Below are positions 1 to 32,000 of a DNA stretch of 32,000 nt, one piece after another. How positions within the stretch are numbered: the first letter of the stretch is position 1; the number at the start of each line of letters is the position of its first letter. This DNA is from Candidatus Saccharimonadota bacterium (lineage in GTDB: Bacteria; Patescibacteriota; Saccharimonadia; Saccharimonadales; Saccharimonadaceae): NCBI GenBank assembly GCA_016700015.1, contig CP064995.1, positions 360,001 through 392,000 on the forward strand, read 5' to 3'. The notes beneath the pieces are model-generated. The model saw nothing but the letters and a program-made list of their open reading frames with translations. It searched no databases and was not told the origin of the DNA. The position numbers and the translations under genes were made by a program.

Positions 1-411
1 TTTCCATTACACCTTGACAATTAATTCACCCGATTTCTTCGCTGATCCATGAGGCACAGTGACGCAGAAATACCTCAGCCTTGCCGGTGGTATACGCGTC
101 ACCATCAAACCACAAAGCACTAGTGCTGGTGCTACCACCTACAGCCTCAGTAACCTGCATGGTGATACCATGGCAACAGTGAATGCCGATGGTACCCCAA
201 CCATCATCACCCCCACCGGCCCCTTCGGTGAACAACTAGCAAATCATACCGCACCCACCAACGCCACACCTGGCACCAGCAACGACTACCTCGGTACTCA
301 TGCTAAAGCCACCGAAACAGACTACCTGACTCGTCCTATCCAAATGGGAGCCAGAGTCTATATACCAGAACTAGGCAGGTTTATGCAGATGGACCCGGTG
401 GAGGGAGGAAC
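1..411 (+). repeat. RHS core-end repeat, copy 1 (partner 4121-4530)
   Basis: 68-411 matches 4187-4530 with only 3 mismatches visible (all near 378-396). Weaker homology continues back to position 1 / 4121. Confidence 0.9.
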
Positions 412-931
412 GCTGAATGATTATGTGTATGCACAGGATCCGGTGAATCAAACCGATACAACTGGTGAGTTCTTGGCAAATCTAATTCGGATTGCAGTCG
501 TCGCACTGTTTAAGCTTGTACCAAAGCAAGCAGTAAAGCAAACAGCGAAGAAAGCAACGAAGGCTGTCGTAAAACAAGAAGTAAAAACGATTGCGAAGCA
601 GGTTACAAGGCAAGAAATAAAGAATATTGCCAGCACAACACCAAAGCAAATGTCGTACAACGCGCAGAAAACAGTCGACTTCCTAAAGAATAATGACTTT
701 AAGTTTTCAGCGCAATTCACTAAAGGAGGCGGCCAGTGGTTAAACGATGGTCGAGCAGGCTCGCAGCTACTACCAAAAGAGTATCTTGGTAAGCCAATAA
801 ATTATACAGAGTGGGATGTCCAGCCAATGTTGCAAAATGGCTTGCGCGGCTCGGAGCGTATAATTAGAGGCAGCGATGGGTCAATATGGCACACCGCCGA
901 CCACTATAAGACGATAATAAGAATTGAGTGA
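59..931 (+). CDS. RHS-core C-terminal region fused to a barnase/RNase Sa (N1/T1) family ribonuclease toxin domain
   Basis: The RHS repeat-associated core signature is [44 protein letters not shown]. It is followed by a Lys-rich linker and then INYTEWDV...RGSERIIRG...WHTADHYKTIIRI, which matches the microbial guanyl-RNase signature (YxE[YW]xV, RGxxRI[IV], DHYx[TS]). The homologous frame continues upstream to the window edge but has an in-frame TGA at 50-52. The GTG at 59 is the first possible restart. Confidence 0.85.
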   Translation: MTQKYLSLAGGIRVTIKPQSTSAGATTYSLSNLHGDTMATVNADGTPTIITPTGPFGEQLANHTAPTNATPGTSNDYLGTHAKATETDYLTRPIQMGARVYIPELGRFMQMDPVEGGTLNDYVYAQDPVNQTDTTGEFLANLIRIAVVALFKLVPKQAVKQTAKKATKAVVKQEVKTIAKQVTRQEIKNIASTTPKQMSYNAQKTVDFLKNNDFKFSAQFTKGGGQWLNDGRAGSQLLPKEYLGKPINYTEWDVQPMLQNGLRGSERIIRGSDGSIWHTADHYKTIIRIE

Positions 932-941
932 GAGTATAAAA

Positions 942-1487
942 ATGAATATTGAGAATATGAAAATGCTTATTACTAAATCAGGAGCGGAACTTCAAACCGG
1001 CCTCACAGACGATGAAATAAATGAGATAGAGCGCGTTTTCGGTGCTCCCATGCCCGCCGACTTTAAAGAAATGCTTCACCACTTCCTACCGATTGGTAAT
1101 ATGTTCTACGACTGGCAAAAGCCACAGAACGTGCACGATGATTTTTATCGAGATTTAGAAAATGTGATACGTTTCGATATTTCTAATAATAACTTTTGGT
1201 GCCCACTATTTGGCGACAAACCGCAAAGTATAGATGAATCGGTTGCTAAGGCTATGGCAGCGATACACAATGCGCCACCGCTTTTTCCAATATACTCACA
1301 CCGATGCGCTGCACGTAGCGCATCTCGAGATAAGTCAGTTGTAATATCACTATACCAATTCACTGACTCGGCAGTATACGGAGTAGGTATAGAGGATTAT
1401 TTGATGCGCGAATTCGGCAATCAAGACAACGTATCAATGATTGAAAACGTACATGTACCGTTTTGGTCGGAGTGCTTAGAGCTTTAA
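942..1487 (+). CDS. SMI1/KNR4 (SUKH) family immunity protein
   Basis: The ATG lies 10 nt after the toxin stop (an alternative TTG at 924 overlaps it). LTDDEINEIERVFGAPMPADFKEMLHHFLP is the typical SUKH N-terminal motif. The gene sits immediately 3' of a toxin C-terminal (CT) domain. Confidence 0.7.
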   Translation: MNIENMKMLITKSGAELQTGLTDDEINEIERVFGAPMPADFKEMLHHFLPIGNMFYDWQKPQNVHDDFYRDLENVIRFDISNNNFWCPLFGDKPQSIDESVAKAMAAIHNAPPLFPIYSHRCAARSASRDKSVVISLYQFTDSAVYGVGIEDYLMREFGNQDNVSMIENVHVPFWSECLEL

Positions 1488-1637
1488 GATTGGGGCAGGT
1501 TACAGTAAAGGAGTTGAGGCCTGGTCTTGACATTCTGACACACGAAATTTCTGATTTCTTTCCAGGGTCAGGCCCCGACATAATGGAGGAGCCAGGGTTT
1601 ATCCCCGGAGATTCGGAAATAGTATATAGTATAGTTT

Positions 1638-2253
1638 ATGCCCAATAAAAATACAGTTAAGATTTTTGTCGCAAATACCTATTATCACGTATATAGCCGT
1701 GGTTGGAATCTGAATAAAATATTTCGAGATGAGAGTGATTACAAATACTTCGAATTACTATTGATGCGCGCGTTCGCCCCCGAGGCTGTCGCAGATGAAC
1801 GAGGGCGGCTATATCGCAACTTTTATAACGACGCGCGCCTTAATGCCTACTGTCTCATGGGAAACCATTTCCACCTCCTTGTACATATCTACGACGAGTC
1901 AGGACTGAGCAGGGCAATGAAAAGCATCCTCACTTCGTATTCCATGTATTTCAACAAAAAGTACAAACAACGCGGCAAGCCTGTTCGAGTCTACGTATAA
2001 AGCCGTACCCATCATCGAAGATGGCCAATTGATGCACATCACACGATATATCCACCTAAACCACCATCGTTTTCACGAATGGTCACACTCAAGCTACGCG
2101 GATTATGTAAATAATAGGTGTCGCAGCTGGATAGATATCCGACCACTCCTAGAACTATTTATTTCACCAGATCACTACAGGGATTTTGTCGATAATTATG
2201 AATCACTCCAGCGAGAACGCGATACGATAAAGCGAGAACTAGCAGATAGTTAA
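1638..2253 (+). pseudogene. IS200-like / REP-associated tyrosine (Y1, HUH) transposase, frameshifted
   Basis: YYHVYSRG, CLMGNHFHLLV (HUH) and MYFNKKYKQRG are in frame 0. The protein continues as LFESTYKAVPIIEDGQLMHITRYIHLN in the next frame from 1981. One extra base near 1980 splits it into ORFs 1638-2000 and 2029-2253. Confidence 0.75.
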
Positions 2254-2314
2254 TTGTATAATTTATAACATATAATCGTATCTTCCAGGGATAAACCCTT
2301 GAAGAAACGCTTGA

Positions 2315-2794
2315 AGCATTTCTGTCGCGGCCATGCTACAGCCAGTGACAAAAGACTCTGGTACCGCACTAAAGGTCGGTGAGGCTGTTGTGCGAACTAT
2401 GCAGATAATGGCCCCCATGGGCGCGACATCGAGAGGGAACACAAAGTCGACTAGCACAACAAAGGCGACGCAAACAACAAAGGTCTCAACACCGCAGACA
2501 CAAATTGCGATTAACAAAGCAGTTGGAGCTGCAGCAGAGACGCAAGTGGCAAAACAATTACAGACGGCCTATGGCAGTTCAAGCGTTTTATCATAACCGT
2601 CTTACTATACTTCGTTGGGCTATAGATATCCAGATTTCCAGGTGTATCCACAAAACGCACTACCGTTTAATGTTGAAGTAAAGAGTGGCAATGCTATGTA
2701 TGGTGGGTTGCAATACCAGAAGGATCGAGAGATATTCGACATGTATGGTATTGAGACTCAGGTCATATATGTTAATAATATAACCTGGAGATAA
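2315..2794 (+). pseudogene. Orphan toxin C-terminal cassette, PD-(D/E)xK nuclease-like, with in-frame TAA
   Basis: The frame is open from 2315. AAETQVAKQL...GYRYPDFQVY...FNVEVKSG gives an E...PD...ExK arrangement. TAA at 2594-2596 interrupts the same reading frame, which then runs on to TAA at 2792-2794. Confidence 0.55.
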
Positions 2795-2799
2795 TATAA

Positions 2800-3333
2800 G
2801 TGAAAAAGAAATACATAAGCGTTACCAAACTGAAGCTTGAGAAGCTATTTGGCAAGGGAAACATACAAACTGTGGGCCTAGACACGACTACAGAAAAGAG
2901 GAACGCTGTAAAAAAAAGACCTCAACCTTCATATAGTTACAAGCTTGATGATGTATCATGGCACCAGATGTCAGATCACTTGACGGGTCTTGAGGGAGTG
3001 CATATTGCTTTGATGCTCTGTGCTCTGGTCGAAAAAGATGCATACAAAAGAGAAGAAATAGTGCGGACGGTGTCTGAATGCAGTATGACTCCACTCGAGC
3101 AGCTGTCTATACTATCGGACAACAAGCTTTTTTCAAACGACTTTAAACAACCCTATCGACAGTGGTTGGAGAAGCACTATGACAGCCTATACCTACCATC
3201 ACTTGAAGACGGCACTCTACATCTTTCAAGGAGTCCCCGAGCTAGTGCACCTTACAATATATCTGACTCGTGGGAAAATGTTAATGTGGTAAAAAAATTT
3301 ATAACTAGACATCTGAATACTGACGCTTCCTGA
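2800..3333 (+). CDS. Hypothetical protein, candidate immunity protein for the adjacent nuclease cassette
   Basis: 177-aa ORF with a GTG start 5 nt after the cassette stop and ggag 9 nt upstream. I recognise no family. The call is positional only. Confidence 0.45.
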   Translation: MKKKYISVTKLKLEKLFGKGNIQTVGLDTTTEKRNAVKKRPQPSYSYKLDDVSWHQMSDHLTGLEGVHIALMLCALVEKDAYKREEIVRTVSECSMTPLEQLSILSDNKLFSNDFKQPYRQWLEKHYDSLYLPSLEDGTLHLSRSPRASAPYNISDSWENVNVVKKFITRHLNTDAS

Positions 3334-3470
3334 TGCGCATGAGCCCACCGATGATGAGAGCATAGCGCAGCGAGGTGGGTATCCGTGGAGAAATAAGCAG
3401 AACCTAATGATGCCGGGCCCATTGAATAAATATGCATAGGATGCAATATTAACAAGGAGAATATTGAACC

Positions 3471-3989
3471 ATGGTGACTGAAAACGATTTGCAAAAGATA
3501 AGAAGTAGCGGCCTCGGAGTGTATTGTACTAGTAGTGGATCTGAGTCGTATATCTACTATGAAGAGCGTAATCTAGGAAAGTTAGCCGATATGGGACGAG
3601 CGGAGTTGCTGGATGCGCAGGCGAAGGTGTTTCACCATTATCTCTGGGGCCCTGATGGTCATAGCGGCCTCTCTGCTCGCTTTAAAAACCATCTTTCTGG
3701 CGACTATGGTAAAGATATTTCTCTTGTGCTCTTGCGGTTCAATGTCAACCCTCTGCCAAATTGGCCGGCTATGAAAGATGTCGATAATTACCGACCAAGC
3801 GAAAAATCTATCGGTGCGTGGATTACTATCGATGACGAATACTTTTCGCTACCTGACGATGCTGCAAAAGAGCGATTTGTCCGCGATAGAATACTCGATA
3901 GGCTAGAGACAATAAGCAAGCGCTTTAAAGCACGTAAGCTAGATGCAGACATCGACCGTCTGATCGATGATGTCAAGAAGATATTCTAG
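3471..3989 (+). CDS. Hypothetical protein (possible orphan immunity gene)
   Basis: 172-aa ORF with a strong SD (aaggaga) upstream. No recognisable motif. Confidence 0.5.
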   Translation: MVTENDLQKIRSSGLGVYCTSSGSESYIYYEERNLGKLADMGRAELLDAQAKVFHHYLWGPDGHSGLSARFKNHLSGDYGKDISLVLLRFNVNPLPNWPAMKDVDNYRPSEKSIGAWITIDDEYFSLPDDAAKERFVRDRILDRLETISKRFKARKLDADIDRLIDDVKKIF

Positions 3990-4043
3990 GCTGTAAGAGC
4001 CAGAGCCTGAGACTTATGAAGTGACCCTGGGCATAAAGGCCTG

Positions 4044-4107
4044 GGTATAAAGGCCTGGCCCTGGAAAAGAATATTGGTATAAAGGCCTGGCCCTGGAAAA
4101 GAATATT
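4044..4107. repeat. Tandem direct repeat, 2 x 32 nt (ggtataaaggcctggccctggaaaagaatatt) plus a partial third copy at 4029-4043
   Basis: Read directly: 4044-4075 equals 4076-4107. The ataaaggcctgg core also occurs at 4032-4043. Confidence 0.9.
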
Positions 4108-4117
4108 TAGTACATAA

Positions 4118-4530
4118 TATTGCTGTCGTACCTTAACGACCCACTCCCCCGACTTCCTCACCAACCCCACGGGTACCATCACCCAAAAATACCTCAGCCT
4201 TGCCGGTGGTATACGCGTCACCATCAAACCACAAAGCACTAGTGCTGGTGCTACCACCTACAGCCTCAGTAACCTGCATGGTGATACCATGGCAACAGTG
4301 AATGCCGATGGTACCCCAACCATCATCACCCCCACCGGCCCCTTCGGTGAACAACTAGCAAATCATACCGCACCCACCAACGCCACACCTGGCACCAGCA
4401 ACGACTACCTCGGTACTCATGCTAAAGCCACCGAAACAGACTACCTGACTCGTCCTATCCAAATGGGAGCCAGAGTCTATATACCAGAACTAGGCAGATT
4501 CATGCAGATGGATCCGGTGGAGGGAGGAAC
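4118..4530 (+). pseudogene. Orphan RHS core-end fragment (repeat copy 2) lacking a toxin domain
   Basis: The frame is open from 4118 with no upstream start. It encodes the same ...TQKYLSLAGG...[26 protein letters not shown] as copy 1. After 4530 it reads out of frame through fusA-derived sequence. Confidence 0.8.
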
Positions 4531-4532
4531 AC

Positions 4533-4661
4533 ATGTTTGGCTATACTGGCGACATCCGCAGTATGAGCCAAGGCCGCGCTGCCAGCACCATGGAGCTCGC
4601 GCACTACGAAGAAGTCCCGCCAAACGTGGCGCAGGAAATCATCGAAAAGCGTTCGAAATAG
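4533..4661 (+). pseudogene. fusA: 3' remnant of elongation factor G gene (last 42 codons only)
   Basis: It translates to [42 protein letters not shown], the conserved extreme C-terminus of EF-G. No upstream EF-G sequence is present in any frame. Confidence 0.8.
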
Positions 4662-4682
4662 CTTGAGCCATGCGTACAAACT

Positions 4683-4710
4683 AATACACCCCGATCTCTC
4701 GGGGTGTATT
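4683..4710. terminator. Hairpin between convergent fusA remnant and 4729-5085 gene
   Basis: aatacacccc (4683-4692) pairs with ggggtgtatt (4701-4710) around an 8-nt loop. The stem sequence resembles the post-rpsJ terminator. Confidence 0.55.
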
Positions 4711-4728
4711 ACTCCTGAGAAATCGGGG

Positions 4729-5085
4729 CTAGAACGAGCCGGCGAAGCCGGCTTTGTCGAACATCATCTCTTCGATGATGCCAACTTCCTGCCAGTCAAA
4801 CGCGCCATCGCGGGCGCAGAGCCGCAGCGCTTCACCCACCCGCCACACGGCTTCCAGGACGGCGAAATAGTAAAAGTTGTTGCGCTCGTGATCCTTGACT
4901 GTTCTGACGACCGCCATGTAGTCGATGGCGTCCCAGCGCATTTCATAGGTAACGCGCGTGCCATCGCTCGCGAGGACGGTGAGAAACAACGAGTTTCCTG
5001 TTCCGGGGTGTGCACACATCTCCACCTGGCCGGTGCCAACACTCTGTATGAGGCTACGCGGTGTGACAGTGGTACGAGCAGACAT
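4729..5085 (-). CDS. Hypothetical protein (118 aa)
   Basis: An SD (aggaga) lies 5 nt upstream of the ATG on the minus strand. It is preferred over the overlapping + ORF 4663-5112. No family recognised. Confidence 0.55.
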
Positions 5086-5135
5086 GTTGTCTCCTATCTC
5101 TCTGCTTTATAATAAAATATCATTATATTATAATT

Positions 5136-5405
5136 TTGTCAACTAATACTATCACTTACAGCTCACTTAACTTGCATGTTGGCACAATACTAGCCGTCAA
5201 TCCCGATAGAACACTAACCGTTATCGTTCACCCTATCCAAATGGGAGCCAGAGTCTATATACCAGTACTGGGCAGATTCATGCAGATGGATCCAGTGGAG
5301 GGAGGAATAGCAAATAACTATGTGTATGTGACTGATCCTATAAACCAATTAGACCTGAATGGGAAGTGGAGTATAGGCGGACTGTTTAAGAGTGCTGTCT
5401 CGTAA
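5136..5405 (+). pseudogene. Degenerate RHS core-end remnant (repeat copy 3) with truncated C-terminus
   Basis: It encodes ...[47 protein letters not shown] followed by only 13 residues. There is an internal deletion relative to copies 1 and 2, and only a TTG start. Confidence 0.75.
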
Positions 5406-5409
5406 TTTA

Positions 5410-5859
5410 CTATTCGTCGATGAATACCTGTTTGTCGAGTGGTGGGTTTGTAAGCATCTGCTTTACGAACTTCGGTAGCACTTTGACATCAGATAGTTCG
5501 TCTAGTAAAAACCACCGACATTCTTCGACGGCACCGTTCTTGTCGTGGTCGATATGCGCTGCCATACCCTCTGGGGTTTGCCGGTTGTCGTCGGCGATAG
5601 AGGTGCGCCAGAATGTCTCGAGAGAAACCTTGTCTTTTTCGGGCTCGCGGAACTCCCGTACCTATAGTAGAGAATCAACATGAACGCTGTAGCCAGTTTC
5701 TTCGGTAACCTCACGTTTTACACTGTCTTTTACCGATTCGTCCTCAAACTCCCAGCCTCCCCCGGGTGGGTACCAAAAGTTTGCATCTTTGTTGCGGGCG
5801 AGCAGTATCTTATTGCTGTCTATAATGAGCGCGCGGATGATTACTCTTAGCTTAGTCAT
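5410..5859 (-). pseudogene. Nudix hydrolase with one in-frame TAG
   Basis: The Nudix box is exact: GGWEFEDESVKDSVKREVTEETGY (Gx5Ex7REUxEExGU). TAG at 5662-5664 is in frame, and the same frame continues for 83 more codons to TAG at 5410-5412. The total length (about 149 codons) is typical of Nudix proteins. Confidence 0.8.
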
Positions 5860-6111
5860 GCAGGCTATTGTAGCAAAATTGTGTATCACTATGAATATCG
5901 TTGATTCTGGTAGCGAAAGGTGGATATACCCTCTGAGCAAGTAGACAGTATTCGGTTTGATGAAAATCACGCCTGATGATATGATATACAAGATTGACGA
6001 GTCAGCTTTCTACACCAAGTTATGATGACTCCAAGGGTGGACTACAAATAGCCTAAAGGCGAGGTACGTAATGGTGTGCGACTTTGCAGAAGGTCTATTT
6101 AGTGTATCTCG

Positions 6112-6978
6112 ATGCAAGATAAGCACCAATCCTTATCAAAATACACAGTCCAACAATTTAACAAAGAATATCCAGACGACACAGCGTGTTTGCGTGCAGT
6201 GCTGAAAAATCGCTACGCCGAAACATGCCCTCGTTGCGGCACTATCGGGGTAAAATGGCATCCGATTACTGGACGCAAGGGATTCGTCTGTTCTGAATGC
6301 GACAGCCATGTTTATCCGCTCGCAGGAACGATATTCGAAAACTCAACCACAAGTCTGTGGAGCTGGTTTTATGTGATCTATCTATTCTCAGTCGCTCGAA
6401 ATGGCATATCGGCAAGAGAAGTAGAACGCCAACTTGGCGTCACTTATAAAACAGCATGGCGCATGTGCAGACAAATACGTTTACTCATGCAAGATAAAAC
6501 CCCAATGCTCGAAGGAACTGTTGAAGTAGATGAAACCTACATCGGTGGTAGACATCGCAGGAAGTATGGTTTTTCAAAAAAAGCACCCGTATTCGGAGCT
6601 ATTGAGAGAGGTGGATATGTTAAAACAGTCCATGTTAAAAGTACTGGAGCAAGAGTTCTCTTGCCGCAAATCTATTCAAAGGTGAAAACAAAAACAAGTG
6701 TTTATAGTGACGACTATCGTGCATATAAAAAGCTTGCGTGGTTTGGCTATGAGCACGCTTCCGTAAATCACTCTAGATGGCAATGGGCCGATGGTGATGT
6801 TTGCACTAACACAATTGAAGGATACTGGAGCCACCTTAAACGCTCCATTCGCGGAACTCACTGTTGGGTATCGAAAAAACACCTACAATTATATCTAGAC
6901 GAACATTCGTTTCGATACAATCACCGAAGCGAGGTTATTTTCCCGTACTTGATTCAACGGGTTTGGACGCTTTCTTGA
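6112..6978 (+). CDS. IS1595 family (ISXO2-like) DDE transposase
   Basis: The N-terminal zinc ribbon is CPRCG...CSEC, followed by an HTH-like segment. The DDE region has VEVDETYIGG, VYSDDYRAY and NTIEGYWSHLKR. Confidence 0.85.
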   Translation: MQDKHQSLSKYTVQQFNKEYPDDTACLRAVLKNRYAETCPRCGTIGVKWHPITGRKGFVCSECDSHVYPLAGTIFENSTTSLWSWFYVIYLFSVARNGISAREVERQLGVTYKTAWRMCRQIRLLMQDKTPMLEGTVEVDETYIGGRHRRKYGFSKKAPVFGAIERGGYVKTVHVKSTGARVLLPQIYSKVKTKTSVYSDDYRAYKKLAWFGYEHASVNHSRWQWADGDVCTNTIEGYWSHLKRSIRGTHCWVSKKHLQLYLDEHSFRYNHRSEVIFPYLIQRVWTLS

Positions 6979-7026
6979 TAAGTTTTTTGAATAATTCTTT
7001 GCTCATACGACCACTGTACATTGTCC

Positions 7027-7563
7027 TTATTTGGATGCAATATCGTTATATATAGCCTCTGCATCAAAATAATTTTTATTTTTATCTACACCACCTTTTG
7101 CTGACTTGATACGAATTAGCATGTCACCAAACCTACTACAAATATATGAGTAGCGGTTTAAGTCTTCTTCAGCGCATAAATCTTTGCTCATATCTTGAAT
7201 GGTTCCTGTATCAAATGCTTCGGGTGCTATGTATTCTTTGTACTTCTCTTGCATACAGGTCTTCTTAGTGTAGAAGTCTTTGTCGCCATCACCGTCTACG
7301 TCTTTATAGATCCCGCAAACAGATTCAATTGACGCCGATCTAGTGAAGCTCATATCCTTGGTGTCTACCGTTGTGACCCACTTATAGAAGTCCAAGTACT
7401 TGTGCTTTGGCTTTTTAGGCTTTTCTTTTACTTGAGATACTTTGGATTTATCTTCGATGGACGCATCCGATTTCGGTAATAAAACACTCGCCACTACCAA
7501 CATCGCTATAAGGTAAATGCATATTGCAAGACCTATAAAAAACCACTTCAGTATTTTCTTCAT
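7027..7563 (-). CDS. Membrane-anchored Cys-containing hypothetical protein (transposon cargo)
   Basis: 178-aa ORF with an N-terminal hydrophobic anchor (WFFIGLAICIYLIAMLVVASVLL) and an SD (gggggt) upstream. No family recognised. Confidence 0.6.
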   Translation of the reverse strand: MKKILKWFFIGLAICIYLIAMLVVASVLLPKSDASIEDKSKVSQVKEKPKKPKHKYLDFYKWVTTVDTKDMSFTRSASIESVCGIYKDVDGDGDKDFYTKKTCMQEKYKEYIAPEAFDTGTIQDMSKDLCAEEDLNRYSYICSRFGDMLIRIKSAKGGVDKNKNYFDAEAIYNDIASK

Positions 7564-7734
7564 AATATACCCCCCATGTTTGAAAATTTCTAATAAAAAA
7601 GGACAACCGTTGCAGGTTGTCTAGACTTTTCAAAGCAGGGTATACCCAACTTCTATCAACGGTTGCCCATTTCCGAAGTCGGGGTAATAAATAACCCTGC
7701 TGCATTGAAAAATCTAGACAGGGTTATTATAACA
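7564..7734 (-). promoter_or_regulatory. Candidate structured leader: extended -10 promoter, about 100-nt rod-like hairpin, then an intrinsic terminator upstream of the 7563 start
   Basis: All of these are read on the minus strand. tgttataat lies at 7734-7726. Three 7-bp helices pair 7713-7719/7619-7625, 7705-7711/7627-7633 and 7694-7700/7635-7641, with inner helices beyond them. The terminator hairpin gacaacc/ggttgtc (7600-7619) is followed by a T-run. Confidence 0.4.
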
Positions 7735-7851
7735 TACCCCTAGATATGATAGAATTGATTGAAGTTAGTATAGGCTCACGGTAAAGGTCTACCGACCTTG
7801 TTATTAAGTAATCGCTATAGTGCTTATGCTATAGTATTGATAGGTATACAT

Positions 7852-8298
7852 ATGAGTAAACATTCTATATATAATGTAGCCAGGTATATAGTAAGTAGCT
7901 ATATGGGTGATGATTTGACCTCCCTAAAGCTTCAAAAGCTTACTTATTATTGTCAGGCATGGTCATTGGCATGGGACGGGTCTCCTCTTTTTGATGAAGA
8001 TTTTCAAGCATGGTCAAATGGCCCTGTTTGTGTAGATCTGTATAAAAAACATGCGAAAACATTCGAAATAGCAAAAGACTTTCTTTCTGAAAGCGAGGTT
8101 GATAACTTTACTGATTCCCAGAAAGAGACAATGAACTCAGTCATCAACTACTACGGCCAGAAGAAGGCCTATGAGCTGAGTTCACTTACGCATAATGAGC
8201 TACCTTGGATAAAAGCTCGCGGAGACACACCCCAGGGCTACCCATCAAATACTATTATCGAAAAAGAGATTATGCAGGAATACTACGGTGGGCTATAG
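7852..8298 (+). CDS. Panacea / DUF4065 (SocA-like) domain protein, putative antitoxin
   Basis: LTSLKLQKLTYYCQAWSLAWDGSPLFDEDFQAWSNGPVCVDLY and ...LSSLTHNELPWIKAR match the DUF4065 signature. ATG 7852 is preferred over the upstream TTG at 7798. Confidence 0.75.
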   Translation: MSKHSIYNVARYIVSSYMGDDLTSLKLQKLTYYCQAWSLAWDGSPLFDEDFQAWSNGPVCVDLYKKHAKTFEIAKDFLSESEVDNFTDSQKETMNSVINYYGQKKAYELSSLTHNELPWIKARGDTPQGYPSNTIIEKEIMQEYYGGL

Positions 8299-8761
8299 GG
8301 GTAATGATAGATCACGTAAAACACCGAAATCACAAAACAACATAGCCTCAAAAATACCAAAGATAGCAAGCTTAAGCTATCTCGACAATACTGGATATGA
8401 TAAGAAAAACCCTTCGTGGAGATTCAGCATTTGTAACAATGATAATCACGAGTGGTCTCCTCATGGCACTAGCATAAAGGGTATGATATATACATATCTT
8501 ATCGCCAAGGAGAACCAGACTTGGGGAGAGATTAAAAAAGAAACGCACGATGACGGTAAAACGAAGAACCATTTCATAGATATTCAACGGATTGACCCAA
8601 ATGCACAAAAAATTCTTCAGGATAGGAATTTGATTGAAGATAGAATCTTCTCGCTGAGAATTGACAACAAAAAAAGATTGTTTGGTTACCTTAGAGATGA
8701 TGGAGTTTTCGACATCATTTGGTTTGATCCAAATCATTCGATTTGTAAAATGAAGAAATAA
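8288..8761 (+). CDS. Unrecognised 157-aa protein, candidate toxin partner of the Panacea antitoxin
   Basis: The GTG start overlaps the upstream gene by 11 nt. The N-terminus is basic and the C-terminal block is conserved-looking (RLFGYLRDDGVFDIIWFDPNHSIC). I can name no family. The stop lies 5 nt from the transposon right end. Confidence 0.5.
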   Translation: MGYRGNDRSRKTPKSQNNIASKIPKIASLSYLDNTGYDKKNPSWRFSICNNDNHEWSPHGTSIKGMIYTYLIAKENQTWGEIKKETHDDGKTKNHFIDIQRIDPNAQKILQDRNLIEDRIFSLRIDNKKRLFGYLRDDGVFDIIWFDPNHSICKMKK

Positions 8762-9028
8762 AAAATCTACTTGCTCAGAGGGTATATCCACCTAGCGAAA
8801 TGATTGACTAATTCAGAGTAGTATTATATAACAGAATAATAATCTGGGAGTACATATGCGAATTGCAGTGTTTAGTGACAGTATCAATATCCCCCCAAAG
8901 GAAAGTATCAATGTGCACACATATGATCTACTTTTGGCATTGTCACAGCACACAGACTGCACTCCAACTCTTGTTGTCTGCGATCGGGGTTGGCTAGATC
9001 GCAGCTTGCTTGCTCATTGTACTGACTG

Positions 9029-9577
9029 CTAAGACGATAGCCAGGTACCGAATTCATCCCACAGCACGGCCTCTTCCTCGCTGAAACCAACTGTTGAGTC
9101 CTCTGAGATACTTTTGCCGTCCTTGCGAAGAGAAAATATCTGAGTAATGAATGGGCCGCGCGGTTCACCAGCGGGCTCTGCTAAAATTGATCCGACCGTA
9201 TCATGAGTAAATACATGCTCGCCTTGATCATCGATATAGACGATTGTGTCACGGAGAATAACGGTCCGATCAGTTTTATGAGCCATCAAAGTCAAGATGT
9301 CATCCATTGTGAACCACTCGACCATATTTCGCATGTATGGTCCGGGAAACCCATTGAGGCTTGGGATAATCCATGATGCGTCATTGACAAATAGTGGCCT
9401 GCCGAGTTGCGCGTATGCGTCTCTTGCTTTTCGCACAGTGATAGCGACAGCGTCGTCTCCCTGTATTTCATCAAGCGACAGTTTTTGTTGCCGAACCTCA
9501 ATATCATACTTACCTAGAAATACTTTCGCATTCTCATATTTACCCATATTACCGGTGATGTACGTGATAGATTTCAT
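9029..9577 (-). CDS. Ham1/RdgB family non-canonical purine NTP pyrophosphatase
   Basis: ITGNMGKYENAKVFL...SLDEIQG...ARDAYAQLGRPLFVNDASWIIPSLNGFPGPYMR matches the ITPase family pattern. An SD (gaggag) lies upstream. Confidence 0.75.
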   Translation of the reverse strand: MKSITYITGNMGKYENAKVFLGKYDIEVRQQKLSLDEIQGDDAVAITVRKARDAYAQLGRPLFVNDASWIIPSLNGFPGPYMRNMVEWFTMDDILTLMAHKTDRTVILRDTIVYIDDQGEHVFTHDTVGSILAEPAGEPRGPFITQIFSLRKDGKSISEDSTVGFSEEEAVLWDEFGTWLSS

Positions 9578-9601
9578 TGTGCTCCTCAGATTATGCTCTC
9601 A

Positions 9602-10231
9602 TTATACATGACGGAATCGCTCATCCTCGTGTGGTTCGCGTGGAGTGTAGCGAGCATCGCGTGCAAACGTATAGATACTATCTCGCAGTGCTCTCGTACC
9701 ACCAGAATTATTGATGCGATGGGTCGCATGCTCAATAATAGCCTCGATCCCGCGGTCACGTTCAGCGTCCATGACAGTGATGAACTCCTCGAACGACATG
9801 GACTTGTCGCCCTCTTCTCGATCCCGCTGACGAAATCGATCATAGAGCGCCTCGATAGGTGTTTCAATGAGAAGAATCGATTGCTCGTGACGAATCGGTG
9901 CCCCATACTCCCGTAGACGCTCGGTGATATAACTAATGCCATCATAACTGCGGTTTCCTGATATGACGATGTCGTCATAATACCACCCTCGATCAGCATC
10001 TATCGTCAGCTGCGTCATGGTCGTATCAGCGATAAGGTCGTCAAACACAGTGCTGCCGTAGTCATGCTCCATCCGCTTCGCCCATGCGCCAAGTGGCATG
10101 TGCGGCGCGTCTAGATGGTGCGCTTGTCTCACGAGGGCGCTCGTCTCGATATGTAGTAGATTGAAATCATTTACTAATATCTTCGATATTTCGGACTTGC
10201 CAGATGCATGATAACCGGTAACAAACAGCAT
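9602..10231 (-). CDS. P-loop kinase-like protein (dephospho-CoA/nucleoside kinase-like)
   Basis: The Walker A variant is FVTGYHASGKSE, right after the ATG at 10231, which follows aaggagag. The longer 241-aa ORF start lacks an SD. The subfamily is uncertain. Confidence 0.5.
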   Translation of the reverse strand: MLFVTGYHASGKSEISKILVNDFNLLHIETSALVRQAHHLDAPHMPLGAWAKRMEHDYGSTVFDDLIADTTMTQLTIDADRGWYYDDIVISGNRSYDGISYITERLREYGAPIRHEQSILLIETPIEALYDRFRQRDREEGDKSMSFEEFITVMDAERDRGIEAIIEHATHRINNSGGTRALRDSIYTFARDARYTPREPHEDERFRHV

Positions 10232-10279
10232 AATCTCTCCTTGATGTTGTTTGGTGTAGAGTACCACAAAAAAATATAT

Positions 10280-10308
10280 TTGACAATAATCATACTTCAA
10301 GTTATAAT
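10280..10308 (+). promoter_or_regulatory. Consensus sigma70-type promoter for the 10344-13081 operon
   Basis: TTGACA (10280-10285), a 17-nt spacer, then TATAAT (10303-10308). It lies 35 nt upstream of the ATG. Confidence 0.65.
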
Positions 10309-10343
10309 GCACCACAATACCAATCAATGGAGTCCTATATAAG

Positions 10344-11339
10344 ATGACTTTTCAGAGAGTACGTGAGCTTGATCCGCTCGGAATTGACCGGGAGCTTCGA
10401 GACCTTCCGGCTCTTAATGGATCAGCTGACATTGGCGCCATCGGCACAATTGTCGACGGTGTTGTCGCCCGTCTCGATACGACAACTTACGACAAGGATT
10501 CAGCGACGGCAGCAATGCGGGACCTCGACTTTCTTCTCAGTTCCAGTCTCCGGCACGGAGCTGATTTAGTAGTTGAAGGCGGCAGGATCGAGTCAGTCCT
10601 GCTCGGTTTAGGGAAAATTGCTTGCATGATCCCCCGAGGTACCGTATCGACATACGCGCTTGCCAATCCTCGAGGCGAGCGAGAACGGTCATTTACAGGT
10701 TCACCCGAAGAGCGCTTGTTTATCGAGTCTGTACGAAGCGGAGCAGAAAGTGTCGAGTCTAGCCTCGAGACATACGTCAACGAAGGAAAAATTGCTGGTC
10801 TTGCCGCGATGGAGAGTAGTATCGCTGACATGATTACCTCTATCATCGACGTGAAGCGCGGCGTGTCACCTGCGTACTTCAGTGGTCAGCTCAGGCCGTA
10901 TTTCGAGCCACTGACGATAGGTGGTAAGTTGTATGCAGGTTCGGGTGGTGCGCAACTTCAATTTATCGCAGTCGACTACCTGCTATGGGGCGTGGATTGT
11001 GACAATCCATTCTATCAGAATTACTTCGCCGACAATGTCCGCTATCTCAGTCCCGAACAACGTGCGTATCTCAAACTAGGTATCCACAAAAACGACGGCA
11101 AAAGCATTTTACGGTCAGCTATCGAAGATAACGACGGTCAGCTGTCTAAGCAGGCGATACGTGTTCTGCAATGTCTCAAAAAGTTTCGCTACCCGCATCG
11201 CAAGCTTGCACGTGATAACTTCAAGATCCGCCCTGACGGTAGCGTGGGTAGTGGCGTCTATACGACTGACATCCTTGATGTATTGCTCAATGAGACAATT
11301 GGAGCGATAGAGAAACTCGAAGGAATCGCGCATGAGTAA
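10344..11339 (+). CDS. PrnB-like (DUF1864; TDO/IDO-related heme enzyme superfamily) protein
   Basis: The blocks AAMRDLDFLLSSSLRHG, SFTGSPEERLFIESVR, QLRPYFEPLTIGGKLYAGSGGAQLQ...LLWG and KFRYPHRKLARDNF...GSGVY resemble the monodechloroaminopyrrolnitrin synthase family as I recall it. Confidence 0.5.
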   Translation: MTFQRVRELDPLGIDRELRDLPALNGSADIGAIGTIVDGVVARLDTTTYDKDSATAAMRDLDFLLSSSLRHGADLVVEGGRIESVLLGLGKIACMIPRGTVSTYALANPRGERERSFTGSPEERLFIESVRSGAESVESSLETYVNEGKIAGLAAMESSIADMITSIIDVKRGVSPAYFSGQLRPYFEPLTIGGKLYAGSGGAQLQFIAVDYLLWGVDCDNPFYQNYFADNVRYLSPEQRAYLKLGIHKNDGKSILRSAIEDNDGQLSKQAIRVLQCLKKFRYPHRKLARDNFKIRPDGSVGSGVYTTDILDVLLNETIGAIEKLEGIAHE

Positions 11340-12420
11340 GGACGTTGCAACATTTGCAGCAGGCACGATCCATAATCCATGTACTGTTTCGAAAACACCT
11401 CAAATGGTGCCGTCACGTCGGATGATGATCAAGTATCCGGCTCGACTAGAAGCGATGGCGCTGGATCCAGCAAAAATCGCAACCAATGATTCGCTTGTCT
11501 ACACTGCGGGACAAATCGACGTTTGCGTCGGCCTCTACAAAACTGTCACAGTTACGATAGACGAGACGAAACCGTCAGAGCTCATCATAACACCTACGAC
11601 AGGCCGCCGGACACTTGTCCTTCACGCTGCTCGCATGATGCAAAAGGCACTCGATATCCGCGGTCAGCTCACTGTTGACGTCAAAGACGAGGCAGGGCTG
11701 AGGCACTGTGGGCTTGGCTCGAGTAGTGGTACGATTGCTAGTGTGGCAAGCGCGATCAATGAACTGTACGGTCATCCAATCGCCGCACACGATTTGAGTC
11801 TCTATTGCGCGCAAAATCATGGTGAAGAGATCGATGGAAGTGATGATACGCTCACGGCTGTCCAATGTATCGGTGGATCGGTCGTATGTGGCAATTATGA
11901 GGGCGGTATTATCGTCCTTGCGGGCGAAGCAACACCGATAGCGCAGGTAAAAATTCCGACTGACTATAGTATCGTCATTGGTGTGCCAAATGATTTTGAT
12001 CATCCTGACTCGCTCGACTTGATGCAGCGTGAGGAGGACAACATGAAGGCGTTTATCACCACTGGCGAAGCGTACGGTCCACAAATTGCGTACCGCCTGG
12101 TTCATGATGTGCTTCCCGCGCTTGCGCTTGGAAATTTTGCTCCGTGCAAGTCGCTCGTATTCGACTATCGTTGGGATATGGGAAGCATACGAAATTGCTC
12201 ATTTGTCCTACCGCGCATCAATGATATTGCCGAAGCCCTGAGGCCTTTGCAGGAAGACTCAGCGGTCATAATGCTGTCACTTTCATCCGTCGGACCTGGA
12301 TTCTTTGCGATCACAACCGATCCAGTGCGAATCCGGACTCTATTTGAAGCGCAACATATGACAACAATTGAAACGGTCGTTCACAACGGCACCTATAAGA
12401 TAGGAGATATCGATGGTTAA
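11332..12420 (+). CDS. GHMP kinase superfamily protein, beta-ribofuranosylaminobenzene-5'-phosphate (beta-RFAP) synthase-like
   Basis: The GHMP motif is LRHCGLGSSSGTIASVASAINELYG. The N-terminal IKYPARLEAMALD and the later IGGSV...GGIIVLAG and SIVIGVPND blocks resemble the beta-RFAP synthase subfamily. The gene overlaps its upstream neighbour by 8 nt. The start is uncertain (in-frame Met codons at 11404, 11422 and 11425). Confidence 0.55.
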   Translation: MSKDVATFAAGTIHNPCTVSKTPQMVPSRRMMIKYPARLEAMALDPAKIATNDSLVYTAGQIDVCVGLYKTVTVTIDETKPSELIITPTTGRRTLVLHAARMMQKALDIRGQLTVDVKDEAGLRHCGLGSSSGTIASVASAINELYGHPIAAHDLSLYCAQNHGEEIDGSDDTLTAVQCIGGSVVCGNYEGGIIVLAGEATPIAQVKIPTDYSIVIGVPNDFDHPDSLDLMQREEDNMKAFITTGEAYGPQIAYRLVHDVLPALALGNFAPCKSLVFDYRWDMGSIRNCSFVLPRINDIAEALRPLQEDSAVIMLSLSSVGPGFFAITTDPVRIRTLFEAQHMTTIETVVHNGTYKIGDIDG

Positions 12421-13081
12421 GCAGACACAGGGTGAGAAGAGTTTTTGGAATGATGCGGACATGGCGGCGTATTTCGCCGCAAAACCTGCGGATCCACGAA
12501 TCCGGGATTTCGTCGCGACGCATTATGCGCATCCAAGCGGCCAATCCGCACTCGACTTGGGATGTGGCGGCGGTCGTCATAGTGAATTTCTTGCTGAGGC
12601 GGGGTTCGACGTCGTCAGCGTCGATCCAAACGAAGGGATGCGTCGTGCCACACGGATACGCCTCGCTTCAAAGGGACTTACTGCGACGATACGCGAAGGC
12701 GAGATTCTCGCTATTCCTTCGCCTGATGAACAGTTCGATCTCGTCGTGACAACAGGTGTACTCCATCAGGCAAATACGTCAGCCGAGTATGAGCACGCGC
12801 TCAGTGAACTGCACCGAGTGATGAAACGAGGAGCGTTTGTGTGCCTAAATATCTTTACGAATGCCGCTTGGGATCCGACGTACCAAACAGTAAGCAGGGA
12901 CGGGTATTCGGTGATGACTGCAGAGGATTTACCCATGACGCTATGGCCGCGTAATCATTTTCTTGAGCGTATGGAATGGCGTGGTTTTGCACTAGTTTCG
13001 GATTATCCCGAAGAAGTGCGCGAAGAAAACACCGGGAATAGGGCTGTTTACCGTGCAAACTTTCAGAAACGACAAATATAA
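12413..13081 (+). CDS. Class I SAM-dependent methyltransferase
   Basis: Motif I is ALDLGCGGGRHSEFLAEAGFDVVSVDPNEGM, with a post-I acidic residue and DLVVTTGVLHQ. The gene overlaps its upstream neighbour by 8 nt. Confidence 0.85.
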   Translation: MVKQTQGEKSFWNDADMAAYFAAKPADPRIRDFVATHYAHPSGQSALDLGCGGGRHSEFLAEAGFDVVSVDPNEGMRRATRIRLASKGLTATIREGEILAIPSPDEQFDLVVTTGVLHQANTSAEYEHALSELHRVMKRGAFVCLNIFTNAAWDPTYQTVSRDGYSVMTAEDLPMTLWPRNHFLERMEWRGFALVSDYPEEVREENTGNRAVYRANFQKRQI

Positions 13082-13132
13082 AGTATTTGTGCGCGAGCAC
13101 GGTGTTATACTAAGGAAAAAGGGGAGTAAGCT

Positions 13133-13648
13133 ATGGCACTAGCACGCGGAACCATGCGCTTAGAAAGTTATAAAGAGGCCTGGGTGGAACGGTTTGAAGA
13201 TGAAGCCGATCGGCTGCGAGCAATATTCGGCGACAGGGCGCCAATTGAACATATCGGCAGCACAGCAATCCCGGGTATGATGGCTAAGCCGATCATTGAC
13301 ATGATGGTGGGAGTTGAAAGCCTCGACGTTGTGAGCCAAGCTATGGTAGCAAAGCTCGAGAATATGGGCTACCGCTCCATGCCCGATCGGGTTACTCAGG
13401 ACGAAATATTCATGCCGAAAGGTCCTGATAGTCGCAGGACGCACTATTTGCACATTGTACCGCGGAGTAATAGACGCTGGCACAATACCGTACTGTTTCG
13501 AAATTATCTACGCGCGCATCCGGCGGCTAGGGAAGAATATGCTGACCTGAAGCGAAAGCTTGCAATCCAGTATCCTGATGATCGCGCTAGCTATACCGAC
13601 GCAAAGACCGGTTTTGTTGCCGATATCTTGCGCCGAGCTACACAGTAG
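13133..13648 (+). CDS. GrpB family (UPF0157, nucleotidyltransferase-fold) protein
   Basis: IEHIGSTAIPGMMAKPIIDMMVGV, HYLHIV, WHNTVLFRNYLRAHP and EYADLKRKLA are the characteristic GrpB blocks. Confidence 0.85.
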   Translation: MALARGTMRLESYKEAWVERFEDEADRLRAIFGDRAPIEHIGSTAIPGMMAKPIIDMMVGVESLDVVSQAMVAKLENMGYRSMPDRVTQDEIFMPKGPDSRRTHYLHIVPRSNRRWHNTVLFRNYLRAHPAAREEYADLKRKLAIQYPDDRASYTDAKTGFVADILRRATQ

Positions 13649-13688
13649 TTGTTTAGGATAGGTGAGATGCAGTATAGTAGTATTCCTT

Positions 13689-14225
13689 ATGTCAACTAAT
13701 AAAGAACCGGCTTTGCCTCCCGATATATGCGGTTTTATTGACACTTTTGCGCGGTATGAGCCCGACGATAAAAATGAATTATCGCCTGTAATAGCAGTGG
13801 AGATTGATTTTATCACCCAGTTCGCAGCCGTATTTAATCACTACGCGCGCCCACAAAGATCAGATGGTACCAATGATGGTTTTCGTGAGCTGTTTTCAAC
13901 CGACGAAGTTCGTAACTTACTCGATAATCGGCCAGTCGAGCTGGCGCGCCAGTTAGCGCGGCTATCGTTTGAAATGATAGCGCAGTACGAGCAATCAAGG
14001 GGTGAAAGTATCTCGCGAGACGAATTACACCTCTACCTTGAGGTGGCGGAGCGTTGGAATGTGCGCATAGCCGATATGTGCGACGATGAAGACATATATT
14101 TTCGCGAACTAAACCAAAGGCTGGCAGTGCTCAGAGCGCATTACGGAGAAATAGGCAATAAAAAGGCAGTGAATGCAATAGGCCGCTATATCTGGCCATA
14201 CGTATTCTCTCGTTTTTCTGAATAG
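13689..14225 (+). CDS. Hypothetical protein
   Basis: 178-aa ORF from ATG 13689 (alternative GTG at 13662). No recognisable motif. Confidence 0.5.
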   Translation: MSTNKEPALPPDICGFIDTFARYEPDDKNELSPVIAVEIDFITQFAAVFNHYARPQRSDGTNDGFRELFSTDEVRNLLDNRPVELARQLARLSFEMIAQYEQSRGESISRDELHLYLEVAERWNVRIADMCDDEDIYFRELNQRLAVLRAHYGEIGNKKAVNAIGRYIWPYVFSRFSE

Positions 14226-14252
14226 TAGTAGCATAGTGCTATACTTTTCAGT

Positions 14253-14867
14253 ATGAAGTGGTCTGCAGTATTGTCGGTGTTTGAGAAAATGCCAAGCTAT
14301 ATGGCAACATGGCTCCTCATTGTCATGTCACAGGCCGGTCTTGTGCTCAGTATAGTGCTCACCAAAGATACCCGCTGGTTTACCTGGCACTTGAGCCGAC
14401 TGGGTGAGGGCGGTCAGGTGGCATCGGCTATTTTTAACTTCACCATGGGTATGTCGGCAGTCATTCTAGTAATTATTGCCACTCGTCTTGTGAGCGATAT
14501 GCGGCAGACACGATGGCATCATGGTGGTATTACGCTGCGAAACGTATTGATTGGGATCGCGTTTTGCTGGATAGGTGTCGCGTGCTTCCCATTTGACAGA
14601 TACGCGGTAATCCATAACGTGTTTGGTTACGGACAATTCCTTCTCGTTAGTGTGGTAATGCTGAGATTGCGGCATATCTGCCCGCGATTTTCCAGCCGTA
14701 CTTACATAATAGGCGTGGCAAGTGTTGTAGGGGTATCGCTATTGCTTGCCAGTTTTCACTTACTACATATTGGTTCAGTGCTGATGGCTGAACTGCTAGG
14801 ACAATTCACACTGTTTTCGTGGTTGCTTTCTCTGACGCACGATGTCAATCCAAGAAAACATGCGTAA
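14253..14867 (+). CDS. Polytopic membrane protein (unknown family)
   Basis: 204 aa with about 5-6 hydrophobic segments. An extended -10 (tgctatact, 14237-14245) lies 7 nt before the ATG. Confidence 0.6.
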   Translation: MKWSAVLSVFEKMPSYMATWLLIVMSQAGLVLSIVLTKDTRWFTWHLSRLGEGGQVASAIFNFTMGMSAVILVIIATRLVSDMRQTRWHHGGITLRNVLIGIAFCWIGVACFPFDRYAVIHNVFGYGQFLLVSVVMLRLRHICPRFSSRTYIIGVASVVGVSLLLASFHLLHIGSVLMAELLGQFTLFSWLLSLTHDVNPRKHA

Positions 14868-14872
14868 GGCTA

Positions 14873-14901
14873 TTGCATTTCTATTTTGGTTGTGCTATAA
14901 T
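14873..14901 (+). promoter_or_regulatory. Promoter for the DEAD-box helicase gene
   Basis: TTGCAT (14873-14878), a 17-nt spacer, then TATAAT (14896-14901) preceded by TGc. It leaves a leader of about 115 nt. Confidence 0.55.
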
Positions 14902-15023
14902 ATAAACGTTACATTCGATAGAATGCCGAGCCGGCTCTACCGCTACACTCCAAAGTGGGCACCAGAATCAATCTCGTTATTCGCCTGACTGTAGATTGAT
15001 ACTATCTCACTAAAGGAGGCTCT

Positions 15024-16265
15024 ATGCCCTATATCAACAGAGGGAAACAACATGCTCGACCGAGCTATAATGGCACACCGCGACCAGGTGGTACGCGTGG
15101 ACGCAATCGACCGAGGCCGCAGACTGGTGGCCGTGGTCAAAAACGTGGTAAAAGCAGCGTGATTCACCCCAGCAAATACATTAACAAAGCGGTTCAGCCA
15201 GCCGACGAGGTGGCGTATGACGCGCAGCATAGTTTTGCAGATTTTGCCTTTGGCCCAGAGCTCGCGGCCAACATCGCCAGTAAAGGTTACGTGACGCCAA
15301 GCCCAATTCAAGACCAAGCGATCAAGCCAATTCTAAACGGGCAAGATGTGATTGGGCTTGCCAACACCGGGACCGGCAAAACCGCCGCCTTTTTGCTGCC
15401 AATTATTGAACATCTGCGCGGGGTAGCCCTGCGCCCCAGTGTACTGGTAGTGACGCCAACTCGGGAGCTTGCCCAGCAGATTGACGCTGAATTTCGAATT
15501 TTTGCAAGAGGCATGAACCTGTACTCTACACTAGTAGTCGGTGGAATGAATATTGATCGTCAAATTCGTGACCTACGCCGTCGCCCGCACATCGTCATTG
15601 GTACGCCAGGCCGAATGATCGACTTACTTGATAGGCGTGAGCTGCACTGTCAGAATATGGGCGTGCTGGTACTGGATGAAGCTGACCGCATGCTTGATAT
15701 GGGCTTTTTGCCCAACATCCGCCGGATTGTCGCGGAAATGCCTCGCCAGCGCCAAACGCTATTTTTTAGCGCTACTATTACGCCTGAAATTCAGGCACTG
15801 ACATCTCAGTTTTTGGATAACCCCGTGACAATTAGTGTGCGTACGTCTGAAACGAGCGACCACGTCGAGCAAGATGTGGTTGAATATCGCGGTGCTGATG
15901 ATAAGTATGACCAGCTCGTGGCGCTGCTACGCAAAGACCACTACGACAAAGTACTGGTGTTTTGTGGCAAAAAGTTTGGCGCCCAGCGCCTAGCCGACAA
16001 ACTAAACAAAACAGAACTATCGGCAGCAGCAATTCATGGTAACAAATCGCAGAGTCAGCGTCAGCGAGCGCTTGATGCCTTTAAATCAGGCAAAGTTGCG
16101 GTACTGGTAGCGACCGATGTCGCGGCCCGTGGCCTTGACATTCCCAATGTTAGCCACGTCATTAACTACGACACACCCCAGGTGTACGAAGACTACATTC
16201 ACCGCATTGGCCGGACTGGTCGTGGTGGGGCCAAGGGCCACGCCCACACCTTTGTTGAAGTCTAG
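15024..16265 (+). CDS. DEAD-box ATP-dependent RNA helicase with Arg/Gly-rich N-terminal extension
   Basis: The motifs present are the Q motif (FADF...PSPIQ), ANTGTGKTAAF, PTRELA, VLDEADRMLDMGF, SAT and HRIGRTGRGG. An SD (aaggagg) lies upstream. Confidence 0.95.
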   Translation: MPYINRGKQHARPSYNGTPRPGGTRGRNRPRPQTGGRGQKRGKSSVIHPSKYINKAVQPADEVAYDAQHSFADFAFGPELAANIASKGYVTPSPIQDQAIKPILNGQDVIGLANTGTGKTAAFLLPIIEHLRGVALRPSVLVVTPTRELAQQIDAEFRIFARGMNLYSTLVVGGMNIDRQIRDLRRRPHIVIGTPGRMIDLLDRRELHCQNMGVLVLDEADRMLDMGFLPNIRRIVAEMPRQRQTLFFSATITPEIQALTSQFLDNPVTISVRTSETSDHVEQDVVEYRGADDKYDQLVALLRKDHYDKVLVFCGKKFGAQRLADKLNKTELSAAAIHGNKSQSQRQRALDAFKSGKVAVLVATDVAARGLDIPNVSHVINYDTPQVYEDYIHRIGRTGRGGAKGHAHTFVEV

Positions 16266-16338
16266 ACCATAGACTCGCTACATTACATATATTGTGCTAT
16301 AATGATAGAAATGCACCACCCACCAATCGATAGGATAA

Positions 16339-16695
16339 GTGATGGACGCTCGCTCTTTCATGATGTGGTACAACATTGCGCTGGCTACTTTCTGGCTGGT
16401 GATCGCCTTTGGCGCGATGGGCACGCGTCGCGACGCGGCCGAAGCGTTTCACGTCGCCCGGCATACGGCCGATGACGCCCAGCTCGTAGGCACGCCGGTC
16501 TATACGCGGTTGAAGTTGGCTCGGCTCACCAAGGCCACTAGCTTTGGTATCGCCGCACTCAGCGCGGCAGCTGCGGTGGCTTGGTACGTGCAGCCGCACC
16601 AGTGGTCGACGCTCGTCGTCGGTCTATTGCAGGGGACTCTTGCCACCTACTACCTGGTGCAGCTGGCGCGCTTCAGGCGCCTCAGCAAGCAGTAA
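16339..16695 (+). CDS. Small hypothetical membrane protein
   Basis: 118-aa ORF with 3 hydrophobic segments. An extended -10 (tgctataat) lies at 16295-16303. It competes with an antisense ORF at 16297-16599. Confidence 0.45.
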   Translation: MMDARSFMMWYNIALATFWLVIAFGAMGTRRDAAEAFHVARHTADDAQLVGTPVYTRLKLARLTKATSFGIAALSAAAAVAWYVQPHQWSTLVVGLLQGTLATYYLVQLARFRRLSKQ

Positions 16696-16707
16696 AAGCC
16701 CTTTTTT

Positions 16708-16729
16708 GCCCCCAGTAATCGCTGGGGGC
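16708..16729 (+). terminator. Candidate hairpin after 16339-16695
   Basis: gcccccag pairs with ctgggggc around a 6-nt loop. There is no clear T-run. Confidence 0.3.
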
Positions 16730-16888
16730 GCTTCAATAGCTAAAGTTCCAAGTCTATAGTATGAAGTGAGCGCTATAGTTGCAGCCAAAAAACTTGCTAT
16801 GAATAAAGATTAATAGAGACCTTTGCCTGTGTATGAGTAATCATAGTACTTGCCGATACCCGTTGGGCGTGTGTATAATCATAAGATA

Positions 16889-17836
16889 ATGGATATCGGT
16901 GTTTTACACCTCCCTCGTGCGAGTGGTCATGTACTGCCGGCGACTCGTCGCATAGCTGAAGAGATACATAATCTAGGGCACCGACCAGTGTTGATTAACT
17001 ATCGACGTGTTGGAATCGATATGACCGGTGACATGCTGCGCCTGCACGAGATTGACAAAGATGGCGTGATTGGCGAAGTGCTACAACCCGATGTGGTGAT
17101 ATGCCGTATTGGTCGCTACCACGAGGCAGGAGCCCAAGTCGTGCGTGCGTTTGAATTTTCGGGTACACCTGTTACCGCTCCGGCTAGTGCCATCCTAACA
17201 AGTAAAGATAAAATCGCGACCAAACTAGCACTCCATCACCATAGTCTTGCTTCTCCGCGAAGTTACGCTCTACCTGGGCGACTACCGGGTCAGATAAAAC
17301 CACTGCTCACTCGGGTTGAACCGTTGGCGAAACAGCCGCTAATTGTAAAAAAATCTCTTGGCTCGCACGGGAGGGGAGTGATGTTGGCAGATACCCGCAA
17401 ATCAGCTGCATCTGTAGTCGAGGGCATGGGTGAGGAACCGCTGCTGATCGAGGAGTTTATCGAGCCGACGCCAGGAGAATTCCATAGCGATAAGCGACTC
17501 TTTGTCGTGGGTAAACATGTGGTTGCTGCAATGAGACGTACTGCACGTAGCAGCGAGGAGGATGATGAGTTTAGGGCCAATCTTTCGCTTGGCGGAATGG
17601 GCGAGAAATACCTGCCATCAGAAGATGAGGTTGGGGGCGCCCTCCGAGCTGCCGCCTGTATCGGCCTGGCAATTGCAGGAGTCGATACGATGACATCTTC
17701 CAGGGGTGAGTTATACATCGAAGTGAATGATAACCCAGAGCTTGGTATCGAGCAGATTAGCGGTATCAATATCGCGCGCCTGATGGTGGCTCACGCGGTT
17801 TGGCTTGCAGAAAATACACACCACCCATTGTCTTAG
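16889..17836 (+). CDS. RimK-like ATP-grasp ligase
   Basis: The ATP-grasp blocks are PLIVKKSLGSHGRGVML, LLIEEFIE, DKRLFVVGKHVVAAMRR, FRANLSLGG and AGVDTM...YIEVNDNPEL. ATG 16889 is preferred over TTG 16850. Confidence 0.75.
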   Translation: MDIGVLHLPRASGHVLPATRRIAEEIHNLGHRPVLINYRRVGIDMTGDMLRLHEIDKDGVIGEVLQPDVVICRIGRYHEAGAQVVRAFEFSGTPVTAPASAILTSKDKIATKLALHHHSLASPRSYALPGRLPGQIKPLLTRVEPLAKQPLIVKKSLGSHGRGVMLADTRKSAASVVEGMGEEPLLIEEFIEPTPGEFHSDKRLFVVGKHVVAAMRRTARSSEEDDEFRANLSLGGMGEKYLPSEDEVGGALRAAACIGLAIAGVDTMTSSRGELYIEVNDNPELGIEQISGINIARLMVAHAVWLAENTHHPLS

Positions 17837-17905
17837 GGTGTACATATTGAGCAGACCAGAGTACGCCATTCCTGACTGTACTGGGGCAATGTTGAAGGAT
17901 GGGTG

Positions 17906-17934
17906 TTTACAAGGTGGTCGCTTTACCCTATAAT
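17906..17934 (+). promoter_or_regulatory. Promoter for tuf
   Basis: TTTACA (17906-17911), a 17-nt spacer, then TATAAT (17929-17934). Confidence 0.6.
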
Positions 17935-18042
17935 TAAACCCATACGCACGGGCGCGGATTATTGTGTGATGAACAGTGTTCACTACATCCATGAGCTCGC
18001 GTACCAAGCAATAACCAATCAATAATAGGAGATTTATCATCC

Positions 18043-19227
18043 ATGGCAGACTTCGACCGAAGCAAGCCCCACGTGAACGTCGGCACAATGGGCCACGTTG
18101 ACCACGGTAAAACAACTCTTACGGCAGCTATTACGAGCGTGCTGGCAAAGCGCCTTCCAAGCGCTACCAACAAACCAGTTGCCTATGACCAAATTGACAA
18201 TGCACCTGAAGAGAAGGCTCGTGGTATCACCATCGCTAGCTCTCACCAGGAATACGAGTCAGAGAAGCGTCACTACGCGCATGTTGACATGCCAGGTCAC
18301 GCCGACTATGTGAAGAACATGATCACTGGTGCCGCACAAATCGACGGCGCGATCCTTGTGGTTGCTGCCAATGACGGCCCATTACCACAGACCCGCGAGC
18401 ACGTATTGCTAGCTCACCAGGTCAATGTGCCAAAGATTGTTGTATTCCTCAACAAAATGGACCTAGCTGATCCAGAGCTTGTCGAGCTTGTTGAAATGGA
18501 CGTTCGCGAACTACTCACCAAGAACGGCTACGACGGCGACAACGCTCCGATTATCAAGGGTTCTGCTACCAAGGCCCTCGAAGGCGATTCTGCTTCCGAG
18601 GATGCAATCATGGAACTTGTCAAAGCTCTTGACGACTACATCGACGAGCCAAAGCGTGAACTCGACAAACCATTCCTCATGCCTATCGAGGACGTATTCT
18701 CGATCAAGGGCCGTGGTACAGTTGCGACTGGTCGTATTGAACAGGGTGTCATTAAGCTTAACGATGCAGTTGAAATTGTTGGTATTAAGCCAACCCAGAA
18801 CTCAGTTGTCACTGGTATCGAAGCTTTCAAAAAGAACCTCGACCAAGGCCAAGCTGGCGACAACGCTGGGTTGTTGCTCCGCGGTATTGAGCGCGAACAA
18901 ATCGAGCGCGGTCAGGTAGTGGTCAAGCCAGGTAGCCTGACACCACACACTGAATTTGACGCCGAAGTCTACATTTTGAAGAAGGAAGAAGGTGGCCGCC
19001 ACACACCATTCAGCAAGGGTTACAAGCCGCAGTTCTACTTCCGCACCACAGACGTGACGGGTGAAGTTGAACTGCCTGCTGACAAAGAAATGGTTATGCC
19101 AGGCGACACTGTTACCTTTAAGGTAAAACTGCTTGCTCCAATTGCTATGGAGCAGGGTCTCAACTTTGCTATCCGCGAAGGTGGTCGCACAGTTGGTGCT
19201 GGTGTCGTGACAAAGATCAATAAGTAG
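18043..19227 (+). CDS. tuf: Elongation factor Tu
   Basis: Full-length EF-Tu with [22 protein letters not shown] and a conserved C-terminal half. An SD (aggaga) lies upstream. Confidence 0.98.
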
Positions 19228-19244
19228 TTCTTGTTGCTACCCAT

Positions 19245-19272
19245 AAAACACCTCGGATACCCGAGGTGTTTT
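19245..19272. terminator. Intrinsic terminator after tuf (possibly bidirectional)
   Basis: aaaacacctcgg pairs with ccgaggtgtttt around a 4-nt loop. Its A/T-rich flanks lie inside the stem arms. Confidence 0.75.
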
Positions 19273-19333
19273 GCATTTGACAACTACTATAAAGAGCAGT
19301 AGCCCCTGAGCCAATGGAGGCGAGGAAATAGAC

Positions 19334-19723
19334 TTATGGTAGGCTGACGCGCTCAGCAACCACGACAATACGCTGATGGGGATCACGGTAAGCGGGGTTG
19401 CGGTCATTATAGGGCAAGTCTTGGCTTGTATCATATTCACCCACCCAAGCCACTGCACAGGTCCAGCCTTCCTGGTAGTTCACGTAGTCGCGCAGCACTG
19501 CTTCAAGCATGCGCTGCATCTCGGTTGTCGACCAATCGCGCGAAAGTTCTTCGTACGTATAGGTTCTGCCACCGTTAGCAATGGCTTCCATCATGCCCAT
19601 ACCAATGGTGTTGAGGTGATGCGCTGCGACAGCTCGCTCGAAAGTTATTTCATCTTCAGCTTCTGCAGTCGCTTGAGTCGCACCTGCGTCTAATAAGCGT
19701 GGGAAAACATCAATTTGCTTCAT
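19334..19723 (-). CDS. Hypothetical protein (129 aa) antisense between tuf and rpsJ
   Basis: The ORF starts at ATG 19723 (MKQIDVF...) with aggggt upstream. No family recognised. Confidence 0.5.
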   Translation of the reverse strand: MKQIDVFPRLLDAGATQATAEAEDEITFERAVAAHHLNTIGMGMMEAIANGGRTYTYEELSRDWSTTEMQRMLEAVLRDYVNYQEGWTCAVAWVGEYDTSQDLPYNDRNPAYRDPHQRIVVVAERVSLP

Positions 19724-19893
19724 ACTACCCCTAAGATTATGTTGTTTATGTGTATAGGTGGTCTCGCACCCCAATAACGTATACATAACCGTAATACCAC
19801 GGCCACACTACGGCTGTCAATAGCAGCGGTTCTTAAACGTAGCTAGTTATGCTATACTAGCGACGAACTCATGAACGAAAGGTGGTGAAGATA

Positions 19894-19992
19894 ATGAACG
19901 CAGCGGAAAGCTATATCACGCTTGACTGCCGCGACGGGCAGCATAGTGCCTGTCAAGGCGGCGGATGCGCCTGCAAGTGTCACCAGAAGTGA
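19894..19992 (+). CDS. Cys/His-rich microprotein (32 aa)
   Basis: The sequence is MNAAESYITLDCRDGQHSACQGGGCACKCHQK. An SD (aaggtggtg) lies upstream, with an extended -10 (tgctatact) at 19850-19858 and a hairpin at 19999-20024 downstream. It falls below the ORF-track length cutoff. Confidence 0.4.
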   Translation: MNAAESYITLDCRDGQHSACQGGGCACKCHQK

Positions 19993-20042
19993 GTCGCACC
20001 CCTCGGCCTTTCATAGGCCGGGGGATAGTTATGGCTAGTAAC

Positions 20043-20071
20043 TTTACAGATAGACAAGAAGCGCGTATAAT
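20043..20071 (+). promoter_or_regulatory. Promoter for rpsJ
   Basis: TTTACA (20043-20048), a 17-nt spacer, then TATAAT (20066-20071). It leaves a leader of about 100 nt. Confidence 0.6.
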
Positions 20072-20175
20072 AGCGCCATATCATTAATCGCCCAGGAGAA
20101 CTCGCCGAGACGCTGAGCCACTATGGCCACGAATCCAGGAGAGGTTACTGGGCACCCAACAAAGGAGCTGCTACT

Positions 20176-20505
20176 ATGGCAGAGAGTAAAGCACAGCCAG
20201 AAGGCTTACGTATTCGTATTCGCCTAAAGGCCTACGATCACAAAGTAATCGATCAGTCAGCAAAACAAATTATAGAAACAGCCTTGCGCACCGGTGCTAG
20301 CATCGCCGGCCCCGTGCCATTGCCAACACGCCGTAGCACCTACACGGTTGTGAAAAGCCCGCACGTGTACAAAATGGGTGGTGAAGCGTTTGAAATGCGC
20401 GTTCACAAGCGTCTTATTGACATTACCAATGCGACGCCAAAAACGATCGACAGCTTACAGAATCTCAGCCTGCCTAGTGGCGTAGACGCTGAAATCCGCA
20501 TGTAA
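20176..20505 (+). CDS. rpsJ: 30S ribosomal protein S10
   Basis: Conserved uS10 sequence ([17 protein letters not shown]...HKRLIDI). An SD (aaaggag) lies upstream. Confidence 0.97.
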
Positions 20506-20523
20506 CTACGCACCGTTGCAATA

Positions 20524-20555
20524 AAATACACCCGACCAGGGTGTATTTTATTTTA
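20524..20555. terminator. Intrinsic terminator immediately after rpsJ
   Basis: aaatacaccc pairs with gggtgtattt around a 5-nt loop, followed by tattttatttt. An A-run on the other side could also serve the convergent minus-strand gene. Confidence 0.75.
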
Positions 20556-20570
20556 GCTAACTGTTAGGTA

Positions 20571-20870
20571 CTATCGCTTAGCGCTCAGCGTCATTTCACT
20601 GACAGCGGCGTTTGATGCGTCGATTTGGTCGTAAATTCGCTGCACTTTATCGTTGATGGAAACTACCCATAAGCCAAGTGCAAGCACAAGCACTGCCAGG
20701 ATCGTCCAGTACAGTGTTTGGTGGGTAATGCGAAACGTGAAAAAAGGCTCCGTAGCGCGCGCGGGAGCAAATGATCGCATTGGAGCTGCTTTTGACTTTG
20801 ACGAAGTAGATGCAGGCTTGTGAGCTACCTTTGCTGCCGATTTCTTAACCGTTTTCTTTTTTGTAACCAT
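20571..20870 (-). CDS. Hypothetical single-pass membrane protein with Lys-rich N-terminus
   Basis: 99-aa ORF with an SD (agagga). There is one hydrophobic segment, LYWTILAVLVLALGLWVV. Confidence 0.55.
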   Translation of the reverse strand: MVTKKKTVKKSAAKVAHKPASTSSKSKAAPMRSFAPARATEPFFTFRITHQTLYWTILAVLVLALGLWVVSINDKVQRIYDQIDASNAAVSEMTLSAKR

Positions 20871-20946
20871 ATAATTCCTCTTTTACTAGTGCTTATTATG
20901 CCCGTGCTAAGCTAAAAATACAACACGCTTATGCTATAATTCTACC

Positions 20947-21270
20947 ATGACTTCTCCGCGTAGCAAACAACGTACCTATGCCCGTAATCGCTTAGTAAGC
21001 CGTCGTGGCTACCTGAAATCTACCGAAAGCGACGGCCAATACCTTTTGAAGCTAGTGCTGGTGGTGCTACTGGGCACGTTTTGGCTAAAATTCGGGCAGC
21101 CCATGACATTTGGTACTATCCCACTCGCCGGCATACCTGTCGGAATGCTATTTGGACTATTGGTGGTGCGAAAATTTGAAAAGTATCAGGCCGACCGCAA
21201 AATTTGGTACCTCGTGCTCATCATAGTCACGATCATATGCTACTTCATGCCGGCGGGAGTGGTAATTTAA
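20947..21270 (+). CDS. Hypothetical small membrane protein (3 hydrophobic segments)
   Basis: 107-aa ORF. An extended -10 (tgctataat, 20932-20940) lies only 6 nt before the ATG, which suggests a leaderless transcript. Confidence 0.55.
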   Translation: MTSPRSKQRTYARNRLVSRRGYLKSTESDGQYLLKLVLVVLLGTFWLKFGQPMTFGTIPLAGIPVGMLFGLLVVRKFEKYQADRKIWYLVLIIVTIICYFMPAGVVI

Positions 21271-21272
21271 AA

Positions 21273-21312
21273 CCCGCCACCCTAAGGCCCGATAAATCGG
21301 GAGGGTGACGGG
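21273..21312. terminator. Compound hairpin between convergent genes
   Basis: cccgccaccct pairs with agggtgacggg (1 mismatch), enclosing cccga/tcggg. On the minus strand it is followed by ttttaaatt. Confidence 0.55.
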
Positions 21313-21323
21313 AAAGCGAGCGA

Positions 21324-21692
21324 TTAGTCGCCGTTGTGTTTGGTGATGTCTACAATTGGACGGGTTGTCGGCTGCCAGCGCTTTGGTTCCGTCTTGTCAG
21401 GGGCCAGACTGATCCAGGCACCCTTGGCGGCGTCGAACACGCCTACCACTCGCGTGACCAGCTGACCGCCACGCACCTTCATATCGAGGGCAATATGACG
21501 AGCTTGCTCGCCAACCATCTGCGTCGCCTCCTCGAAGTGAAACCGTAGTTCACGGTCACCCATGGTGACGACAAGCGATTTCACACCGTTTTGGTCTTCG
21601 TCGATCCGAGTGTGTGCTTCGATAGTCGGCAGCACGCGCTGCGACACCCAGTCCATCACCCCACCGACCCAGTTGGAAAGCATGTGCGCCAT
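21324..21692 (-). CDS. Hypothetical protein (122 aa)
   Basis: The start at ATG 21692 forms a TAATG overlap with the upstream gene's stop. The longer 131-aa ORF would overlap by 28 nt. No family recognised. Confidence 0.5.
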   Translation of the reverse strand: MAHMLSNWVGGVMDWVSQRVLPTIEAHTRIDEDQNGVKSLVVTMGDRELRFHFEEATQMVGEQARHIALDMKVRGGQLVTRVVGVFDAAKGAWISLAPDKTEPKRWQPTTRPIVDITKHNGD

Positions 21693-22039
21693 TAGTTCAG
21701 CACCAGCCAGTGTCCGCATATGTTGAGCGATTGGATTTGCAGTGTACCCGACTTATATCCAGCTTGGGGCCGGAGTGCACGCACACTAACTGTAGCGTTA
21801 CGCCAACGTCGTGGCCGTGCTAGGTCCTTCAGCGTCGATGCAGCACCGACAGAGTAACTCGTCGCATTAGCACGTATGATGCGATCAGGCCTGGTTGGGT
21901 CTTTGATCTCAACATAGATACAGCCACTCCTGGCATCCGGTGCAAGGTGTGGCTGGTGCTCAAACGGCGGCACATAGCGCATAAATCGCGCCTTGGTACT
22001 GACTGTGACGAAACCATGCTCAAGCAGATTGTTCAACAT
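21692..22039 (-). CDS. Hypothetical protein (115 aa)
   Basis: A strong SD (aaggag) lies upstream of ATG 22039. No family recognised. Confidence 0.5.
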   Translation of the reverse strand: MLNNLLEHGFVTVSTKARFMRYVPPFEHQPHLAPDARSGCIYVEIKDPTRPDRIIRANATSYSVGAASTLKDLARPRRWRNATVSVRALRPQAGYKSGTLQIQSLNICGHWLVLN

Positions 22040-22399
22040 AACTGCTCCTTATTCTGGAAATGAACGAGTCGGAAGACTTGCTGCAAGTACTCTACTAGTG
22101 ATTTACTACCCACGTCAACCATAGGTAGTATAAGCGTATAACTTGGCAATTGAAATTAGCCTGCTACACGCTCTACGGTCAGTACTCAAGAACATGTAGT
22201 GAGCGGCAAAGTGATCTTCTGTAGTATACTCGCCGCTGCAAATTACTGGTAACCTTGACTAACAGTGGCAGTGTGTGCTACGATAACTTGGTAACTTATT
22301 ACGTAATAACAACTCGTTCTCGGTGAATTGGCAAGTCTTATACGAGGGATACTGCCAGCCACTGGGGATTTTAAATGGGAAAATGGGAGCAAAAGGGCT

Positions 22400-23014
22400 A
22401 TGAAAGCACTTCTCGGTACCAAAATTGGTATGACCCAGATCATCGGCGAAGATGGTGTTACTATTCCTGTAACACTTATTCAAGCCGGCCCTTGTACTGT
22501 GACTCAGGTGAAGTCTGTCGAAACCGACGGCTACAACGCAGTGCAAGTGGCATATGGTCAGGGTAAGAACCTGAGCAAGGCCGTGGCTGGTCATGTAAAA
22601 CCAGCCGGTGTAACACCCGAAGAAATTCGGGAATTTCGTGTTGACGACCTAGGTGAAATCAAGGTCGGAGACGCATGGGATATTAGCGAGTTCGCACTCG
22701 GCGATAGCGTCGATGCAACCGGTATCAGCAAAGGTAAAGGCTGGGCCGGCACCATCAAGCGTCACAACTTCAAACGACACCGCAAAACACACGGTGGTAA
22801 AGGTAACACGCGCAAGGTTGGTAGCATCGGTAGCATGTACCCACAAAAAATCTTTAAAGCTAAACGAATGGCAGGCCAAATGGGCGGCGACCAAGTAACG
22901 GTGAAAAACCTACAGGTTGCCTACATCTCTGTCGCCGACAACCTAGTCGGTGTCAAAGGTGCTGTGCCAGGCCCCAAAAAGGGCTTAATCGTACTAAACG
23001 GAGGTACTAAGTAA
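22400..23014 (+). CDS. rplC: 50S ribosomal protein L3
   Basis: It starts MKALLGTKIGMTQ, the canonical uL3 N-terminus, with gggag upstream. The 24-codon upstream extension from TTG 22328 is rejected. Confidence 0.95.
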   Translation: MKALLGTKIGMTQIIGEDGVTIPVTLIQAGPCTVTQVKSVETDGYNAVQVAYGQGKNLSKAVAGHVKPAGVTPEEIREFRVDDLGEIKVGDAWDISEFALGDSVDATGISKGKGWAGTIKRHNFKRHRKTHGGKGNTRKVGSIGSMYPQKIFKAKRMAGQMGGDQVTVKNLQVAYISVADNLVGVKGAVPGPKKGLIVLNGGTK

Positions 23015-23634
23015 TGGCTACTGCAGAACAAAAGCCAGCAAAAGTCACCTTGCCAAAAAGCGTCTTTGCAGTTGACGTGCCCAGTCACGAGCTGTTAAAG
23101 CTCGCGTACGACGCATTCCTCGCAAACAGTCGCAAGGCAAGTGCTACTACCAAGACTCGCGGTGAAGTGAGTGGTGGTGGTAAAAAACCATGGAAGCAAA
23201 AGGGCACTGGCCGCGCACGCTTCGGCAGCAGCCGCAACCCAATTTGGCGCCATGGTGGTGTCGTGTTTGGGCCAAGCGGCAACGAAAACTACAAACTCAA
23301 GCTATCGAAAACAAGCAAGCTCGTGGCGGTGCGTCAAGCACTAACTCTTGCCAATCAGGCCAAGAAGATCACTGTCACCGATGTGAAGACTACCGGCAAA
23401 ACTGCCGAAGTAGCCGCCTTTATCGCTGCACAGAAGTTCGACGCAGATGCCAAGGTGCTTCTTGTTGTCGACGAAAAGACTCCAGCCCTGATGCGCGCGA
23501 CGAACAACCTGCAAAATGTGCTGTTAGTCCGCGCAACCTACCTGAGTGTTTATTACGTACTCAATGCCGATCAAATTGTCATGACCCCAGCTGCCGTAAA
23601 AGCCGTCGAAGCATGGTTGGGAGGTAACAAATAA
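23014..23634 (+). CDS. rplD: 50S ribosomal protein L4
   Basis: Conserved uL4 (GGGKKPWKQKGTGRARFGSSRNPIWRHGGVVFGP). TAATG coupling to rplC. Confidence 0.95.
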   Translation: MATAEQKPAKVTLPKSVFAVDVPSHELLKLAYDAFLANSRKASATTKTRGEVSGGGKKPWKQKGTGRARFGSSRNPIWRHGGVVFGPSGNENYKLKLSKTSKLVAVRQALTLANQAKKITVTDVKTTGKTAEVAAFIAAQKFDADAKVLLVVDEKTPALMRATNNLQNVLLVRATYLSVYYVLNADQIVMTPAAVKAVEAWLGGNK

Positions 23635-23810
23635 TGTTTGACCGATTAAAAACCACAGATTTTCAGCGCATACTTAAGGGTAGGCGCGATAATCAACTAG
23701 AACAGGCCGCTCAGGCTGCAGAAGCTGATGCAACACTCCTTCCCGAAGTAGCAGCCATGCTTGCTGCTGCATTGCGTAATGACAAAACTCCATCTGGAGG
23801 TAACAACTAA
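23634..23810 (+). CDS. Inserted 58-aa ORF between rplD and rplW
   Basis: The sequence is MFDRLKTTDFQRILKGRRDNQLEQAAQAAEADATLLPEVAAMLAAALRNDKTPSGGNN. There are TAATG overlaps at both ends, and the ggaggtaacaa[a/c]taatg junction is duplicated on both sides. It falls below the ORF-track cutoff. Confidence 0.45.
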   Translation: MFDRLKTTDFQRILKGRRDNQLEQAAQAAEADATLLPEVAAMLAAALRNDKTPSGGNN

Positions 23811-24127
23811 TGAAAACTATTCTCGTAACCCCTAGGGCTACCGAAAAAGCCTATCGCCTTGTTACCGCACAGAACACCTATGTGTTCAATGTGCCGACAA
23901 GCGCCAATAAACAACAAATCGTCGACGCTGTGCAGGCACAGTACGACGGCGTGAAAGTCGCTAGCGTCAAAACTGTGCTGCAGAGCGGCAAATCCGTCCG
24001 CTTCAGCCGCGGCAAACGCCGCTACCCAGGTACCATCACTCGCCAAGACACAAAGAAGGCCTATGTCACACTGAGTGAAGGCAAGATCAAGGTGTTCGAG
24101 CAAGATGCAGAGAAGGAGAAGAAATAA
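23810..24127 (+). CDS. rplW: 50S ribosomal protein L23
   Basis: Conserved uL23 sequence in the expected operon position. Confidence 0.93.
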   Translation: MKTILVTPRATEKAYRLVTAQNTYVFNVPTSANKQQIVDAVQAQYDGVKVASVKTVLQSGKSVRFSRGKRRYPGTITRQDTKKAYVTLSEGKIKVFEQDAEKEKK

Positions 24128-24393
24128 TGCGTAGTCCAGAAATTGGCACATTTAACTCTAAACCTGAAATCGAACAAGAGCCAGTATCAAAGATATCGAT
24201 GTCTCGAGAAGATATTGCTGCATATGTAAGGACAGCATATGCTAAAGATTTGGATAACGTTGATATTATCGAGACAATTTACCTAGAGTTAGAAGAAAGG
24301 CTAGACGTAGCATCCTTTGCTGTAGCACAAGATGTGATATTCAATCTAATGGTTTACTGTGCAGGCAATAAACGTTTCGAGGAGATTGTCTAA
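24127..24393 (+). CDS. Inserted 88-aa acidic ORF between rplW and rplB
   Basis: TAATG overlaps at both ends, its own SD, and visibly AT-richer than the flanking r-protein genes. No family recognised. Confidence 0.55.
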   Translation: MRSPEIGTFNSKPEIEQEPVSKISMSREDIAAYVRTAYAKDLDNVDIIETIYLELEERLDVASFAVAQDVIFNLMVYCAGNKRFEEIV

Positions 24394-25232
24394 TGGCCAT
24401 CCAAAGCTACAACCCAACTACTCCTGCCCGTCGCGGCATGACAAGCCAAGACACGAGCGACATCACCACGCGTAAGCCGCTGAAGAGCCTTGTCAAAAGC
24501 AAGAAAATGGTTGCCGGTCGCAACAACACCGGTCGCATCACTGTCCGCCATCGTGGCGGTGGGGTGCGCAGGCATTACCGATTGCTCAATCATCGTTTGT
24601 CGAGTGGGCTCACGCTAACTGTCGAGCAAATCGAGTACGACCCTAACCGTAGTGCTCGCATCGCTCGCGCTAAAGATCAGCATGGCCTGTACCACTACAT
24701 CTTGGCTGATACCAACATGCAGCAGGGTACCGTGATTAAGACCGGTGCTGAAGCGCCAGTTGAAACCAGTAACCGCATGCCACTCAGTAATATACCGGTT
24801 GGCGCGCAGATTTATGCGATCGAAATCAACCCAGGCAAGGGTGCTCAAATGGTACGTGCAGCTGGTGCAAAAGCACAGCTCATGGCCAAAGAAGGCGACT
24901 ACGCCATGGTACGTATGCCAAGTGGCGAGGTCCGCAAATTCCGCCTAGAATGCGAAGCAACACTTGGTGTTGTTGGCAACGTGCAGCACCAGAACATCAA
25001 AGTTGGTAGCGCCGGGCGCAAACGCCGCAAGGGTATCCGCCCAACCGTTCGTGGTGTCGTACAAAACGCCGCAGATCACCCACACGGTGGTGGTGACGGT
25101 GGTCGCCACGGTACCGGTAAAGCACCTCGTACTCCATGGGGTCAGCTCACACTTGGTTATCGTACCCGTACCCGCAAATCAACCGACAAGATGATTGTCC
25201 GCAGTCGTCACGAAGCTAAGAGGAAGAAGTAG
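24393..25232 (+). CDS. rplB: 50S ribosomal protein L2
   Basis: Conserved uL2 (GRNNTGRITVRHRGGG...HPHGGGDG). Confidence 0.97.
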   Translation: MAIQSYNPTTPARRGMTSQDTSDITTRKPLKSLVKSKKMVAGRNNTGRITVRHRGGGVRRHYRLLNHRLSSGLTLTVEQIEYDPNRSARIARAKDQHGLYHYILADTNMQQGTVIKTGAEAPVETSNRMPLSNIPVGAQIYAIEINPGKGAQMVRAAGAKAQLMAKEGDYAMVRMPSGEVRKFRLECEATLGVVGNVQHQNIKVGSAGRKRRKGIRPTVRGVVQNAADHPHGGGDGGRHGTGKAPRTPWGQLTLGYRTRTRKSTDKMIVRSRHEAKRKK

Positions 25233-25238
25233 GGTATT

Positions 25239-25490
25239 ATGTCAGCTGATATATTACGTTTTACAGATCCAGCTTTGCTTCCAGGAAAAGTTCCATTCAC
25301 CGACAATATGAAAGCCGCATATGATGACCTCAAGGGTGATAAAGCTTACCGATCACATCCCGATCTTGTAGCTAGGTCTCTTCAGCGACTTGGTGCAGCT
25401 ACCTATGGCGCAATCGAAGCAGGAAGAGATGCAATGGCTGCCGAACGACGCGCATTCGGTTTAGAAAATGATAATAAGGAGAGTAACTAA
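25239..25490 (+). CDS. Inserted 83-aa ORF between rplB and rpsS
   Basis: The ATG lies 6 nt after the rplB stop, and the ORF ends in a TAATG overlap with rpsS. No family recognised. Confidence 0.55.
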
Positions 25491-25753
25491 TGAGTCGATC
25501 ACTCAAAAAAGGCCCATTCGTCGACGCGAAGCTTGCCCGTAAAGTGGCGGCTCTGAAAGTTGGCGACCGCACGGTTACCAAGACCTGGGCCCGCAGCAGT
25601 ACAATCACACCAGACATGGTAGGGTTTACGTTTGCGGTACACAACGGTCGCGTGCATGTACCAGTACTAGTGAGCGAGAACATGGTAGGCCACAAGCTCG
25701 GTGAGTTTAGCCCTACCCGCAAGTTCCGCAAGCATGGCGGTAAGGAGAAGTAG
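25490..25753 (+). CDS. rpsS: 30S ribosomal protein S19
   Basis: [12 protein letters not shown]... is canonical uS19. Confidence 0.96.
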
Positions 25754-25754
25754 T

Positions 25755-26180
25755 ATGGCAGAAGTAACTCTACAAAAAGTACGCGCCCATATAAAAGGCG
25801 TCGACCAGACTCCCCGCAAGGTGAGCTTGATCGCGAGCCTGGTGCGTGGCCGTAGTGTCGCAGACGCTATGGTTATCCTTGAGCACACGCCAAAGCGTGC
25901 TGCACTGGTTGTCAAAAAGGCGATTGCGAGCGCTGCTGCCAATGCCACCAACAACCACAATCTTGACAGTAAAACACTGCAGATCGCTACGCTGAGCGTG
26001 ACTGCTGGCCCACGCATGAAGCGTTTCAAGCCTGCAAGCCGCGGCCGTGCGCTGCCATTCCAGAAGCGCAGTAGCCATATACTAGTAGAAGTAAGCGGTA
26101 CCGAAAAGGTGCGCAAGAAGTCTGCTGAAAAGACGGCAGAAGCTGCTGAATTGCCAGCTAAGAAAGAGGAGAAGAACTAA
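25755..26180 (+). CDS. rplV: 50S ribosomal protein L22 with Lys/Glu/Ala-rich C-terminal tail
   Basis: The uL22 core follows MAEVTLQKVRAH. The start is set at ATG 25755, 1 nt after the rpsS stop. Confidence 0.93.
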   Translation: MAEVTLQKVRAHIKGVDQTPRKVSLIASLVRGRSVADAMVILEHTPKRAALVVKKAIASAAANATNNHNLDSKTLQIATLSVTAGPRMKRFKPASRGRALPFQKRSSHILVEVSGTEKVRKKSAEKTAEAAELPAKKEEKN

Positions 26181-26818
26181 TGGGACAAAAAGTTAACCCA
26201 ATTAGCTTCCGTCTACAAGTCCACAAGAACTGGACATCGCGCTGGTTCGCAAGCAAAAAAGATTTTGCCAGGTGGCTTGCAGAGGATATTCGCGTTCGCG
26301 AGCTAATTGAAAAGAAGTTTGAAAGTCGTCCGACTATCAACAAAATCGAGATTGAGCGCAGCGCCAACCTCATTACTGTTACCATCCACACTGCTAAAGC
26401 CGGTGTAGTGATTGGTCGTGGCGGTGCCGGTGTTGCAGAGCTGAAGAAAGATATCGAAAAGCTAGCGAGTCTACCTGTGCGTATTAATATTGAAGAAGTA
26501 AAACGACCAGAACTCGCCGCCAAGCTTGTAGCTGAAAATATCGCTCGTCAGCTGGAGCGCCGCGCTAACTTCCGCCGTGCTATTAAAATGGCCGCACAAA
26601 GCACAATGAACGCCGGTGCTAAGGGTATTCGTATCCAGGTAGCTGGGCGACTCAACAATGCCGAAATGGCTCGCCGCGAAAAAGTGATCGAAGGTTCAGT
26701 GCCGTTGCATACGCTGCGCGCTGATATTGACTTCCATACTGCTCGCGCAAACTGCCCAGGTGTTGGAATTGTCGGTGTGAAGGTATGGATTTATAAGGGC
26801 GAAAGGAGCACACGCTAA
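26180..26818 (+). CDS. rpsC: 30S ribosomal protein S3
   Basis: [12 protein letters not shown]... with a KH domain, canonical uS3. Confidence 0.97.
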
Positions 26819-27231
26819 TGCTGCTACCAAAAAAAGTTGCCCATCGTAAAGTCCGTATCGGCAAAAACGAAGGCGTCGCTACTCGCGGTCACTACGTTGC
26901 CTTTGGCGACTATGGCCTACAAAGCCTCGAAAACGAACGCATTACTAGCCGCCAGATCGAATCAAGCCGTCAGGCGATGACCCGCTACATTAAGCGCGGT
27001 GGTAAAATCTGGATCCGCATTTTCCCACATACTCCTGTGACCAAAAAACCACTTGGGCTCAAAATGGGCGGCGGCAAGGGCCAGCCAGAATACTATGTTG
27101 CCAAGGTAAAGGCCGGCACCGTGCTATTTGAAATGAAAGGTGTCACCGAAGATATCGCTCGCGAAGCGATGCGTCTCGCCGGACACAAACTTCCAGTGAG
27201 AACCCGATTTGTAAAGAGGGAGGAGGCATAA
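26818..27231 (+). CDS. rplP: 50S ribosomal protein L16
   Basis: [11 protein letters not shown]... is canonical uL16. Confidence 0.97.
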
Positions 27232-27232
27232 G

Positions 27233-27472
27233 ATGGCTGAAGTAAAGAAAACAGCGAAAAAGCCTGCTGCAAAGAAGGCAGTCGAAGTAAAATCAGCTGC
27301 CGACATGCAGAAACTCCTCACCGAAAAGCAGAAAGATTTGATGGAAAGCCGTCGCTCACACGCAAGTGGCGAGCTGGTAAACCCACGAGTGCTCAGCACT
27401 CTACGTAAAGAAATTGCGCGCCTTCACACAGCTATCCGAGCCGATGAACGACGCGAAAAGGAGAGTAAATAA
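27233..27472 (+). CDS. rpmC: 50S ribosomal protein L29 with Lys/Ala-rich N-terminal extension
   Basis: The uL29-like core is LTEKQKDLMESRRSHASGELVNPRVLSTLRKEIARLHT, in the expected operon position. Confidence 0.88.
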   Translation: MAEVKKTAKKPAAKKAVEVKSAADMQKLLTEKQKDLMESRRSHASGELVNPRVLSTLRKEIARLHTAIRADERREKESK

Positions 27473-27473
27473 T

Positions 27474-27779
27474 ATGGCCAAGACATTGACCGGTATTGTG
27501 ACCTCAGACGTCGCAGACAAAACCATCACCGTCACCGTTACTAGCCGTGAGACTCATCCTATCTATGGCAAGCAGTACACTGTTAGTCGTAAATATGTTG
27601 CTCACGACGAGAAAAATACTGCTGGCAAGGGCGACAAAGTGACGATTGTTGAGACACGTCCGATTAGTAAACGCAAAGCATTTGAACTCCAGGAAATCCT
27701 AGAGAGGTCTAAGGGATCAATCCAAGTGAAAAATGACACCGAAGAAGTTCTTCCTGAAGCCGAGGAGGACAAAGCATAA
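27474..27779 (+). CDS. rpsQ: 30S ribosomal protein S17 with acidic C-terminal tail
   Basis: [22 protein letters not shown]... is canonical uS17. The start is set at ATG 27474. Confidence 0.93.
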
Positions 27780-28147
27780 TGATCCAGCAAGAAACCAGGT
27801 TAAAAGTCTGCGACAACAGTGGTGCCAAGGAAGTTCTGTGCATCAAAGTTCTCGGTGGCTCTAGGCGGCGCTATGCTCGGGTTGGTGATATCATCACCGT
27901 GAGCGTCAAAGACGCTAGTCCTACAGGGAACGTAAAGAAAAAAGCCGTGGTAAAAGCCGTGGTAGTACGAACTCGTGACCAGATTCGCCGTAAAGACGGC
28001 AGCACAATCTGTTTTGACGACAATGCCGTTGTGATTATAAATGACGACAAAACGCCAAAAGCTACTCGTGTGTTTGGCCCTGTGCCACGCGAACTGCGCG
28101 ATATGGGCTATGCCAAAATCATCAGCCTTGCGCCGGAGGTACTCTAA
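27779..28147 (+). CDS. rplN: 50S ribosomal protein L14
   Basis: [18 protein letters not shown]... is canonical uL14. Confidence 0.97.
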
Positions 28148-28148
28148 T

Positions 28149-28469
28149 ATGGCTCAGCGTATTCGCAAAGATGATTTCGTAAAAATTACCAGTGGTACCG
28201 ACAAAGGCACAACTGGCAAAGTGCTCGCTGTATTCCCAAGCAAAAACACCGCGCTTGTCGACGGTGTCGGCAAGGGTACACGGCACGTTAAGCCAAATCA
28301 GCTCAACCCACGCGGTGGCAAGAAAGACATTCATGTCGGCATTGCTCTGCACAAACTGGCACTTGTCACCGATGAAAAATCGGGCAAAACCAGCCGAATT
28401 GGCTACAAAGTAACCGATGGCGTAAAGGCTCGTGTAGCCCGCCAGCAGAAAAATAAGGAGATTAAATAA
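28149..28469 (+). CDS. rplX: 50S ribosomal protein L24
   Basis: MAQRIRKDDFVKITSGTDKGTTGKVL... is the KOW motif of uL24. The start is set at ATG 28149. Confidence 0.93.
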   Translation: MAQRIRKDDFVKITSGTDKGTTGKVLAVFPSKNTALVDGVGKGTRHVKPNQLNPRGGKKDIHVGIALHKLALVTDEKSGKTSRIGYKVTDGVKARVARQQKNKEIK

Positions 28470-28576
28470 TGCGATTTTTCGAAAAGAGCAGCCAGTCCCG
28501 AGCGATTTACTCGCTCGCACTGCGCGATGAGAAAAACGCTTGCGTTTGTCTCATGATAGTTAAGGAGATTAAATAA
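28469..28576 (+). CDS. Possible 35-aa ORF spanning repeat element copy A (rplX|rplE junction)
   Basis: The sequence is MRFFEKSSQSRAIYSLALRDEKNACVCLMIVKEIK, with TAATG overlaps at both ends. It may instead be a non-coding element. Confidence 0.3.
   Translation: MRFFEKSSQSRAIYSLALRDEKNACVCLMIVKEIK
28481..28554 (+). repeat. 74-nt hairpin-rich repeat, copy A
   Basis: It is identical to 29177-29250 except for one base (t/c at 28496 vs 29192). Hairpin cgagcga/tcgctcg spans 28499-28517. Hairpin atgagaaaaacgc/gcgtttgtctcat spans 28527-28554. Confidence 0.9.
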
Positions 28577-29160
28577 TGGCAGAATCCAAAAAAGCCGCCG
28601 TTTACACTCCTCGCTTGAAAGCCTTGTACAAGAATCAGTACGTCAAGGAACTACAGGCCGAATTGAAGCTCGACAATGTACATGAAGTACCGAGTCTTGA
28701 GAAGATTGTGGTAAGCGTAGGAACCGGTAAAAGCAAAGACGACAAGCGCATGCTTGAAGCAGTCAAGAATACCCTGACAAAAGTAACTGGCCAGGCGCCT
28801 GTTGAGCGACTTGCCAAAAAATCAATTGCAAGTTTCAAAATCCGCGCCGGCATGGGTGCCCCTGTGGGAATCAATGTAACACTGCGCGGCGCTCGGATGT
28901 ACGAGTTCCTTGATCGTTTTGTTAACATTGCGCTGCCACGCGTACGCGACTTCCATGGTGTCGGCGTAAAGTTCGACCGCGGCGGCAACTACAACCTTGG
29001 CATTACCGACCAGAGCATTTTCCCAGAGCTGACATTTGAAGAAACACAGATTGTTCACGGAATGCAGGTGACATTTACCATCAACAATGGTGACAAAGTA
29101 AAGAGCCGTGCATTGCTAGAAAAATTCGGTCTACCTTTTGAAAAAGAAGGGGGCAGGTAA
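28576..29160 (+). CDS. rplE: 50S ribosomal protein L5
   Basis: Conserved uL5 sequence in the expected operon position. Confidence 0.96.
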   Translation: MAESKKAAVYTPRLKALYKNQYVKELQAELKLDNVHEVPSLEKIVVSVGTGKSKDDKRMLEAVKNTLTKVTGQAPVERLAKKSIASFKIRAGMGAPVGINVTLRGARMYEFLDRFVNIALPRVRDFHGVGVKFDRGGNYNLGITDQSIFPELTFEETQIVHGMQVTFTINNGDKVKSRALLEKFGLPFEKEGGR

Positions 29161-29161
29161 T

Positions 29162-29275
29162 ATGAAGACTGTATTTGAAAAGAGCAGCCAGCCCCGAGCG
29201 ATTTACTCGCTCGCACTGCGCGATGAGAAAAACGCTTGCGTTTGTCTCATAACTGATAAAGAAGGAGGACGCTAA
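29162..29275 (+). CDS. Possible 37-aa ORF spanning repeat element copy B (rplE|rpsN junction)
   Basis: The sequence is MKTVFEKSSQPRAIYSLALRDEKNACVCLITDKEGGR. It starts 1 nt after the rplE stop and ends immediately before the rpsN ATG. Confidence 0.3.
   Translation: MKTVFEKSSQPRAIYSLALRDEKNACVCLITDKEGGR
29177..29250 (+). repeat. 74-nt hairpin-rich repeat, copy B
   Basis: See copy A. The offset between copies is 696 nt, and they bracket rplE. Confidence 0.9.
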
Positions 29276-29545
29276 ATGGCCAAGAAATCTATGATTGCTC
29301 GCGACAAAAAGCGTCAGAAGCTAATTGCCAAGTTTGCCGCGAAACGCGCTGAACTAAAAGAGCTTGGCGACCTTGACGGTTTGCAAAAGCTGCCAAAGAA
29401 CAGCAGCCCAACCCGCTGGAAAAATCGCGATGTACTAAGCGGCCGCCCACGTGGCTACATGCGCAGGTTTGGCCTGAGCCGCATCAACTTCCGCGAAAAA
29501 GCAGTCAAGGGTGAAATCCCCGGTATAACCAAGAGTAGCTGGTAA
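29276..29545 (+). CDS. rpsN: 30S ribosomal protein S14 (long form, lacking the Cys zinc-binding motifs)
   Basis: [13 protein letters not shown]...[18 protein letters not shown]...W is canonical uS14. Confidence 0.95.
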
Positions 29546-29562
29546 GGAAAGGAGTAAAAGAA

Positions 29563-29964
29563 ATGAGTTTACAATCTACTGACCCAATCGCTGACCTCCT
29601 GACCCGCATTCGCAATGCAGCTATGGTTGGCAAAACTGAAGTACGCGTCCCAACAAGCAAGCTCAAGCAAGTTGTTGCTGAGCAGCTAGTAAAGAACAAT
29701 TACCTGGCAGATGCCAAGGTAGAAGATGGCAAGCCACGCGGTACATTGGTTGTCACCATCAACAAACCTGGCGAAAACTGTAACATTACCGAAATTGCAC
29801 GTGTCAGCAAGCCTGGCCGCCGTGTATACGCTAGCGCAGCCGAAATCCCCAAAGTGAAATCTGGCCGCGGTATCGTACTGGTGAGCACCAGCAAAGGTGT
29901 TATGACTGGTGGCGAAGCCGTCCGCAACAAGCTGGGCGGAGAAGTGCTATTAAAGGTTTACTAG
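29563..29964 (+). CDS. rpsH: 30S ribosomal protein S8
   Basis: DPIADLLTRIRNA... is canonical uS8. Confidence 0.96.
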   Translation: MSLQSTDPIADLLTRIRNAAMVGKTEVRVPTSKLKQVVAEQLVKNNYLADAKVEDGKPRGTLVVTINKPGENCNITEIARVSKPGRRVYASAAEIPKVKSGRGIVLVSTSKGVMTGGEAVRNKLGGEVLLKVY

Positions 29965-29965
29965 T

Positions 29966-30268
29966 ATGGCAAATAAGGAAGCTACGGCCCAACTAACGGG
30001 TGATCAGCACATAGATGACACCCACCTCGAGTATCAGGACGATACCGCAAGAGCGAATGAGCTAGCTATAGAACTTGGTAGAATAGCAAACGAACTTGGT
30101 GAGATTTTTGGTATGCTTAGTAATCCTGCGCGTGTAACCCGCGATGCTGCCCATGCAGTGGATAGACAACTTGCGACTAATCGTCAGGCTGTGCTCAATA
30201 GGCAGCATAGCGCAACAATAGCCCCCGAGCCTCGTCTCGATGTGAGAAAACGACCAACAATCCGTTAG
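29966..30268 (+). CDS. Inserted 100-aa ORF between rpsH and rplF
   Basis: The ATG lies 1 nt after the rpsH stop. The protein is acidic and helical-looking. No family recognised. Confidence 0.5.
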   Translation: MANKEATAQLTGDQHIDDTHLEYQDDTARANELAIELGRIANELGEIFGMLSNPARVTRDAAHAVDRQLATNRQAVLNRQHSATIAPEPRLDVRKRPTIR

Positions 30269-30293
30269 TAAAAATGATTAAGAAAGGAAAGAT

Positions 30294-30836
30294 ATGAGTC
30301 TGAGTCGAATCGGAAAACTACCAATCGCGATTCCGTCCGGTGTGACAATCACGGTTGATTCGGGCGATGTAACTGTCGAAGGCCCCAAGGGCAAACTAAT
30401 ACAGTTTATCACTCCCGCTGCCGCCGTAGCAGTAGAAGACGGCCAAGTAAAAGTAAGTCCCAAGGACGAAAGCCAAGAAGCACGTGCTCAGCACGGGCTT
30501 ATGCGCGCGCTGATCAACAACATGGTGATTGGTGTTACCAAAGGCTACGAGAAGCGCCTAGAAGTAAAGGGCGTGGGCTTTAGGGTATCGAGCAGCAACA
30601 ACGAGCTAACTATGAGCCTCGGGTTTAGCCACGAAGTGAAATTTAAGGCACCCGAAGGTGTAAATGTCAGCAATGACAAAATGGTGATTGTTGTTAGTGG
30701 TATCGACAAGCAAAAAGTCGGCCAAGTGGCGGCTGAAATCCGCGCACTGAAAAAGCCAGAGCCATACAAGGGCAAAGGTATCATGTACGTCGACGAACAA
30801 GTGCTCCGCAAAGCAGGAAAGGCTGGTAAGAAGTAA
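30294..30836 (+). CDS. rplF: 50S ribosomal protein L6
   Basis: MSLSRIGKLPIAIPSGVTI... is canonical uL6. Confidence 0.96.
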   Translation: MSLSRIGKLPIAIPSGVTITVDSGDVTVEGPKGKLIQFITPAAAVAVEDGQVKVSPKDESQEARAQHGLMRALINNMVIGVTKGYEKRLEVKGVGFRVSSSNNELTMSLGFSHEVKFKAPEGVNVSNDKMVIVVSGIDKQKVGQVAAEIRALKKPEPYKGKGIMYVDEQVLRKAGKAGKK

Positions 30837-31192
30837 TGAGTAATTCACTTGCAAAGAAACTCCTTGGGCGCAGCCTGCGTAAAGCACGTGTGCGCAGCAA
30901 GGTTAGCGGCAGCGCTGAGCGACCACGCCTGAGTGTTACCCTCAGTAACACACATGTTTCAGCACAGATTATCGATGACGTGAAACAACACACGCTCGCA
31001 AGTGCAACGACCGTCGGTACGAAAGCTACTGGCACTATGACCGAAAAGTCTGCACTTGTAGGCGCAGAAATCGCCAAAAAGGCTAAGAAAGTTAAAGTAA
31101 CCGCAGTGGTATTTGATCGCAATGGCCGCCAGTACGCTGGCCGACTAAAAGCGCTTGCAGACGCCGCTCGCAAGGAAGGATTGGAGTTCTAG
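30836..31192 (+). CDS. rplR: 50S ribosomal protein L18
   Basis: The uL18 core is ...RPRLSVTLSNTHVSAQIIDD...FDRNGRQYAGRLKALADAARKEGLEF. Confidence 0.95.
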   Translation: MSNSLAKKLLGRSLRKARVRSKVSGSAERPRLSVTLSNTHVSAQIIDDVKQHTLASATTVGTKATGTMTEKSALVGAEIAKKAKKVKVTAVVFDRNGRQYAGRLKALADAARKEGLEF

Positions 31193-31193
31193 T

Positions 31194-31886
31194 ATGGCCG
31201 AAAACGCCCCAGAACAAACCACACCTCGCGCCGACGCGCCTAGGGGACGTCAGCAAGGTCGAGGTGGTCGTCGCGATGACCGACGCAATGCTGCCCCAGA
31301 GGCACCAAAAGAATTTGAAGAAGTAGTGATAAACATCGACCGCGTGGCCCGTGTAGTAAGTGGTGGACGCCGCTTTCGCTTTAAAGCCCTCGTCGTGGTG
31401 GGTAATCGCAAAAACAAAGTCGGTGTTGGTGTTTCAAAAGGCGCCGATGTACAGGCAGCAATAGCAAAAGCAACCGATGTTGCAAAAAAGCACTTGGTTA
31501 CAGTGCCCGTGGCAAATGAGACCATCCCCCACGAAACTGAAGTAAAGCTCAGTGGTGCACGCGTATTGCTAAAGCCTGCTGCCCCCGGTACTGGTATTAT
31601 TGCCGGTGGCGTGGTACGCGCAGTTGTTGGTACTACTGGCATCCGTAATCTTGTCAGCAAGAGCCTGGGCAGCACGAACAAAGTCAACATCGCGTATGCA
31701 ACTGTCGAAGCACTTGGCGGGCTTGTACCGCGTGAGAAGTGGCTGGGTGCCGAGAAGAAAACTGAAAAAGCTGCTAAACCTGCCGCCAAAGTCGAGAAAG
31801 TTGAAGCAGCAGTAACTGCACCAGCAAAAGCTACTGCCAAAAAGCCTGTTGCTAAAAAAGCGCCTGCGAAAAAGGAGACAAAGTAA
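31194..31886 (+). CDS. rpsE: 30S ribosomal protein S5 with Arg-rich N-terminal and Lys/Ala-rich C-terminal extensions
   Basis: The uS5 core is [27 protein letters not shown]...GTGIIAGG. The start is set at ATG 31194. Confidence 0.95.
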
Positions 31887-32000
31887 TGAAGTACAATGAG
31901 CTCCAAGTTGGCGCCAACCGTACCCGCAAGCGCGTTGGTCGCGGTATTTCAGCCGGTGGCGGTAAAACTGCTGGGCGTGGTACTAAGGGCCAGAACGCCC
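31886..32000 (+). CDS. rplO: 50S ribosomal protein L15 (5' part, truncated by window end)
   Basis: [38 protein letters not shown] is the uL15 N-terminus. It has a TAATG overlap with rpsE, and no rpmD lies between them. Confidence 0.9.

What the first reader, a model, noticed from the sequence alone, without database searches (positions are those of the whole stretch)
5912..8799. IS1595-family transposon with 28-bp perfect TIRs, a 6-bp TSD and a three-gene cargo including a toxin-antitoxin-like pair
aggtggatataccctctgagcaagtaga (5918-5945) and its exact reverse complement (8766-8793) bound 2,876 bp. AGCGAA directly flanks both ends, so this looks like a recent transposition.

Inside are a one-ORF IS1595-type transposase, a membrane-anchored protein with a structured leader, and a Panacea-antitoxin gene with an unknown partner whose stop is 5 nt from the right TIR.

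IS1595 elements are normally about 1 kb and single-gene, so this is a cargo-carrying derivative mobilising a candidate TA/defence module. It sits in the divergent region between the Nudix gene and a truncated glycosyltransferase-like ORF.
Basis: seen in the sequence. Interest (0 to 1): 0.65.

Follow-up and report, generated by a model that had tools for sequence, protein, structure and literature searches.

The report
Cargo-carrying IS1595 insertion sequence with toxin-antitoxin pair
This is an intact jumping gene of a known cargo-carrying type (an IS1595-family "transporter IS") in a roughly 1-Mb Saccharibacteria-like genome; besides its transposase it carries a small membrane-protein gene behind a conserved, apparently undescribed regulatory RNA leader, and a Panacea-type toxin-antitoxin pair.

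Summary
The repeats are real, but they are better read as 27-bp perfect inverted repeats (5919-5945 / 8766-8792) flanked by an 8-bp target duplication, TAGCGAAA. Eight of nine related elements have an 8-bp duplication.

The transposase is a full-length IS1595-type enzyme with an intact zinc ribbon and D140/D200/E236/K243. Relatives with the same ends sit at other loci in Saccharibacteria metagenomes. They share the transposase and a conserved leader, but the gene behind the leader and the genes between the leader and the right end differ. This is therefore a transporter IS (tIS), a class already described for IS1595.

The Panacea antitoxin's 157-aa partner belongs to a family of at least 900 proteins. 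In three unrelated contexts a member lies directly downstream of a Panacea gene. It resembles RelE/YafQ-like (BECR) RNases and has an invariant His-Arg-His.

The "structured leader" is the most novel part. It is a roughly 127-nt 5' leader with strong covariation and competing terminator and antiterminator pairings. It has no Rfam match and also occurs outside IS elements, upstream of bPH_2 membrane-protein genes.

No empty site or second copy of this exact element was found.

The parts
5911..5918 (.). Left copy of the 8-bp target-site duplication, TAGCGAAA
   Evidence: The identical octamer is at 8793-8800. An 8-bp duplication is seen in 8 of 9 related elements.
5919..5945 (+). Left terminal inverted repeat (IRL), 27 bp: GGTGGATATACCCTCTGAGCAAGTAGA
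   Evidence: It is perfectly complementary to 8766-8792. The same ends are found in L009 and L011/L012.
5957..5985 (+). Promoter-like site just inside IRL (TTGATG-17-TATGAT, with TG), a candidate transposase promoter
   Evidence: This is a consensus scan only, and the number of such sites is not enriched over shuffles.
6112..6978 (+). Single-ORF IS1595-family DDE transposase, 288 aa, with an N-terminal zinc ribbon
   Evidence: Pfam DDE_Tnp_IS1595 1.5e-35, covering the full profile, and Zn_ribbon_IS1595. NCBIfam transpos_IS1595 scores 193.5 bits against a cut-off of 75. C39/C42/C60/C63, D140, D200, E236 and K243 are invariant in 22 homologues.
7027..7563 (-). Passenger gene 1: a 178-aa protein with an N-terminal membrane anchor, a Lys-rich linker and a C-terminal domain with four Cys; no known family
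   Evidence: Searches found no significant family. It is 52% identical to the L009 counterpart but not homologous to the proteins at the same position in L013, L011 and L023.
7595..7721 (-). Conserved structured 5' leader RNA of about 127 nt. It has helices P0 (GUCUAGA/UCUAGAC), P1 (CAGGG/CCCUG) and a variable P2 whose apical loop contains GGGCAACCGUUG. It ends in an intrinsic terminator (7602-7621, followed by U6).
   Evidence: Alignments A3, A4, A6. RNAalifold. Pair counts: 20 of 29 pairs have compensatory changes. Model R1 scores 133 bits here. The terminator scan finds the hairpin. No Rfam family matches.
7726..7734 (-). Extended -10 promoter element TGTTATAAT that drives the leader
   Evidence: TGYTAnnAT is conserved at this position in window, L009, L011, L013 and L023 and in most of the metagenome instances.
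7657..7668 (-). P2 apical-loop segment GGGCAACCGUUG, complementary to the 3' half of the terminator (7601-7612)
   Evidence: The 12-bp pairing is kept in 99.4% of cells, with one covarying pair (8 A-U to 5 G-C). L038 and L118 carry further compensatory changes.
7852..8298 (+). Passenger gene 2: Panacea-domain (SocA/DUF4065) antitoxin PanA, 148 aa
   Evidence: Pfam SocA_Panacea 6.6e-21. NCBIfam SocA_antitoxin 2.6e-11, which is below that model's cut-off. phrog_1281 1e-40.
8288..8761 (+). Passenger gene 3: 157-aa PanA partner, the candidate toxin (PanT), probably a BECR/RelE-YafQ-like RNase. It overlaps the PanA gene by 11 nt.
   Evidence: 923 homologues at E<=1e-3. Invariant residues are W44, W79, H95, R130, G133, W145 and H150. 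Residues 78-153 match the C-terminal part (profile positions 215-281 of 284) of the PADLOC NsnC model at 2.4e-5; that part of NsnC is described as a BECR domain with an H-R-H triad (PMC12065111). NCBIfam MAG6450_fam 5.8e-8. AF2 pLDDT 85. The top Foldseek hits are HigB, YoeB, YafQ and RelE but none is significant. Homologues lie directly downstream of Panacea genes in three unrelated contexts.
8766..8792 (-). Right terminal inverted repeat (IRR), 27 bp
8793..8800 (.). Right copy of the 8-bp target-site duplication, TAGCGAAA

Best explanation
Window 5919-8792 is an intact 2,874-bp transporter insertion sequence (tIS) of the IS1595 family. It inserted as one unit into an intergenic site of a roughly 1-Mb Saccharibacteria-like genome and duplicated 8 bp (TAGCGAAA).

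Shown by the data:
- Perfect 27-bp inverted repeats and an 8-bp duplication.
- A full-length zinc-ribbon DDE(K) transposase.
- Paralogous elements with the same ends at other loci, each with its own 8-bp duplication.
- A shared backbone (IRL, transposase, a convergent small gene and its leader) followed by a variable segment between the leader's promoter and IRR.

Inferred:
- The transposase binds the two repeats and moves everything between them by DDE chemistry.
- The PanA-PanT pair in the variable slot is a type II toxin-antitoxin module. Its toxin is a RelE/YafQ-like (BECR) RNase that uses His95, Arg130 and His150 and is neutralised by direct binding of the Panacea antitoxin. The pair would stabilise the element (addiction) and/or act in phage defence.
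- The convergent membrane-protein gene is controlled by transcription attenuation. The leader folds into P0-P1-P2, and its P2 apical loop competes with the terminator's 5' arm for the terminator's 3' arm. An unknown ligand or factor sets the outcome.
For: - Inverted repeats and duplication.
- Family assignment: Pfam and NCBIfam above cut-off; conserved Cys4, D, D, E, K; more than 7,600 homologues, the closest named ones being IS1595 transposases of Saccharimonas/Saccharimonadales; plasmid homologues annotated as IS1595 family.
- Independent relatives with cognate ends, in bp: L023 1,958; L027 2,060; L013 about 2,095; L034 2,082; L011 2,544; L009 2,945; L031 3,796; L041 4,908. Each carries different passengers.
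- L009 is 84% identical to the window from IRL to 7735, then carries different cargo up to IRR.
- G+C of the element is 37-45%, against about 50% in the flanks.
- PanA. Its partner is conserved next to Panacea genes. Similarity to BECR: with PMC12065111.
- Leader.
- Literature: tIS are known in the IS1595 family (PMC3129680; 10.1101/2021.05.26.445724). PanAT modules often lie near transposases, and toxin-antitoxin pairs can serve as transposon addiction modules (PMC8832971).
Against: - No empty site and no second insertion of this exact element was found: a 22-mer spanning the predicted empty site gave 0 hits in genome and metagenome collections, and every exact-protein look-up returned the same locus. 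Present-day mobility is therefore inferred.
- Only one copy lies in the 32-kb window.
- The toxin fold assignment rests on weak signals: Foldseek E>=0.1, hhalign against HigB and MqsR not significant, and no PDB sequence hit.
- No toxicity data exist.
- The way cargo enters the slot is unknown, and no internal IR remnant stands above chance.
- The ligand or factor for the leader is unknown.
Confidence: 0.8

Rival explanations
1. The mobile unit is only the roughly 1.8-2 kb backbone (transposase, membrane gene and leader). On this view the PanA-PanT pair entered an already resident copy, or the present right repeat is a solo end recruited from a neighbouring copy, so the 2.9-kb unit has never transposed as a whole.
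For: Minimal relatives L013 and L023 end right after the leader. Cargo differs between close relatives, window and L009, while the backbone is 84% identical. L011 and L012 share a left flank but have different right flanks, which suggests recombination between copies.
Against: The 8-bp duplication TAGCGAAA flanks the whole 2,874 bp. The two repeats are 27/27 identical. No significant internal right-end remnant lies between the leader and the toxin-antitoxin pair. L009, L031 and L041 likewise have duplications that enclose their cargo.
Confidence: 0.12
2. The PanA-partner pair is not an addiction-type toxin-antitoxin module. It is primarily an anti-phage (abortive-infection) module, or the partner is not a toxin at all.
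For: Partner homologues lie in prophage-like regions with integrase, holin, amidase and pRha genes. The only defence-database hit is to the effector domain of Menshen NsnC. The window PanA matches the phage family phrog_1281.
Against: The tight bicistronic arrangement with a Panacea antitoxin, conserved across contexts, is the defining signature of PanAT (PMC8832971). Defence and addiction roles do not exclude each other.
Confidence: 0.3
3. The conserved 127-nt RNA is not a leader for the downstream gene. It is instead a stand-alone small RNA of the IS, for example one that regulates transposition, or whose read-through gives antisense transcripts to the convergent transposase gene.
For: It has its own extended -10 element and terminator. 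Within IS copies it is more conserved (85-87% nt) than the transposase gene (70-76% nt), and the downstream ORFs are not homologous. Read-through would run antisense into the transposase gene.
Against: In all 15 instances it lies in the same orientation directly upstream of an ORF; in the 11 metagenome instances where the spacing was measured the ORF starts within about 45 nt of the U-tract. That includes at least 5 distinct non-IS loci upstream of bPH_2 genes with no transposase or IR nearby. This is the pattern of a cis-regulatory 5' UTR.
Confidence: 0.2
4. The element is an immobile relic: a fixed, single-copy domesticated insertion that only looks intact.
For: Every metagenomic contig that covers the site carries the insertion, and no other site was found. 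One variant, L006, has indels that break the genes.
Against: The inverted repeats are perfect, the duplication is intact, the transposase is full-length with all catalytic residues, and G+C is lower than in the flanks.
Confidence: 0.25

Closest known systems
Transporter IS (tIS) of the IS1595 family (Siguier, Gagnevin & Chandler 2009; the 'ISNwi1+' / 'ISPna2+' groups of ISfinder are recalled from memory)
   Same: One zinc-ribbon DDE transposase, short terminal inverted repeats, an 8-bp target duplication, and passenger genes unrelated to transposition inside the repeats. The size range is about 1.8-4.9 kb. The ends, GGnnnnTAT..., resemble what I recall for the ISNwi1 group.
   Different: The host lineage is Saccharibacteria. 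The passengers are a toxin-antitoxin pair and a gene behind a riboswitch-like leader. The semi-conserved backbone-plus-variable-slot organisation has not, to my knowledge, been described. Subgroup assignment could not be tested because ISfinder is not available here.
Toxin-antitoxin modules carried by Tn3-family transposons (Lima-Mendez et al. 2020, cited in PMC8832971)
   Same: A type II toxin-antitoxin pair inside a DDE transposon, presumed to stabilise the element.
   Different: The transposon family is different and far smaller, there is no resolvase or res site, and the antitoxin is of the Panacea type.
PanA-PanT (Panacea/DUF4065) toxin-antitoxin systems (Kurata et al. 2022, PMC8832971)
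   Same: A Panacea-domain antitoxin in a tight two-gene operon with a variable toxin. The paper notes frequent proximity to transposases.
   Different: The toxin family here has no Pfam model and I could not match it to a named PanT cluster. Here the pair lies demonstrably inside the inverted repeats of an IS.
BECR-fold RNase toxins: YafQ, RelE, HigB, YoeB, and the PB-BECR1 C-terminal domain of Menshen NsnC (PMC12065111)
   Same: The C-terminal roughly 75 residues match the C-terminal part of the NsnC profile. There is an invariant His-Arg-His, like the H-R-H triad reported for NsnC-C. The predicted helix plus beta-sheet, and the top Foldseek hits, all belong to this superfamily.
   Different: There is an extra conserved N-terminal region of about 75 aa (motifs PxWxF and TWxEI). 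All structural and profile matches fall below significance.
Terminator/antiterminator riboswitches and attenuators in bacterial 5' UTRs
   Same: A promoter-proximal structured RNA with covariation, an intrinsic terminator directly upstream of the RBS, and a conserved segment complementary to the terminator's 3' arm.
   Different: It matches none of the 4,227 Rfam 15 families. The ligand or factor is unknown. The associated genes are small membrane or bPH_2 proteins of Saccharibacteria.

Membership tests
IS1595 family insertion sequence | Transposase carries the IS1595-type DDE domain (Pfam PF12762 / NCBIfam NF033547) | tested here: met
   PF12762 1.5e-35 over profile positions 1-153 of 153. 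NF033547 scores 193.5 bits against a cut-off of 75.
IS1595 family insertion sequence | N-terminal zinc ribbon (CxxC...CxxC) | tested here: met
   PF12760 scores 22.2 bits, just below its cut-off of 25.4. C39, C42, C60 and C63 are invariant in 22 homologues.
IS1595 family insertion sequence | Catalytic D, D, E (with K/R seven residues after E) conserved | tested here: met
   D140, D200, E236 and K243 are invariant. Assigning these residues to catalysis is an inference from their motif context.
IS1595 family insertion sequence | Terminal inverted repeats and an 8-bp target duplication | tested here: met
   27-bp perfect inverted repeats and the 8-bp duplication TAGCGAAA. 8 of 9 relatives have an 8-bp duplication. 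That 8 bp is the family norm is from my own knowledge of ISfinder.
IS1595 family insertion sequence | Subgroup-specific end consensus (ISNwi1-like ggnnatTAT) | not testable with these tools
   The ends GGTGGATAT, GGCGACTAT and GGCGATTAT fit the consensus as I recall it, but no ISfinder copy was available to check.
Transporter IS (tIS) | Passenger genes unrelated to transposition lie between the inverted repeats of an otherwise IS-like element | tested here: met
   Three passenger ORFs lie within 5919-8792. The definition is taken from 10.1101/2021.05.26.445724 and PMC3129680.
PanA-PanT type II toxin-antitoxin system | Antitoxin carries the Panacea (DUF4065/SocA) domain | tested here: met
   PF13274 6.6e-21, 75.8 bits against a cut-off of 25.7.
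PanA-PanT type II toxin-antitoxin system | Conserved adjacent two-gene arrangement with the partner across unrelated genomes | tested here: met
   Partner homologues P0287, P0279 and P0283 each lie 0-23 nt from an upstream Panacea gene in different contexts.
PanA-PanT type II toxin-antitoxin system | Partner is toxic and is neutralised by PanA through direct binding | not testable with these tools
   This needs expression assays.
BECR (Barnase/EndoU/Colicin/RelE) RNase toxins | [quoted passage not shown] | tested here: inconclusive
   The AF2 model (pLDDT 85) has H104-112, then E119-124, E130-135 and E140-147, plus E95-98. The best Foldseek PDB hits are HigB, YoeB, YafQ and RelE, but E>=0.096 and TM<=0.33. 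hhalign is not significant.
BECR (Barnase/EndoU/Colicin/RelE) RNase toxins | Conserved catalytic triad (H-R-H in NsnC-C, H-D-H in YafQ) | tested here: met
   H95, R130 and H150 are invariant in 50 family members. The PADLOC NsnC match covers its C-terminal part, at 2.4e-5. The triad is described in PMC12065111. The residue-to-residue equivalence is inferred.
Riboswitch / transcription-attenuation leader | Conserved secondary structure supported by covariation | tested here: met
   12 of 37 pairs (A4) and 20 of 29 pairs (A6) have changes on both sides. 0 of 500 shuffles reach the observed scores, and slid controls give 36-48% pairing against 97.5-99.5% observed. A6 was fitted to the model, which favours it.
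Riboswitch / transcription-attenuation leader | 5'-UTR position with an expression platform (terminator and a competing pairing) | tested here: met
   Terminator 7602-7621 followed by U6. The ORF start is 20-45 nt downstream in the instances checked. The loop/3'-arm complementarity is maintained by covariation.
Riboswitch / transcription-attenuation leader | Specific ligand or factor binding | not testable with these tools
   This needs in-line probing or termination assays.
Any Rfam 15 family | Score at or above a family's gathering threshold | tested here: not met
   0 hits at gathering thresholds over the whole window. The best permissive hit is rimP at 22 bits against a threshold of 47.

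The most novel reading that the evidence does not exclude
The roughly 127-nt leader (7595-7721, minus strand) defines a previously undescribed cis-regulatory RNA class, a candidate riboswitch or attenuator, of Saccharibacteria. It controls small membrane and bPH_2 proteins. This IS1595 lineage has adopted it as a fixed expression platform behind which different passenger ORFs are swapped, while a second slot next to the right repeat exchanges toxin-antitoxin or defence cassettes. That would make these tIS small modular gene-cassette carriers in ultrasmall epibiotic bacteria.
Probability: 0.3. Interest if true: 0.65.

Novelty: new member of a known kind. Interest (0 to 1): 0.42.

Why it matters
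The element shows that reduced, roughly 1-Mb Saccharibacteria genomes host active-looking cargo-carrying IS elements that move toxin-antitoxin or defence modules and surface-protein genes. This bears on how these epibionts exchange accessory functions. It gives a clean example of a PanA-PanT pair physically inside an IS, which supports the reported link between PanAT modules and transposons. It adds a large, uncharacterised toxin family of more than 900 members, BECR-like with an H-R-H triad, to the Panacea partners. The conserved leader is a tractable candidate for a new regulatory RNA class in a phylum where almost no RNA regulation is known.

Tried and rejected
- Empty site: the 22-mer TTCTGGTAGCGAAATGATTGAC, spanning the predicted empty site, gave 0 hits in genome contigs and metagenome contigs.
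- Other copies: exact-protein look-ups of the transposase, the partner, its 99% variant and the neighbouring Ham1-like gene returned only the same insertion, or contigs that break at or within the element.
- Old right-end remnant between the leader and the toxin-antitoxin pair: the best local alignments scored 22.5-23, within the shuffle distribution (mean 21.6, maximum 28). The idea is neither supported nor excluded.
- Partner identification:
  - The word-index homology search found only the protein itself.
  - Single-sequence AF2 failed, with pLDDT 37.
  - A PDB profile search found nothing relevant.
  - Pfam on 50 family members gave only two marginal HigB-like hits.
  - Foldseek against PDB and BFVD gave no hit at E<=0.001.
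- Rfam: nothing at gathering thresholds or in permissive mode.
- The viral-contig hit L111 to the leader pattern is only a terminator look-alike.
- ISNwi1 subgroup table: the literature search for it failed, and the FEMS 2014 review is not held.
- L009's cargo is called Panacea-like plus PemK/MazF-like only tentatively, because all hits are weak (Pfam 0.0045 and 0.0051, phrog_1281 0.0063, BLASTP 3.9e-5).
- I considered that the 85-aa ORF 7448-7705 (minus strand) codes for protein through the leader. I rejected this because its frame relative to the downstream gene differs between the window and L009, while the RNA pairs covary.

Full report
**Observation**

The 28-mer AGGTGGATATACCCTCTGAGCAAGTAGA lies at 5918-5945 and its exact reverse complement at 8766-8793. 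The window holds no other copy at up to 3 mismatches, and none appeared in 100 shuffles. AGCGAA flanks both.

The parse needs one correction. The base before the left AGCGAA is T, and the outermost 'A...T' of the repeat can equally belong to the flank. Read that way, the element is GGTGG...CCACC (5919-8792, 2,874 bp) with 27-bp inverted repeats and an 8-bp duplication, TAGCGAAA (5911-5918 and 8793-8800).

Relative L009 decides between the two parses. Its outer bases (T...G) are not complementary, and its flanks share the octamer GTTGTGCT. The same GG-start parse gives 8-bp duplications in:
- L023 (GATGCGAA)
- L027 (CTTTTGGC)
- L034 (TTCTTCTA)
- L031 (CCGGTGGT)
- L041 (CCTTACGC)
- L013 (TTATTTTC)

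Only L011/L012 lack a duplication. From my knowledge of ISfinder, 8 bp is the IS1595 norm.

Both junctions of the window element recur in independent assemblies from several samples, so the insertion is not an assembly artefact.

**The transposase and the family**

ORF 6112-6978 (288 aa) matches Pfam DDE_Tnp_IS1595 over the whole profile (1.5e-35). It also matches the IS1595 zinc ribbon. NCBIfam transpos_IS1595 scores 193.5 bits against a cut-off of 75. In an alignment with 21 homologues of 43-97% identity, C39, C42, C60, C63, D140, D200, E236 and K243 are invariant. The zinc ribbon and the DDE(K) signature are therefore intact.

More than 7,600 homologues exist at E<=1e-20. The closest named ones are IS1595-family transposases of Candidatus Saccharimonas and Saccharimonadales. 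Species-representative genomes peak at 61% identity, again in Saccharimonadales. Window proteins are on record on a contig of 1,011,181 bp, which fits a Saccharibacteria-sized genome.

**Relatives elsewhere**

Transposases 97%, 81% and 72% identical lie in other genomic contexts, flanked by cognate ends.

| Locus | Ends | Size | Note |
|---|---|---|---|
| L009 | 3040-3066 / 5958-5984 | 2,945 bp | TSD GTTGTGCT |
| L011 / L012 | as L011 | 2,544 bp | no TSD |
| L013 | — | about 2,095 bp | TSD TTATTTTC |

More distant members have GGCGAYTATMCC... ends: L023 (1,958 bp), L027 (2,060), L034 (2,082), L031 (3,796) and L041 (4,908).

Every one of these carries at least one passenger:
- small membrane-anchored proteins
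- a His_Phos_1 phosphatase (L034)
- two- and three-gene cargos in L031 and L041; their largest passengers (299 and 278 aa) are 54% identical to each other, and from their sequences I would guess a replication-relaxation-type protein and, in L031, a PadR-like regulator and a hydrolase, but none of these was searched against a family library

The literature defines exactly this class. [quoted passage not shown] (transporter ISs)' were first described for the IS1595 family (PMC3129680, citing Siguier et al. [quoted passage not shown] The kind is therefore known, and this is a new member.

**Anatomy of the lineage**

The window and L009 are 84% identical from IRL to window position 7735. They then diverge completely until the inner edge of IRR. 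The shared part comprises the transposase, a convergent small ORF (52% identical at protein level) and a non-coding block at 7592-7735.

That block is more conserved than the coding sequence:

| Relative | Non-coding block, nt identity | Transposase gene, nt identity |
|---|---|---|
| L013 | 85% | 70% |
| L121 | 87% | 76% |

The ORFs behind the block are not homologous between the window/L009, L011/L121, L013 and L023. In the minimal elements L013 and L023 the block abuts IRR.

In the window, L009 and L011 an extra segment sits between the block and IRR:
- Window: the PanA-partner operon.
- L009: a tentatively Panacea-like gene plus a tentatively PemK/MazF-like gene on the other strand. All hits are weak.
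- L011: a 206-aa protein of unknown family.

The element thus has a semi-conserved backbone and a variable slot next to IRR. How cargo enters the slot is unknown, and I found no significant internal remnant of an older right end.

**The toxin-antitoxin pair**

ORF 7852-8298 is a Panacea/SocA-domain protein (Pfam 6.6e-21). Its partner, 8288-8761, overlaps it by 11 nt and ends 4 nt before IRR.

The word-index search found nothing for the partner. The exhaustive HMMER search found 923 relatives at E<=1e-3, mostly about 150 aa long. Fifty of them align with invariant W44, W79, H95, R130, G133, W145 and H150.

Three family members were looked up in their contigs. Each lies directly downstream of a Panacea gene, with overlaps or gaps of 0-23 nt, in unrelated settings: a prophage-like region with integrase, holin and amidase genes, a region with giant ORFs, and another locus. 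This conserved pairing is the genomic signature used to define PanA-PanT systems. That study also notes that PanATs often sit near transposases and may act as addiction modules (PMC8832971).

On what the toxin does:
- Residues 78-153 match the C-terminal part (profile positions 215-281 of 284) of the PADLOC NsnC model (2.4e-5).
[quoted passage not shown] YafQ is its nearest structure and it has an H-R-H triad (PMC12065111).
- The invariant H95, R130 and H150 fit this triad.
- With the family alignment, AF2 gives a confident model (pLDDT 85).
- The best PDB matches are HigB, YoeB, YafQ, RelE, GraT and ParE, but none is significant (E>=0.096).
- hhalign against single HigB and MqsR sequences is not significant.

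I therefore call it a probable BECR/RelE-like RNase toxin with a family-specific N-terminal extension, at about 0.5 confidence.

**The 'structured leader'**

Read on the minus strand, the conserved block contains, in order:
- an extended -10 element (TGTTATAAT, 7726-7734)
- a roughly 127-nt RNA (7721 down to 7595)
- an intrinsic terminator (GACAACC-UGCAAC-GGUUGUC followed by U6, 7621-7602)
- the RBS and start of the 178-aa gene

A pattern from its 3' end found 13 further loci in soil and rhizosphere metagenomes. Most of these are not in IS elements. No transposase hit was found in 10 of the 13, and no IR-like match at up to 6 mismatches was found next to any metagenome instance examined. There the RNA precedes 117-130-aa bPH_2 (bacterial PH domain) membrane proteins or other small membrane-anchored proteins.

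Thirteen distinct sequences give a nested structure:
- P0: GUCUAGA/UCUAGAC.
- P1: CAGGG/CCCUG.
- P2: all nine pairs have changes on both sides.

The P2 apical loop, GGGCAACCGUUG, is complementary to the terminator's loop and 3' arm, CAACGGUUGUCC. This 12-bp pairing is kept in 99.4% of cells. One pair covaries (8 A-U, 5 G-C), and the other changes are compatible with wobble pairing.

A covariance model found two distant members, L038 (51 bits) and L118 (32 bits). In these, P0, P2 and the loop/3'-arm pairing all carry compensatory changes. Twenty of 29 modelled pairs then show double changes, although this alignment was fitted to the model.

No Rfam 15 family matches. The one TM7 motif I found in the literature, lysM-TM7, should be covered by that library (PMC5737381; that it is in Rfam is from memory).

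The best reading is a transcription-attenuation or riboswitch-like leader. The P2 loop competes with the terminator's 5' arm for the 3' arm, and the effector is unknown. Its fixed position and orientation in front of an ORF in all instances argue for cis-regulation rather than a free-standing sRNA.

**Context**

The insertion lies between a Nudix gene that appears broken (a 65-aa N-terminal ORF at 5662-5859 and a separate 51-aa ORF at 5410-5565) and a 58-aa ORF followed by a Ham1-like gene. A promoter-like site for the Nudix gene remains between its start and IRL.

Upstream, at 59-5405, is the tail of a polymorphic-toxin (Rhs-like) array:
- an RNase toxin domain
- a SUKH_5 immunity-type gene
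- three copies of the junction encoding [21 protein letters not shown]
- a 42-aa EF-G C-terminal fragment

tuf and ribosomal protein genes lie downstream. The element's G+C is 37-45%, against about 50% around it.

**What is missing**

No empty site and no second insertion of this exact element was found. Transposition of the whole 2.9-kb unit is therefore inferred from the perfect inverted repeats, the enclosing duplication and the behaviour of its relatives. Toxicity, neutralisation, RNase activity and leader function are all untested.

**Verdict**

However, it describes a new member of an already defined class, the IS1595 transporter IS. The corrected parameters are 27-bp inverted repeats and an 8-bp duplication. 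The added value lies in three things: the modular organisation of this Saccharibacteria lineage, a large PanA-associated BECR-like toxin family, and an apparently undescribed leader RNA motif.

Noticed in passing
window 7595-7721 (- strand); also L098, L099, L100, L101, L103, L104, L105, L109, L110, L038:7039-7166, L118:1726-1863: The leader of the passenger membrane-protein gene belongs to a conserved RNA motif that is also found outside IS elements, upstream of bPH_2 and other small membrane-protein genes. It has strong covariation and a terminator/antiterminator arrangement, and no Rfam match.
   Followed up: partly
L013:5801-5876, L023:2648-2723, L027: about 2330-2400: Related IS1595 elements carry a tRNA-like gene between IRL and the transposase gene. 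The acceptor, D and T arms are nearly identical and end in ACCA, but the anticodon stem-loops differ and are odd (ARAGORN calls Ser-GCT with a short variable arm, and an undetermined anticodon). L027 has only a 5' fragment. The window element lacks this gene.
   Followed up: no
window 59-5405: The tail of a polymorphic-toxin (Rhs-like) array. It has a C-terminal RNase toxin domain (PF00545, ORF 59-931), a SUKH_5 immunity-like gene (924-1487), and three repeats of the core/toxin junction at 335-431, 4454-4529 and 5228-5307, which suggests orphan toxin cassettes.
   Followed up: partly
window 4533-4661: A 42-aa ORF matches the C-terminus of EF-G (EFG_C). It lies directly after, and out of frame with, an Rhs-type junction. 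tuf is 13 kb downstream at 18043-19227. The str-operon region may have been invaded by an island of toxin cassettes, the IS and other accessory genes.
   Followed up: no
window 5410-5859 (- strand): The Nudix gene left of the insertion appears broken. A 65-aa ORF covers only profile positions 2-61 of 134, and a separate 51-aa ORF lies downstream. It is probably a pseudogene or has a frameshift.
   Followed up: no
L011 and L012: The same 2.5-kb relative has an identical left flank but different right flanks in two contigs, and no target duplication. This suggests recombination between copies, or assembly across a multi-copy element.
   Followed up: no
L120:8609-11853 (= L118): A distant locus repeats the window's arrangement. 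A DUF4352 membrane protein sits behind a divergent copy of the leader, followed by PanA (55% identical) and a partner homologue (35%), two further genes, and a solo IS1595-type end (GGCGACTATATCC..., 11827-11853). No transposase lies on the expected side. A second Panacea pair and a 34%-identical IS1595 transposase lie just beyond.
   Followed up: partly
L013:7771-8322 and window 9029-9577: In both the window and L013, the IS lies next to a Ham1-like (ITPase) gene. The proteins are only 32% identical, and the target duplications and left neighbours differ. This may be coincidence or a regional target preference.
   Followed up: partly
window 7779-7834: Upstream of the PanA gene there is a short hairpin (CGGTAAAGGTCTACCG) and a direct repeat, CTATAGT N7 CTATAGT. 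These are candidate promoter or operator elements for autoregulation of the toxin-antitoxin operon.
   Followed up: no

What the first reader, a model, noticed from the sequence alone, without database searches (positions are those of the whole stretch)
9029..13648. Compact divergent cluster combining PrnB-like, beta-RFAP-synthase-like GHMP, methyltransferase, GrpB, P-loop kinase and Ham1: unassigned nucleoside/C-glycoside-type pathway?
A perfect TTGACA-17-TATAAT promoter drives three translationally coupled genes (two 8-nt overlaps):
- a PrnB-like heme enzyme; the PrnB family rearranges tryptophan derivatives to aminophenylpyrroles
- a GHMP-fold protein resembling beta-RFAP synthase, whose family condenses PRPP with aromatic amines or acids and includes C-nucleoside-forming enzymes
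- a SAM methyltransferase

A GrpB gene follows these three. Divergently transcribed are a CoaE-like P-loop kinase and a Ham1 non-canonical NTP pyrophosphatase, which could phosphorylate a nucleoside-like product or protect against it.

I know of no described pathway with this combination. A dedicated secondary-metabolite-like cluster would be unexpected in a reduced CPR genome.
Basis: partly seen in the sequence, partly recalled or inferred. Interest (0 to 1): 0.7.

Follow-up and report, generated by a model that had tools for sequence, protein, structure and literature searches.

The report
Conserved tryptophan-to-nucleotide-like operon in CPR/DPANN

Summary

The interpretation needs revising. 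This is not an odd secondary-metabolite island in one reduced genome. GHMP + methyltransferase + Ham1-like + P-loop kinase form a module conserved in about 50 loci of Saccharibacteria, other Patescibacteria and DPANN archaea. PrnB+GHMP and GHMP+MT fusions also occur. GrpB is not part of the module (0 of 49 loci).

The PrnB-like gene is present in 27 loci. In 14 others a peptidase-U32-family protein with four conserved cysteines takes its place, 13 times with a HisC/CobD-like PLP enzyme or an Asp-type racemase. The two versions never co-occur and are intermixed on a rough GHMP tree. I infer an O2-dependent and an O2-independent way of doing the same first step.

The PrnB-like proteins keep the heme histidine and the tryptophan-contacting residues of solved PrnB.

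The GHMP protein is its own subfamily, equidistant by sequence from homoserine kinase and beta-RFAP synthase. ForT is narrowly the best structural match.

Best guess (about 0.4): Trp gives an aminophenylpyrrole-type aromatic, which is phosphoribosylated with PRPP and then methylated. The kinase and the Ham1-like pyrophosphatase set its phosphorylation state.

I found no description of this in the literature.

The parts
9029..9577 (-). Ham1/ITPase-like NTP pyrophosphatase. The catalytic core is kept and the base-recognition end is divergent.
   Evidence: Pfam Ham1p_like 66.7 bits. Best PDB matches are Mj0226 (2e-15) and KomB (1e-11). Forty-one cluster-linked homologues keep T8, N10, K13, E37, Q39, D66 and P78-G79-P80. 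Beyond about residue 140 the Pfam and most PDB alignments stop, and E159 and W173 are conserved there instead. Present in 43 of 49 related loci.
9602..10231 (-). P-loop kinase with an NMP-kinase fold (209 aa from the ATG at 10231).
   Evidence: A family profile hits SSO1041/AdkA-like (2e-17), AK9, UMP-CMP kinase (8e-9) and dephospho-CoA kinase (4e-8). Invariant residues are G6, G11, K12, G92, R94 and R136. This kinase or a divergent AAA_18 kinase is present in 42 of 49 loci. Start codon taken from the gene call in L001.
10280..10308 (+). Perfect sigma-70-type promoter, TTGACA-17-TATAAT, in the 112-bp divergent intergenic region.
   Evidence: one match in the window, 0.01 expected by chance. 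Perfect consensus promoters (16-18 nt spacer) also lie just upstream of the module's genes in L035 (10358-10386) and L036 (4086-4114).
10344..11339 (+). PrnB-family histidine-ligated heme enzyme, probably acting on tryptophan.
   Evidence: PF08933 82.6 bits. Full-length match to solved PrnB structures: 9dfg at 4.7e-37 and 2v7i at 2e-34. His285 aligns with the heme ligand. G201-G202, S303 and Y104 align with the substrate-contacting Gly209/210, Ser319 and Tyr104 of FbPrnB. All of these are invariant in 26 cluster-linked homologues (residue roles from PMC11791213).
11332..12420 (+). GHMP-fold enzyme of a distinct CPR/DPANN subfamily; candidate PRPP-dependent glycoside synthase (ForT/RFAP-synthase-like) or kinase.
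   Evidence: AF2 model with pLDDT 89 and pTM 0.91. The Foldseek top hit is ForT, but kinases score nearly as well. HSK and RFAP-synthase profiles tie. Once the P-loop region is removed, ForT is the best of only marginal PDB matches (E 0.068; unrelated chains follow at 0.13 and above). The family is small: 307 representative clusters among 1.84 billion.
12413..13081 (+). Class I SAM-dependent small-molecule methyltransferase, translationally coupled to the GHMP gene.
   Evidence: Methyltransf_11 70 bits; similar to TehB, UbiE and CpaM. Found immediately downstream of GHMP in most loci, and fused to it in archaeal loci L045, L047 and L058 and in P0183.
13133..13648 (+). GrpB-family gene; a neighbour, not a conserved member of the module.
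   Evidence: PF04229 165.8 bits. Absent from all 49 related loci. The closest relative, L012, has a Nudix-box protein at this position.

Best explanation
Shown here:
- The window carries one copy of a conserved five-gene metabolic module: a PrnB-like heme enzyme, a GHMP-fold enzyme, a SAM methyltransferase, an NMP-kinase-fold P-loop kinase and a Ham1-like NTP pyrophosphatase.
- The module is shared by Saccharibacteria, other Patescibacteria and DPANN archaea.
- In this window a consensus promoter precedes the three overlapping plus-strand genes. The other two genes are transcribed divergently from the same intergenic region.

Inferred mechanism:
1. The heme enzyme binds L-tryptophan as PrnB does and uses O2 to convert it to an electron-rich aminophenylpyrrole-type aromatic.
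2. The GHMP enzyme, working like beta-RFAP synthase or ForT, joins this aromatic to PRPP. The product is a ribose-5'-phosphate adduct, that is, a nucleotide analogue.
3. The methyltransferase methylates it.
4. The P-loop kinase phosphorylates the monophosphate further. The Ham1-like enzyme, whose catalytic residues are intact but whose base-binding end is altered, cleaves the triphosphate form back to the monophosphate. That step either sets the active phosphorylation state or keeps the analogue out of RNA and DNA.

In relatives that lack the heme enzyme, a U32-family protein with four conserved cysteines (the family of O2-independent aromatic hydroxylases), together with an enzyme that labilises the alpha-carbon (HisC/CobD-like PLP enzyme or Asp-type racemase), does step 1 without O2.
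For: Module and coupling:
- Of the 26 loci with at least 4 kb on both sides of GHMP, MT is present in 23, Ham1 in 24, a kinase in 24, and PrnB or U32 in 25. PrnB and U32 never occur together.
- Fusions PrnB+GHMP (L028, P0186, P0185) and GHMP+MT (L045, L047, L058, P0183) were seen.
- In the window the genes overlap by 8 nt and follow a unique perfect promoter.

Step 1:
- Full-length homology to solved PrnB.
- The heme histidine and the Gly-Gly, Ser and Tyr104 substrate contacts are invariant in 26 homologues (PMC11791213).

Equivalence of the PrnB and U32 versions:
- They are mutually exclusive.
- U32 comes with a PLP enzyme or racemase in 13 of 14 loci; PrnB with either in 0 of 27.
- The two types are intermixed on a rough neighbour-joining tree of GHMP.
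- Four cysteines are conserved in the U32 proteins, two in the racemase, and the PLP lysine is kept.

Step 2:
- ForT is the top structural match.
- ForT is the best, though marginal, PDB match for the C-terminal two-thirds.
- The His-x-Gly-Leu-Gly-Ser loop carries the histidine that contacts pyrophosphate in ForT and RFAP synthase.
- Invariant R38 and D45 have, as I inferred from the stated ForT/MTH0830 residue equivalence, the spacing of the essential Arg/Asp of those enzymes (PMC8183095, PMC6787355).
- PrnB's known product has an aryl amine and no hydroxyl group (established knowledge), which suits an RFAP-synthase-type reaction better than a kinase.

Step 4:
- The kinase family matches NMP kinases and keeps the P-loop lysine and two arginines.
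- The Ham1-like family keeps the catalytic Lys, Glu and Asp. Its C-terminal part falls outside the Pfam Ham1 alignment and outside most PDB alignments.
- Nudix hydrolases are frequent extra neighbours.
Against: - No product has been observed; every chemical step is inference.
- By sequence the GHMP family is no closer to RFAP synthase than to homoserine kinase. Kinases are nearly as good structural matches.
- I could not align ForT Arg135, Glu211 or Lys263 to the family. The invariant Q-N-H-G-E-E segment aligns with a G-E motif of homoserine kinase.
- It is not obvious how a U32 enzyme plus a racemase or aminotransferase would yield the same compound as a PrnB-type rearrangement.
- Adenylate-kinase-like enzymes can also phosphorylate non-nucleotide phosphates (MfnE, from my own knowledge). 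The kinase therefore does not prove a nucleotide intermediate.
- CPR bacteria are not known to make heme and would have to acquire it.
Confidence: 0.4

Rival explanations
1. The GHMP protein is a true ATP-dependent kinase. The oxygenase (PrnB-like, or U32 with a CobD-like decarboxylase) makes a hydroxylated tryptophan or indole-amine. GHMP phosphorylates it and the fused or coupled methyltransferase methylates it. The logic would resemble psilocybin biosynthesis (decarboxylase, heme monooxygenase, kinase, methyltransferase) or the kinase-plus-methyltransferase steps that form methyl-phosphate esters. The P-loop kinase and Ham1 would be ancillary.
For: Homoserine kinase is the best profile hit in the PDB (1.5e-6) and ties with RFAP synthase in NCBIfam. 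The invariant G-E-E aligns with the G-E of homoserine kinase. The c9 protein scores equally as HisC and as CobD, both of which act on phosphorylated amino compounds. The PduX(GHMP)/CobD pairing is a known precedent (my own knowledge).
Against: This leaves the two genes that are as conserved as the methyltransferase (kinase and Ham1, 24 of 26 loci each) without a role. PrnB's known product carries no hydroxyl group (PMC11791213: non-oxygenated product). The ForT-like motif III and the top structural hit favour the synthase branch.
Confidence: 0.22
2. The module makes a toxic or signalling nucleotide analogue. It could be used against phages or the host cell, or as an alarmone acting together with the GreA-like proteins that flank many copies. 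Ham1 would act as self-protection or as the off-switch. This rival concerns the role rather than the chemistry and is compatible with the best explanation.
For: The Ham1-like protein's second-best solved relative is KomB of the Kongming defence system. GreA/Rnk-like small proteins flank 27 of 49 loci, including archaeal loci where GreA is not expected. Tryptophan-derived antiphage chemistry has been proposed for the Ukko system (bioRxiv 10.1101/2025.01.08.631966). In the window a toxin-antitoxin and IS islet lies next to the module.
Against: No PADLOC model matches apart from a generic methyltransferase hit. The module sits among core genes (helicase, tuf, S10 operon) and is syntenic with the nearest relative L012. 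It has none of the nuclease, NADase or other effector genes typical of defence islands.
Confidence: 0.15
3. The module is salvage or detoxification. It would take up an aromatic base or amino-acid breakdown product scavenged from the host, ribosylate and methylate it, and control its nucleotide forms, much as thiopurines are handled by HGPRT, TPMT, kinases and ITPA.
For: CPR and DPANN depend on scavenged nucleotides and amino acids (general knowledge; papers listed). The methyltransferase resembles TehB-type enzymes. The enzyme set parallels the thiopurine cycle (my own knowledge).
Against: A dedicated oxygenase with alternative O2-dependent and O2-independent versions, together with gene fusions, points to making a specific compound rather than clearing a contaminant.
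Confidence: 0.1
4. The genes are merely adjacent, or form a one-off horizontally acquired secondary-metabolite island.
For: An IS1595 transposase and a low-GC stretch lie just upstream.
Against: The genes are co-conserved in about 50 loci across two domains, with fusions.
Confidence: 0.02

Closest known systems
PrnB (monodechloroaminopyrrolnitrin synthase) of the pyrrolnitrin pathway
   Same: Full-length homology of about 30%. Same heme histidine, same Gly-Gly/Ser carboxylate contacts and same Tyr104 of the indole pocket.
   Different: No PrnA or PrnC halogenases and no PrnD nearby. Found in CPR/DPANN rather than pseudomonads or Burkholderia. Partnered with GHMP, MT, kinase and Ham1 genes, and sometimes fused to GHMP.
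Beta-RFAP/RHP synthase (methanopterin) and ForT/PyfQ (formycin and pyrazofurin C-nucleotides)
   Same: GHMP fold with a His-x-Gly-x-Gly-Ser pyrophosphate loop and an N-terminal Arg...Asp motif. ForT is the top structural hit and the best (marginal) PDB match for the C-terminal part. A logical acceptor, an aryl amine, is supplied by the neighbouring gene.
   Different: Far below the NCBIfam equivalog cutoff (22.8 against 328 bits). Equally similar to homoserine kinase. About 28 extra conserved N-terminal residues. Position +14 from the Arg is Asn where, by the spacing I inferred, RFAP synthase has the pABA-binding Arg (PMC6787355). None of the other methanopterin or formycin genes is present.
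O2-dependent versus O2-independent enzyme pairs for one step (TrhO/TrhP for tRNA ho5U; UbiI/H/F versus UbiU/V)
   Same: A U32-family protein with four conserved cysteines substitutes for an O2-using enzyme in otherwise orthologous clusters.
   Different: Here the O2-dependent partner is a PrnB-type heme enzyme, and the U32 protein needs a PLP enzyme or racemase. The substrate is unknown. The roles of the known U32 enzymes are recalled from established knowledge and were not tested here.
ITPase/Ham1 house-cleaning enzymes (Mj0226, RdgB, ITPA) and KomB
   Same: Same fold, with the catalytic Lys, Glu and Asp kept.
   Different: Scores below every equivalog cutoff (97 against 203 bits). The C-terminal third lies outside the Pfam Ham1 alignment and outside most PDB alignments, and has its own conserved E159 and W173. 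The gene is embedded in a biosynthetic-looking operon.
Psilocybin pathway (PsiD, PsiH, PsiK, PsiM)
   Same: Tryptophan, a heme oxygenase, a kinase and a methyltransferase. This is the analogy behind the kinase rival.
   Different: The enzyme families are unrelated. It offers no counterpart for the conserved NMP-type kinase and Ham1. The comparison is from memory only.

Membership tests
[quoted passage not shown] | Profile score above the Pfam gathering threshold, with full-length homology to solved PrnB | tested here: met
   82.6 bits against 27. 9dfg at 4.7e-37 over residues 4-322; 2v7i at 2e-34.
[quoted passage not shown] | Proximal histidine heme ligand | tested here: met
   Window His285 aligns with His313 of P. 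fluorescens PrnB (the ligand from my own knowledge; position 299 in FbPrnB paper numbering). Invariant in 26 of 26 cluster-linked homologues.
[quoted passage not shown] | Residues that hold the tryptophan carboxylate (Gly210/211, Ser319) and shape the indole pocket (Tyr104) | tested here: met
   G201-G202, S303 and Y104 are invariant. Gly211 is Ala in the CPR proteins (residue roles from PMC11791213).
[quoted passage not shown] | Pyrrolnitrin operon context (prnA, prnC, prnD) | tested here: not met
   No halogenase or PrnD-type gene in the window or in related loci.
[quoted passage not shown] | Heme binding and Trp-to-aminophenylpyrrole activity | not testable with these tools
   Needs purified protein.
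Beta-RFAP synthase / ForT C-glycoside synthases (COG1907) | GHMP fold | tested here: met
   GHMP_kinases_N 31.5 bits. AF2 model pLDDT 89. ForT is the top Foldseek hit, with TM 0.67 normalised to the query and 0.73 normalised to ForT.
Beta-RFAP synthase / ForT C-glycoside synthases (COG1907) | Score above the curated family cutoff | tested here: not met
   NF040726: 22.8 bits against a cutoff of 328. Across 22 family members the best E-value is 8e-13, level with homoserine kinase at 2e-13.
Beta-RFAP synthase / ForT C-glycoside synthases (COG1907) | Pyrophosphate loop headed by histidine (ForT His99-Ser104, Thr106) | tested here: met
   Invariant H125-C-G-L-G-S130-S-S132. Matched by motif position, not by an alignment to ForT (PMC8183095).
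Beta-RFAP synthase / ForT C-glycoside synthases (COG1907) | PRPP-binding Arg19 and Arg135, and catalytic Glu211 and Lys263 of ForT | tested here: inconclusive
   R38 and D45 are invariant and 7 residues apart, the spacing I inferred for the Arg/Asp pair of RFAP synthase. ForT could not be aligned outside motif III, and its sequence could not be retrieved.
Beta-RFAP synthase / ForT C-glycoside synthases (COG1907) | PRPP-dependent C-C (or C-N) bond formation | not testable with these tools
   Needs an enzyme assay.
GHMP kinases (homoserine kinase type) | Score above the curated cutoff; canonical G-S-G-P motif III | tested here: not met
   thrB 27.2 bits against 168. Motif III reads S-S-V-G-P, as in ForT's S-V-T-G-P.
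Ham1/ITPase non-canonical NTP pyrophosphatases | Pfam membership and catalytic Lys/Glu/Asp | tested here: met
   66.7 bits against 22.5. K13, E37 and D66 are conserved in 41 homologues.
Ham1/ITPase non-canonical NTP pyrophosphatases | Equivalog-level identity with XTP/dITP diphosphatase, including the C-terminal purine-recognition region | tested here: not met
   Best equivalog 97 bits against 203. The Pfam alignment stops at residue 140 (profile position 146 of 186). Different conserved residues follow (E159, W173).
Dephospho-CoA kinase (CoaE) | Closest relatives are CoaE | tested here: not met
   CoaE scores 4e-8. SSO1041/AdkA-like (2e-17), AK9 and UMP-CMP kinase score better.
Known anti-phage defence systems (PADLOC) | Match to a defence-system protein model | tested here: not met
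   Only a generic methyltransferase hit (mad2); nothing for the other five proteins.

The most novel reading that the evidence does not exclude
CPR bacteria and DPANN archaea share a previously unrecognised pathway that converts tryptophan and PRPP into a methylated C- or N-linked aminophenylpyrrole nucleotide. Interchangeable aerobic (heme) and anaerobic (U32 iron-sulfur type) entry steps feed it. The triphosphate/monophosphate cycle of the product (P-loop kinase versus Ham1-like hydrolase) would make it a lineage-specific cofactor or signalling nucleotide, possibly read out through the GreA-like proteins that flank the module.
Probability: 0.15. Interest if true: 0.9.

Novelty: new variant of a known kind. 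Interest (0 to 1): 0.72.

Why it matters
CPR and DPANN organisms have very small genomes and little biosynthetic capacity. Five to seven genes kept together across both groups, with a second oxygen-independent version of the first step, imply that the product matters to this lifestyle.

If the chemistry is as proposed, three things would follow:
- It would be the first PrnB-type reaction outside antibiotic pathways.
- It would be a new use of the RFAP-synthase/ForT type of carbon-carbon glycoside synthase.
- It would be a new natural nucleotide analogue.

The question is directly testable by expressing about 4 kb of DNA.

Tried and rejected
- Profile of the GHMP N-terminal 75 residues against the PDB: no hits.
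- Retrieving the ForT sequence for a profile-profile alignment. Its supplementary alignment is an image.
- tblastn of the GHMP protein against plasmids, looking for annotated RFAP synthases: only spurious hits.
- NCBIfam scan over all family members: a tie between homoserine kinase and RFAP synthase, so no discrimination.
- Defence-system hypothesis via PADLOC: negative. The Ukko system that mentions PF08933 is a different gene set.
- GrpB as a pathway member: rejected, 0 of 49 loci.
- CmoA/CmoB-type function for the methyltransferase: a faint hit to the CmoB-type family (Methyltransf_9, E 0.011) in Pfam, and no CmoA among the 25 NCBIfam hits shown.
- The second structure-prediction slot was not used.

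Full report
**1. Observation**

- Ham1-like, 9029-9577 (-)
- P-loop kinase, ORF 9602-10327 (-)
- PrnB-like, 10344-11339 (+)
- GHMP, 11332-12420 (+)
- methyltransferase, 12413-13081 (+)
- GrpB, 13133-13648 (+)

The two plus-strand junctions overlap by 8 nt.

The kinase most likely starts at the ATG at 10231, which is preceded by a GGAG-like site. That gives 209 aa, the same as the gene call on the identical ENA contig L001.

TTGACA-17-TATAAT lies at 10280-10308. It is the only perfect match in the window, with 0.01 expected from shuffles. A GGAG sits 11 nt upstream of the PrnB-like ATG.

**2. Family assignments**

PrnB-like protein:
- It scores 82.6 bits on PF08933 against a cutoff of 27.
- It aligns end to end with two solved PrnB structures, 9dfg at 4.7e-37 and 2v7i at 2e-34.

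Other proteins:
- Ham1p_like, GrpB and Methyltransf_11 are all well above threshold.
- The kinase has only sub-threshold AAA_18/ADK hits on its own. A profile of 16 family members matches the adenylate-kinase-like SSO1041/UPF0200 protein (2e-17), AK9 domains, UMP-CMP kinase (8e-9) and, more weakly, dephospho-CoA kinase (4e-8). It is therefore an NMP-kinase-fold enzyme and not specifically CoaE.

GHMP protein:
- It matches only the generic GHMP N-terminal domain (31.5 bits).
- Against NCBIfam it scores 27 bits for homoserine kinase and 23 bits for beta-RFAP synthase, far below their cutoffs.

**3. Co-conservation: the main result**

Homologues of the PrnB-like protein at 41-48% identity (P0008, P0035) sit in the same PrnB-GHMP-MT arrangement, with Ham1 and a kinase nearby. 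More distant PrnB homologues lie in other contexts.

The GHMP family is larger than the PrnB-like one: 339 hits, mostly unnamed or called 'predicted sugar kinase'. A scan of one genome per GTDB species returned 52 loci. By record title they come from:
- Saccharibacteria, Paceibacterota, Woesebacteria, Jorgensenbacteria, Microgenomates and Minisyncoccia;
- Woesearchaeota, Pacearchaeota and unclassified archaea.

One archaeal contig carries an aIF5B-like gene next to the module (identified by eye).

I called ORFs in all loci, labelled them against the window proteins, and clustered the remainder. There are 49 loci with a family GHMP gene; 26 of them have at least 4 kb of sequence on both sides of it.

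| Neighbour | All 49 loci | 26 loci with full flanks |
|---|---|---|
| Methyltransferase | 39 | 23 |
| Ham1-like | 43 | 24 |
| P-loop kinase (window type or divergent AAA_18 types) | 42 | 24 |
| PrnB-like | 27 | 19 |
| U32-family protein | 14 | 6 |
| PrnB or U32 | 41 | 25 |
| PrnB and U32 together | 0 | 0 |
| GrpB | 0 | 0 |

Fusion proteins link the three core enzymes physically:
- PrnB+GHMP: 739 aa in L028; P0186, 726 aa; P0185.
- GHMP+MT: 572-596 aa in archaeal loci L045, L047 and L058; P0183 and several representatives of similar length.

The family is small. It has 307 representative clusters at E <= 1e-3 among 1.84 billion.

**4. Two interchangeable entry modules**

Loci without PrnB carry a protein of about 375 aa from the peptidase-U32 family (Pfam 3e-13; weak UbiU similarity). 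Four cysteines are invariant in it.

In 13 of these 14 loci the U32 protein is accompanied by one of two enzymes:
- a HisC/CobD-like PLP enzyme (hisC 128 bits, CobD 120 bits, PLP lysine kept), or
- an Asp-type amino-acid racemase (164 bits, both catalytic cysteines kept).

Neither accompanies PrnB in any of the 27 PrnB loci.

On a rough neighbour-joining tree of the GHMP proteins the two kinds of locus are intermixed:
- L061 (U32) pairs with L023 (PrnB).
- L043 (U32) is sister to L033, L039 and L044 (PrnB).
- L021 and L022 (U32) lie inside a Saccharibacteria PrnB clade.

The entry module has therefore probably been swapped several times while the downstream enzymes stayed orthologous.

From established knowledge, characterised U32 proteins (RlhA, TrhP, UbiU/V) are O2-independent hydroxylases of aromatic rings, and TrhO/TrhP and UbiIHF/UbiUV are O2-dependent/independent pairs. 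I read the PrnB-like heme enzyme as the O2-dependent way, and U32 plus an alpha-carbon-labilising enzyme as the O2-independent way, of making the same or a very similar intermediate. This is inference. I could not check the sample environments.

**5. What the first enzyme probably does**

I aligned 26 cluster-linked PrnB-like proteins with the two solved PrnBs. All of the following are invariant:
- the heme histidine (window His285);
- the Gly-Gly (G201-G202) and Ser (S303) that hold the substrate carboxylate in FbPrnB;
- Tyr104, which narrows the indole pocket in FbPrnB;
- about 30 further positions shared with PrnB.

The residue roles are taken from PMC11791213. This supports an L-tryptophan-like substrate bound as in PrnB. 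According to that paper, PrnB's product is non-oxygenated. From established knowledge it is an aminophenylpyrrole formed by ring rearrangement and decarboxylation.

**6. The GHMP enzyme: synthase or kinase?**

The AF2 model is confident (pLDDT 89, pTM 0.91).

Evidence that leans toward the RFAP-synthase/ForT branch:
- Foldseek ranks ForT first (8aoz, E 2.4e-14, TM 0.67/0.73). Homoserine, mevalonate, galacto- and IspE kinases follow within one order of magnitude.
- When the shared P-loop region is removed from the profile, ForT is the best remaining PDB match, through motif III (LSSVGPGFFAIT against LSVTGPACFAFT). The match is marginal: E 0.068, with unrelated chains at 0.13 and above.
- The family loop reads R-H-C-G-L-G-S-S-S. 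It has the histidine that contacts pyrophosphate in ForT (His99) and in M. thermautotrophicus RFAP synthase (His98) (PMC8183095, PMC6787355).
- An invariant R38-x6-D45 has the spacing that I infer for the essential Arg/Asp pair of RFAP synthase. The inference rests on the stated equivalence of ForT Arg33 with MTH0830 Arg26.

Evidence against:
- All 22 family members hit homoserine kinase (best 2e-13) and RFAP synthase (best 8e-13) equally.
- The invariant Q-N-H-G-E-E aligns with a G-E of homoserine kinase.
- I could not align ForT Arg135, Glu211 or Lys263 to the family.

Context tips the balance toward a PRPP-dependent glycoside synthase:
- The neighbouring enzyme's expected product is an aryl amine without a hydroxyl group.
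- Two further conserved genes act on nucleotide-type phosphates.

**7. The divergent pair**

Forty-one cluster-linked Ham1-like proteins keep the T-x-N-x-x-K, E-x-Q, D and P-G-P elements of ITPases. They match Mj0226, PH1917, ITPA and KomB.

Most alignments stop near residue 140. The C-terminal part has its own conserved E159 and W173. From memory, canonical ITPases carry their purine-recognising motifs in this part. This suggests an active pyrophosphohydrolase with a non-standard substrate.

The kinase keeps the P-loop lysine and two arginines (G-N-R94, R136). I read these as typical of phosphoryl transfer onto a phosphate monoester.

Nudix hydrolases are additional neighbours in 9 loci.

**8. 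Proposed mechanism**

1. Trp is converted to an aminophenylpyrrole-type aromatic, either by the PrnB-like enzyme with O2 or by U32 plus a PLP enzyme or racemase without it.
2. The aromatic plus PRPP gives a ribose-5'-phosphate adduct (GHMP enzyme).
3. The adduct is methylated (MT).
4. The monophosphate and triphosphate forms are interconverted by the P-loop kinase and the Ham1-like enzyme.

The module, the fusions and the conserved active-site residues are shown. Every chemical step is inferred. My confidence in the scheme as a whole is about 0.4. The main rival is a true kinase producing a phosphorylated, methylated indole derivative, at about 0.2.

**9. What it is not**

- It is not the pyrrolnitrin pathway: there are no halogenases and no PrnD.
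- It is not methanopterin or formycin biosynthesis: none of their other genes is present.
- It is not a catalogued defence system.
- It is not a one-off island. The nearest relative, L012 (Saccharibacteria UBA6223; GHMP 66% identical), has the same Ham1-kinase-PrnB-GHMP-MT order, followed by the same DUF7103 and DEAD-box helicase genes. A Nudix-box gene takes the place of the window's GrpB and a 187-aa ORF.

**10. Novelty**

Full-text searches for PrnB with GHMP, for PrnB with CPR/DPANN terms, and for COG1907, DUF1864 or PF08933 found no description of this module.

The parts are known enzyme families. The following appear to be new:
- the combination of these families;
- its distribution across CPR and DPANN;
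- the PrnB/U32 alternation.

Noticed in passing
window 59-1487: A 290-aa protein with a C-terminal barnase-type ribonuclease domain is followed by an overlapping SUKH/SMI1-family protein. This looks like a secreted RNase toxin with its immunity protein.
   Followed up: no
window 6112-8761: An IS1595-family transposase (6112-6978) is followed by a SocA/Panacea antitoxin-domain gene (7798-8298) that overlaps a 157-aa ORF with no Pfam match (8288-8761). The stretch is low in GC (0.38), lies directly upstream of the module and looks like a mobile or toxin-antitoxin islet.
   Followed up: no
window 13133-14225 versus L012 9725-10315: The window has GrpB plus a 187-aa ORF with no Pfam match between the methyltransferase and the DUF7103 gene. 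The closest relative has a Nudix-box protein there instead. This slot next to the module seems to be variable.
   Followed up: partly
L007 7001-15026 (also L008): Another PrnB homologue (39% identical) sits beside tuf and the S10 operon on a contig whose other genes look Saccharibacteria-like. It is followed by a PALP enzyme, an ornithine-cyclodeaminase-like enzyme, a deacetylase, a class III aminotransferase and an NRPS condensation-domain protein. This is a different, natural-product-like context.
   Followed up: no
L005 16-3151 and L006 744-5094: A PrnB homologue (36% identical) overlaps the end of a PEP-synthase-like gene (PPDK_N plus PEP-utilizers domains) and is followed by a convergent Asp/Glu racemase. 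Here PrnB and a racemase do co-occur, in a third kind of cluster.
   Followed up: no
L055, L056, L057, L059, L062 (about 6400-15900): GHMP paralogues of about 30% identity in Woesearchaeota and Pacearchaeota sit in their own conserved cluster. By eye, its genes look like a split PEP-synthase-like pair, a PLP decarboxylase, an epimerase fusion, an adenylate-forming enzyme, a nitrilase-like protein, a Nudix protein and a methyltransferase.
   Followed up: no
many loci, e.g. L038 10463-10933, L045 5-508, L058 2956-3444: Small GreA/Rnk-like proteins (two families, about 155 and 180 aa) flank the module in 27 of 49 loci. These include loci labelled archaeal, where a GreA homologue is unexpected.
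   Followed up: partly
L054 5988-6566, L023 1486-2052 and 11 other loci: A protein of about 190 aa with no Pfam or NCBIfam match often lies directly upstream of the PrnB-like gene in Saccharibacteria. By eye, its C-terminus looks like a ribbon-helix-helix and its N-terminal domain like a nucleoside-deoxyribosyltransferase fold, so it may be a ligand-sensing regulator. It is absent from the window.
   Followed up: no
L035 10358-10386; L036 4086-4114: Perfect TTGACA-(16-18)-TATAAT promoters also lie directly upstream of the PrnB-like gene in L035 and just upstream of the kinase-GHMP-MT genes in L036. This echoes the window's promoter.
   Followed up: partly
L020 3943-7000: One locus carries tandem duplicates of both the PrnB-like gene (366 and 382 aa) and the Ham1-like gene (187 and 199 aa).
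   Followed up: no
L019, L020, L022, L023, L034, L054: Contigs carrying this CPR-type module are titled 'uncultured Gammaproteobacteria' or 'Bacteroidales' in their records. They are probably mis-binned or mislabelled MAG contigs.
   Followed up: no

Follow-up and report, generated by a model that had tools for sequence, protein, structure and literature searches.

Probable Laterally Acquired ORF Cassettes at Gene Junctions of the S10-spc Operon in a Saccharimonas-Like Bacterium

Four small ORFs that occupy junctions of the S10-spc operon in a Saccharimonas-like bacterium are, on balance, probably laterally acquired accessory cassettes and not parts of the ribosome. They have the look of passengers because they differ between near-identical strains and because one of them appears to have moved between species. 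Elsewhere, S10-spc operons are extremely stable (PMC8046335).

Anatomy of the junction ORFs

Within the window, the whole 32,000-nt stretch analyzed, the rplD-rplW, rplW-rplB, rplB-rpsS, and rpsH-rplF junctions each hold an operon-strand ORF (orfA, orfB, orfC, and orfD, of 58, 88, 83, and 100 aa, respectively) that makes up 92–101% of the gap (table 1). All four were re-located at the places and on the strand given in a preliminary description. They are single copy and unrelated to one another, are annotated in GenBank as hypothetical proteins only, and, in agreement with the earlier impression that they belong to no known family, had zero matches in Pfam, NCBIfam, PHROGs, PADLOC, and Rfam. 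Their products, with pIs of 6.1, 4.4, 5.7, and 6.0 for orfA to orfD, are indeed mostly acidic. If translated, they are probably soluble proteins of small size and helical structure.

Table 1. Junction ORFs and associated features, with positions in the window
Feature	Position	Strand	Description
orfA58 (QQS22310.1, IPM09_02075)	23634..23810	+	58-aa cassette at rplD-rplW; TAATG overlaps at both ends
Upstream SD-stop-start junction copy	23620..23636	+	GGAGGTAACAAATAATG; encodes rplD C-terminus GGNK-stop
Downstream junction copy	23796..23812	+	GGAGGTAACAACTAATG; encodes orfA C-terminus GGNN-stop and rplW SD
orfB88 (QQS22312.1, IPM09_02085)	24127..24393	+	88-aa AT-rich cassette at rplW-rplB
rplB 3' end	25195..25232	+	~33-nt invariant run in 5-sequence alignment (positions 46–78); candidate upstream homology arm
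orfC83 (QQS22314.1, IPM09_02095)	25239..25490	+	83-aa cassette at rplB-rpsS
rpsS first ~45 nt	25490..25534	+	~35 nt invariant in all 5 aligned sequences; candidate downstream homology arm
mini1	28469..28576	+	35-aa repeat-derived ORF at rplX-rplE; flanked by 18-nt junction duplication TAAGGAGATTAAATAATG
mini2	29162..29275	+	37-aa second copy of mini1 repeat at rplE-rpsN; diverged duplicate of rplE 3' end (KEGGR-stop)
orfD100 (QQS22326.1, IPM09_02155)	29966..30268	+	100-aa cassette at rpsH-rplF

As had been reported, SD sequences are recognizable before orfA (GGAGG), orfB (AAGGAG), and orfC (AGAGGAAG) and weak before orfD (AAAGG only), and the first three ORFs join the next gene through TAATG, which overlaps the start codons of rplW, rplB, and rpsS. 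The starts of orfA and orfB likewise overlap the upstream stop codon through TAATG, that of orfC lies 6 nt past the rplB stop codon, and that of orfD lies 1 nt past the rpsH stop; 25 nt separate the end of orfD from rplF, and rplF carries an SD of its own (GAAAGGA). From this arrangement we infer that the ORFs are translationally coupled to their neighbors, a sound reading of the sequence. When overlapping stop-start pairs were tested elsewhere, coupling was strict for 13 of the 14 (PMC6728339).

The junction copies on either side of orfA, already described as a possible duplication, are identical at 16 of 17 positions, and a similar but undivided junction, GGAGGTAAAAAATAATG, is present in locus L103. 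The 266-nt orfB insert is bounded by a 5-nt direct repeat, TAATG. At both orfA and mini1, 17–18 nt of junction sequence are duplicated, which suggests some insertion mechanism.

The probability that an insert would be open in frame, estimated from dinucleotide-preserving shuffles, was 0.042, 0.0006, 0.0051, and 0.0021 for orfA, orfB, orfC, and orfD, respectively (product ∼3e-10), and all remaining frames contain stop codons (1–12 each). The frame-0 codon log-likelihood advantage is 0.36–0.66, where chunks of real genes average 0.45, and the frequency of G at codon position 1 is 0.38–0.43. The foreign look claimed earlier for orfB extends to all four: GC3 is 0.27–0.37, lower than in each of the 33 host genes examined (0.39–0.62). 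In orfB, singled out as AT rich, GC is 0.38 versus ∼0.52 in adjacent genes and GC3 is 0.29. Single-sequence AF2 modeling of orfB predicted a three-helix bundle (pLDDT 78) with zero fold matches, and the AF2 model of orfD is a helical hairpin (pLDDT 76) without a match in a PDB fold search.

It is almost certain that the ORFs do not stem from assembly errors, spurious gene calls, or extension of adjacent ribosomal proteins by read-through or frameshift. All four are small orphan ORFs of a genome assembled from a metagenome, and one related contig, L091, looks chimeric. However, the same four-ORF arrangement is found, with identical sequence, in contigs of at least nine independent samples and assemblers, which rules out an assembly artifact; each ORF is read in a frame other than that of the gene before it and has its own ATG; openness is strongly nonrandom; and orfA and orfD are kept in frame in relatives.

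Distribution among relatives and exchange of orfC

The ORFs come and go between close relatives. In L126 and L127, which are 90–98% identical in nucleotides to the window, orfA is kept and the sites of orfB, orfC, mini1, and mini2 are precisely empty; at rpsH-rplF, they have an unrelated 83-aa ORF instead of orfD. The sister species L093 lacks orfA, orfB, and orfC and has, at the same site, a 100-aa homologue of orfD (65% identical). The empty sites of L126 and L093 are clean, reading ...AGAAATAATG|GC... at orfB and AAGAAGTAG-TTT-ATGAGT at orfC. The set is not conserved across relatives, with L126 keeping orfA alone and L093 orfD alone, and these two ORFs are conserved in frame. A variant of orfA differing by 3 aa is present in L126 to L128, and orfA is absent from L093 and every other related locus examined. 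Beyond these genomes, a full HMMER search of 1.84 billion representatives recovered only orfA itself, a word search of 5.8 billion proteins recovered only orfB itself, and word searches among billions of proteins found no homologues of orfB or orfC outside a few related lineages. None of the four matched IMG/VR or phage genomes.

We surveyed 1,415 junctions in 115 related loci, counting inserts of 80–1,000 nt and calling them filled when an ORF covered at least 80%. At 15 of 17 junctions, genes lie a median of −1 to +3 nt apart, the exceptions being rpsN-rpsH (16 nt) and rpsH-rplF (22 nt). An operon-strand ORF fills 43 of 83 inserts and an antisense ORF none (0 of 83); in 42 of the 43 filled inserts, GC3 is below that of host genes. 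ORF-filled junctions number 2 of 397 in distant CPR and become more frequent with relatedness to the window, reaching 22 of 161 among its closest relatives. Turnover extends to strains, as L099 and L100, which are 94–98% identical, differ at four junctions. Some short junction ORFs are real repeat elements (the mini, L023, and L110 families), and in other Saccharibacteria, the same junctions are occupied by larger accessory genes encoding surface and membrane proteins. Between the window and L126, dS varies from gene to gene, from 0 to 0.54, revealing a recombination mosaic in the operon, and synonymous divergence is lower in orfA (2 of 41 sites) than in its flanks (35 of 175; P = 0.02).

A copy of orfC that is ∼98% identical occurs in L092, which belongs to another species, between flanking genes that are merely 76–81% identical to those of the window, and this disparity points to recent lateral transfer between species. 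The two copies differ by four nonsynonymous changes, no synonymous change, and one 12-nt indel, whereas dS in the adjoining rpsS is 0.70 and DNA identity across rpsS-rplV is 76%. The rpsS-rplV region of L092 is 96–97.5% identical to that of L099 and L100, placing it in their species group. At the rplB-rpsS junction, L100 has no insert, and L099 has another cassette, of 96 aa. The linkage of the transferred copy to divergent rpsS depends on one contig, L092, of 738 nt; a companion contig from Logan, L091, is probably a chimera formed across the invariant 33 nt at the end of rplB. The last rplB codons of L092 (KRKK-stop) are like those of the window and unlike those of L100 (KRKR-stop), and the first mismatch between L092 and the window in rpsS is ∼45 nt into the gene.

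Selection and alternative readings

Evolution of orfA, orfB, and orfC is near-neutral, with no constraint detected. Pooled with an 81-aa cassette of L099 and L100, they have a dN/dS of ∼0.82, an estimate resting on few substitutions (5 synonymous, 13 nonsynonymous), which does not differ from 1 (P = 0.78) and differs from that of ribosomal-protein genes (P = 7e-8). Of the four ORFs, only orfD, whose DNA identity between the window and L093 (75–77%) is similar to that of its flanks, shows constraint, with a dN/dS of 0.35 (P = 2e-4). If selection acted just to keep the frame open, a much higher value would be expected, so at least this cassette is constrained at the protein or RNA level.

These patterns bear on the proposal that the ORFs code for ribosomal or, as the preliminary description had it, ribosome-associated proteins specific to the lineage, co-expressed with the operon and compensating for those missing from CPR ribosomes. 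Archaeal ribosomal-protein operons contain additional translation-related genes, and the position within S10-spc, the tight coupling arrangement, and the constraint and constant length of orfD in the sister species would fit such a role. CPR ribosomal proteins and rRNAs are also out of the ordinary (PMC9297842). However, a relative 90–98% identical does without orfB and orfC and has swapped orfD for an unrelated ORF, the sister species does without orfA, orfB, and orfC, and many junction ORFs of related genomes show no homology to one another and include transmembrane peptides. The products are acidic to neutral, not basic, and three evolve near-neutrally. The proposal is thus very improbable, and for orfA, orfB, and orfC, presence and absence among relatives largely refute it. 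Another reading, that the inserts are basically noncoding spacers or remnants of mobile DNA whose frames stay open for ribosome passage and whose peptides are degraded by-products, draws on the same near-neutrality, on the operon-strand bias of filled inserts, and on the genuine repeats among short junction ORFs. Some short ORFs are known with ribosome delivery as their sole role (review PMC12548453). We nevertheless find it quite unlikely, since avoidance of stop codons would not by itself produce the strong three-base periodicity and G-rich first codon positions, the four ORFs are unique and nonrepeat, and orfD is constrained. The confident predicted folds of orfB and orfD also fit evolved proteins better than junk.

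The same folds, the gene-like codon periodicity, and the constraint on orfD could instead indicate functional, fast-evolving accessory proteins, for instance, in conflict with phages or hosts or in epibiont–host interaction, which would be kept by diversifying or strain-specific selection and not by entrenchment, the operon serving as a strong constitutive source of expression in a promoter-poor genome. Strain-level turnover with alternative cassettes per site is reminiscent of defense or antigen islands, all four differences in orfC are nonsynonymous, and the larger surface and membrane genes at these junctions in other Saccharibacteria are in keeping with such a function. Against it stand the lack of matches in PADLOC, PHROGs, Pfam, IMG/VR, and phage genomes, the predicted structures without fold matches, a pooled dN/dS that does not exceed 1, the absence of partner genes, and lengths and chemistries too varied for one shared function. 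We regard this reading as unlikely, and prefer accessory cassettes held by their coupling. This preference accommodates the main points of the earlier suggestion of selfish ORFs parasitizing the operon, as the ORFs are foreign looking and strain variable, orfC was exchanged, and the SD and stop-start signals are kept. We use the word selfish only loosely here, since in the strict sense it would imply a transmission advantage.

Known systems and a proposed mechanism

The principle of an inserted ORF coupled to flanking genes is known, so the ORFs are not undescribed in that sense; the claim stands for protein-like cassettes in ribosomal operons, as our literature search found no description of unique ones coupling this way. 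The passages on mycobacterial MIRUs in one review depict elements that insert at intercistronic junctions or start codons, oriented with the operon and carrying a coupled ORF (PMC12548453, citing Supply et al. 1997). The mini1 and mini2 repeats and the L023 and L110 families match the pattern given there well. MIRU units are roughly 40–100 nt, whereas the four ORFs are 175–330 nt, single copy, and mutually unrelated, have protein-like codon statistics and predicted folds, are swapped as unique cassettes among strains and species, and belong to another phylum and a ribosomal-protein operon. The best reading by analogy is that the cassettes would work like MIRUs yet are unique protein-like ORFs. 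Rickettsia palindromic elements (RPEs), a name also used in PMC1779305 and PMC10969869, were reportedly described by Ogata and colleagues in 2000 as selfish DNA in frame within protein-coding genes. They are likewise small nonautonomous inserts in a reduced genome that survive by staying translatable and leaving essential genes undisturbed. But RPEs are repeats within genes and part of the host protein, whereas the window inserts are separate intergenic cistrons, the four ORFs are nonrepeat, and palindromic ends were looked for in the inserts and none found.

In ribosome-delivering short uORFs and synthetic bicistronic designs, translation of a short ORF also passes ribosomes to an overlapping start, and the peptide is possibly irrelevant (PMC12548453). 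Those, however, are 5' leader ORFs, and the window has strain-variable cistrons of 58–100 aa between two essential, already coupled genes. Flexible genomic islets are accessory genes that naturally competent bacteria exchange through homologous recombination, with conserved core genes on either side, and the cassettes resemble them in strain-variable presence, nonhomologous alternatives at one site, identical cassettes in divergent backgrounds, and mosaic flank divergence. They differ in being single promoter-less ORFs of <350 nt exactly between ribosomal-protein stop and start codons, in an otherwise highly stable operon (PMC8046335).

Each cassette is a promoter-less, operon-strand reading frame with its start on or beside the upstream stop codon, and in orfA, orfB, and orfC, the final ∼5 codons restore the SD and TAATG stop-start of the interrupted junction. 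We suggest that a ribosome reaching the end of the upstream ribosomal-protein gene would start again on the cassette and, after that, on the next ribosomal-protein gene, so insertion would be without polarity on essential genes. Gain, loss, and swapping among strains and species would proceed by homologous recombination, with the nearly invariant gene ends beside junctions as homology arms, which is plausible because Saccharibacteria are naturally competent (PMC10633639). Homologous recombination accounts for the spread of cassettes, not for their initial insertion. In general, transformation should delete insertions more readily than it adds them, and persistence of the cassettes may thus need selection. 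The oldest cassette would be orfD, its moderate constraint reflecting a function possibly gained or a product merely held nontoxic. Once a cassette is resident, nonsense, frameshift, or imprecise deletion mutations would uncouple the essential genes downstream, so its frame would stay open as its amino-acid sequence mostly drifts.

Position and coding character of four junction ORFs

Four small orphan ORFs, orfA58, orfB88, orfC83, and orfD100 (hereafter orfA to orfD), lie between ribosomal protein (r-protein) genes of the S10-spc operon, oriented with the operon and at junctions that are contiguous in relatives. Their coordinates and strand in the preliminary description agree with the sequence of the window, as do the TAATG overlaps that join orfA, orfB, and orfC to the next gene. 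Both orfA and orfB have such a stop-start overlap at each end; orfC starts 6 nt past the rplB stop codon and ends in an overlap with rpsS. The start of orfD is 1 nt past the rpsH stop codon (TAGTATG) and its stop is 25 nt ahead of rplF, which retains its own Shine-Dalgarno (SD) sequence. The inserts measure 175, 266, 257, and ∼330 nt for orfA to orfD. The junction duplication described for orfA is confirmed as a 17-nt GGAGGTAACAA[A/C]TAATG on either side of the insert (16 of 17 positions identical). Likewise, an 18-nt duplication of the rplX-rplE junction is present on both sides of mini1, a repeat-derived junction ORF; orfB has a repeat of TAATG only, and orfC and orfD have none. Duplications of 17-18 nt, as at orfA and mini1, may reflect a specific insertion mechanism.

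Coordinates of junction ORFs and associated features (positions are those of the locus named)
Feature	Locus	Coordinates	Strand	Junction
orfA58	window	23634-23810	operon	rplD-rplW
orfB88	window	24127-24393	operon	rplW-rplB
orfC83	window	25239-25490	operon	rplB-rpsS
orfD100	window	29966-30268	operon	rpsH-rplF
mini1, 35 aa	window	28469-28576		rplX-rplE
mini2, 37 aa	window	29162-29275		rplE-rpsN
Mini copy	L100	11390-11497		
Mini copy	L029	3196-3309		
Mini copy	L029	6328-6450		
Mini copy	L029	7722-7832		
L023-family copy	L023	6855-7004		rplB-rpsS
L023-family copy	L023	10852-11007		rpsN-rpsH
L023-family copy	L023	11411-11548		rpsH-rplF
L110-family copy	L110	3722-3862		rpsC-rplP
L110-family copy	L110	4857-4943		rpsQ-rplN
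83-aa basic ORF	L126	6021-6272		rpsH-rplF
orfD homologue, 100 aa	L093	12411-12713		rpsH-rplF
rplB	window	24393-25232		
rplB	L126	924-1763		
rplE 3' end, upstream copy	window	29130-29160		
rplE 3' end, downstream copy	window	29245-29275		
rplF start	window	30294-30311		
rpsJ-rplC stretch	window	20505-22328		
ORF in rpsJ-rplC stretch	window	20571-20870	minus	
ORF in rpsJ-rplC stretch	window	21324-21719	minus	
ORF in rpsJ-rplC stretch	window	21692-22039	minus	
Membrane-like ORF in rpsJ-rplC stretch	window	20947-21270	plus	
Larger accessory gene	L039	11208-12785		
Larger accessory gene	L063	4738-6816		
Larger accessory gene	L063	10673-11167		
Larger accessory gene	L006	11363-11908		

By codon statistics, the four orphan ORFs resemble coding sequence. 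In dinucleotide-preserving shuffles, the probability of a frame kept open by chance is 0.042, 0.0006, 0.0051, and 0.0021 for orfA to orfD, and every other frame of the inserts has 1-12 stop codons. Their frame-0 log-likelihood advantage is 0.36-0.66 per codon, compared to a mean of 0.45 for chunks of real genes of equal length. GC content decreases from codon position 1 to 3 (GC1 > GC2 > GC3), with G at 0.38-0.43 in position 1, and GC3 (0.27-0.37) is lower than in all 33 examined host genes (0.39-0.62). The AT-richness attributed to orfB is borne out (GC 0.38). Fairly confident single-sequence AlphaFold models predict a three-helix bundle after a disordered 20-residue N-terminus for orfB (pLDDT 78) and a helical hairpin with disordered ends for orfD (pLDDT 76). 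Fold searches with the two models yielded no match in PDB and, for orfB, none of significance in BFVD.

The products are identical to GenBank QQS22310.1, QQS22312.1, QQS22314.1, and QQS22326.1, which are on a 1,011,181-nt contig and are labeled hypothetical proteins (IPM09_02075, 02085, 02095, and 02155 for orfA, orfB, orfC, and orfD, respectively). Because the identical arrangement is present in contigs of at least nine independent samples/assemblers, mis-assembly, a concern of the preliminary description, is excluded. The window belongs to a Candidatus Saccharibacteria genome, to which a Candidatus Saccharimonas MAG (locus L001) is closest among species-level genomes of GTDB. Promoter and terminator predictions over 22000-31000 were about as numerous as in shuffled sequence, with no operon-strand terminator in any of the inserts, and no convincing bridging ORFs of a similar kind were found in 1-20000 of the window, outside the r-protein operon.

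Variation and selection among relatives

In their operon sequences, relatives show gain, loss, and replacement of the four ORFs rather than conservation. Three further samples (L126, L127, and L128), with 90-98% DNA identity to the window over the operon, have orfA with three amino-acid differences, lack both mini-ORF repeats, and have contiguous rplW-rplB (AGAAATAATG directly followed by GCTATC) and rplB-rpsS (AAGAAGTAG-TTT-ATGAGT) junctions. At rpsH-rplF, they have an unrelated 83-aa ORF, basic in L126, within exactly the same flanks as orfD (GGTTTACTAGTATGG ... AAGAAAGGAAAGATATGAGTCTGAGTCG). The sister species (L093; ∼70-90% nt identity) lacks orfA, orfB, and orfC and has at rpsH-rplF a 100-aa homologue of orfD that is 65% identical. 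The closer relative has an unrelated ORF where the farther one has the homologue, which is a replacement of one cassette (an insert filled by an operon-strand ORF) by another. None of the four ORFs is in any of 80 GTDB species representatives. The rplF start of the window, ATGAGTCTGAGTCGAATC, has an extra AGTCTG (two codons) relative to ATGAGTCGAAT in most relatives; L126 has the extra codons as well.

Comparison with contig L092 indicates that orfC has moved between species, with the link between its copy (orfC') and rpsS being within one 738-nt contig. The two orfC copies differ by one 12-nt indel and four substitutions, yet dS in the adjoining rpsS is 0.70 and DNA identity across rpsS-rplV is only 76%. 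Over rpsS-rplV, L092 is instead 97.5% identical to locus L100 and 96% to locus L099, and this group has three states at rplB-rpsS: empty (L100), a different 96-aa cassette (L099), and orfC' (L092). The high-identity tract ends in invariant stretches of the rplB 3' end (33 nt) and the rpsS 5' end (35-45 nt), the pattern expected from recombination via conserved arms. A Logan contig (L091; logan:SRR770574_1077949) matches L093 at 100% identity for 2227 nt, as far as the rplB end, and runs on from there into orfC'. Read at face value, it would be a strain of the sister species with orfC, but this is rejected, since the rpsS that truly follows orfC' is of the L099/L100 species group. Probably, L091 is chimeric, having been joined during assembly (k=31) across the 33 invariant nt at the rplB 3' end.

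Synonymous divergence across the operon is also uneven. Between the window and L126, dS ranges from 0 (rpsS) up to 0.54 (rplB), a mosaic that points to frequent recombination inside the operon. Located between the orfB and orfC sites, rplB is the most diverged gene (89.8% nt identity) and dS is 0-0.09 from rpsS to rpsQ, which suggests that orfB, rplB, and orfC were introduced together by one recombination tract. Synonymous divergence of orfA is below that of its flanks (P = 0.02). Loci L099 and L100 are 94-98% identical and differ in four junction indels or replacements.

Selection on the ORFs differs from that on their neighbors. Between the window and L126, orfA has two synonymous and three non-synonymous changes (dN/dS 0.46), and an 81-aa cassette compared between L099 and L100 has three and five, respectively (0.61). 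The four substitutions in orfC are all non-synonymous, as is the single change in orfB (window vs. locus L089), and neither has a dN/dS value. Pooled (5 synonymous and 13 non-synonymous changes), dN/dS is about 0.82, not different from 1 (P = 0.78), and r-protein genes, with 48 non-synonymous to 313 synonymous changes, have a very different proportion (P = 7e-8). Within-species variants in the inserts of L081-L090 comprise one non-synonymous and no synonymous change, too few to inform the estimate. By the pooled ratio, orfA, orfB, and orfC evolve near-neutrally. In contrast to the pooled set, orfD has a dN/dS of 0.35 between the window and L093 (P = 2e-4), which drops to 0.25 over the C-terminal half. 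At the DNA level, orfD is 75-77% identical between the two, much as its flanks are, implying that it predates the split of the two lineages and has evolved under moderate constraint from then on.

These patterns leave the first reading of the preliminary description, that the ORFs encode lineage-specific ribosome-associated proteins, unsupported. Such proteins are at odds with the lack of orfB and orfC and the swapping of orfD in a relative that is 90-98% identical, with the lack of three of the ORFs in the sister species, and with dN/dS values above the 0.01-0.16 of flanking r-protein genes.

Junction inserts and repeat families across the clade

Inserts of 80-1000 nt were surveyed at 1415 r-protein junctions of 115 loci. 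The median gap is between -1 and +3 nt at 15 of 17 junctions, with 16 nt at rpsN-rpsH and 22 nt at rpsH-rplF. Across 45 loci there are 83 inserts; an operon-strand ORF fills at least 80% of the insert in 43 and an antisense ORF in none. Filled inserts are nearly all in Saccharibacteria, and they become more common toward the window, with 2 of 397 junctions in distant CPR and 22 of 161 among its closest relatives. The rpsH-rplF junction is a hot spot (21 inserts), where some ten unrelated ORFs begin 1-2 nt past the rpsH stop codon. An SD lies within the last codons of every insert that overlaps the start codon of the next gene. In 42 of 43 filled inserts, GC3 is under that of the host r-protein genes. 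The junction ORFs are of two classes: short ones (<52 aa) that are members of repeat families, and longer ones (58-101 aa), mostly acidic, that are unique orphans and include orfA to orfD. All-against-all comparison of junction ORFs (blastp and phmmer --max) linked only short repeat families and near-identical alleles, and a likeness seen by eye between orfC and a 75-aa ORF of L001 was unsupported by it.

The mini repeats of the window belong to a family of 35-40 aa junction ORFs that is present at five different r-protein junctions in three Saccharibacteria genomes. The repeat has two hairpins, GAGCGAG...CTCGCTC and GAGAAAAACGC...GCGTTTGTCTC. The copy in L100 is 89% identical to mini2, compared to ∼74% in the flanks. 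Two further repeat families, in L023 and L110, are each confined to one genome, and by sequence all their copies are coupled to their neighbors. At mini2, the 3' end of rplE is duplicated, with KEGGR* kept in both copies via synonymous changes (GGG GGC AGG vs. GGA GGA CGC). The downstream copy corresponds to the undivided junction of relatives and the upstream copy, now the actual end of rplE, has a weakened SD.

Larger genes are also found at r-protein junctions of other Saccharibacteria. The accessory genes in L039, L063, and L006 encode repeat-rich surface-type proteins of 525 and 692 aa, a 181-aa membrane protein, and a 164-aa protein that is metallophosphoesterase-like by eye. Gaps at rpsH-rplF are 0.9-1.9 kb in loci L024 and L009, and some gaps have no long ORF. 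In the window, rpsJ and rplC are separated by 1.8 kb with ORFs on both strands and a patch of high GC content (0.55-0.59); in most related loci, the content here is variable as well and spans 0.5-2.8 kb.

Candidate origins and significance of the cassettes

By membership tests, orfA to orfD are probably not r-proteins, IS elements, or MITEs and, by the families and databases searched, are not known defense genes or phage genes. Neither terminal inverted repeats at the insert boundaries nor a transposase domain, as in an IS element or MITE, were detected, and the ORFs are too small to encode a transposase. Read as candidate target-site duplications, the repeats at orfA and mini1 exceed the length typical for transposases and coincide with the functional SD-stop-start motif. 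Acquisition from phage as moron-like genes is rejected on the lack of significant matches in PHROGs, in peptide-pattern scans of IMG/VR with all four ORFs, in 50,697 phage genomes searched with orfB by tblastn, and in the BFVD fold search with orfB. A component of a known anti-phage defense or toxin-antitoxin system is likewise rejected, as neither PADLOC nor Pfam nor NCBIfam gave a significant match and the neighbors are r-protein genes only. The best family scores, both for orfB (DUF5751, E = 0.038; phrog_15450, E = 0.039), are taken as noise. An Rfam scan of 20000-32000 (E <= 1) was empty, so none of the inserts is a known leader or regulatory RNA of r-protein genes. Nor are they duplicates of neighboring genes, since blastn-short and tblastn found no paralogues in the 32-kb window. 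A word search of 5.8 billion proteins with orfB returned only a self-match. By word search, a query of orfA and orfD joined gave orfD alone, and orfC gave itself and one 87-aa relative (P0002). For orfA queried by itself, full HMMER against 1.84 billion representatives returned only a self-match, whose 90%-identity cluster also includes the 3-aa variant from a close relative.

The closest known system, by analogy, is the mycobacterial MIRU; a review (PMC12548453, citing Supply et al. 1997) summarizes it as mobile and repetitive, with insertion at start codons such that its own ORF and the gene are coupled. Like MIRUs, the inserts are intercistronic and in the same orientation, with ORFs that overlap or abut flanking stop and start codons (with the exception of the orfD end). 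In contrast, orfA to orfD are not repetitive among protein databases, in the 32-kb window, or among junction ORFs. They are also 2-4 times longer than MIRU units, which are roughly 40-100 bp, and have protein-like statistics and predicted folds, features not known from MIRUs. The mini family, which is repetitive, is MIRU-like. The S10-spc cluster of Gammaproteobacteria and Bacilli has stayed stable for very long periods, and insertions that were analyzed in detail there are between operons or, in one case, inside rpoBC (PMC8046335); against this background, turnover between strains within the operon is unusual. No description of such cassettes in Saccharibacteria was found in open-access papers and preprints.

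The comparisons support, in its main points, the interpretation of the four ORFs as laterally exchanged, strain-variable cassettes that preserve coupling. To this extent the second reading of the preliminary description, ORFs riding on the operon, stands. After terminating on the upstream r-protein gene, ribosomes would restart on the cassette and, past its end, on the following r-protein gene. Strict coupling was found for 13 of the 14 overlapping gene pairs tested (PMC6728339), and models of translational coupling have been reviewed (PMC12548453). Cassettes may spread by homologous recombination via conserved gene ends in naturally competent cells, and natural competence is described in Saccharibacteria (PMC10633639). 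They may persist because frame-breaking mutations or imprecise deletions would be polar on essential genes. A wider, operon-parasitic reading, which we consider possible but rather doubtful, is that Saccharimonas-like bacteria share a pool of rapidly turning over ORF cassettes that lack enzymes and promoters and are specialized for essential operons. Natural transformation would use ultra-conserved r-protein gene ends as ready-made homology arms, termination-reinitiation would provide expression, and loss would be hard, since imprecise loss is polar on essential genes. In a further step, some cassettes (e.g., orfD-like) might be recruited as strain-specific conflict or host-interaction proteins. 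If true, such cassettes would be a distinct class of mobile element.

If confirmed, the findings caution against annotating junction ORFs as new ribosomal proteins and indicate that metagenomic contigs with concatenated r-protein genes may be chimeric across invariant gene ends, as is probable for L091. In naturally competent Saccharibacteria, genetic tools might also be inserted at the junctions, as sites that may be neutral and strongly expressed. Few gene arrangements of bacteria are as conserved as the S10-spc cluster, which is used as a stable set of phylogenetic markers for uncultivated lineages. Here, its internal junctions are hot spots at which strains gain, lose, and exchange small orphan genes, with inserts apparently built to leave translational coupling intact. 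Confirmation would provide a natural system for testing how far termination-reinitiation stretches, evidence of frequent recombination among Saccharibacteria species within core genes, and a route to immediate high expression for orphan genes in genomes poor in promoters and regulators.

What the first reader, a model, noticed from the sequence alone, without database searches (positions are those of the whole stretch)
28454..29275. A 74-nt two-hairpin element duplicated on both sides of rplE, each copy flanked by duplicated SD/stop/start junctions
28481-28554 and 29177-29250 differ at one base. Each copy folds into a 7-bp hairpin (cgagcga/tcgctcg) and a 13-bp hairpin with one mismatch (atgagaaaaacgc/gcgtttgtctcat).

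Copy A is bracketed by an exact 18-nt direct repeat, taaggagattaaataatg (28454-28471 and 28561-28578). This is the rplX-stop/SD/ATG junction duplicated. Copy B is bracketed by a diverged version of the same kind (aaagaagggggcaggtaatatg vs aaagaaggaggacgctaaatg).

Both copies are also open in frame as 35- and 37-aa peptides sharing FEKSSQ[SP]RAIYSLALRDEKNACVCL and coupled to the next gene.

It is therefore either a small mobile insertion that preserves operon translation, or a structured RNA site placed before rplE and rpsN. In E. coli, S8 autoregulates the spc operon at the rplE start.
Basis: partly seen in the sequence, partly recalled or inferred. Interest (0 to 1): 0.65.

Follow-up and report, generated by a model that had tools for sequence, protein, structure and literature searches.

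The report
Mobile hairpin element duplicating gene junctions
A roughly 90-base, two-hairpin mobile element of Saccharibacteria sits on both sides of the essential ribosomal gene rplE, and each insertion duplicated the stop/ribosome-binding-site/start junction, so ribosomes can read through it as a tiny throw-away gene and the operon keeps working.

Summary
Two near-identical copies (one mismatch in 74 nt) flank rplE. Copy A lies inside an exact 18-nt direct repeat. Both copies are open mini-ORFs that end at a duplicated stop/start junction.

It is not an assembly artefact, because several independent metagenome assemblies carry it. It is a family. Word scans and a covariance model found 14 copies in about 9 Saccharibacteria genomes, at about 10 different sites: L24|L5, L5|S14, L6|L18 (twice), L16|L29, L36|S13, rpoB|rpoC, 5' of tRNA-Lys, after recG, and the secY 3' UTR.

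Relatives have empty sites for L24|L5, L5|S14, L6|L18 and L36|S13. The copies are therefore insertions with long target duplications of 17 to about 34 nt, spanning the Shine-Dalgarno sequence, the stop and the start.

The two-hairpin fold is conserved by compensatory changes: 12 of 24 pairs, with 0 of 500 shuffles reaching the observed value. The peptide is not conserved, since three reading frames are used. Every junction copy nevertheless keeps an ORF from the upstream stop to the duplicated stop.

Best reading: a new, small, non-autonomous mobile element, tolerated in essential operons because it rebuilds translational coupling. How it moves is unknown. A ribosomal-protein regulatory site is not supported.

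The parts
28454..28471 (+). Left copy of the duplicated L24-stop/SD/ATG junction (site A). TAA 28467-28469 ends rplX. ATG 28469-28471 now starts the mini-ORF.
   Evidence: Exact 18-nt direct repeat. The empty junction AAGGAGATTAAGTAATG is seen in relative L011.
28472..28560 (+). Element copy A, the 89-nt insert between the direct repeats. The conserved core is 28481-28554.
   Evidence: Covariance-model hit at 28473-28562, 104-108 bits.
28491..28525 (+). Hairpin 1 of copy A. Inner stem 28499-28505 / 28511-28517, loop UUUAC, outer pairs 28491-28496 / 28519-28525.
   Evidence: Fold. 8 of its 13 pairs show compensatory changes across the family.
28527..28554 (+). Hairpin 2 of copy A: AUGAGA-A-AAACG CUUG CGUUU-G-UCUCAU.
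   Evidence: Fold. 4 of its 11 pairs show compensatory changes.
28469..28576 (+). Pass-through mini-ORF A (35 aa). It starts on the ATG that overlaps the rplX stop and ends on the duplicated TAA that overlaps the rplE ATG.
   Evidence: It was called as a gene in L001 and L017.
28561..28578 (+). Right copy of the duplicated junction (site A). It supplies the SD and ATG (28576-28578) of rplE.
   Evidence: The region is unpaired in the minimum-free-energy fold.
29143..29164 (+). Left copy of the duplicated L5-stop/SD/ATG junction (site B). It still encodes the L5 C-terminus KEGGR* through synonymous codons. ATG 29162-29164 starts mini-ORF B.
   Evidence: comparison with the empty site in L009.
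29165..29257 (+). Element copy B. Core 29177-29250, hairpin 1 at 29187-29221, hairpin 2 at 29223-29250.
   Evidence: Covariance-model hit at 29169-29258, 101-103 bits.
29162..29275 (+). Pass-through mini-ORF B (37 aa from the ATG). It ends on the duplicated TAA directly before the rpsN ATG at 29276.
29258..29278 (+). Right copy of the duplicated junction (site B), with the SD and ATG of rpsN.
   Evidence: One mismatch to the empty L5|S14 junction of L009.

Best explanation
The two copies belong to a previously undescribed family of small (about 90 nt), protein-less, structured mobile elements of Saccharibacteria.

Shown:
- Each copy is an insertion. Related genomes have the same gene junction without it.
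- Insertion duplicated a long and variable stretch of target, 17 to about 34 nt. At gene junctions this stretch runs from the Shine-Dalgarno sequence through the upstream stop to the downstream start.
- The element keeps a two-hairpin fold through compensatory substitutions. It also keeps near-invariant single-stranded motifs (GGAAAAGAGCAGCC at the 5' end and GCGCGAUGAG between the hairpins).
- Every copy in a coupled junction keeps an open frame that starts on the start codon of the left junction copy and stops on the stop codon of the right junction copy. The peptide itself is free to change.

Inferred mechanism of tolerance. The left junction copy drives translation into the element. The translating ribosome melts the hairpins and terminates on the duplicated stop that overlaps or abuts the real start (TAATG, TAGATG, TAAATG). 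It then re-initiates, helped by the duplicated SD. The stoichiometric, coupled expression of rplE and rpsN is thus preserved. Insertions that did not rebuild the junction, or that carried an in-frame stop, would be lethal in these operons and are not seen.

Inferred mobilisation. The element is moved in trans by an unidentified activity that recognises the conserved fold and motifs. Whether that is a transposase making widely staggered cuts or a template-switch/cDNA route is not resolved.
For: Filled versus empty sites:
- L24|L5 is filled in the window and L009, and empty in L011. It is also empty in L021, L023, L025, L027, L029 and L031, where the L24 stop overlaps the L5 start.
- L5|S14 is filled in the window and empty in L009 and L011.
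- L6|L18 is filled in L011, L027 and L009, and empty in the window.
- L36|S13 is filled in L025 and L029, and empty in L021.

Target duplications:
- 18/18 at window site A.
- 17/17 GGGAGGAAGCGTAGATG at L16|L29 in L025.
- 29/34, including 22/23 up to the ATG, at L6|L18 in L009/L012.
- 15/17 at L009 site A, and about 14/17 at rpoB|rpoC.
- 0-1 of 500 shuffles reach these scores.

Structure. In the 14-copy alignment A5, 97.3% of cells are paired. 12 of 24 pairs have changes on both sides (27 cells). 0 of 500 shuffles reach any measure, and slid controls pair at 24-52%.

Read-through. 10 of 10 junction copies have a start overlapping or abutting the upstream stop and a stop at the duplicated junction. 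They use three different frames. The 3 non-junction copies have no start codon.

Nucleotide-level constraint. Flanking genes are 70-80% identical, and 42-55% at third codon positions. The core of about 50 nt is 98-100% identical among the typical copies.

Independent assemblies confirm both window copies.
Against: - No mobilising gene was found. Nothing transposase-like lies next to any copy. The only transposase in the window (IS1595 family, 6112-6978) shares no terminal sequence with the element.
- The element has no terminal inverted repeats, and 17-34-nt duplications are unusual for DDE transposition.
- The three non-junction copies show no significant flanking duplication. The duplication might therefore be a property of junction insertions only.
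- Copy number is low. Exact-word scans gave one hit per genome.
- Copies at the same junction in diverged genomes stay conserved without conserved flanks. A purely selfish, decaying insertion would not do that unless the sites are hit repeatedly.
- Translation of the mini-ORFs and re-initiation are inferred, not measured.
- Most extra copies were found in loci fetched through L24 homologues, so the preference for ribosomal operons is partly ascertainment.
Confidence: 0.75

Rival explanations
1. A host-useful cis-acting RNA module. It might be a processing or stability site, a protein-binding site, or a re-initiation enhancer upstream of stop/start overlaps. It would have been copied into several highly expressed transcripts, with mobility only as its means of spread. 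This can co-exist with the best explanation.
For: - The core (GGAAAAGAGCAGCC ... GCGCGAUGAG, and the base of hairpin 2) is far more conserved than flanking synonymous sites, without hitch-hiking flanks.
- The structure is kept by compensatory changes, even between copies at the same junction in diverged genomes (L025 versus L029 at L36|S13).
- 9 of about 10 independent sites are in the sense orientation of a highly expressed transcript.
- Sense-strand G.U pairs outnumber A.C mismatches 4 to 2.
Against: - Close relatives do without it at every site examined.
- Contexts are heterogeneous: mRNA junctions, a tRNA leader and 3' UTRs.
- One copy is antisense to secY.
- There is no Rfam match, even at E <= 10.
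- The sense bias is confounded with replication direction, because GC skew is positive on the element strand in all loci.
Confidence: 0.15
2. A ribosomal-protein autoregulatory site for rplE/rpsN, bound by S8, L5 or S14, as at the E. coli spc operon.
For: Only the position in the window: the element lies immediately upstream of the rplE and rpsN starts.
Against: - The same element occurs at rpoB|rpoC, the tRNA-Lys leader, recG and the secY 3' UTR.
- L24|L5 and L5|S14 are empty in most relatives.
- No Rfam ribosomal-protein-leader model matches.
Confidence: 0.02
3. A conserved micro-protein gene (FEKSSQxRAIYSLALRDEKNACVCL) duplicated in the operon.
For: Typical copies share the peptide, and gene callers annotate it.
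Against: - Diverged copies are read in other frames and give unrelated peptides. Examples are MSDLAITQGKRAAGASGFTPVRRAMRK... and MALGFHREKEQPEQFSHKLPGAMRK...
- L009 copy A shifts frame midway through the element.
- Three copies have no start codon.
- There are no synonymous changes in 17 codons between genomes whose third codon positions are near saturation.
- There are no Pfam hits.
Confidence: 0.02
4. An assembly or duplication artefact around rplE.
For: - The repeat does disturb assemblies. Logan contigs L016 and L019 end inside it.
- L020, L005 and L006 join L24 directly to S14 through a hybrid copy, skipping rplE.
Against: - At least four independent assemblies carry L24-element-L5 (L001, L002, L003, L018). 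L001 and L003 carry L5-element-S14 in full, and L002 carries its start.
- Copies with their own site-specific duplications exist in other genomes.
Confidence: 0.01

Closest known systems
[quoted passage not shown]
   Same: Small (<500 bp), non-coding and non-autonomous. They are flanked by target-site duplications when young, fold into stable stem-loops in transcripts, and are often co-transcribed with neighbouring genes (review PMC10969869).
   Different: No terminal inverted repeats were found here. Duplications are 17 to about 34 nt and variable, rather than short and fixed. Copy number is very low. No related insertion sequence was identified.
Rickettsia palindromic elements (RPEs)
   Same: Palindromic selfish elements that survive in compact genomes because they remain translatable. 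RPEs insert in-frame into protein-coding genes (PMC10969869).
   Different: RPEs become part of the host protein and encode a conserved peptide segment. This element stays a separate mini-cistron between genes, created by duplicating the stop/SD/start junction, and its peptide is not conserved.
REP/BIME/REPIN elements and IS200/IS605-derived palindromic elements (from general knowledge)
   Same: Recognition appears to rest on conserved hairpins plus short single-stranded motifs. Stem sequence can change as long as pairing is kept. There is a strand or orientation bias.
   Different: Those elements leave no target duplication, are extragenic, and are usually in tens to hundreds of copies beside a RAYT/TnpA gene. 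Here there are long duplications and 1-2 detected copies per genome, and no HUH gene was seen in the flanks.
IS1634/IS1549-type insertion sequences with long, variable direct repeats (from general knowledge)
   Same: A precedent in bacteria for target duplications of tens of bases and of variable length.
   Different: Those are 1.5-2-kb autonomous IS elements with inverted repeats and a DDE transposase. No such partner or shared termini are known for this element.
E. coli spc-operon S8 translational operator at the rplE start
   Same: A structured RNA located at the L24|L5 junction.
   Different: It is a fixed regulatory site that mimics the 16S rRNA S8 site. This element is polymorphic, occurs in unrelated transcripts, and matches no ribosomal-protein leader model.

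Membership tests
MITE | Terminal inverted repeats (about 4-30 bp) matching those of a parent insertion sequence | tested here: not met
   Left ends (YGTTTTNNGGAAAAGAGC) and reverse-complemented right ends (after GTCTCAT plus 6-9 nt) show no complementarity in any copy (alignments). The IS1595-family transposase region in the window shares no termini with the element.
MITE | Flanking target-site duplication in young copies | tested here: met
   18/18, 17/17 and 29/34 direct repeats, confirmed against empty sites. The length of 17-34 nt is atypical.
MITE | Small, non-coding, several copies at different loci, with presence/absence between relatives | tested here: met
   14 copies at about 10 sites in about 9 genomes. 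The peptide is not conserved.
MITE | An autonomous partner encoding the transposase | not testable with these tools
   Only 2-20 kb around each copy is held. No candidate lies in those flanks.
Rickettsia palindromic elements (in-frame selfish palindromes) | Inserted inside a host ORF as an in-frame fusion that encodes a conserved peptide segment | tested here: not met
   Copies form separate mini-ORFs between genes. Three frames are used.
REP / REPIN / IS200-IS605-derived elements | No target duplication; insertion 3' of a short specific motif | tested here: not met
   Long site-specific duplications are present.
REP / REPIN / IS200-IS605-derived elements | Association with a RAYT/TnpA (HUH Y1) gene and high copy number | not testable with these tools
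   Whole genomes are not available here. Exact-word scans gave one hit per genome.
Ribosomal-protein autoregulatory leader (spc operon, S8 site) | Fixed position in the regulated operon across related genomes | tested here: not met
   L24|L5 and L5|S14 are empty in most relatives. Copies occur at rpoB|rpoC, tRNA-Lys, recG and secY.
Ribosomal-protein autoregulatory leader (spc operon, S8 site) | Specific binding of the regulatory ribosomal protein | not testable with these tools
   This needs a biochemical assay.
Any curated Rfam family (ribozymes, leaders, sRNAs, group II intron domains) | Covariance-model score at or above the gathering threshold | tested here: not met
   There were 0 hits in the whole window at gathering thresholds. 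At E <= 10 over 28440-28600 there was only noise, with a best score of 15.8 bits against a 62-bit threshold.
Structured RNA or single-stranded DNA element in general | Base pairs maintained by compensatory substitutions | tested here: met
   12 of 24 pairs have double-sided changes and 97.3% of cells are paired. 0 of 500 shuffles reach this. Caveat: the alignment was fitted to the model.

The most novel reading that the evidence does not exclude
The element moves without a dedicated transposase, by a transcription-oriented copy-choice route. This would be reverse-transcriptase or replicative template switching that leaves and re-enters the target at purine-rich microhomologies (the SD and the lysine-rich first codons). 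That would explain four features: the variable 17-34-nt duplications that always span SD to start, the sense orientation, the lack of terminal repeats, and the preference for the most highly expressed transcripts. In addition, or instead, its invariant RNA motifs may have been co-opted as a cis-acting module that promotes termination-reinitiation or processing in long essential operons.
Probability: 0.2. Interest if true: 0.85.

Novelty: new variant of a known kind. Interest (0 to 1): 0.68.

Why it matters
- It shows how selfish DNA can colonise the most constrained places in a roughly 1-Mb genome: the overlapping stop/start junctions inside the ribosomal-protein and RNA-polymerase operons. 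It does so by duplicating the whole translational-coupling signal and staying translatable.
- It defines a new structured element family with a usable covariance model. That model can be applied across Saccharibacteria and other candidate-phyla-radiation genomes.
- It explains spurious 34-42-aa hypothetical genes in these operons.
- It explains assembly breaks and chimeric contigs that lack rplE, which could distort marker-gene completeness estimates and ribosomal-protein phylogenies.
- The long, variable target duplications point to an insertion mechanism not yet described for bacterial miniature elements.
- The junction copies are natural test cases for termination-reinitiation in bacteria.

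Tried and rejected
- Rfam at gathering thresholds over the window, and at E <= 10 over the element, gave nothing meaningful.
- There are no tRNA or tmRNA genes in the window.
- There is no promoter-like or terminator-like site on the + strand in the scanned region that contains both copies. Neither hairpin is followed by a T run.
- A peptide search in the 5.8-billion-protein set found only two small clusters. It was useful for locating copies but does not indicate a protein family. There were no Pfam hits for the peptides.
- Phage and viral origin: there were no matches in the IMG/VR contigs with an exact pattern or a degenerate two-part pattern, and none in GenBank phages.
- A circular-intermediate or site-specific recombination model was rejected. 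Both direct repeats at sites A and B are target-derived rather than donor/target chimeras.
- Spread by homologous recombination with the flanks. L011 and L027 share a 97-100% identical tract that starts about 170 nt upstream of their L6|L18 copy. No such tract surrounds the window copies when compared with L009 or L005. This can happen but does not explain the window.
- Strand of folding: 4 sense-strand G.U pairs against 2 A.C mismatches, which is not decisive.
- Target duplications around the three non-junction copies are not significant.
- The IS1595-family transposase at 6112-6978 as a partner: no shared ends.
- A search with L5 as the query timed out. L24 was used instead.
- The 22-mer hit L014 is a chance match inside a GC-rich gene.
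Full report
**1. The observation**

The window region 26-32 kb is the S10/spc ribosomal-protein operon of a Saccharibacteria bacterium. L24, S14 and S8 were confirmed by Pfam, and L5 by the precomputed Pfam hits. The nearest named L24 homologues are Candidatus Saccharibacteria at 81% identity.

- An 89-nt direct repeat lies at 28478-28566 and 29174-29262 (92% identity).
- Copy A lies between two exact copies of TAAGGAGATTAAATAATG (28454-28471 and 28561-28578).
- Copy B lies between AAAGAAGGGGGCAGGTAATATG (29143-29164) and AAAGAAGGAGGACGCTAAATG (29258-29278).
- Both copies are open. The 35-aa ORF (28469-28576) starts on the ATG that overlaps the rplX stop and ends on the TAA that overlaps the rplE ATG. 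The 37-aa ORF (29162-29275) ends directly before the rpsN ATG.

One correction is needed. Hairpin 2 is 6 + 5 bp with an A.G mismatch and a tetraloop, not 13 bp. Hairpin 1 extends to an interrupted 13-pair helix.

Junctions in this operon resemble one another in general (mean 8.7/17, non-cognate maximum 15/17). The site A pair is nevertheless the only 17/17.

**2. Not an artefact**

Proteins identical to the window's L5 and L24 occur on contigs from several independent ENA and Logan samples.
- L001, L002, L003, L017 and L018 carry copy A in place.
- L001 and L003 also carry a complete copy B. L002 carries the start of copy B, cut by the contig end.

The repeat does damage assemblies.
- Two Logan contigs end inside it (L016, L019).
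- Three contigs (L020 from the same species; L005 and L006 from a relative) join L24 to S14 through a hybrid copy and lack rplE.
- The simplest reading is a chimera made while assembling across the repeat. Real excision is not excluded.

**3. It is a family of insertions**

Exact-word scans found several copies.
- Between rpoB and rpoC (L004, GCA_964602775.1).
- After recG (L007).
- Six nucleotides upstream of tRNA-Lys(UUU), downstream of a promoter-like sequence that I read by eye in the raw sequence and did not scan for (L008).
- At L24|L5 in Ca. Saccharimonas aalborgensis (L009, L012, L013).
- At L6|L18 in a 973-kb metagenomic contig (L011).

A covariance model built from these copies then found diverged members.
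- L6|L18 in S. aalborgensis.
- L16|L29 and L36|S13 in L025.
- L6|L18 in L027, plus an antisense copy in its secY 3' UTR.
- L36|S13 in L029 and L030.

Empty sites are available in relatives.

| Site | Empty in | Sequence or evidence |
|---|---|---|
| L24\|L5 | L011 | AAGGAGATTAAGTAATG-GCAGAC |
| L24\|L5 | L021, L023, L025, L027, L029, L031 | contiguous gene calls |
| L5\|S14 | L009 | AAAGAAGGAGGCCGCTAAATG-GCT |
| L5\|S14 | L011 | empty junction sequence read |
| L6\|L18 | window | empty junction sequence read |
| L36\|S13 | L021 | empty junction sequence read |

**4. Target duplication**

Flanking direct repeats at the junction copies:

| Site | Match |
|---|---|
| Window site A | 18/18 |
| L16\|L29, L025 | 17/17 (GGGAGGAAGCGTAGATG) |
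| L6\|L18, S. aalborgensis | 29/34, with 22/23 up to the ATG, then running 11 nt into rplR |
| L24\|L5, L009 | 15/17 |
| rpoB\|rpoC | about 14/17 |
| Site B and L36\|S13 | diverged |

- At site B and L36|S13, the left copy differs from the empty site mostly at synonymous positions of the upstream gene's last codons.
- In L011 and L027 the duplication runs at least 10 nt past the ATG.
- The duplication is therefore long and variable, 17 to about 34 nt, and always covers SD, stop and start.
- If the mechanism makes duplications of this size, selection alone would place them over the roughly 15-17-nt span from SD to ATG.
- The three copies outside junctions have no significant flanking repeat. 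This fits neutral decay, but it leaves open whether a duplication is always made.

**5. What is conserved**

The 14-copy alignment shows the following.
- 97.3% of cells are paired.
- 12 of 24 pairs have changes on both sides, in 27 cells.
- No shuffle in 500 reaches any measure.
- Slid partners pair at only 24-52%.

Hairpin 1 is completely re-written in some copies while hairpin 1 stays paired. The UUUAC loop is kept in the S. aalborgensis L6|L18 copy but replaced in L027 and L029. Stems seen are CGAGCGA/UCGCUCG, CAGGA/UCCUG, CGACGGA/UCCGUCG, GCAAUUU/AAAUUGC and CAGACAAAAUG/CAUUUUGUCUG. The 5' motif GGAAAAGAGCAGCC, the linker GCGCGAU and the base of hairpin 2 are near-invariant. The caveat is that the alignment was fitted to the model.

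Between the window and L009, L011 and L005, ribosomal genes are 70-80% identical and only 42-55% at third codon positions. The core of about 50 nt is 98-100% identical, with no conserved flanks. The constraint is at the nucleotide or structure level, not on the codons.

The peptide is not conserved. L009 copy A shifts frame inside hairpin 2. The S. aalborgensis L6|L18 copy and the L029 copy are read in other frames. Even so, 10 of 10 junction copies keep a start at the upstream stop (TAATG, TAGATG, TAGTG) and a stop at the duplicated junction.

**6. How it most likely works**

Shown: insertion, junction duplication, conserved fold, and conserved read-through.

Inferred:
- The left junction copy initiates translation of the mini-ORF.
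- The ribosome unwinds both hairpins and terminates at the duplicated stop.
- It then re-initiates on the true start with the duplicated SD, which is unpaired in the predicted fold.
- Coupled expression of the essential downstream gene therefore survives.

Mobilisation is unknown.
- There are no terminal inverted repeats.
- No transposase lies next to any copy.
- The window's IS1595-family transposase shares no ends with the element.
- There is no trace in viral collections.

Nine of about ten independent sites are in the sense orientation, but that is confounded with replication direction. One pair of genomes (L011 and L027) shares a 97-100% identical tract that begins about 170 nt upstream of the element. 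Copies can therefore also travel by homologous recombination of conserved flanking genes.

**7. Comparison with known systems**

The element behaves like a miniature non-autonomous element (MITE). Like Rickettsia palindromic elements, it survives by remaining translatable (PMC10969869).

It fails the MITE test for terminal inverted repeats. It fails the REP and IS200/IS605 expectation of no target duplication. It is not fused into host proteins as RPEs are. It is not the spc-operon S8 operator, because its distribution contradicts a fixed regulatory site, and no Rfam model matches.

Full-text searches found no description of such an element in Saccharibacteria.

**8. Verdict**

This is a real and more-than-ordinary feature: a new family of structured miniature mobile elements. 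Their hallmark is duplication of the translational-coupling junction and persistence as a pass-through mini-cistron inside essential operons. It is best filed as a new variant of known small mobile or palindromic elements.

The unresolved points are the mobilising activity, and whether the strongly conserved RNA motifs serve only mobility or also the host.

Noticed in passing
window 23634-23810, 24127-24393, 25239-25490, 29966-30268: Four orphan ORFs (58, 88, 83 and 100 aa) are wedged between L4|L23, L23|L2, L2|S19 and S8|L6. Most are coupled by TAATG overlaps. They have no significant Pfam hits and no homologues in the related operons held here (tblastn). The 58-aa ORF is flanked by GGAGGTAACAAATAATG and GGAGGTAACAACTAATG (16/17). 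That is only just above the 15/17 non-cognate background. Junction-duplicating insertion may not be limited to the hairpin element.
   Followed up: partly
L020 1030-1160; L005 423-553; L006 255-385: Contigs join L24 directly to S14 through a hybrid left-A/right-B element and lack rplE. Logan contigs L016 and L019 end inside the element. These are probably repeat-induced assembly chimeras, but excision of rplE by recombination between the two copies is not excluded.
   Followed up: partly
L011 10880-12475 versus L027 12190-13800: Identity between these two genomes jumps from about 80-88% to 97-100%. The jump begins about 170 nt upstream of their shared L6|L18 element and runs to the end of the locus. 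There are other short high-identity islands in the operon. This indicates mosaic homologous recombination between diverged Saccharibacteria.
   Followed up: partly
L005 1976-2086: A different, unrelated 112-nt insertion sits at the L6|L18 junction of this relative. It contains ATATGCA tandem repeats and a GC-rich palindrome (GGGCGCGCTTCGCGC).
   Followed up: no
S8|L6 junction: L011 10100-10499, L013 (reverse complement) 6178-6312, L025 11591-11767, L027 11595-11804, L029 5053-5259, L031 11592-11780, L021 11799-12488: The S8|L6 junction is a hotspot for lineage-specific genes. These are small ORFs of 44-69 aa, some clearly hydrophobic, for example MDVLAIVLTIVPIVLLVILIQ... In L021 and L023 there is a 229-aa Exo_endo_phos protein.
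   Followed up: no
L011 391-470: A weak covariance-model hit (16-20 bits, E 0.005-0.1) lies upstream of rpsJ. It has a similar 5' motif (GGGAAAGCGCAGCC) and a palindrome, but no hairpin 2. It may be a decayed relative or noise.
   Followed up: partly
window 6112-6978: An IS1595-family (ISXO2-like DDE) transposase gene lies in a low-GC stretch (38-43% GC at 6-9 kb). Its surroundings share nothing with the hairpin element.
   Followed up: partly
window 59-931 and 10344-13081: Upstream gene content includes a secreted-ribonuclease-domain protein and a PrnB-like protein followed by a GHMP-kinase-like protein and a methyltransferase. These are unusual accessory genes for a roughly 1-Mb epibiont genome.
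   Followed up: no
window 27940-27963: An exact 12-nt tandem duplication (AAAAGCCGTGGT x2) lies inside rplN and encodes KAVVKAVV.
   Followed up: no
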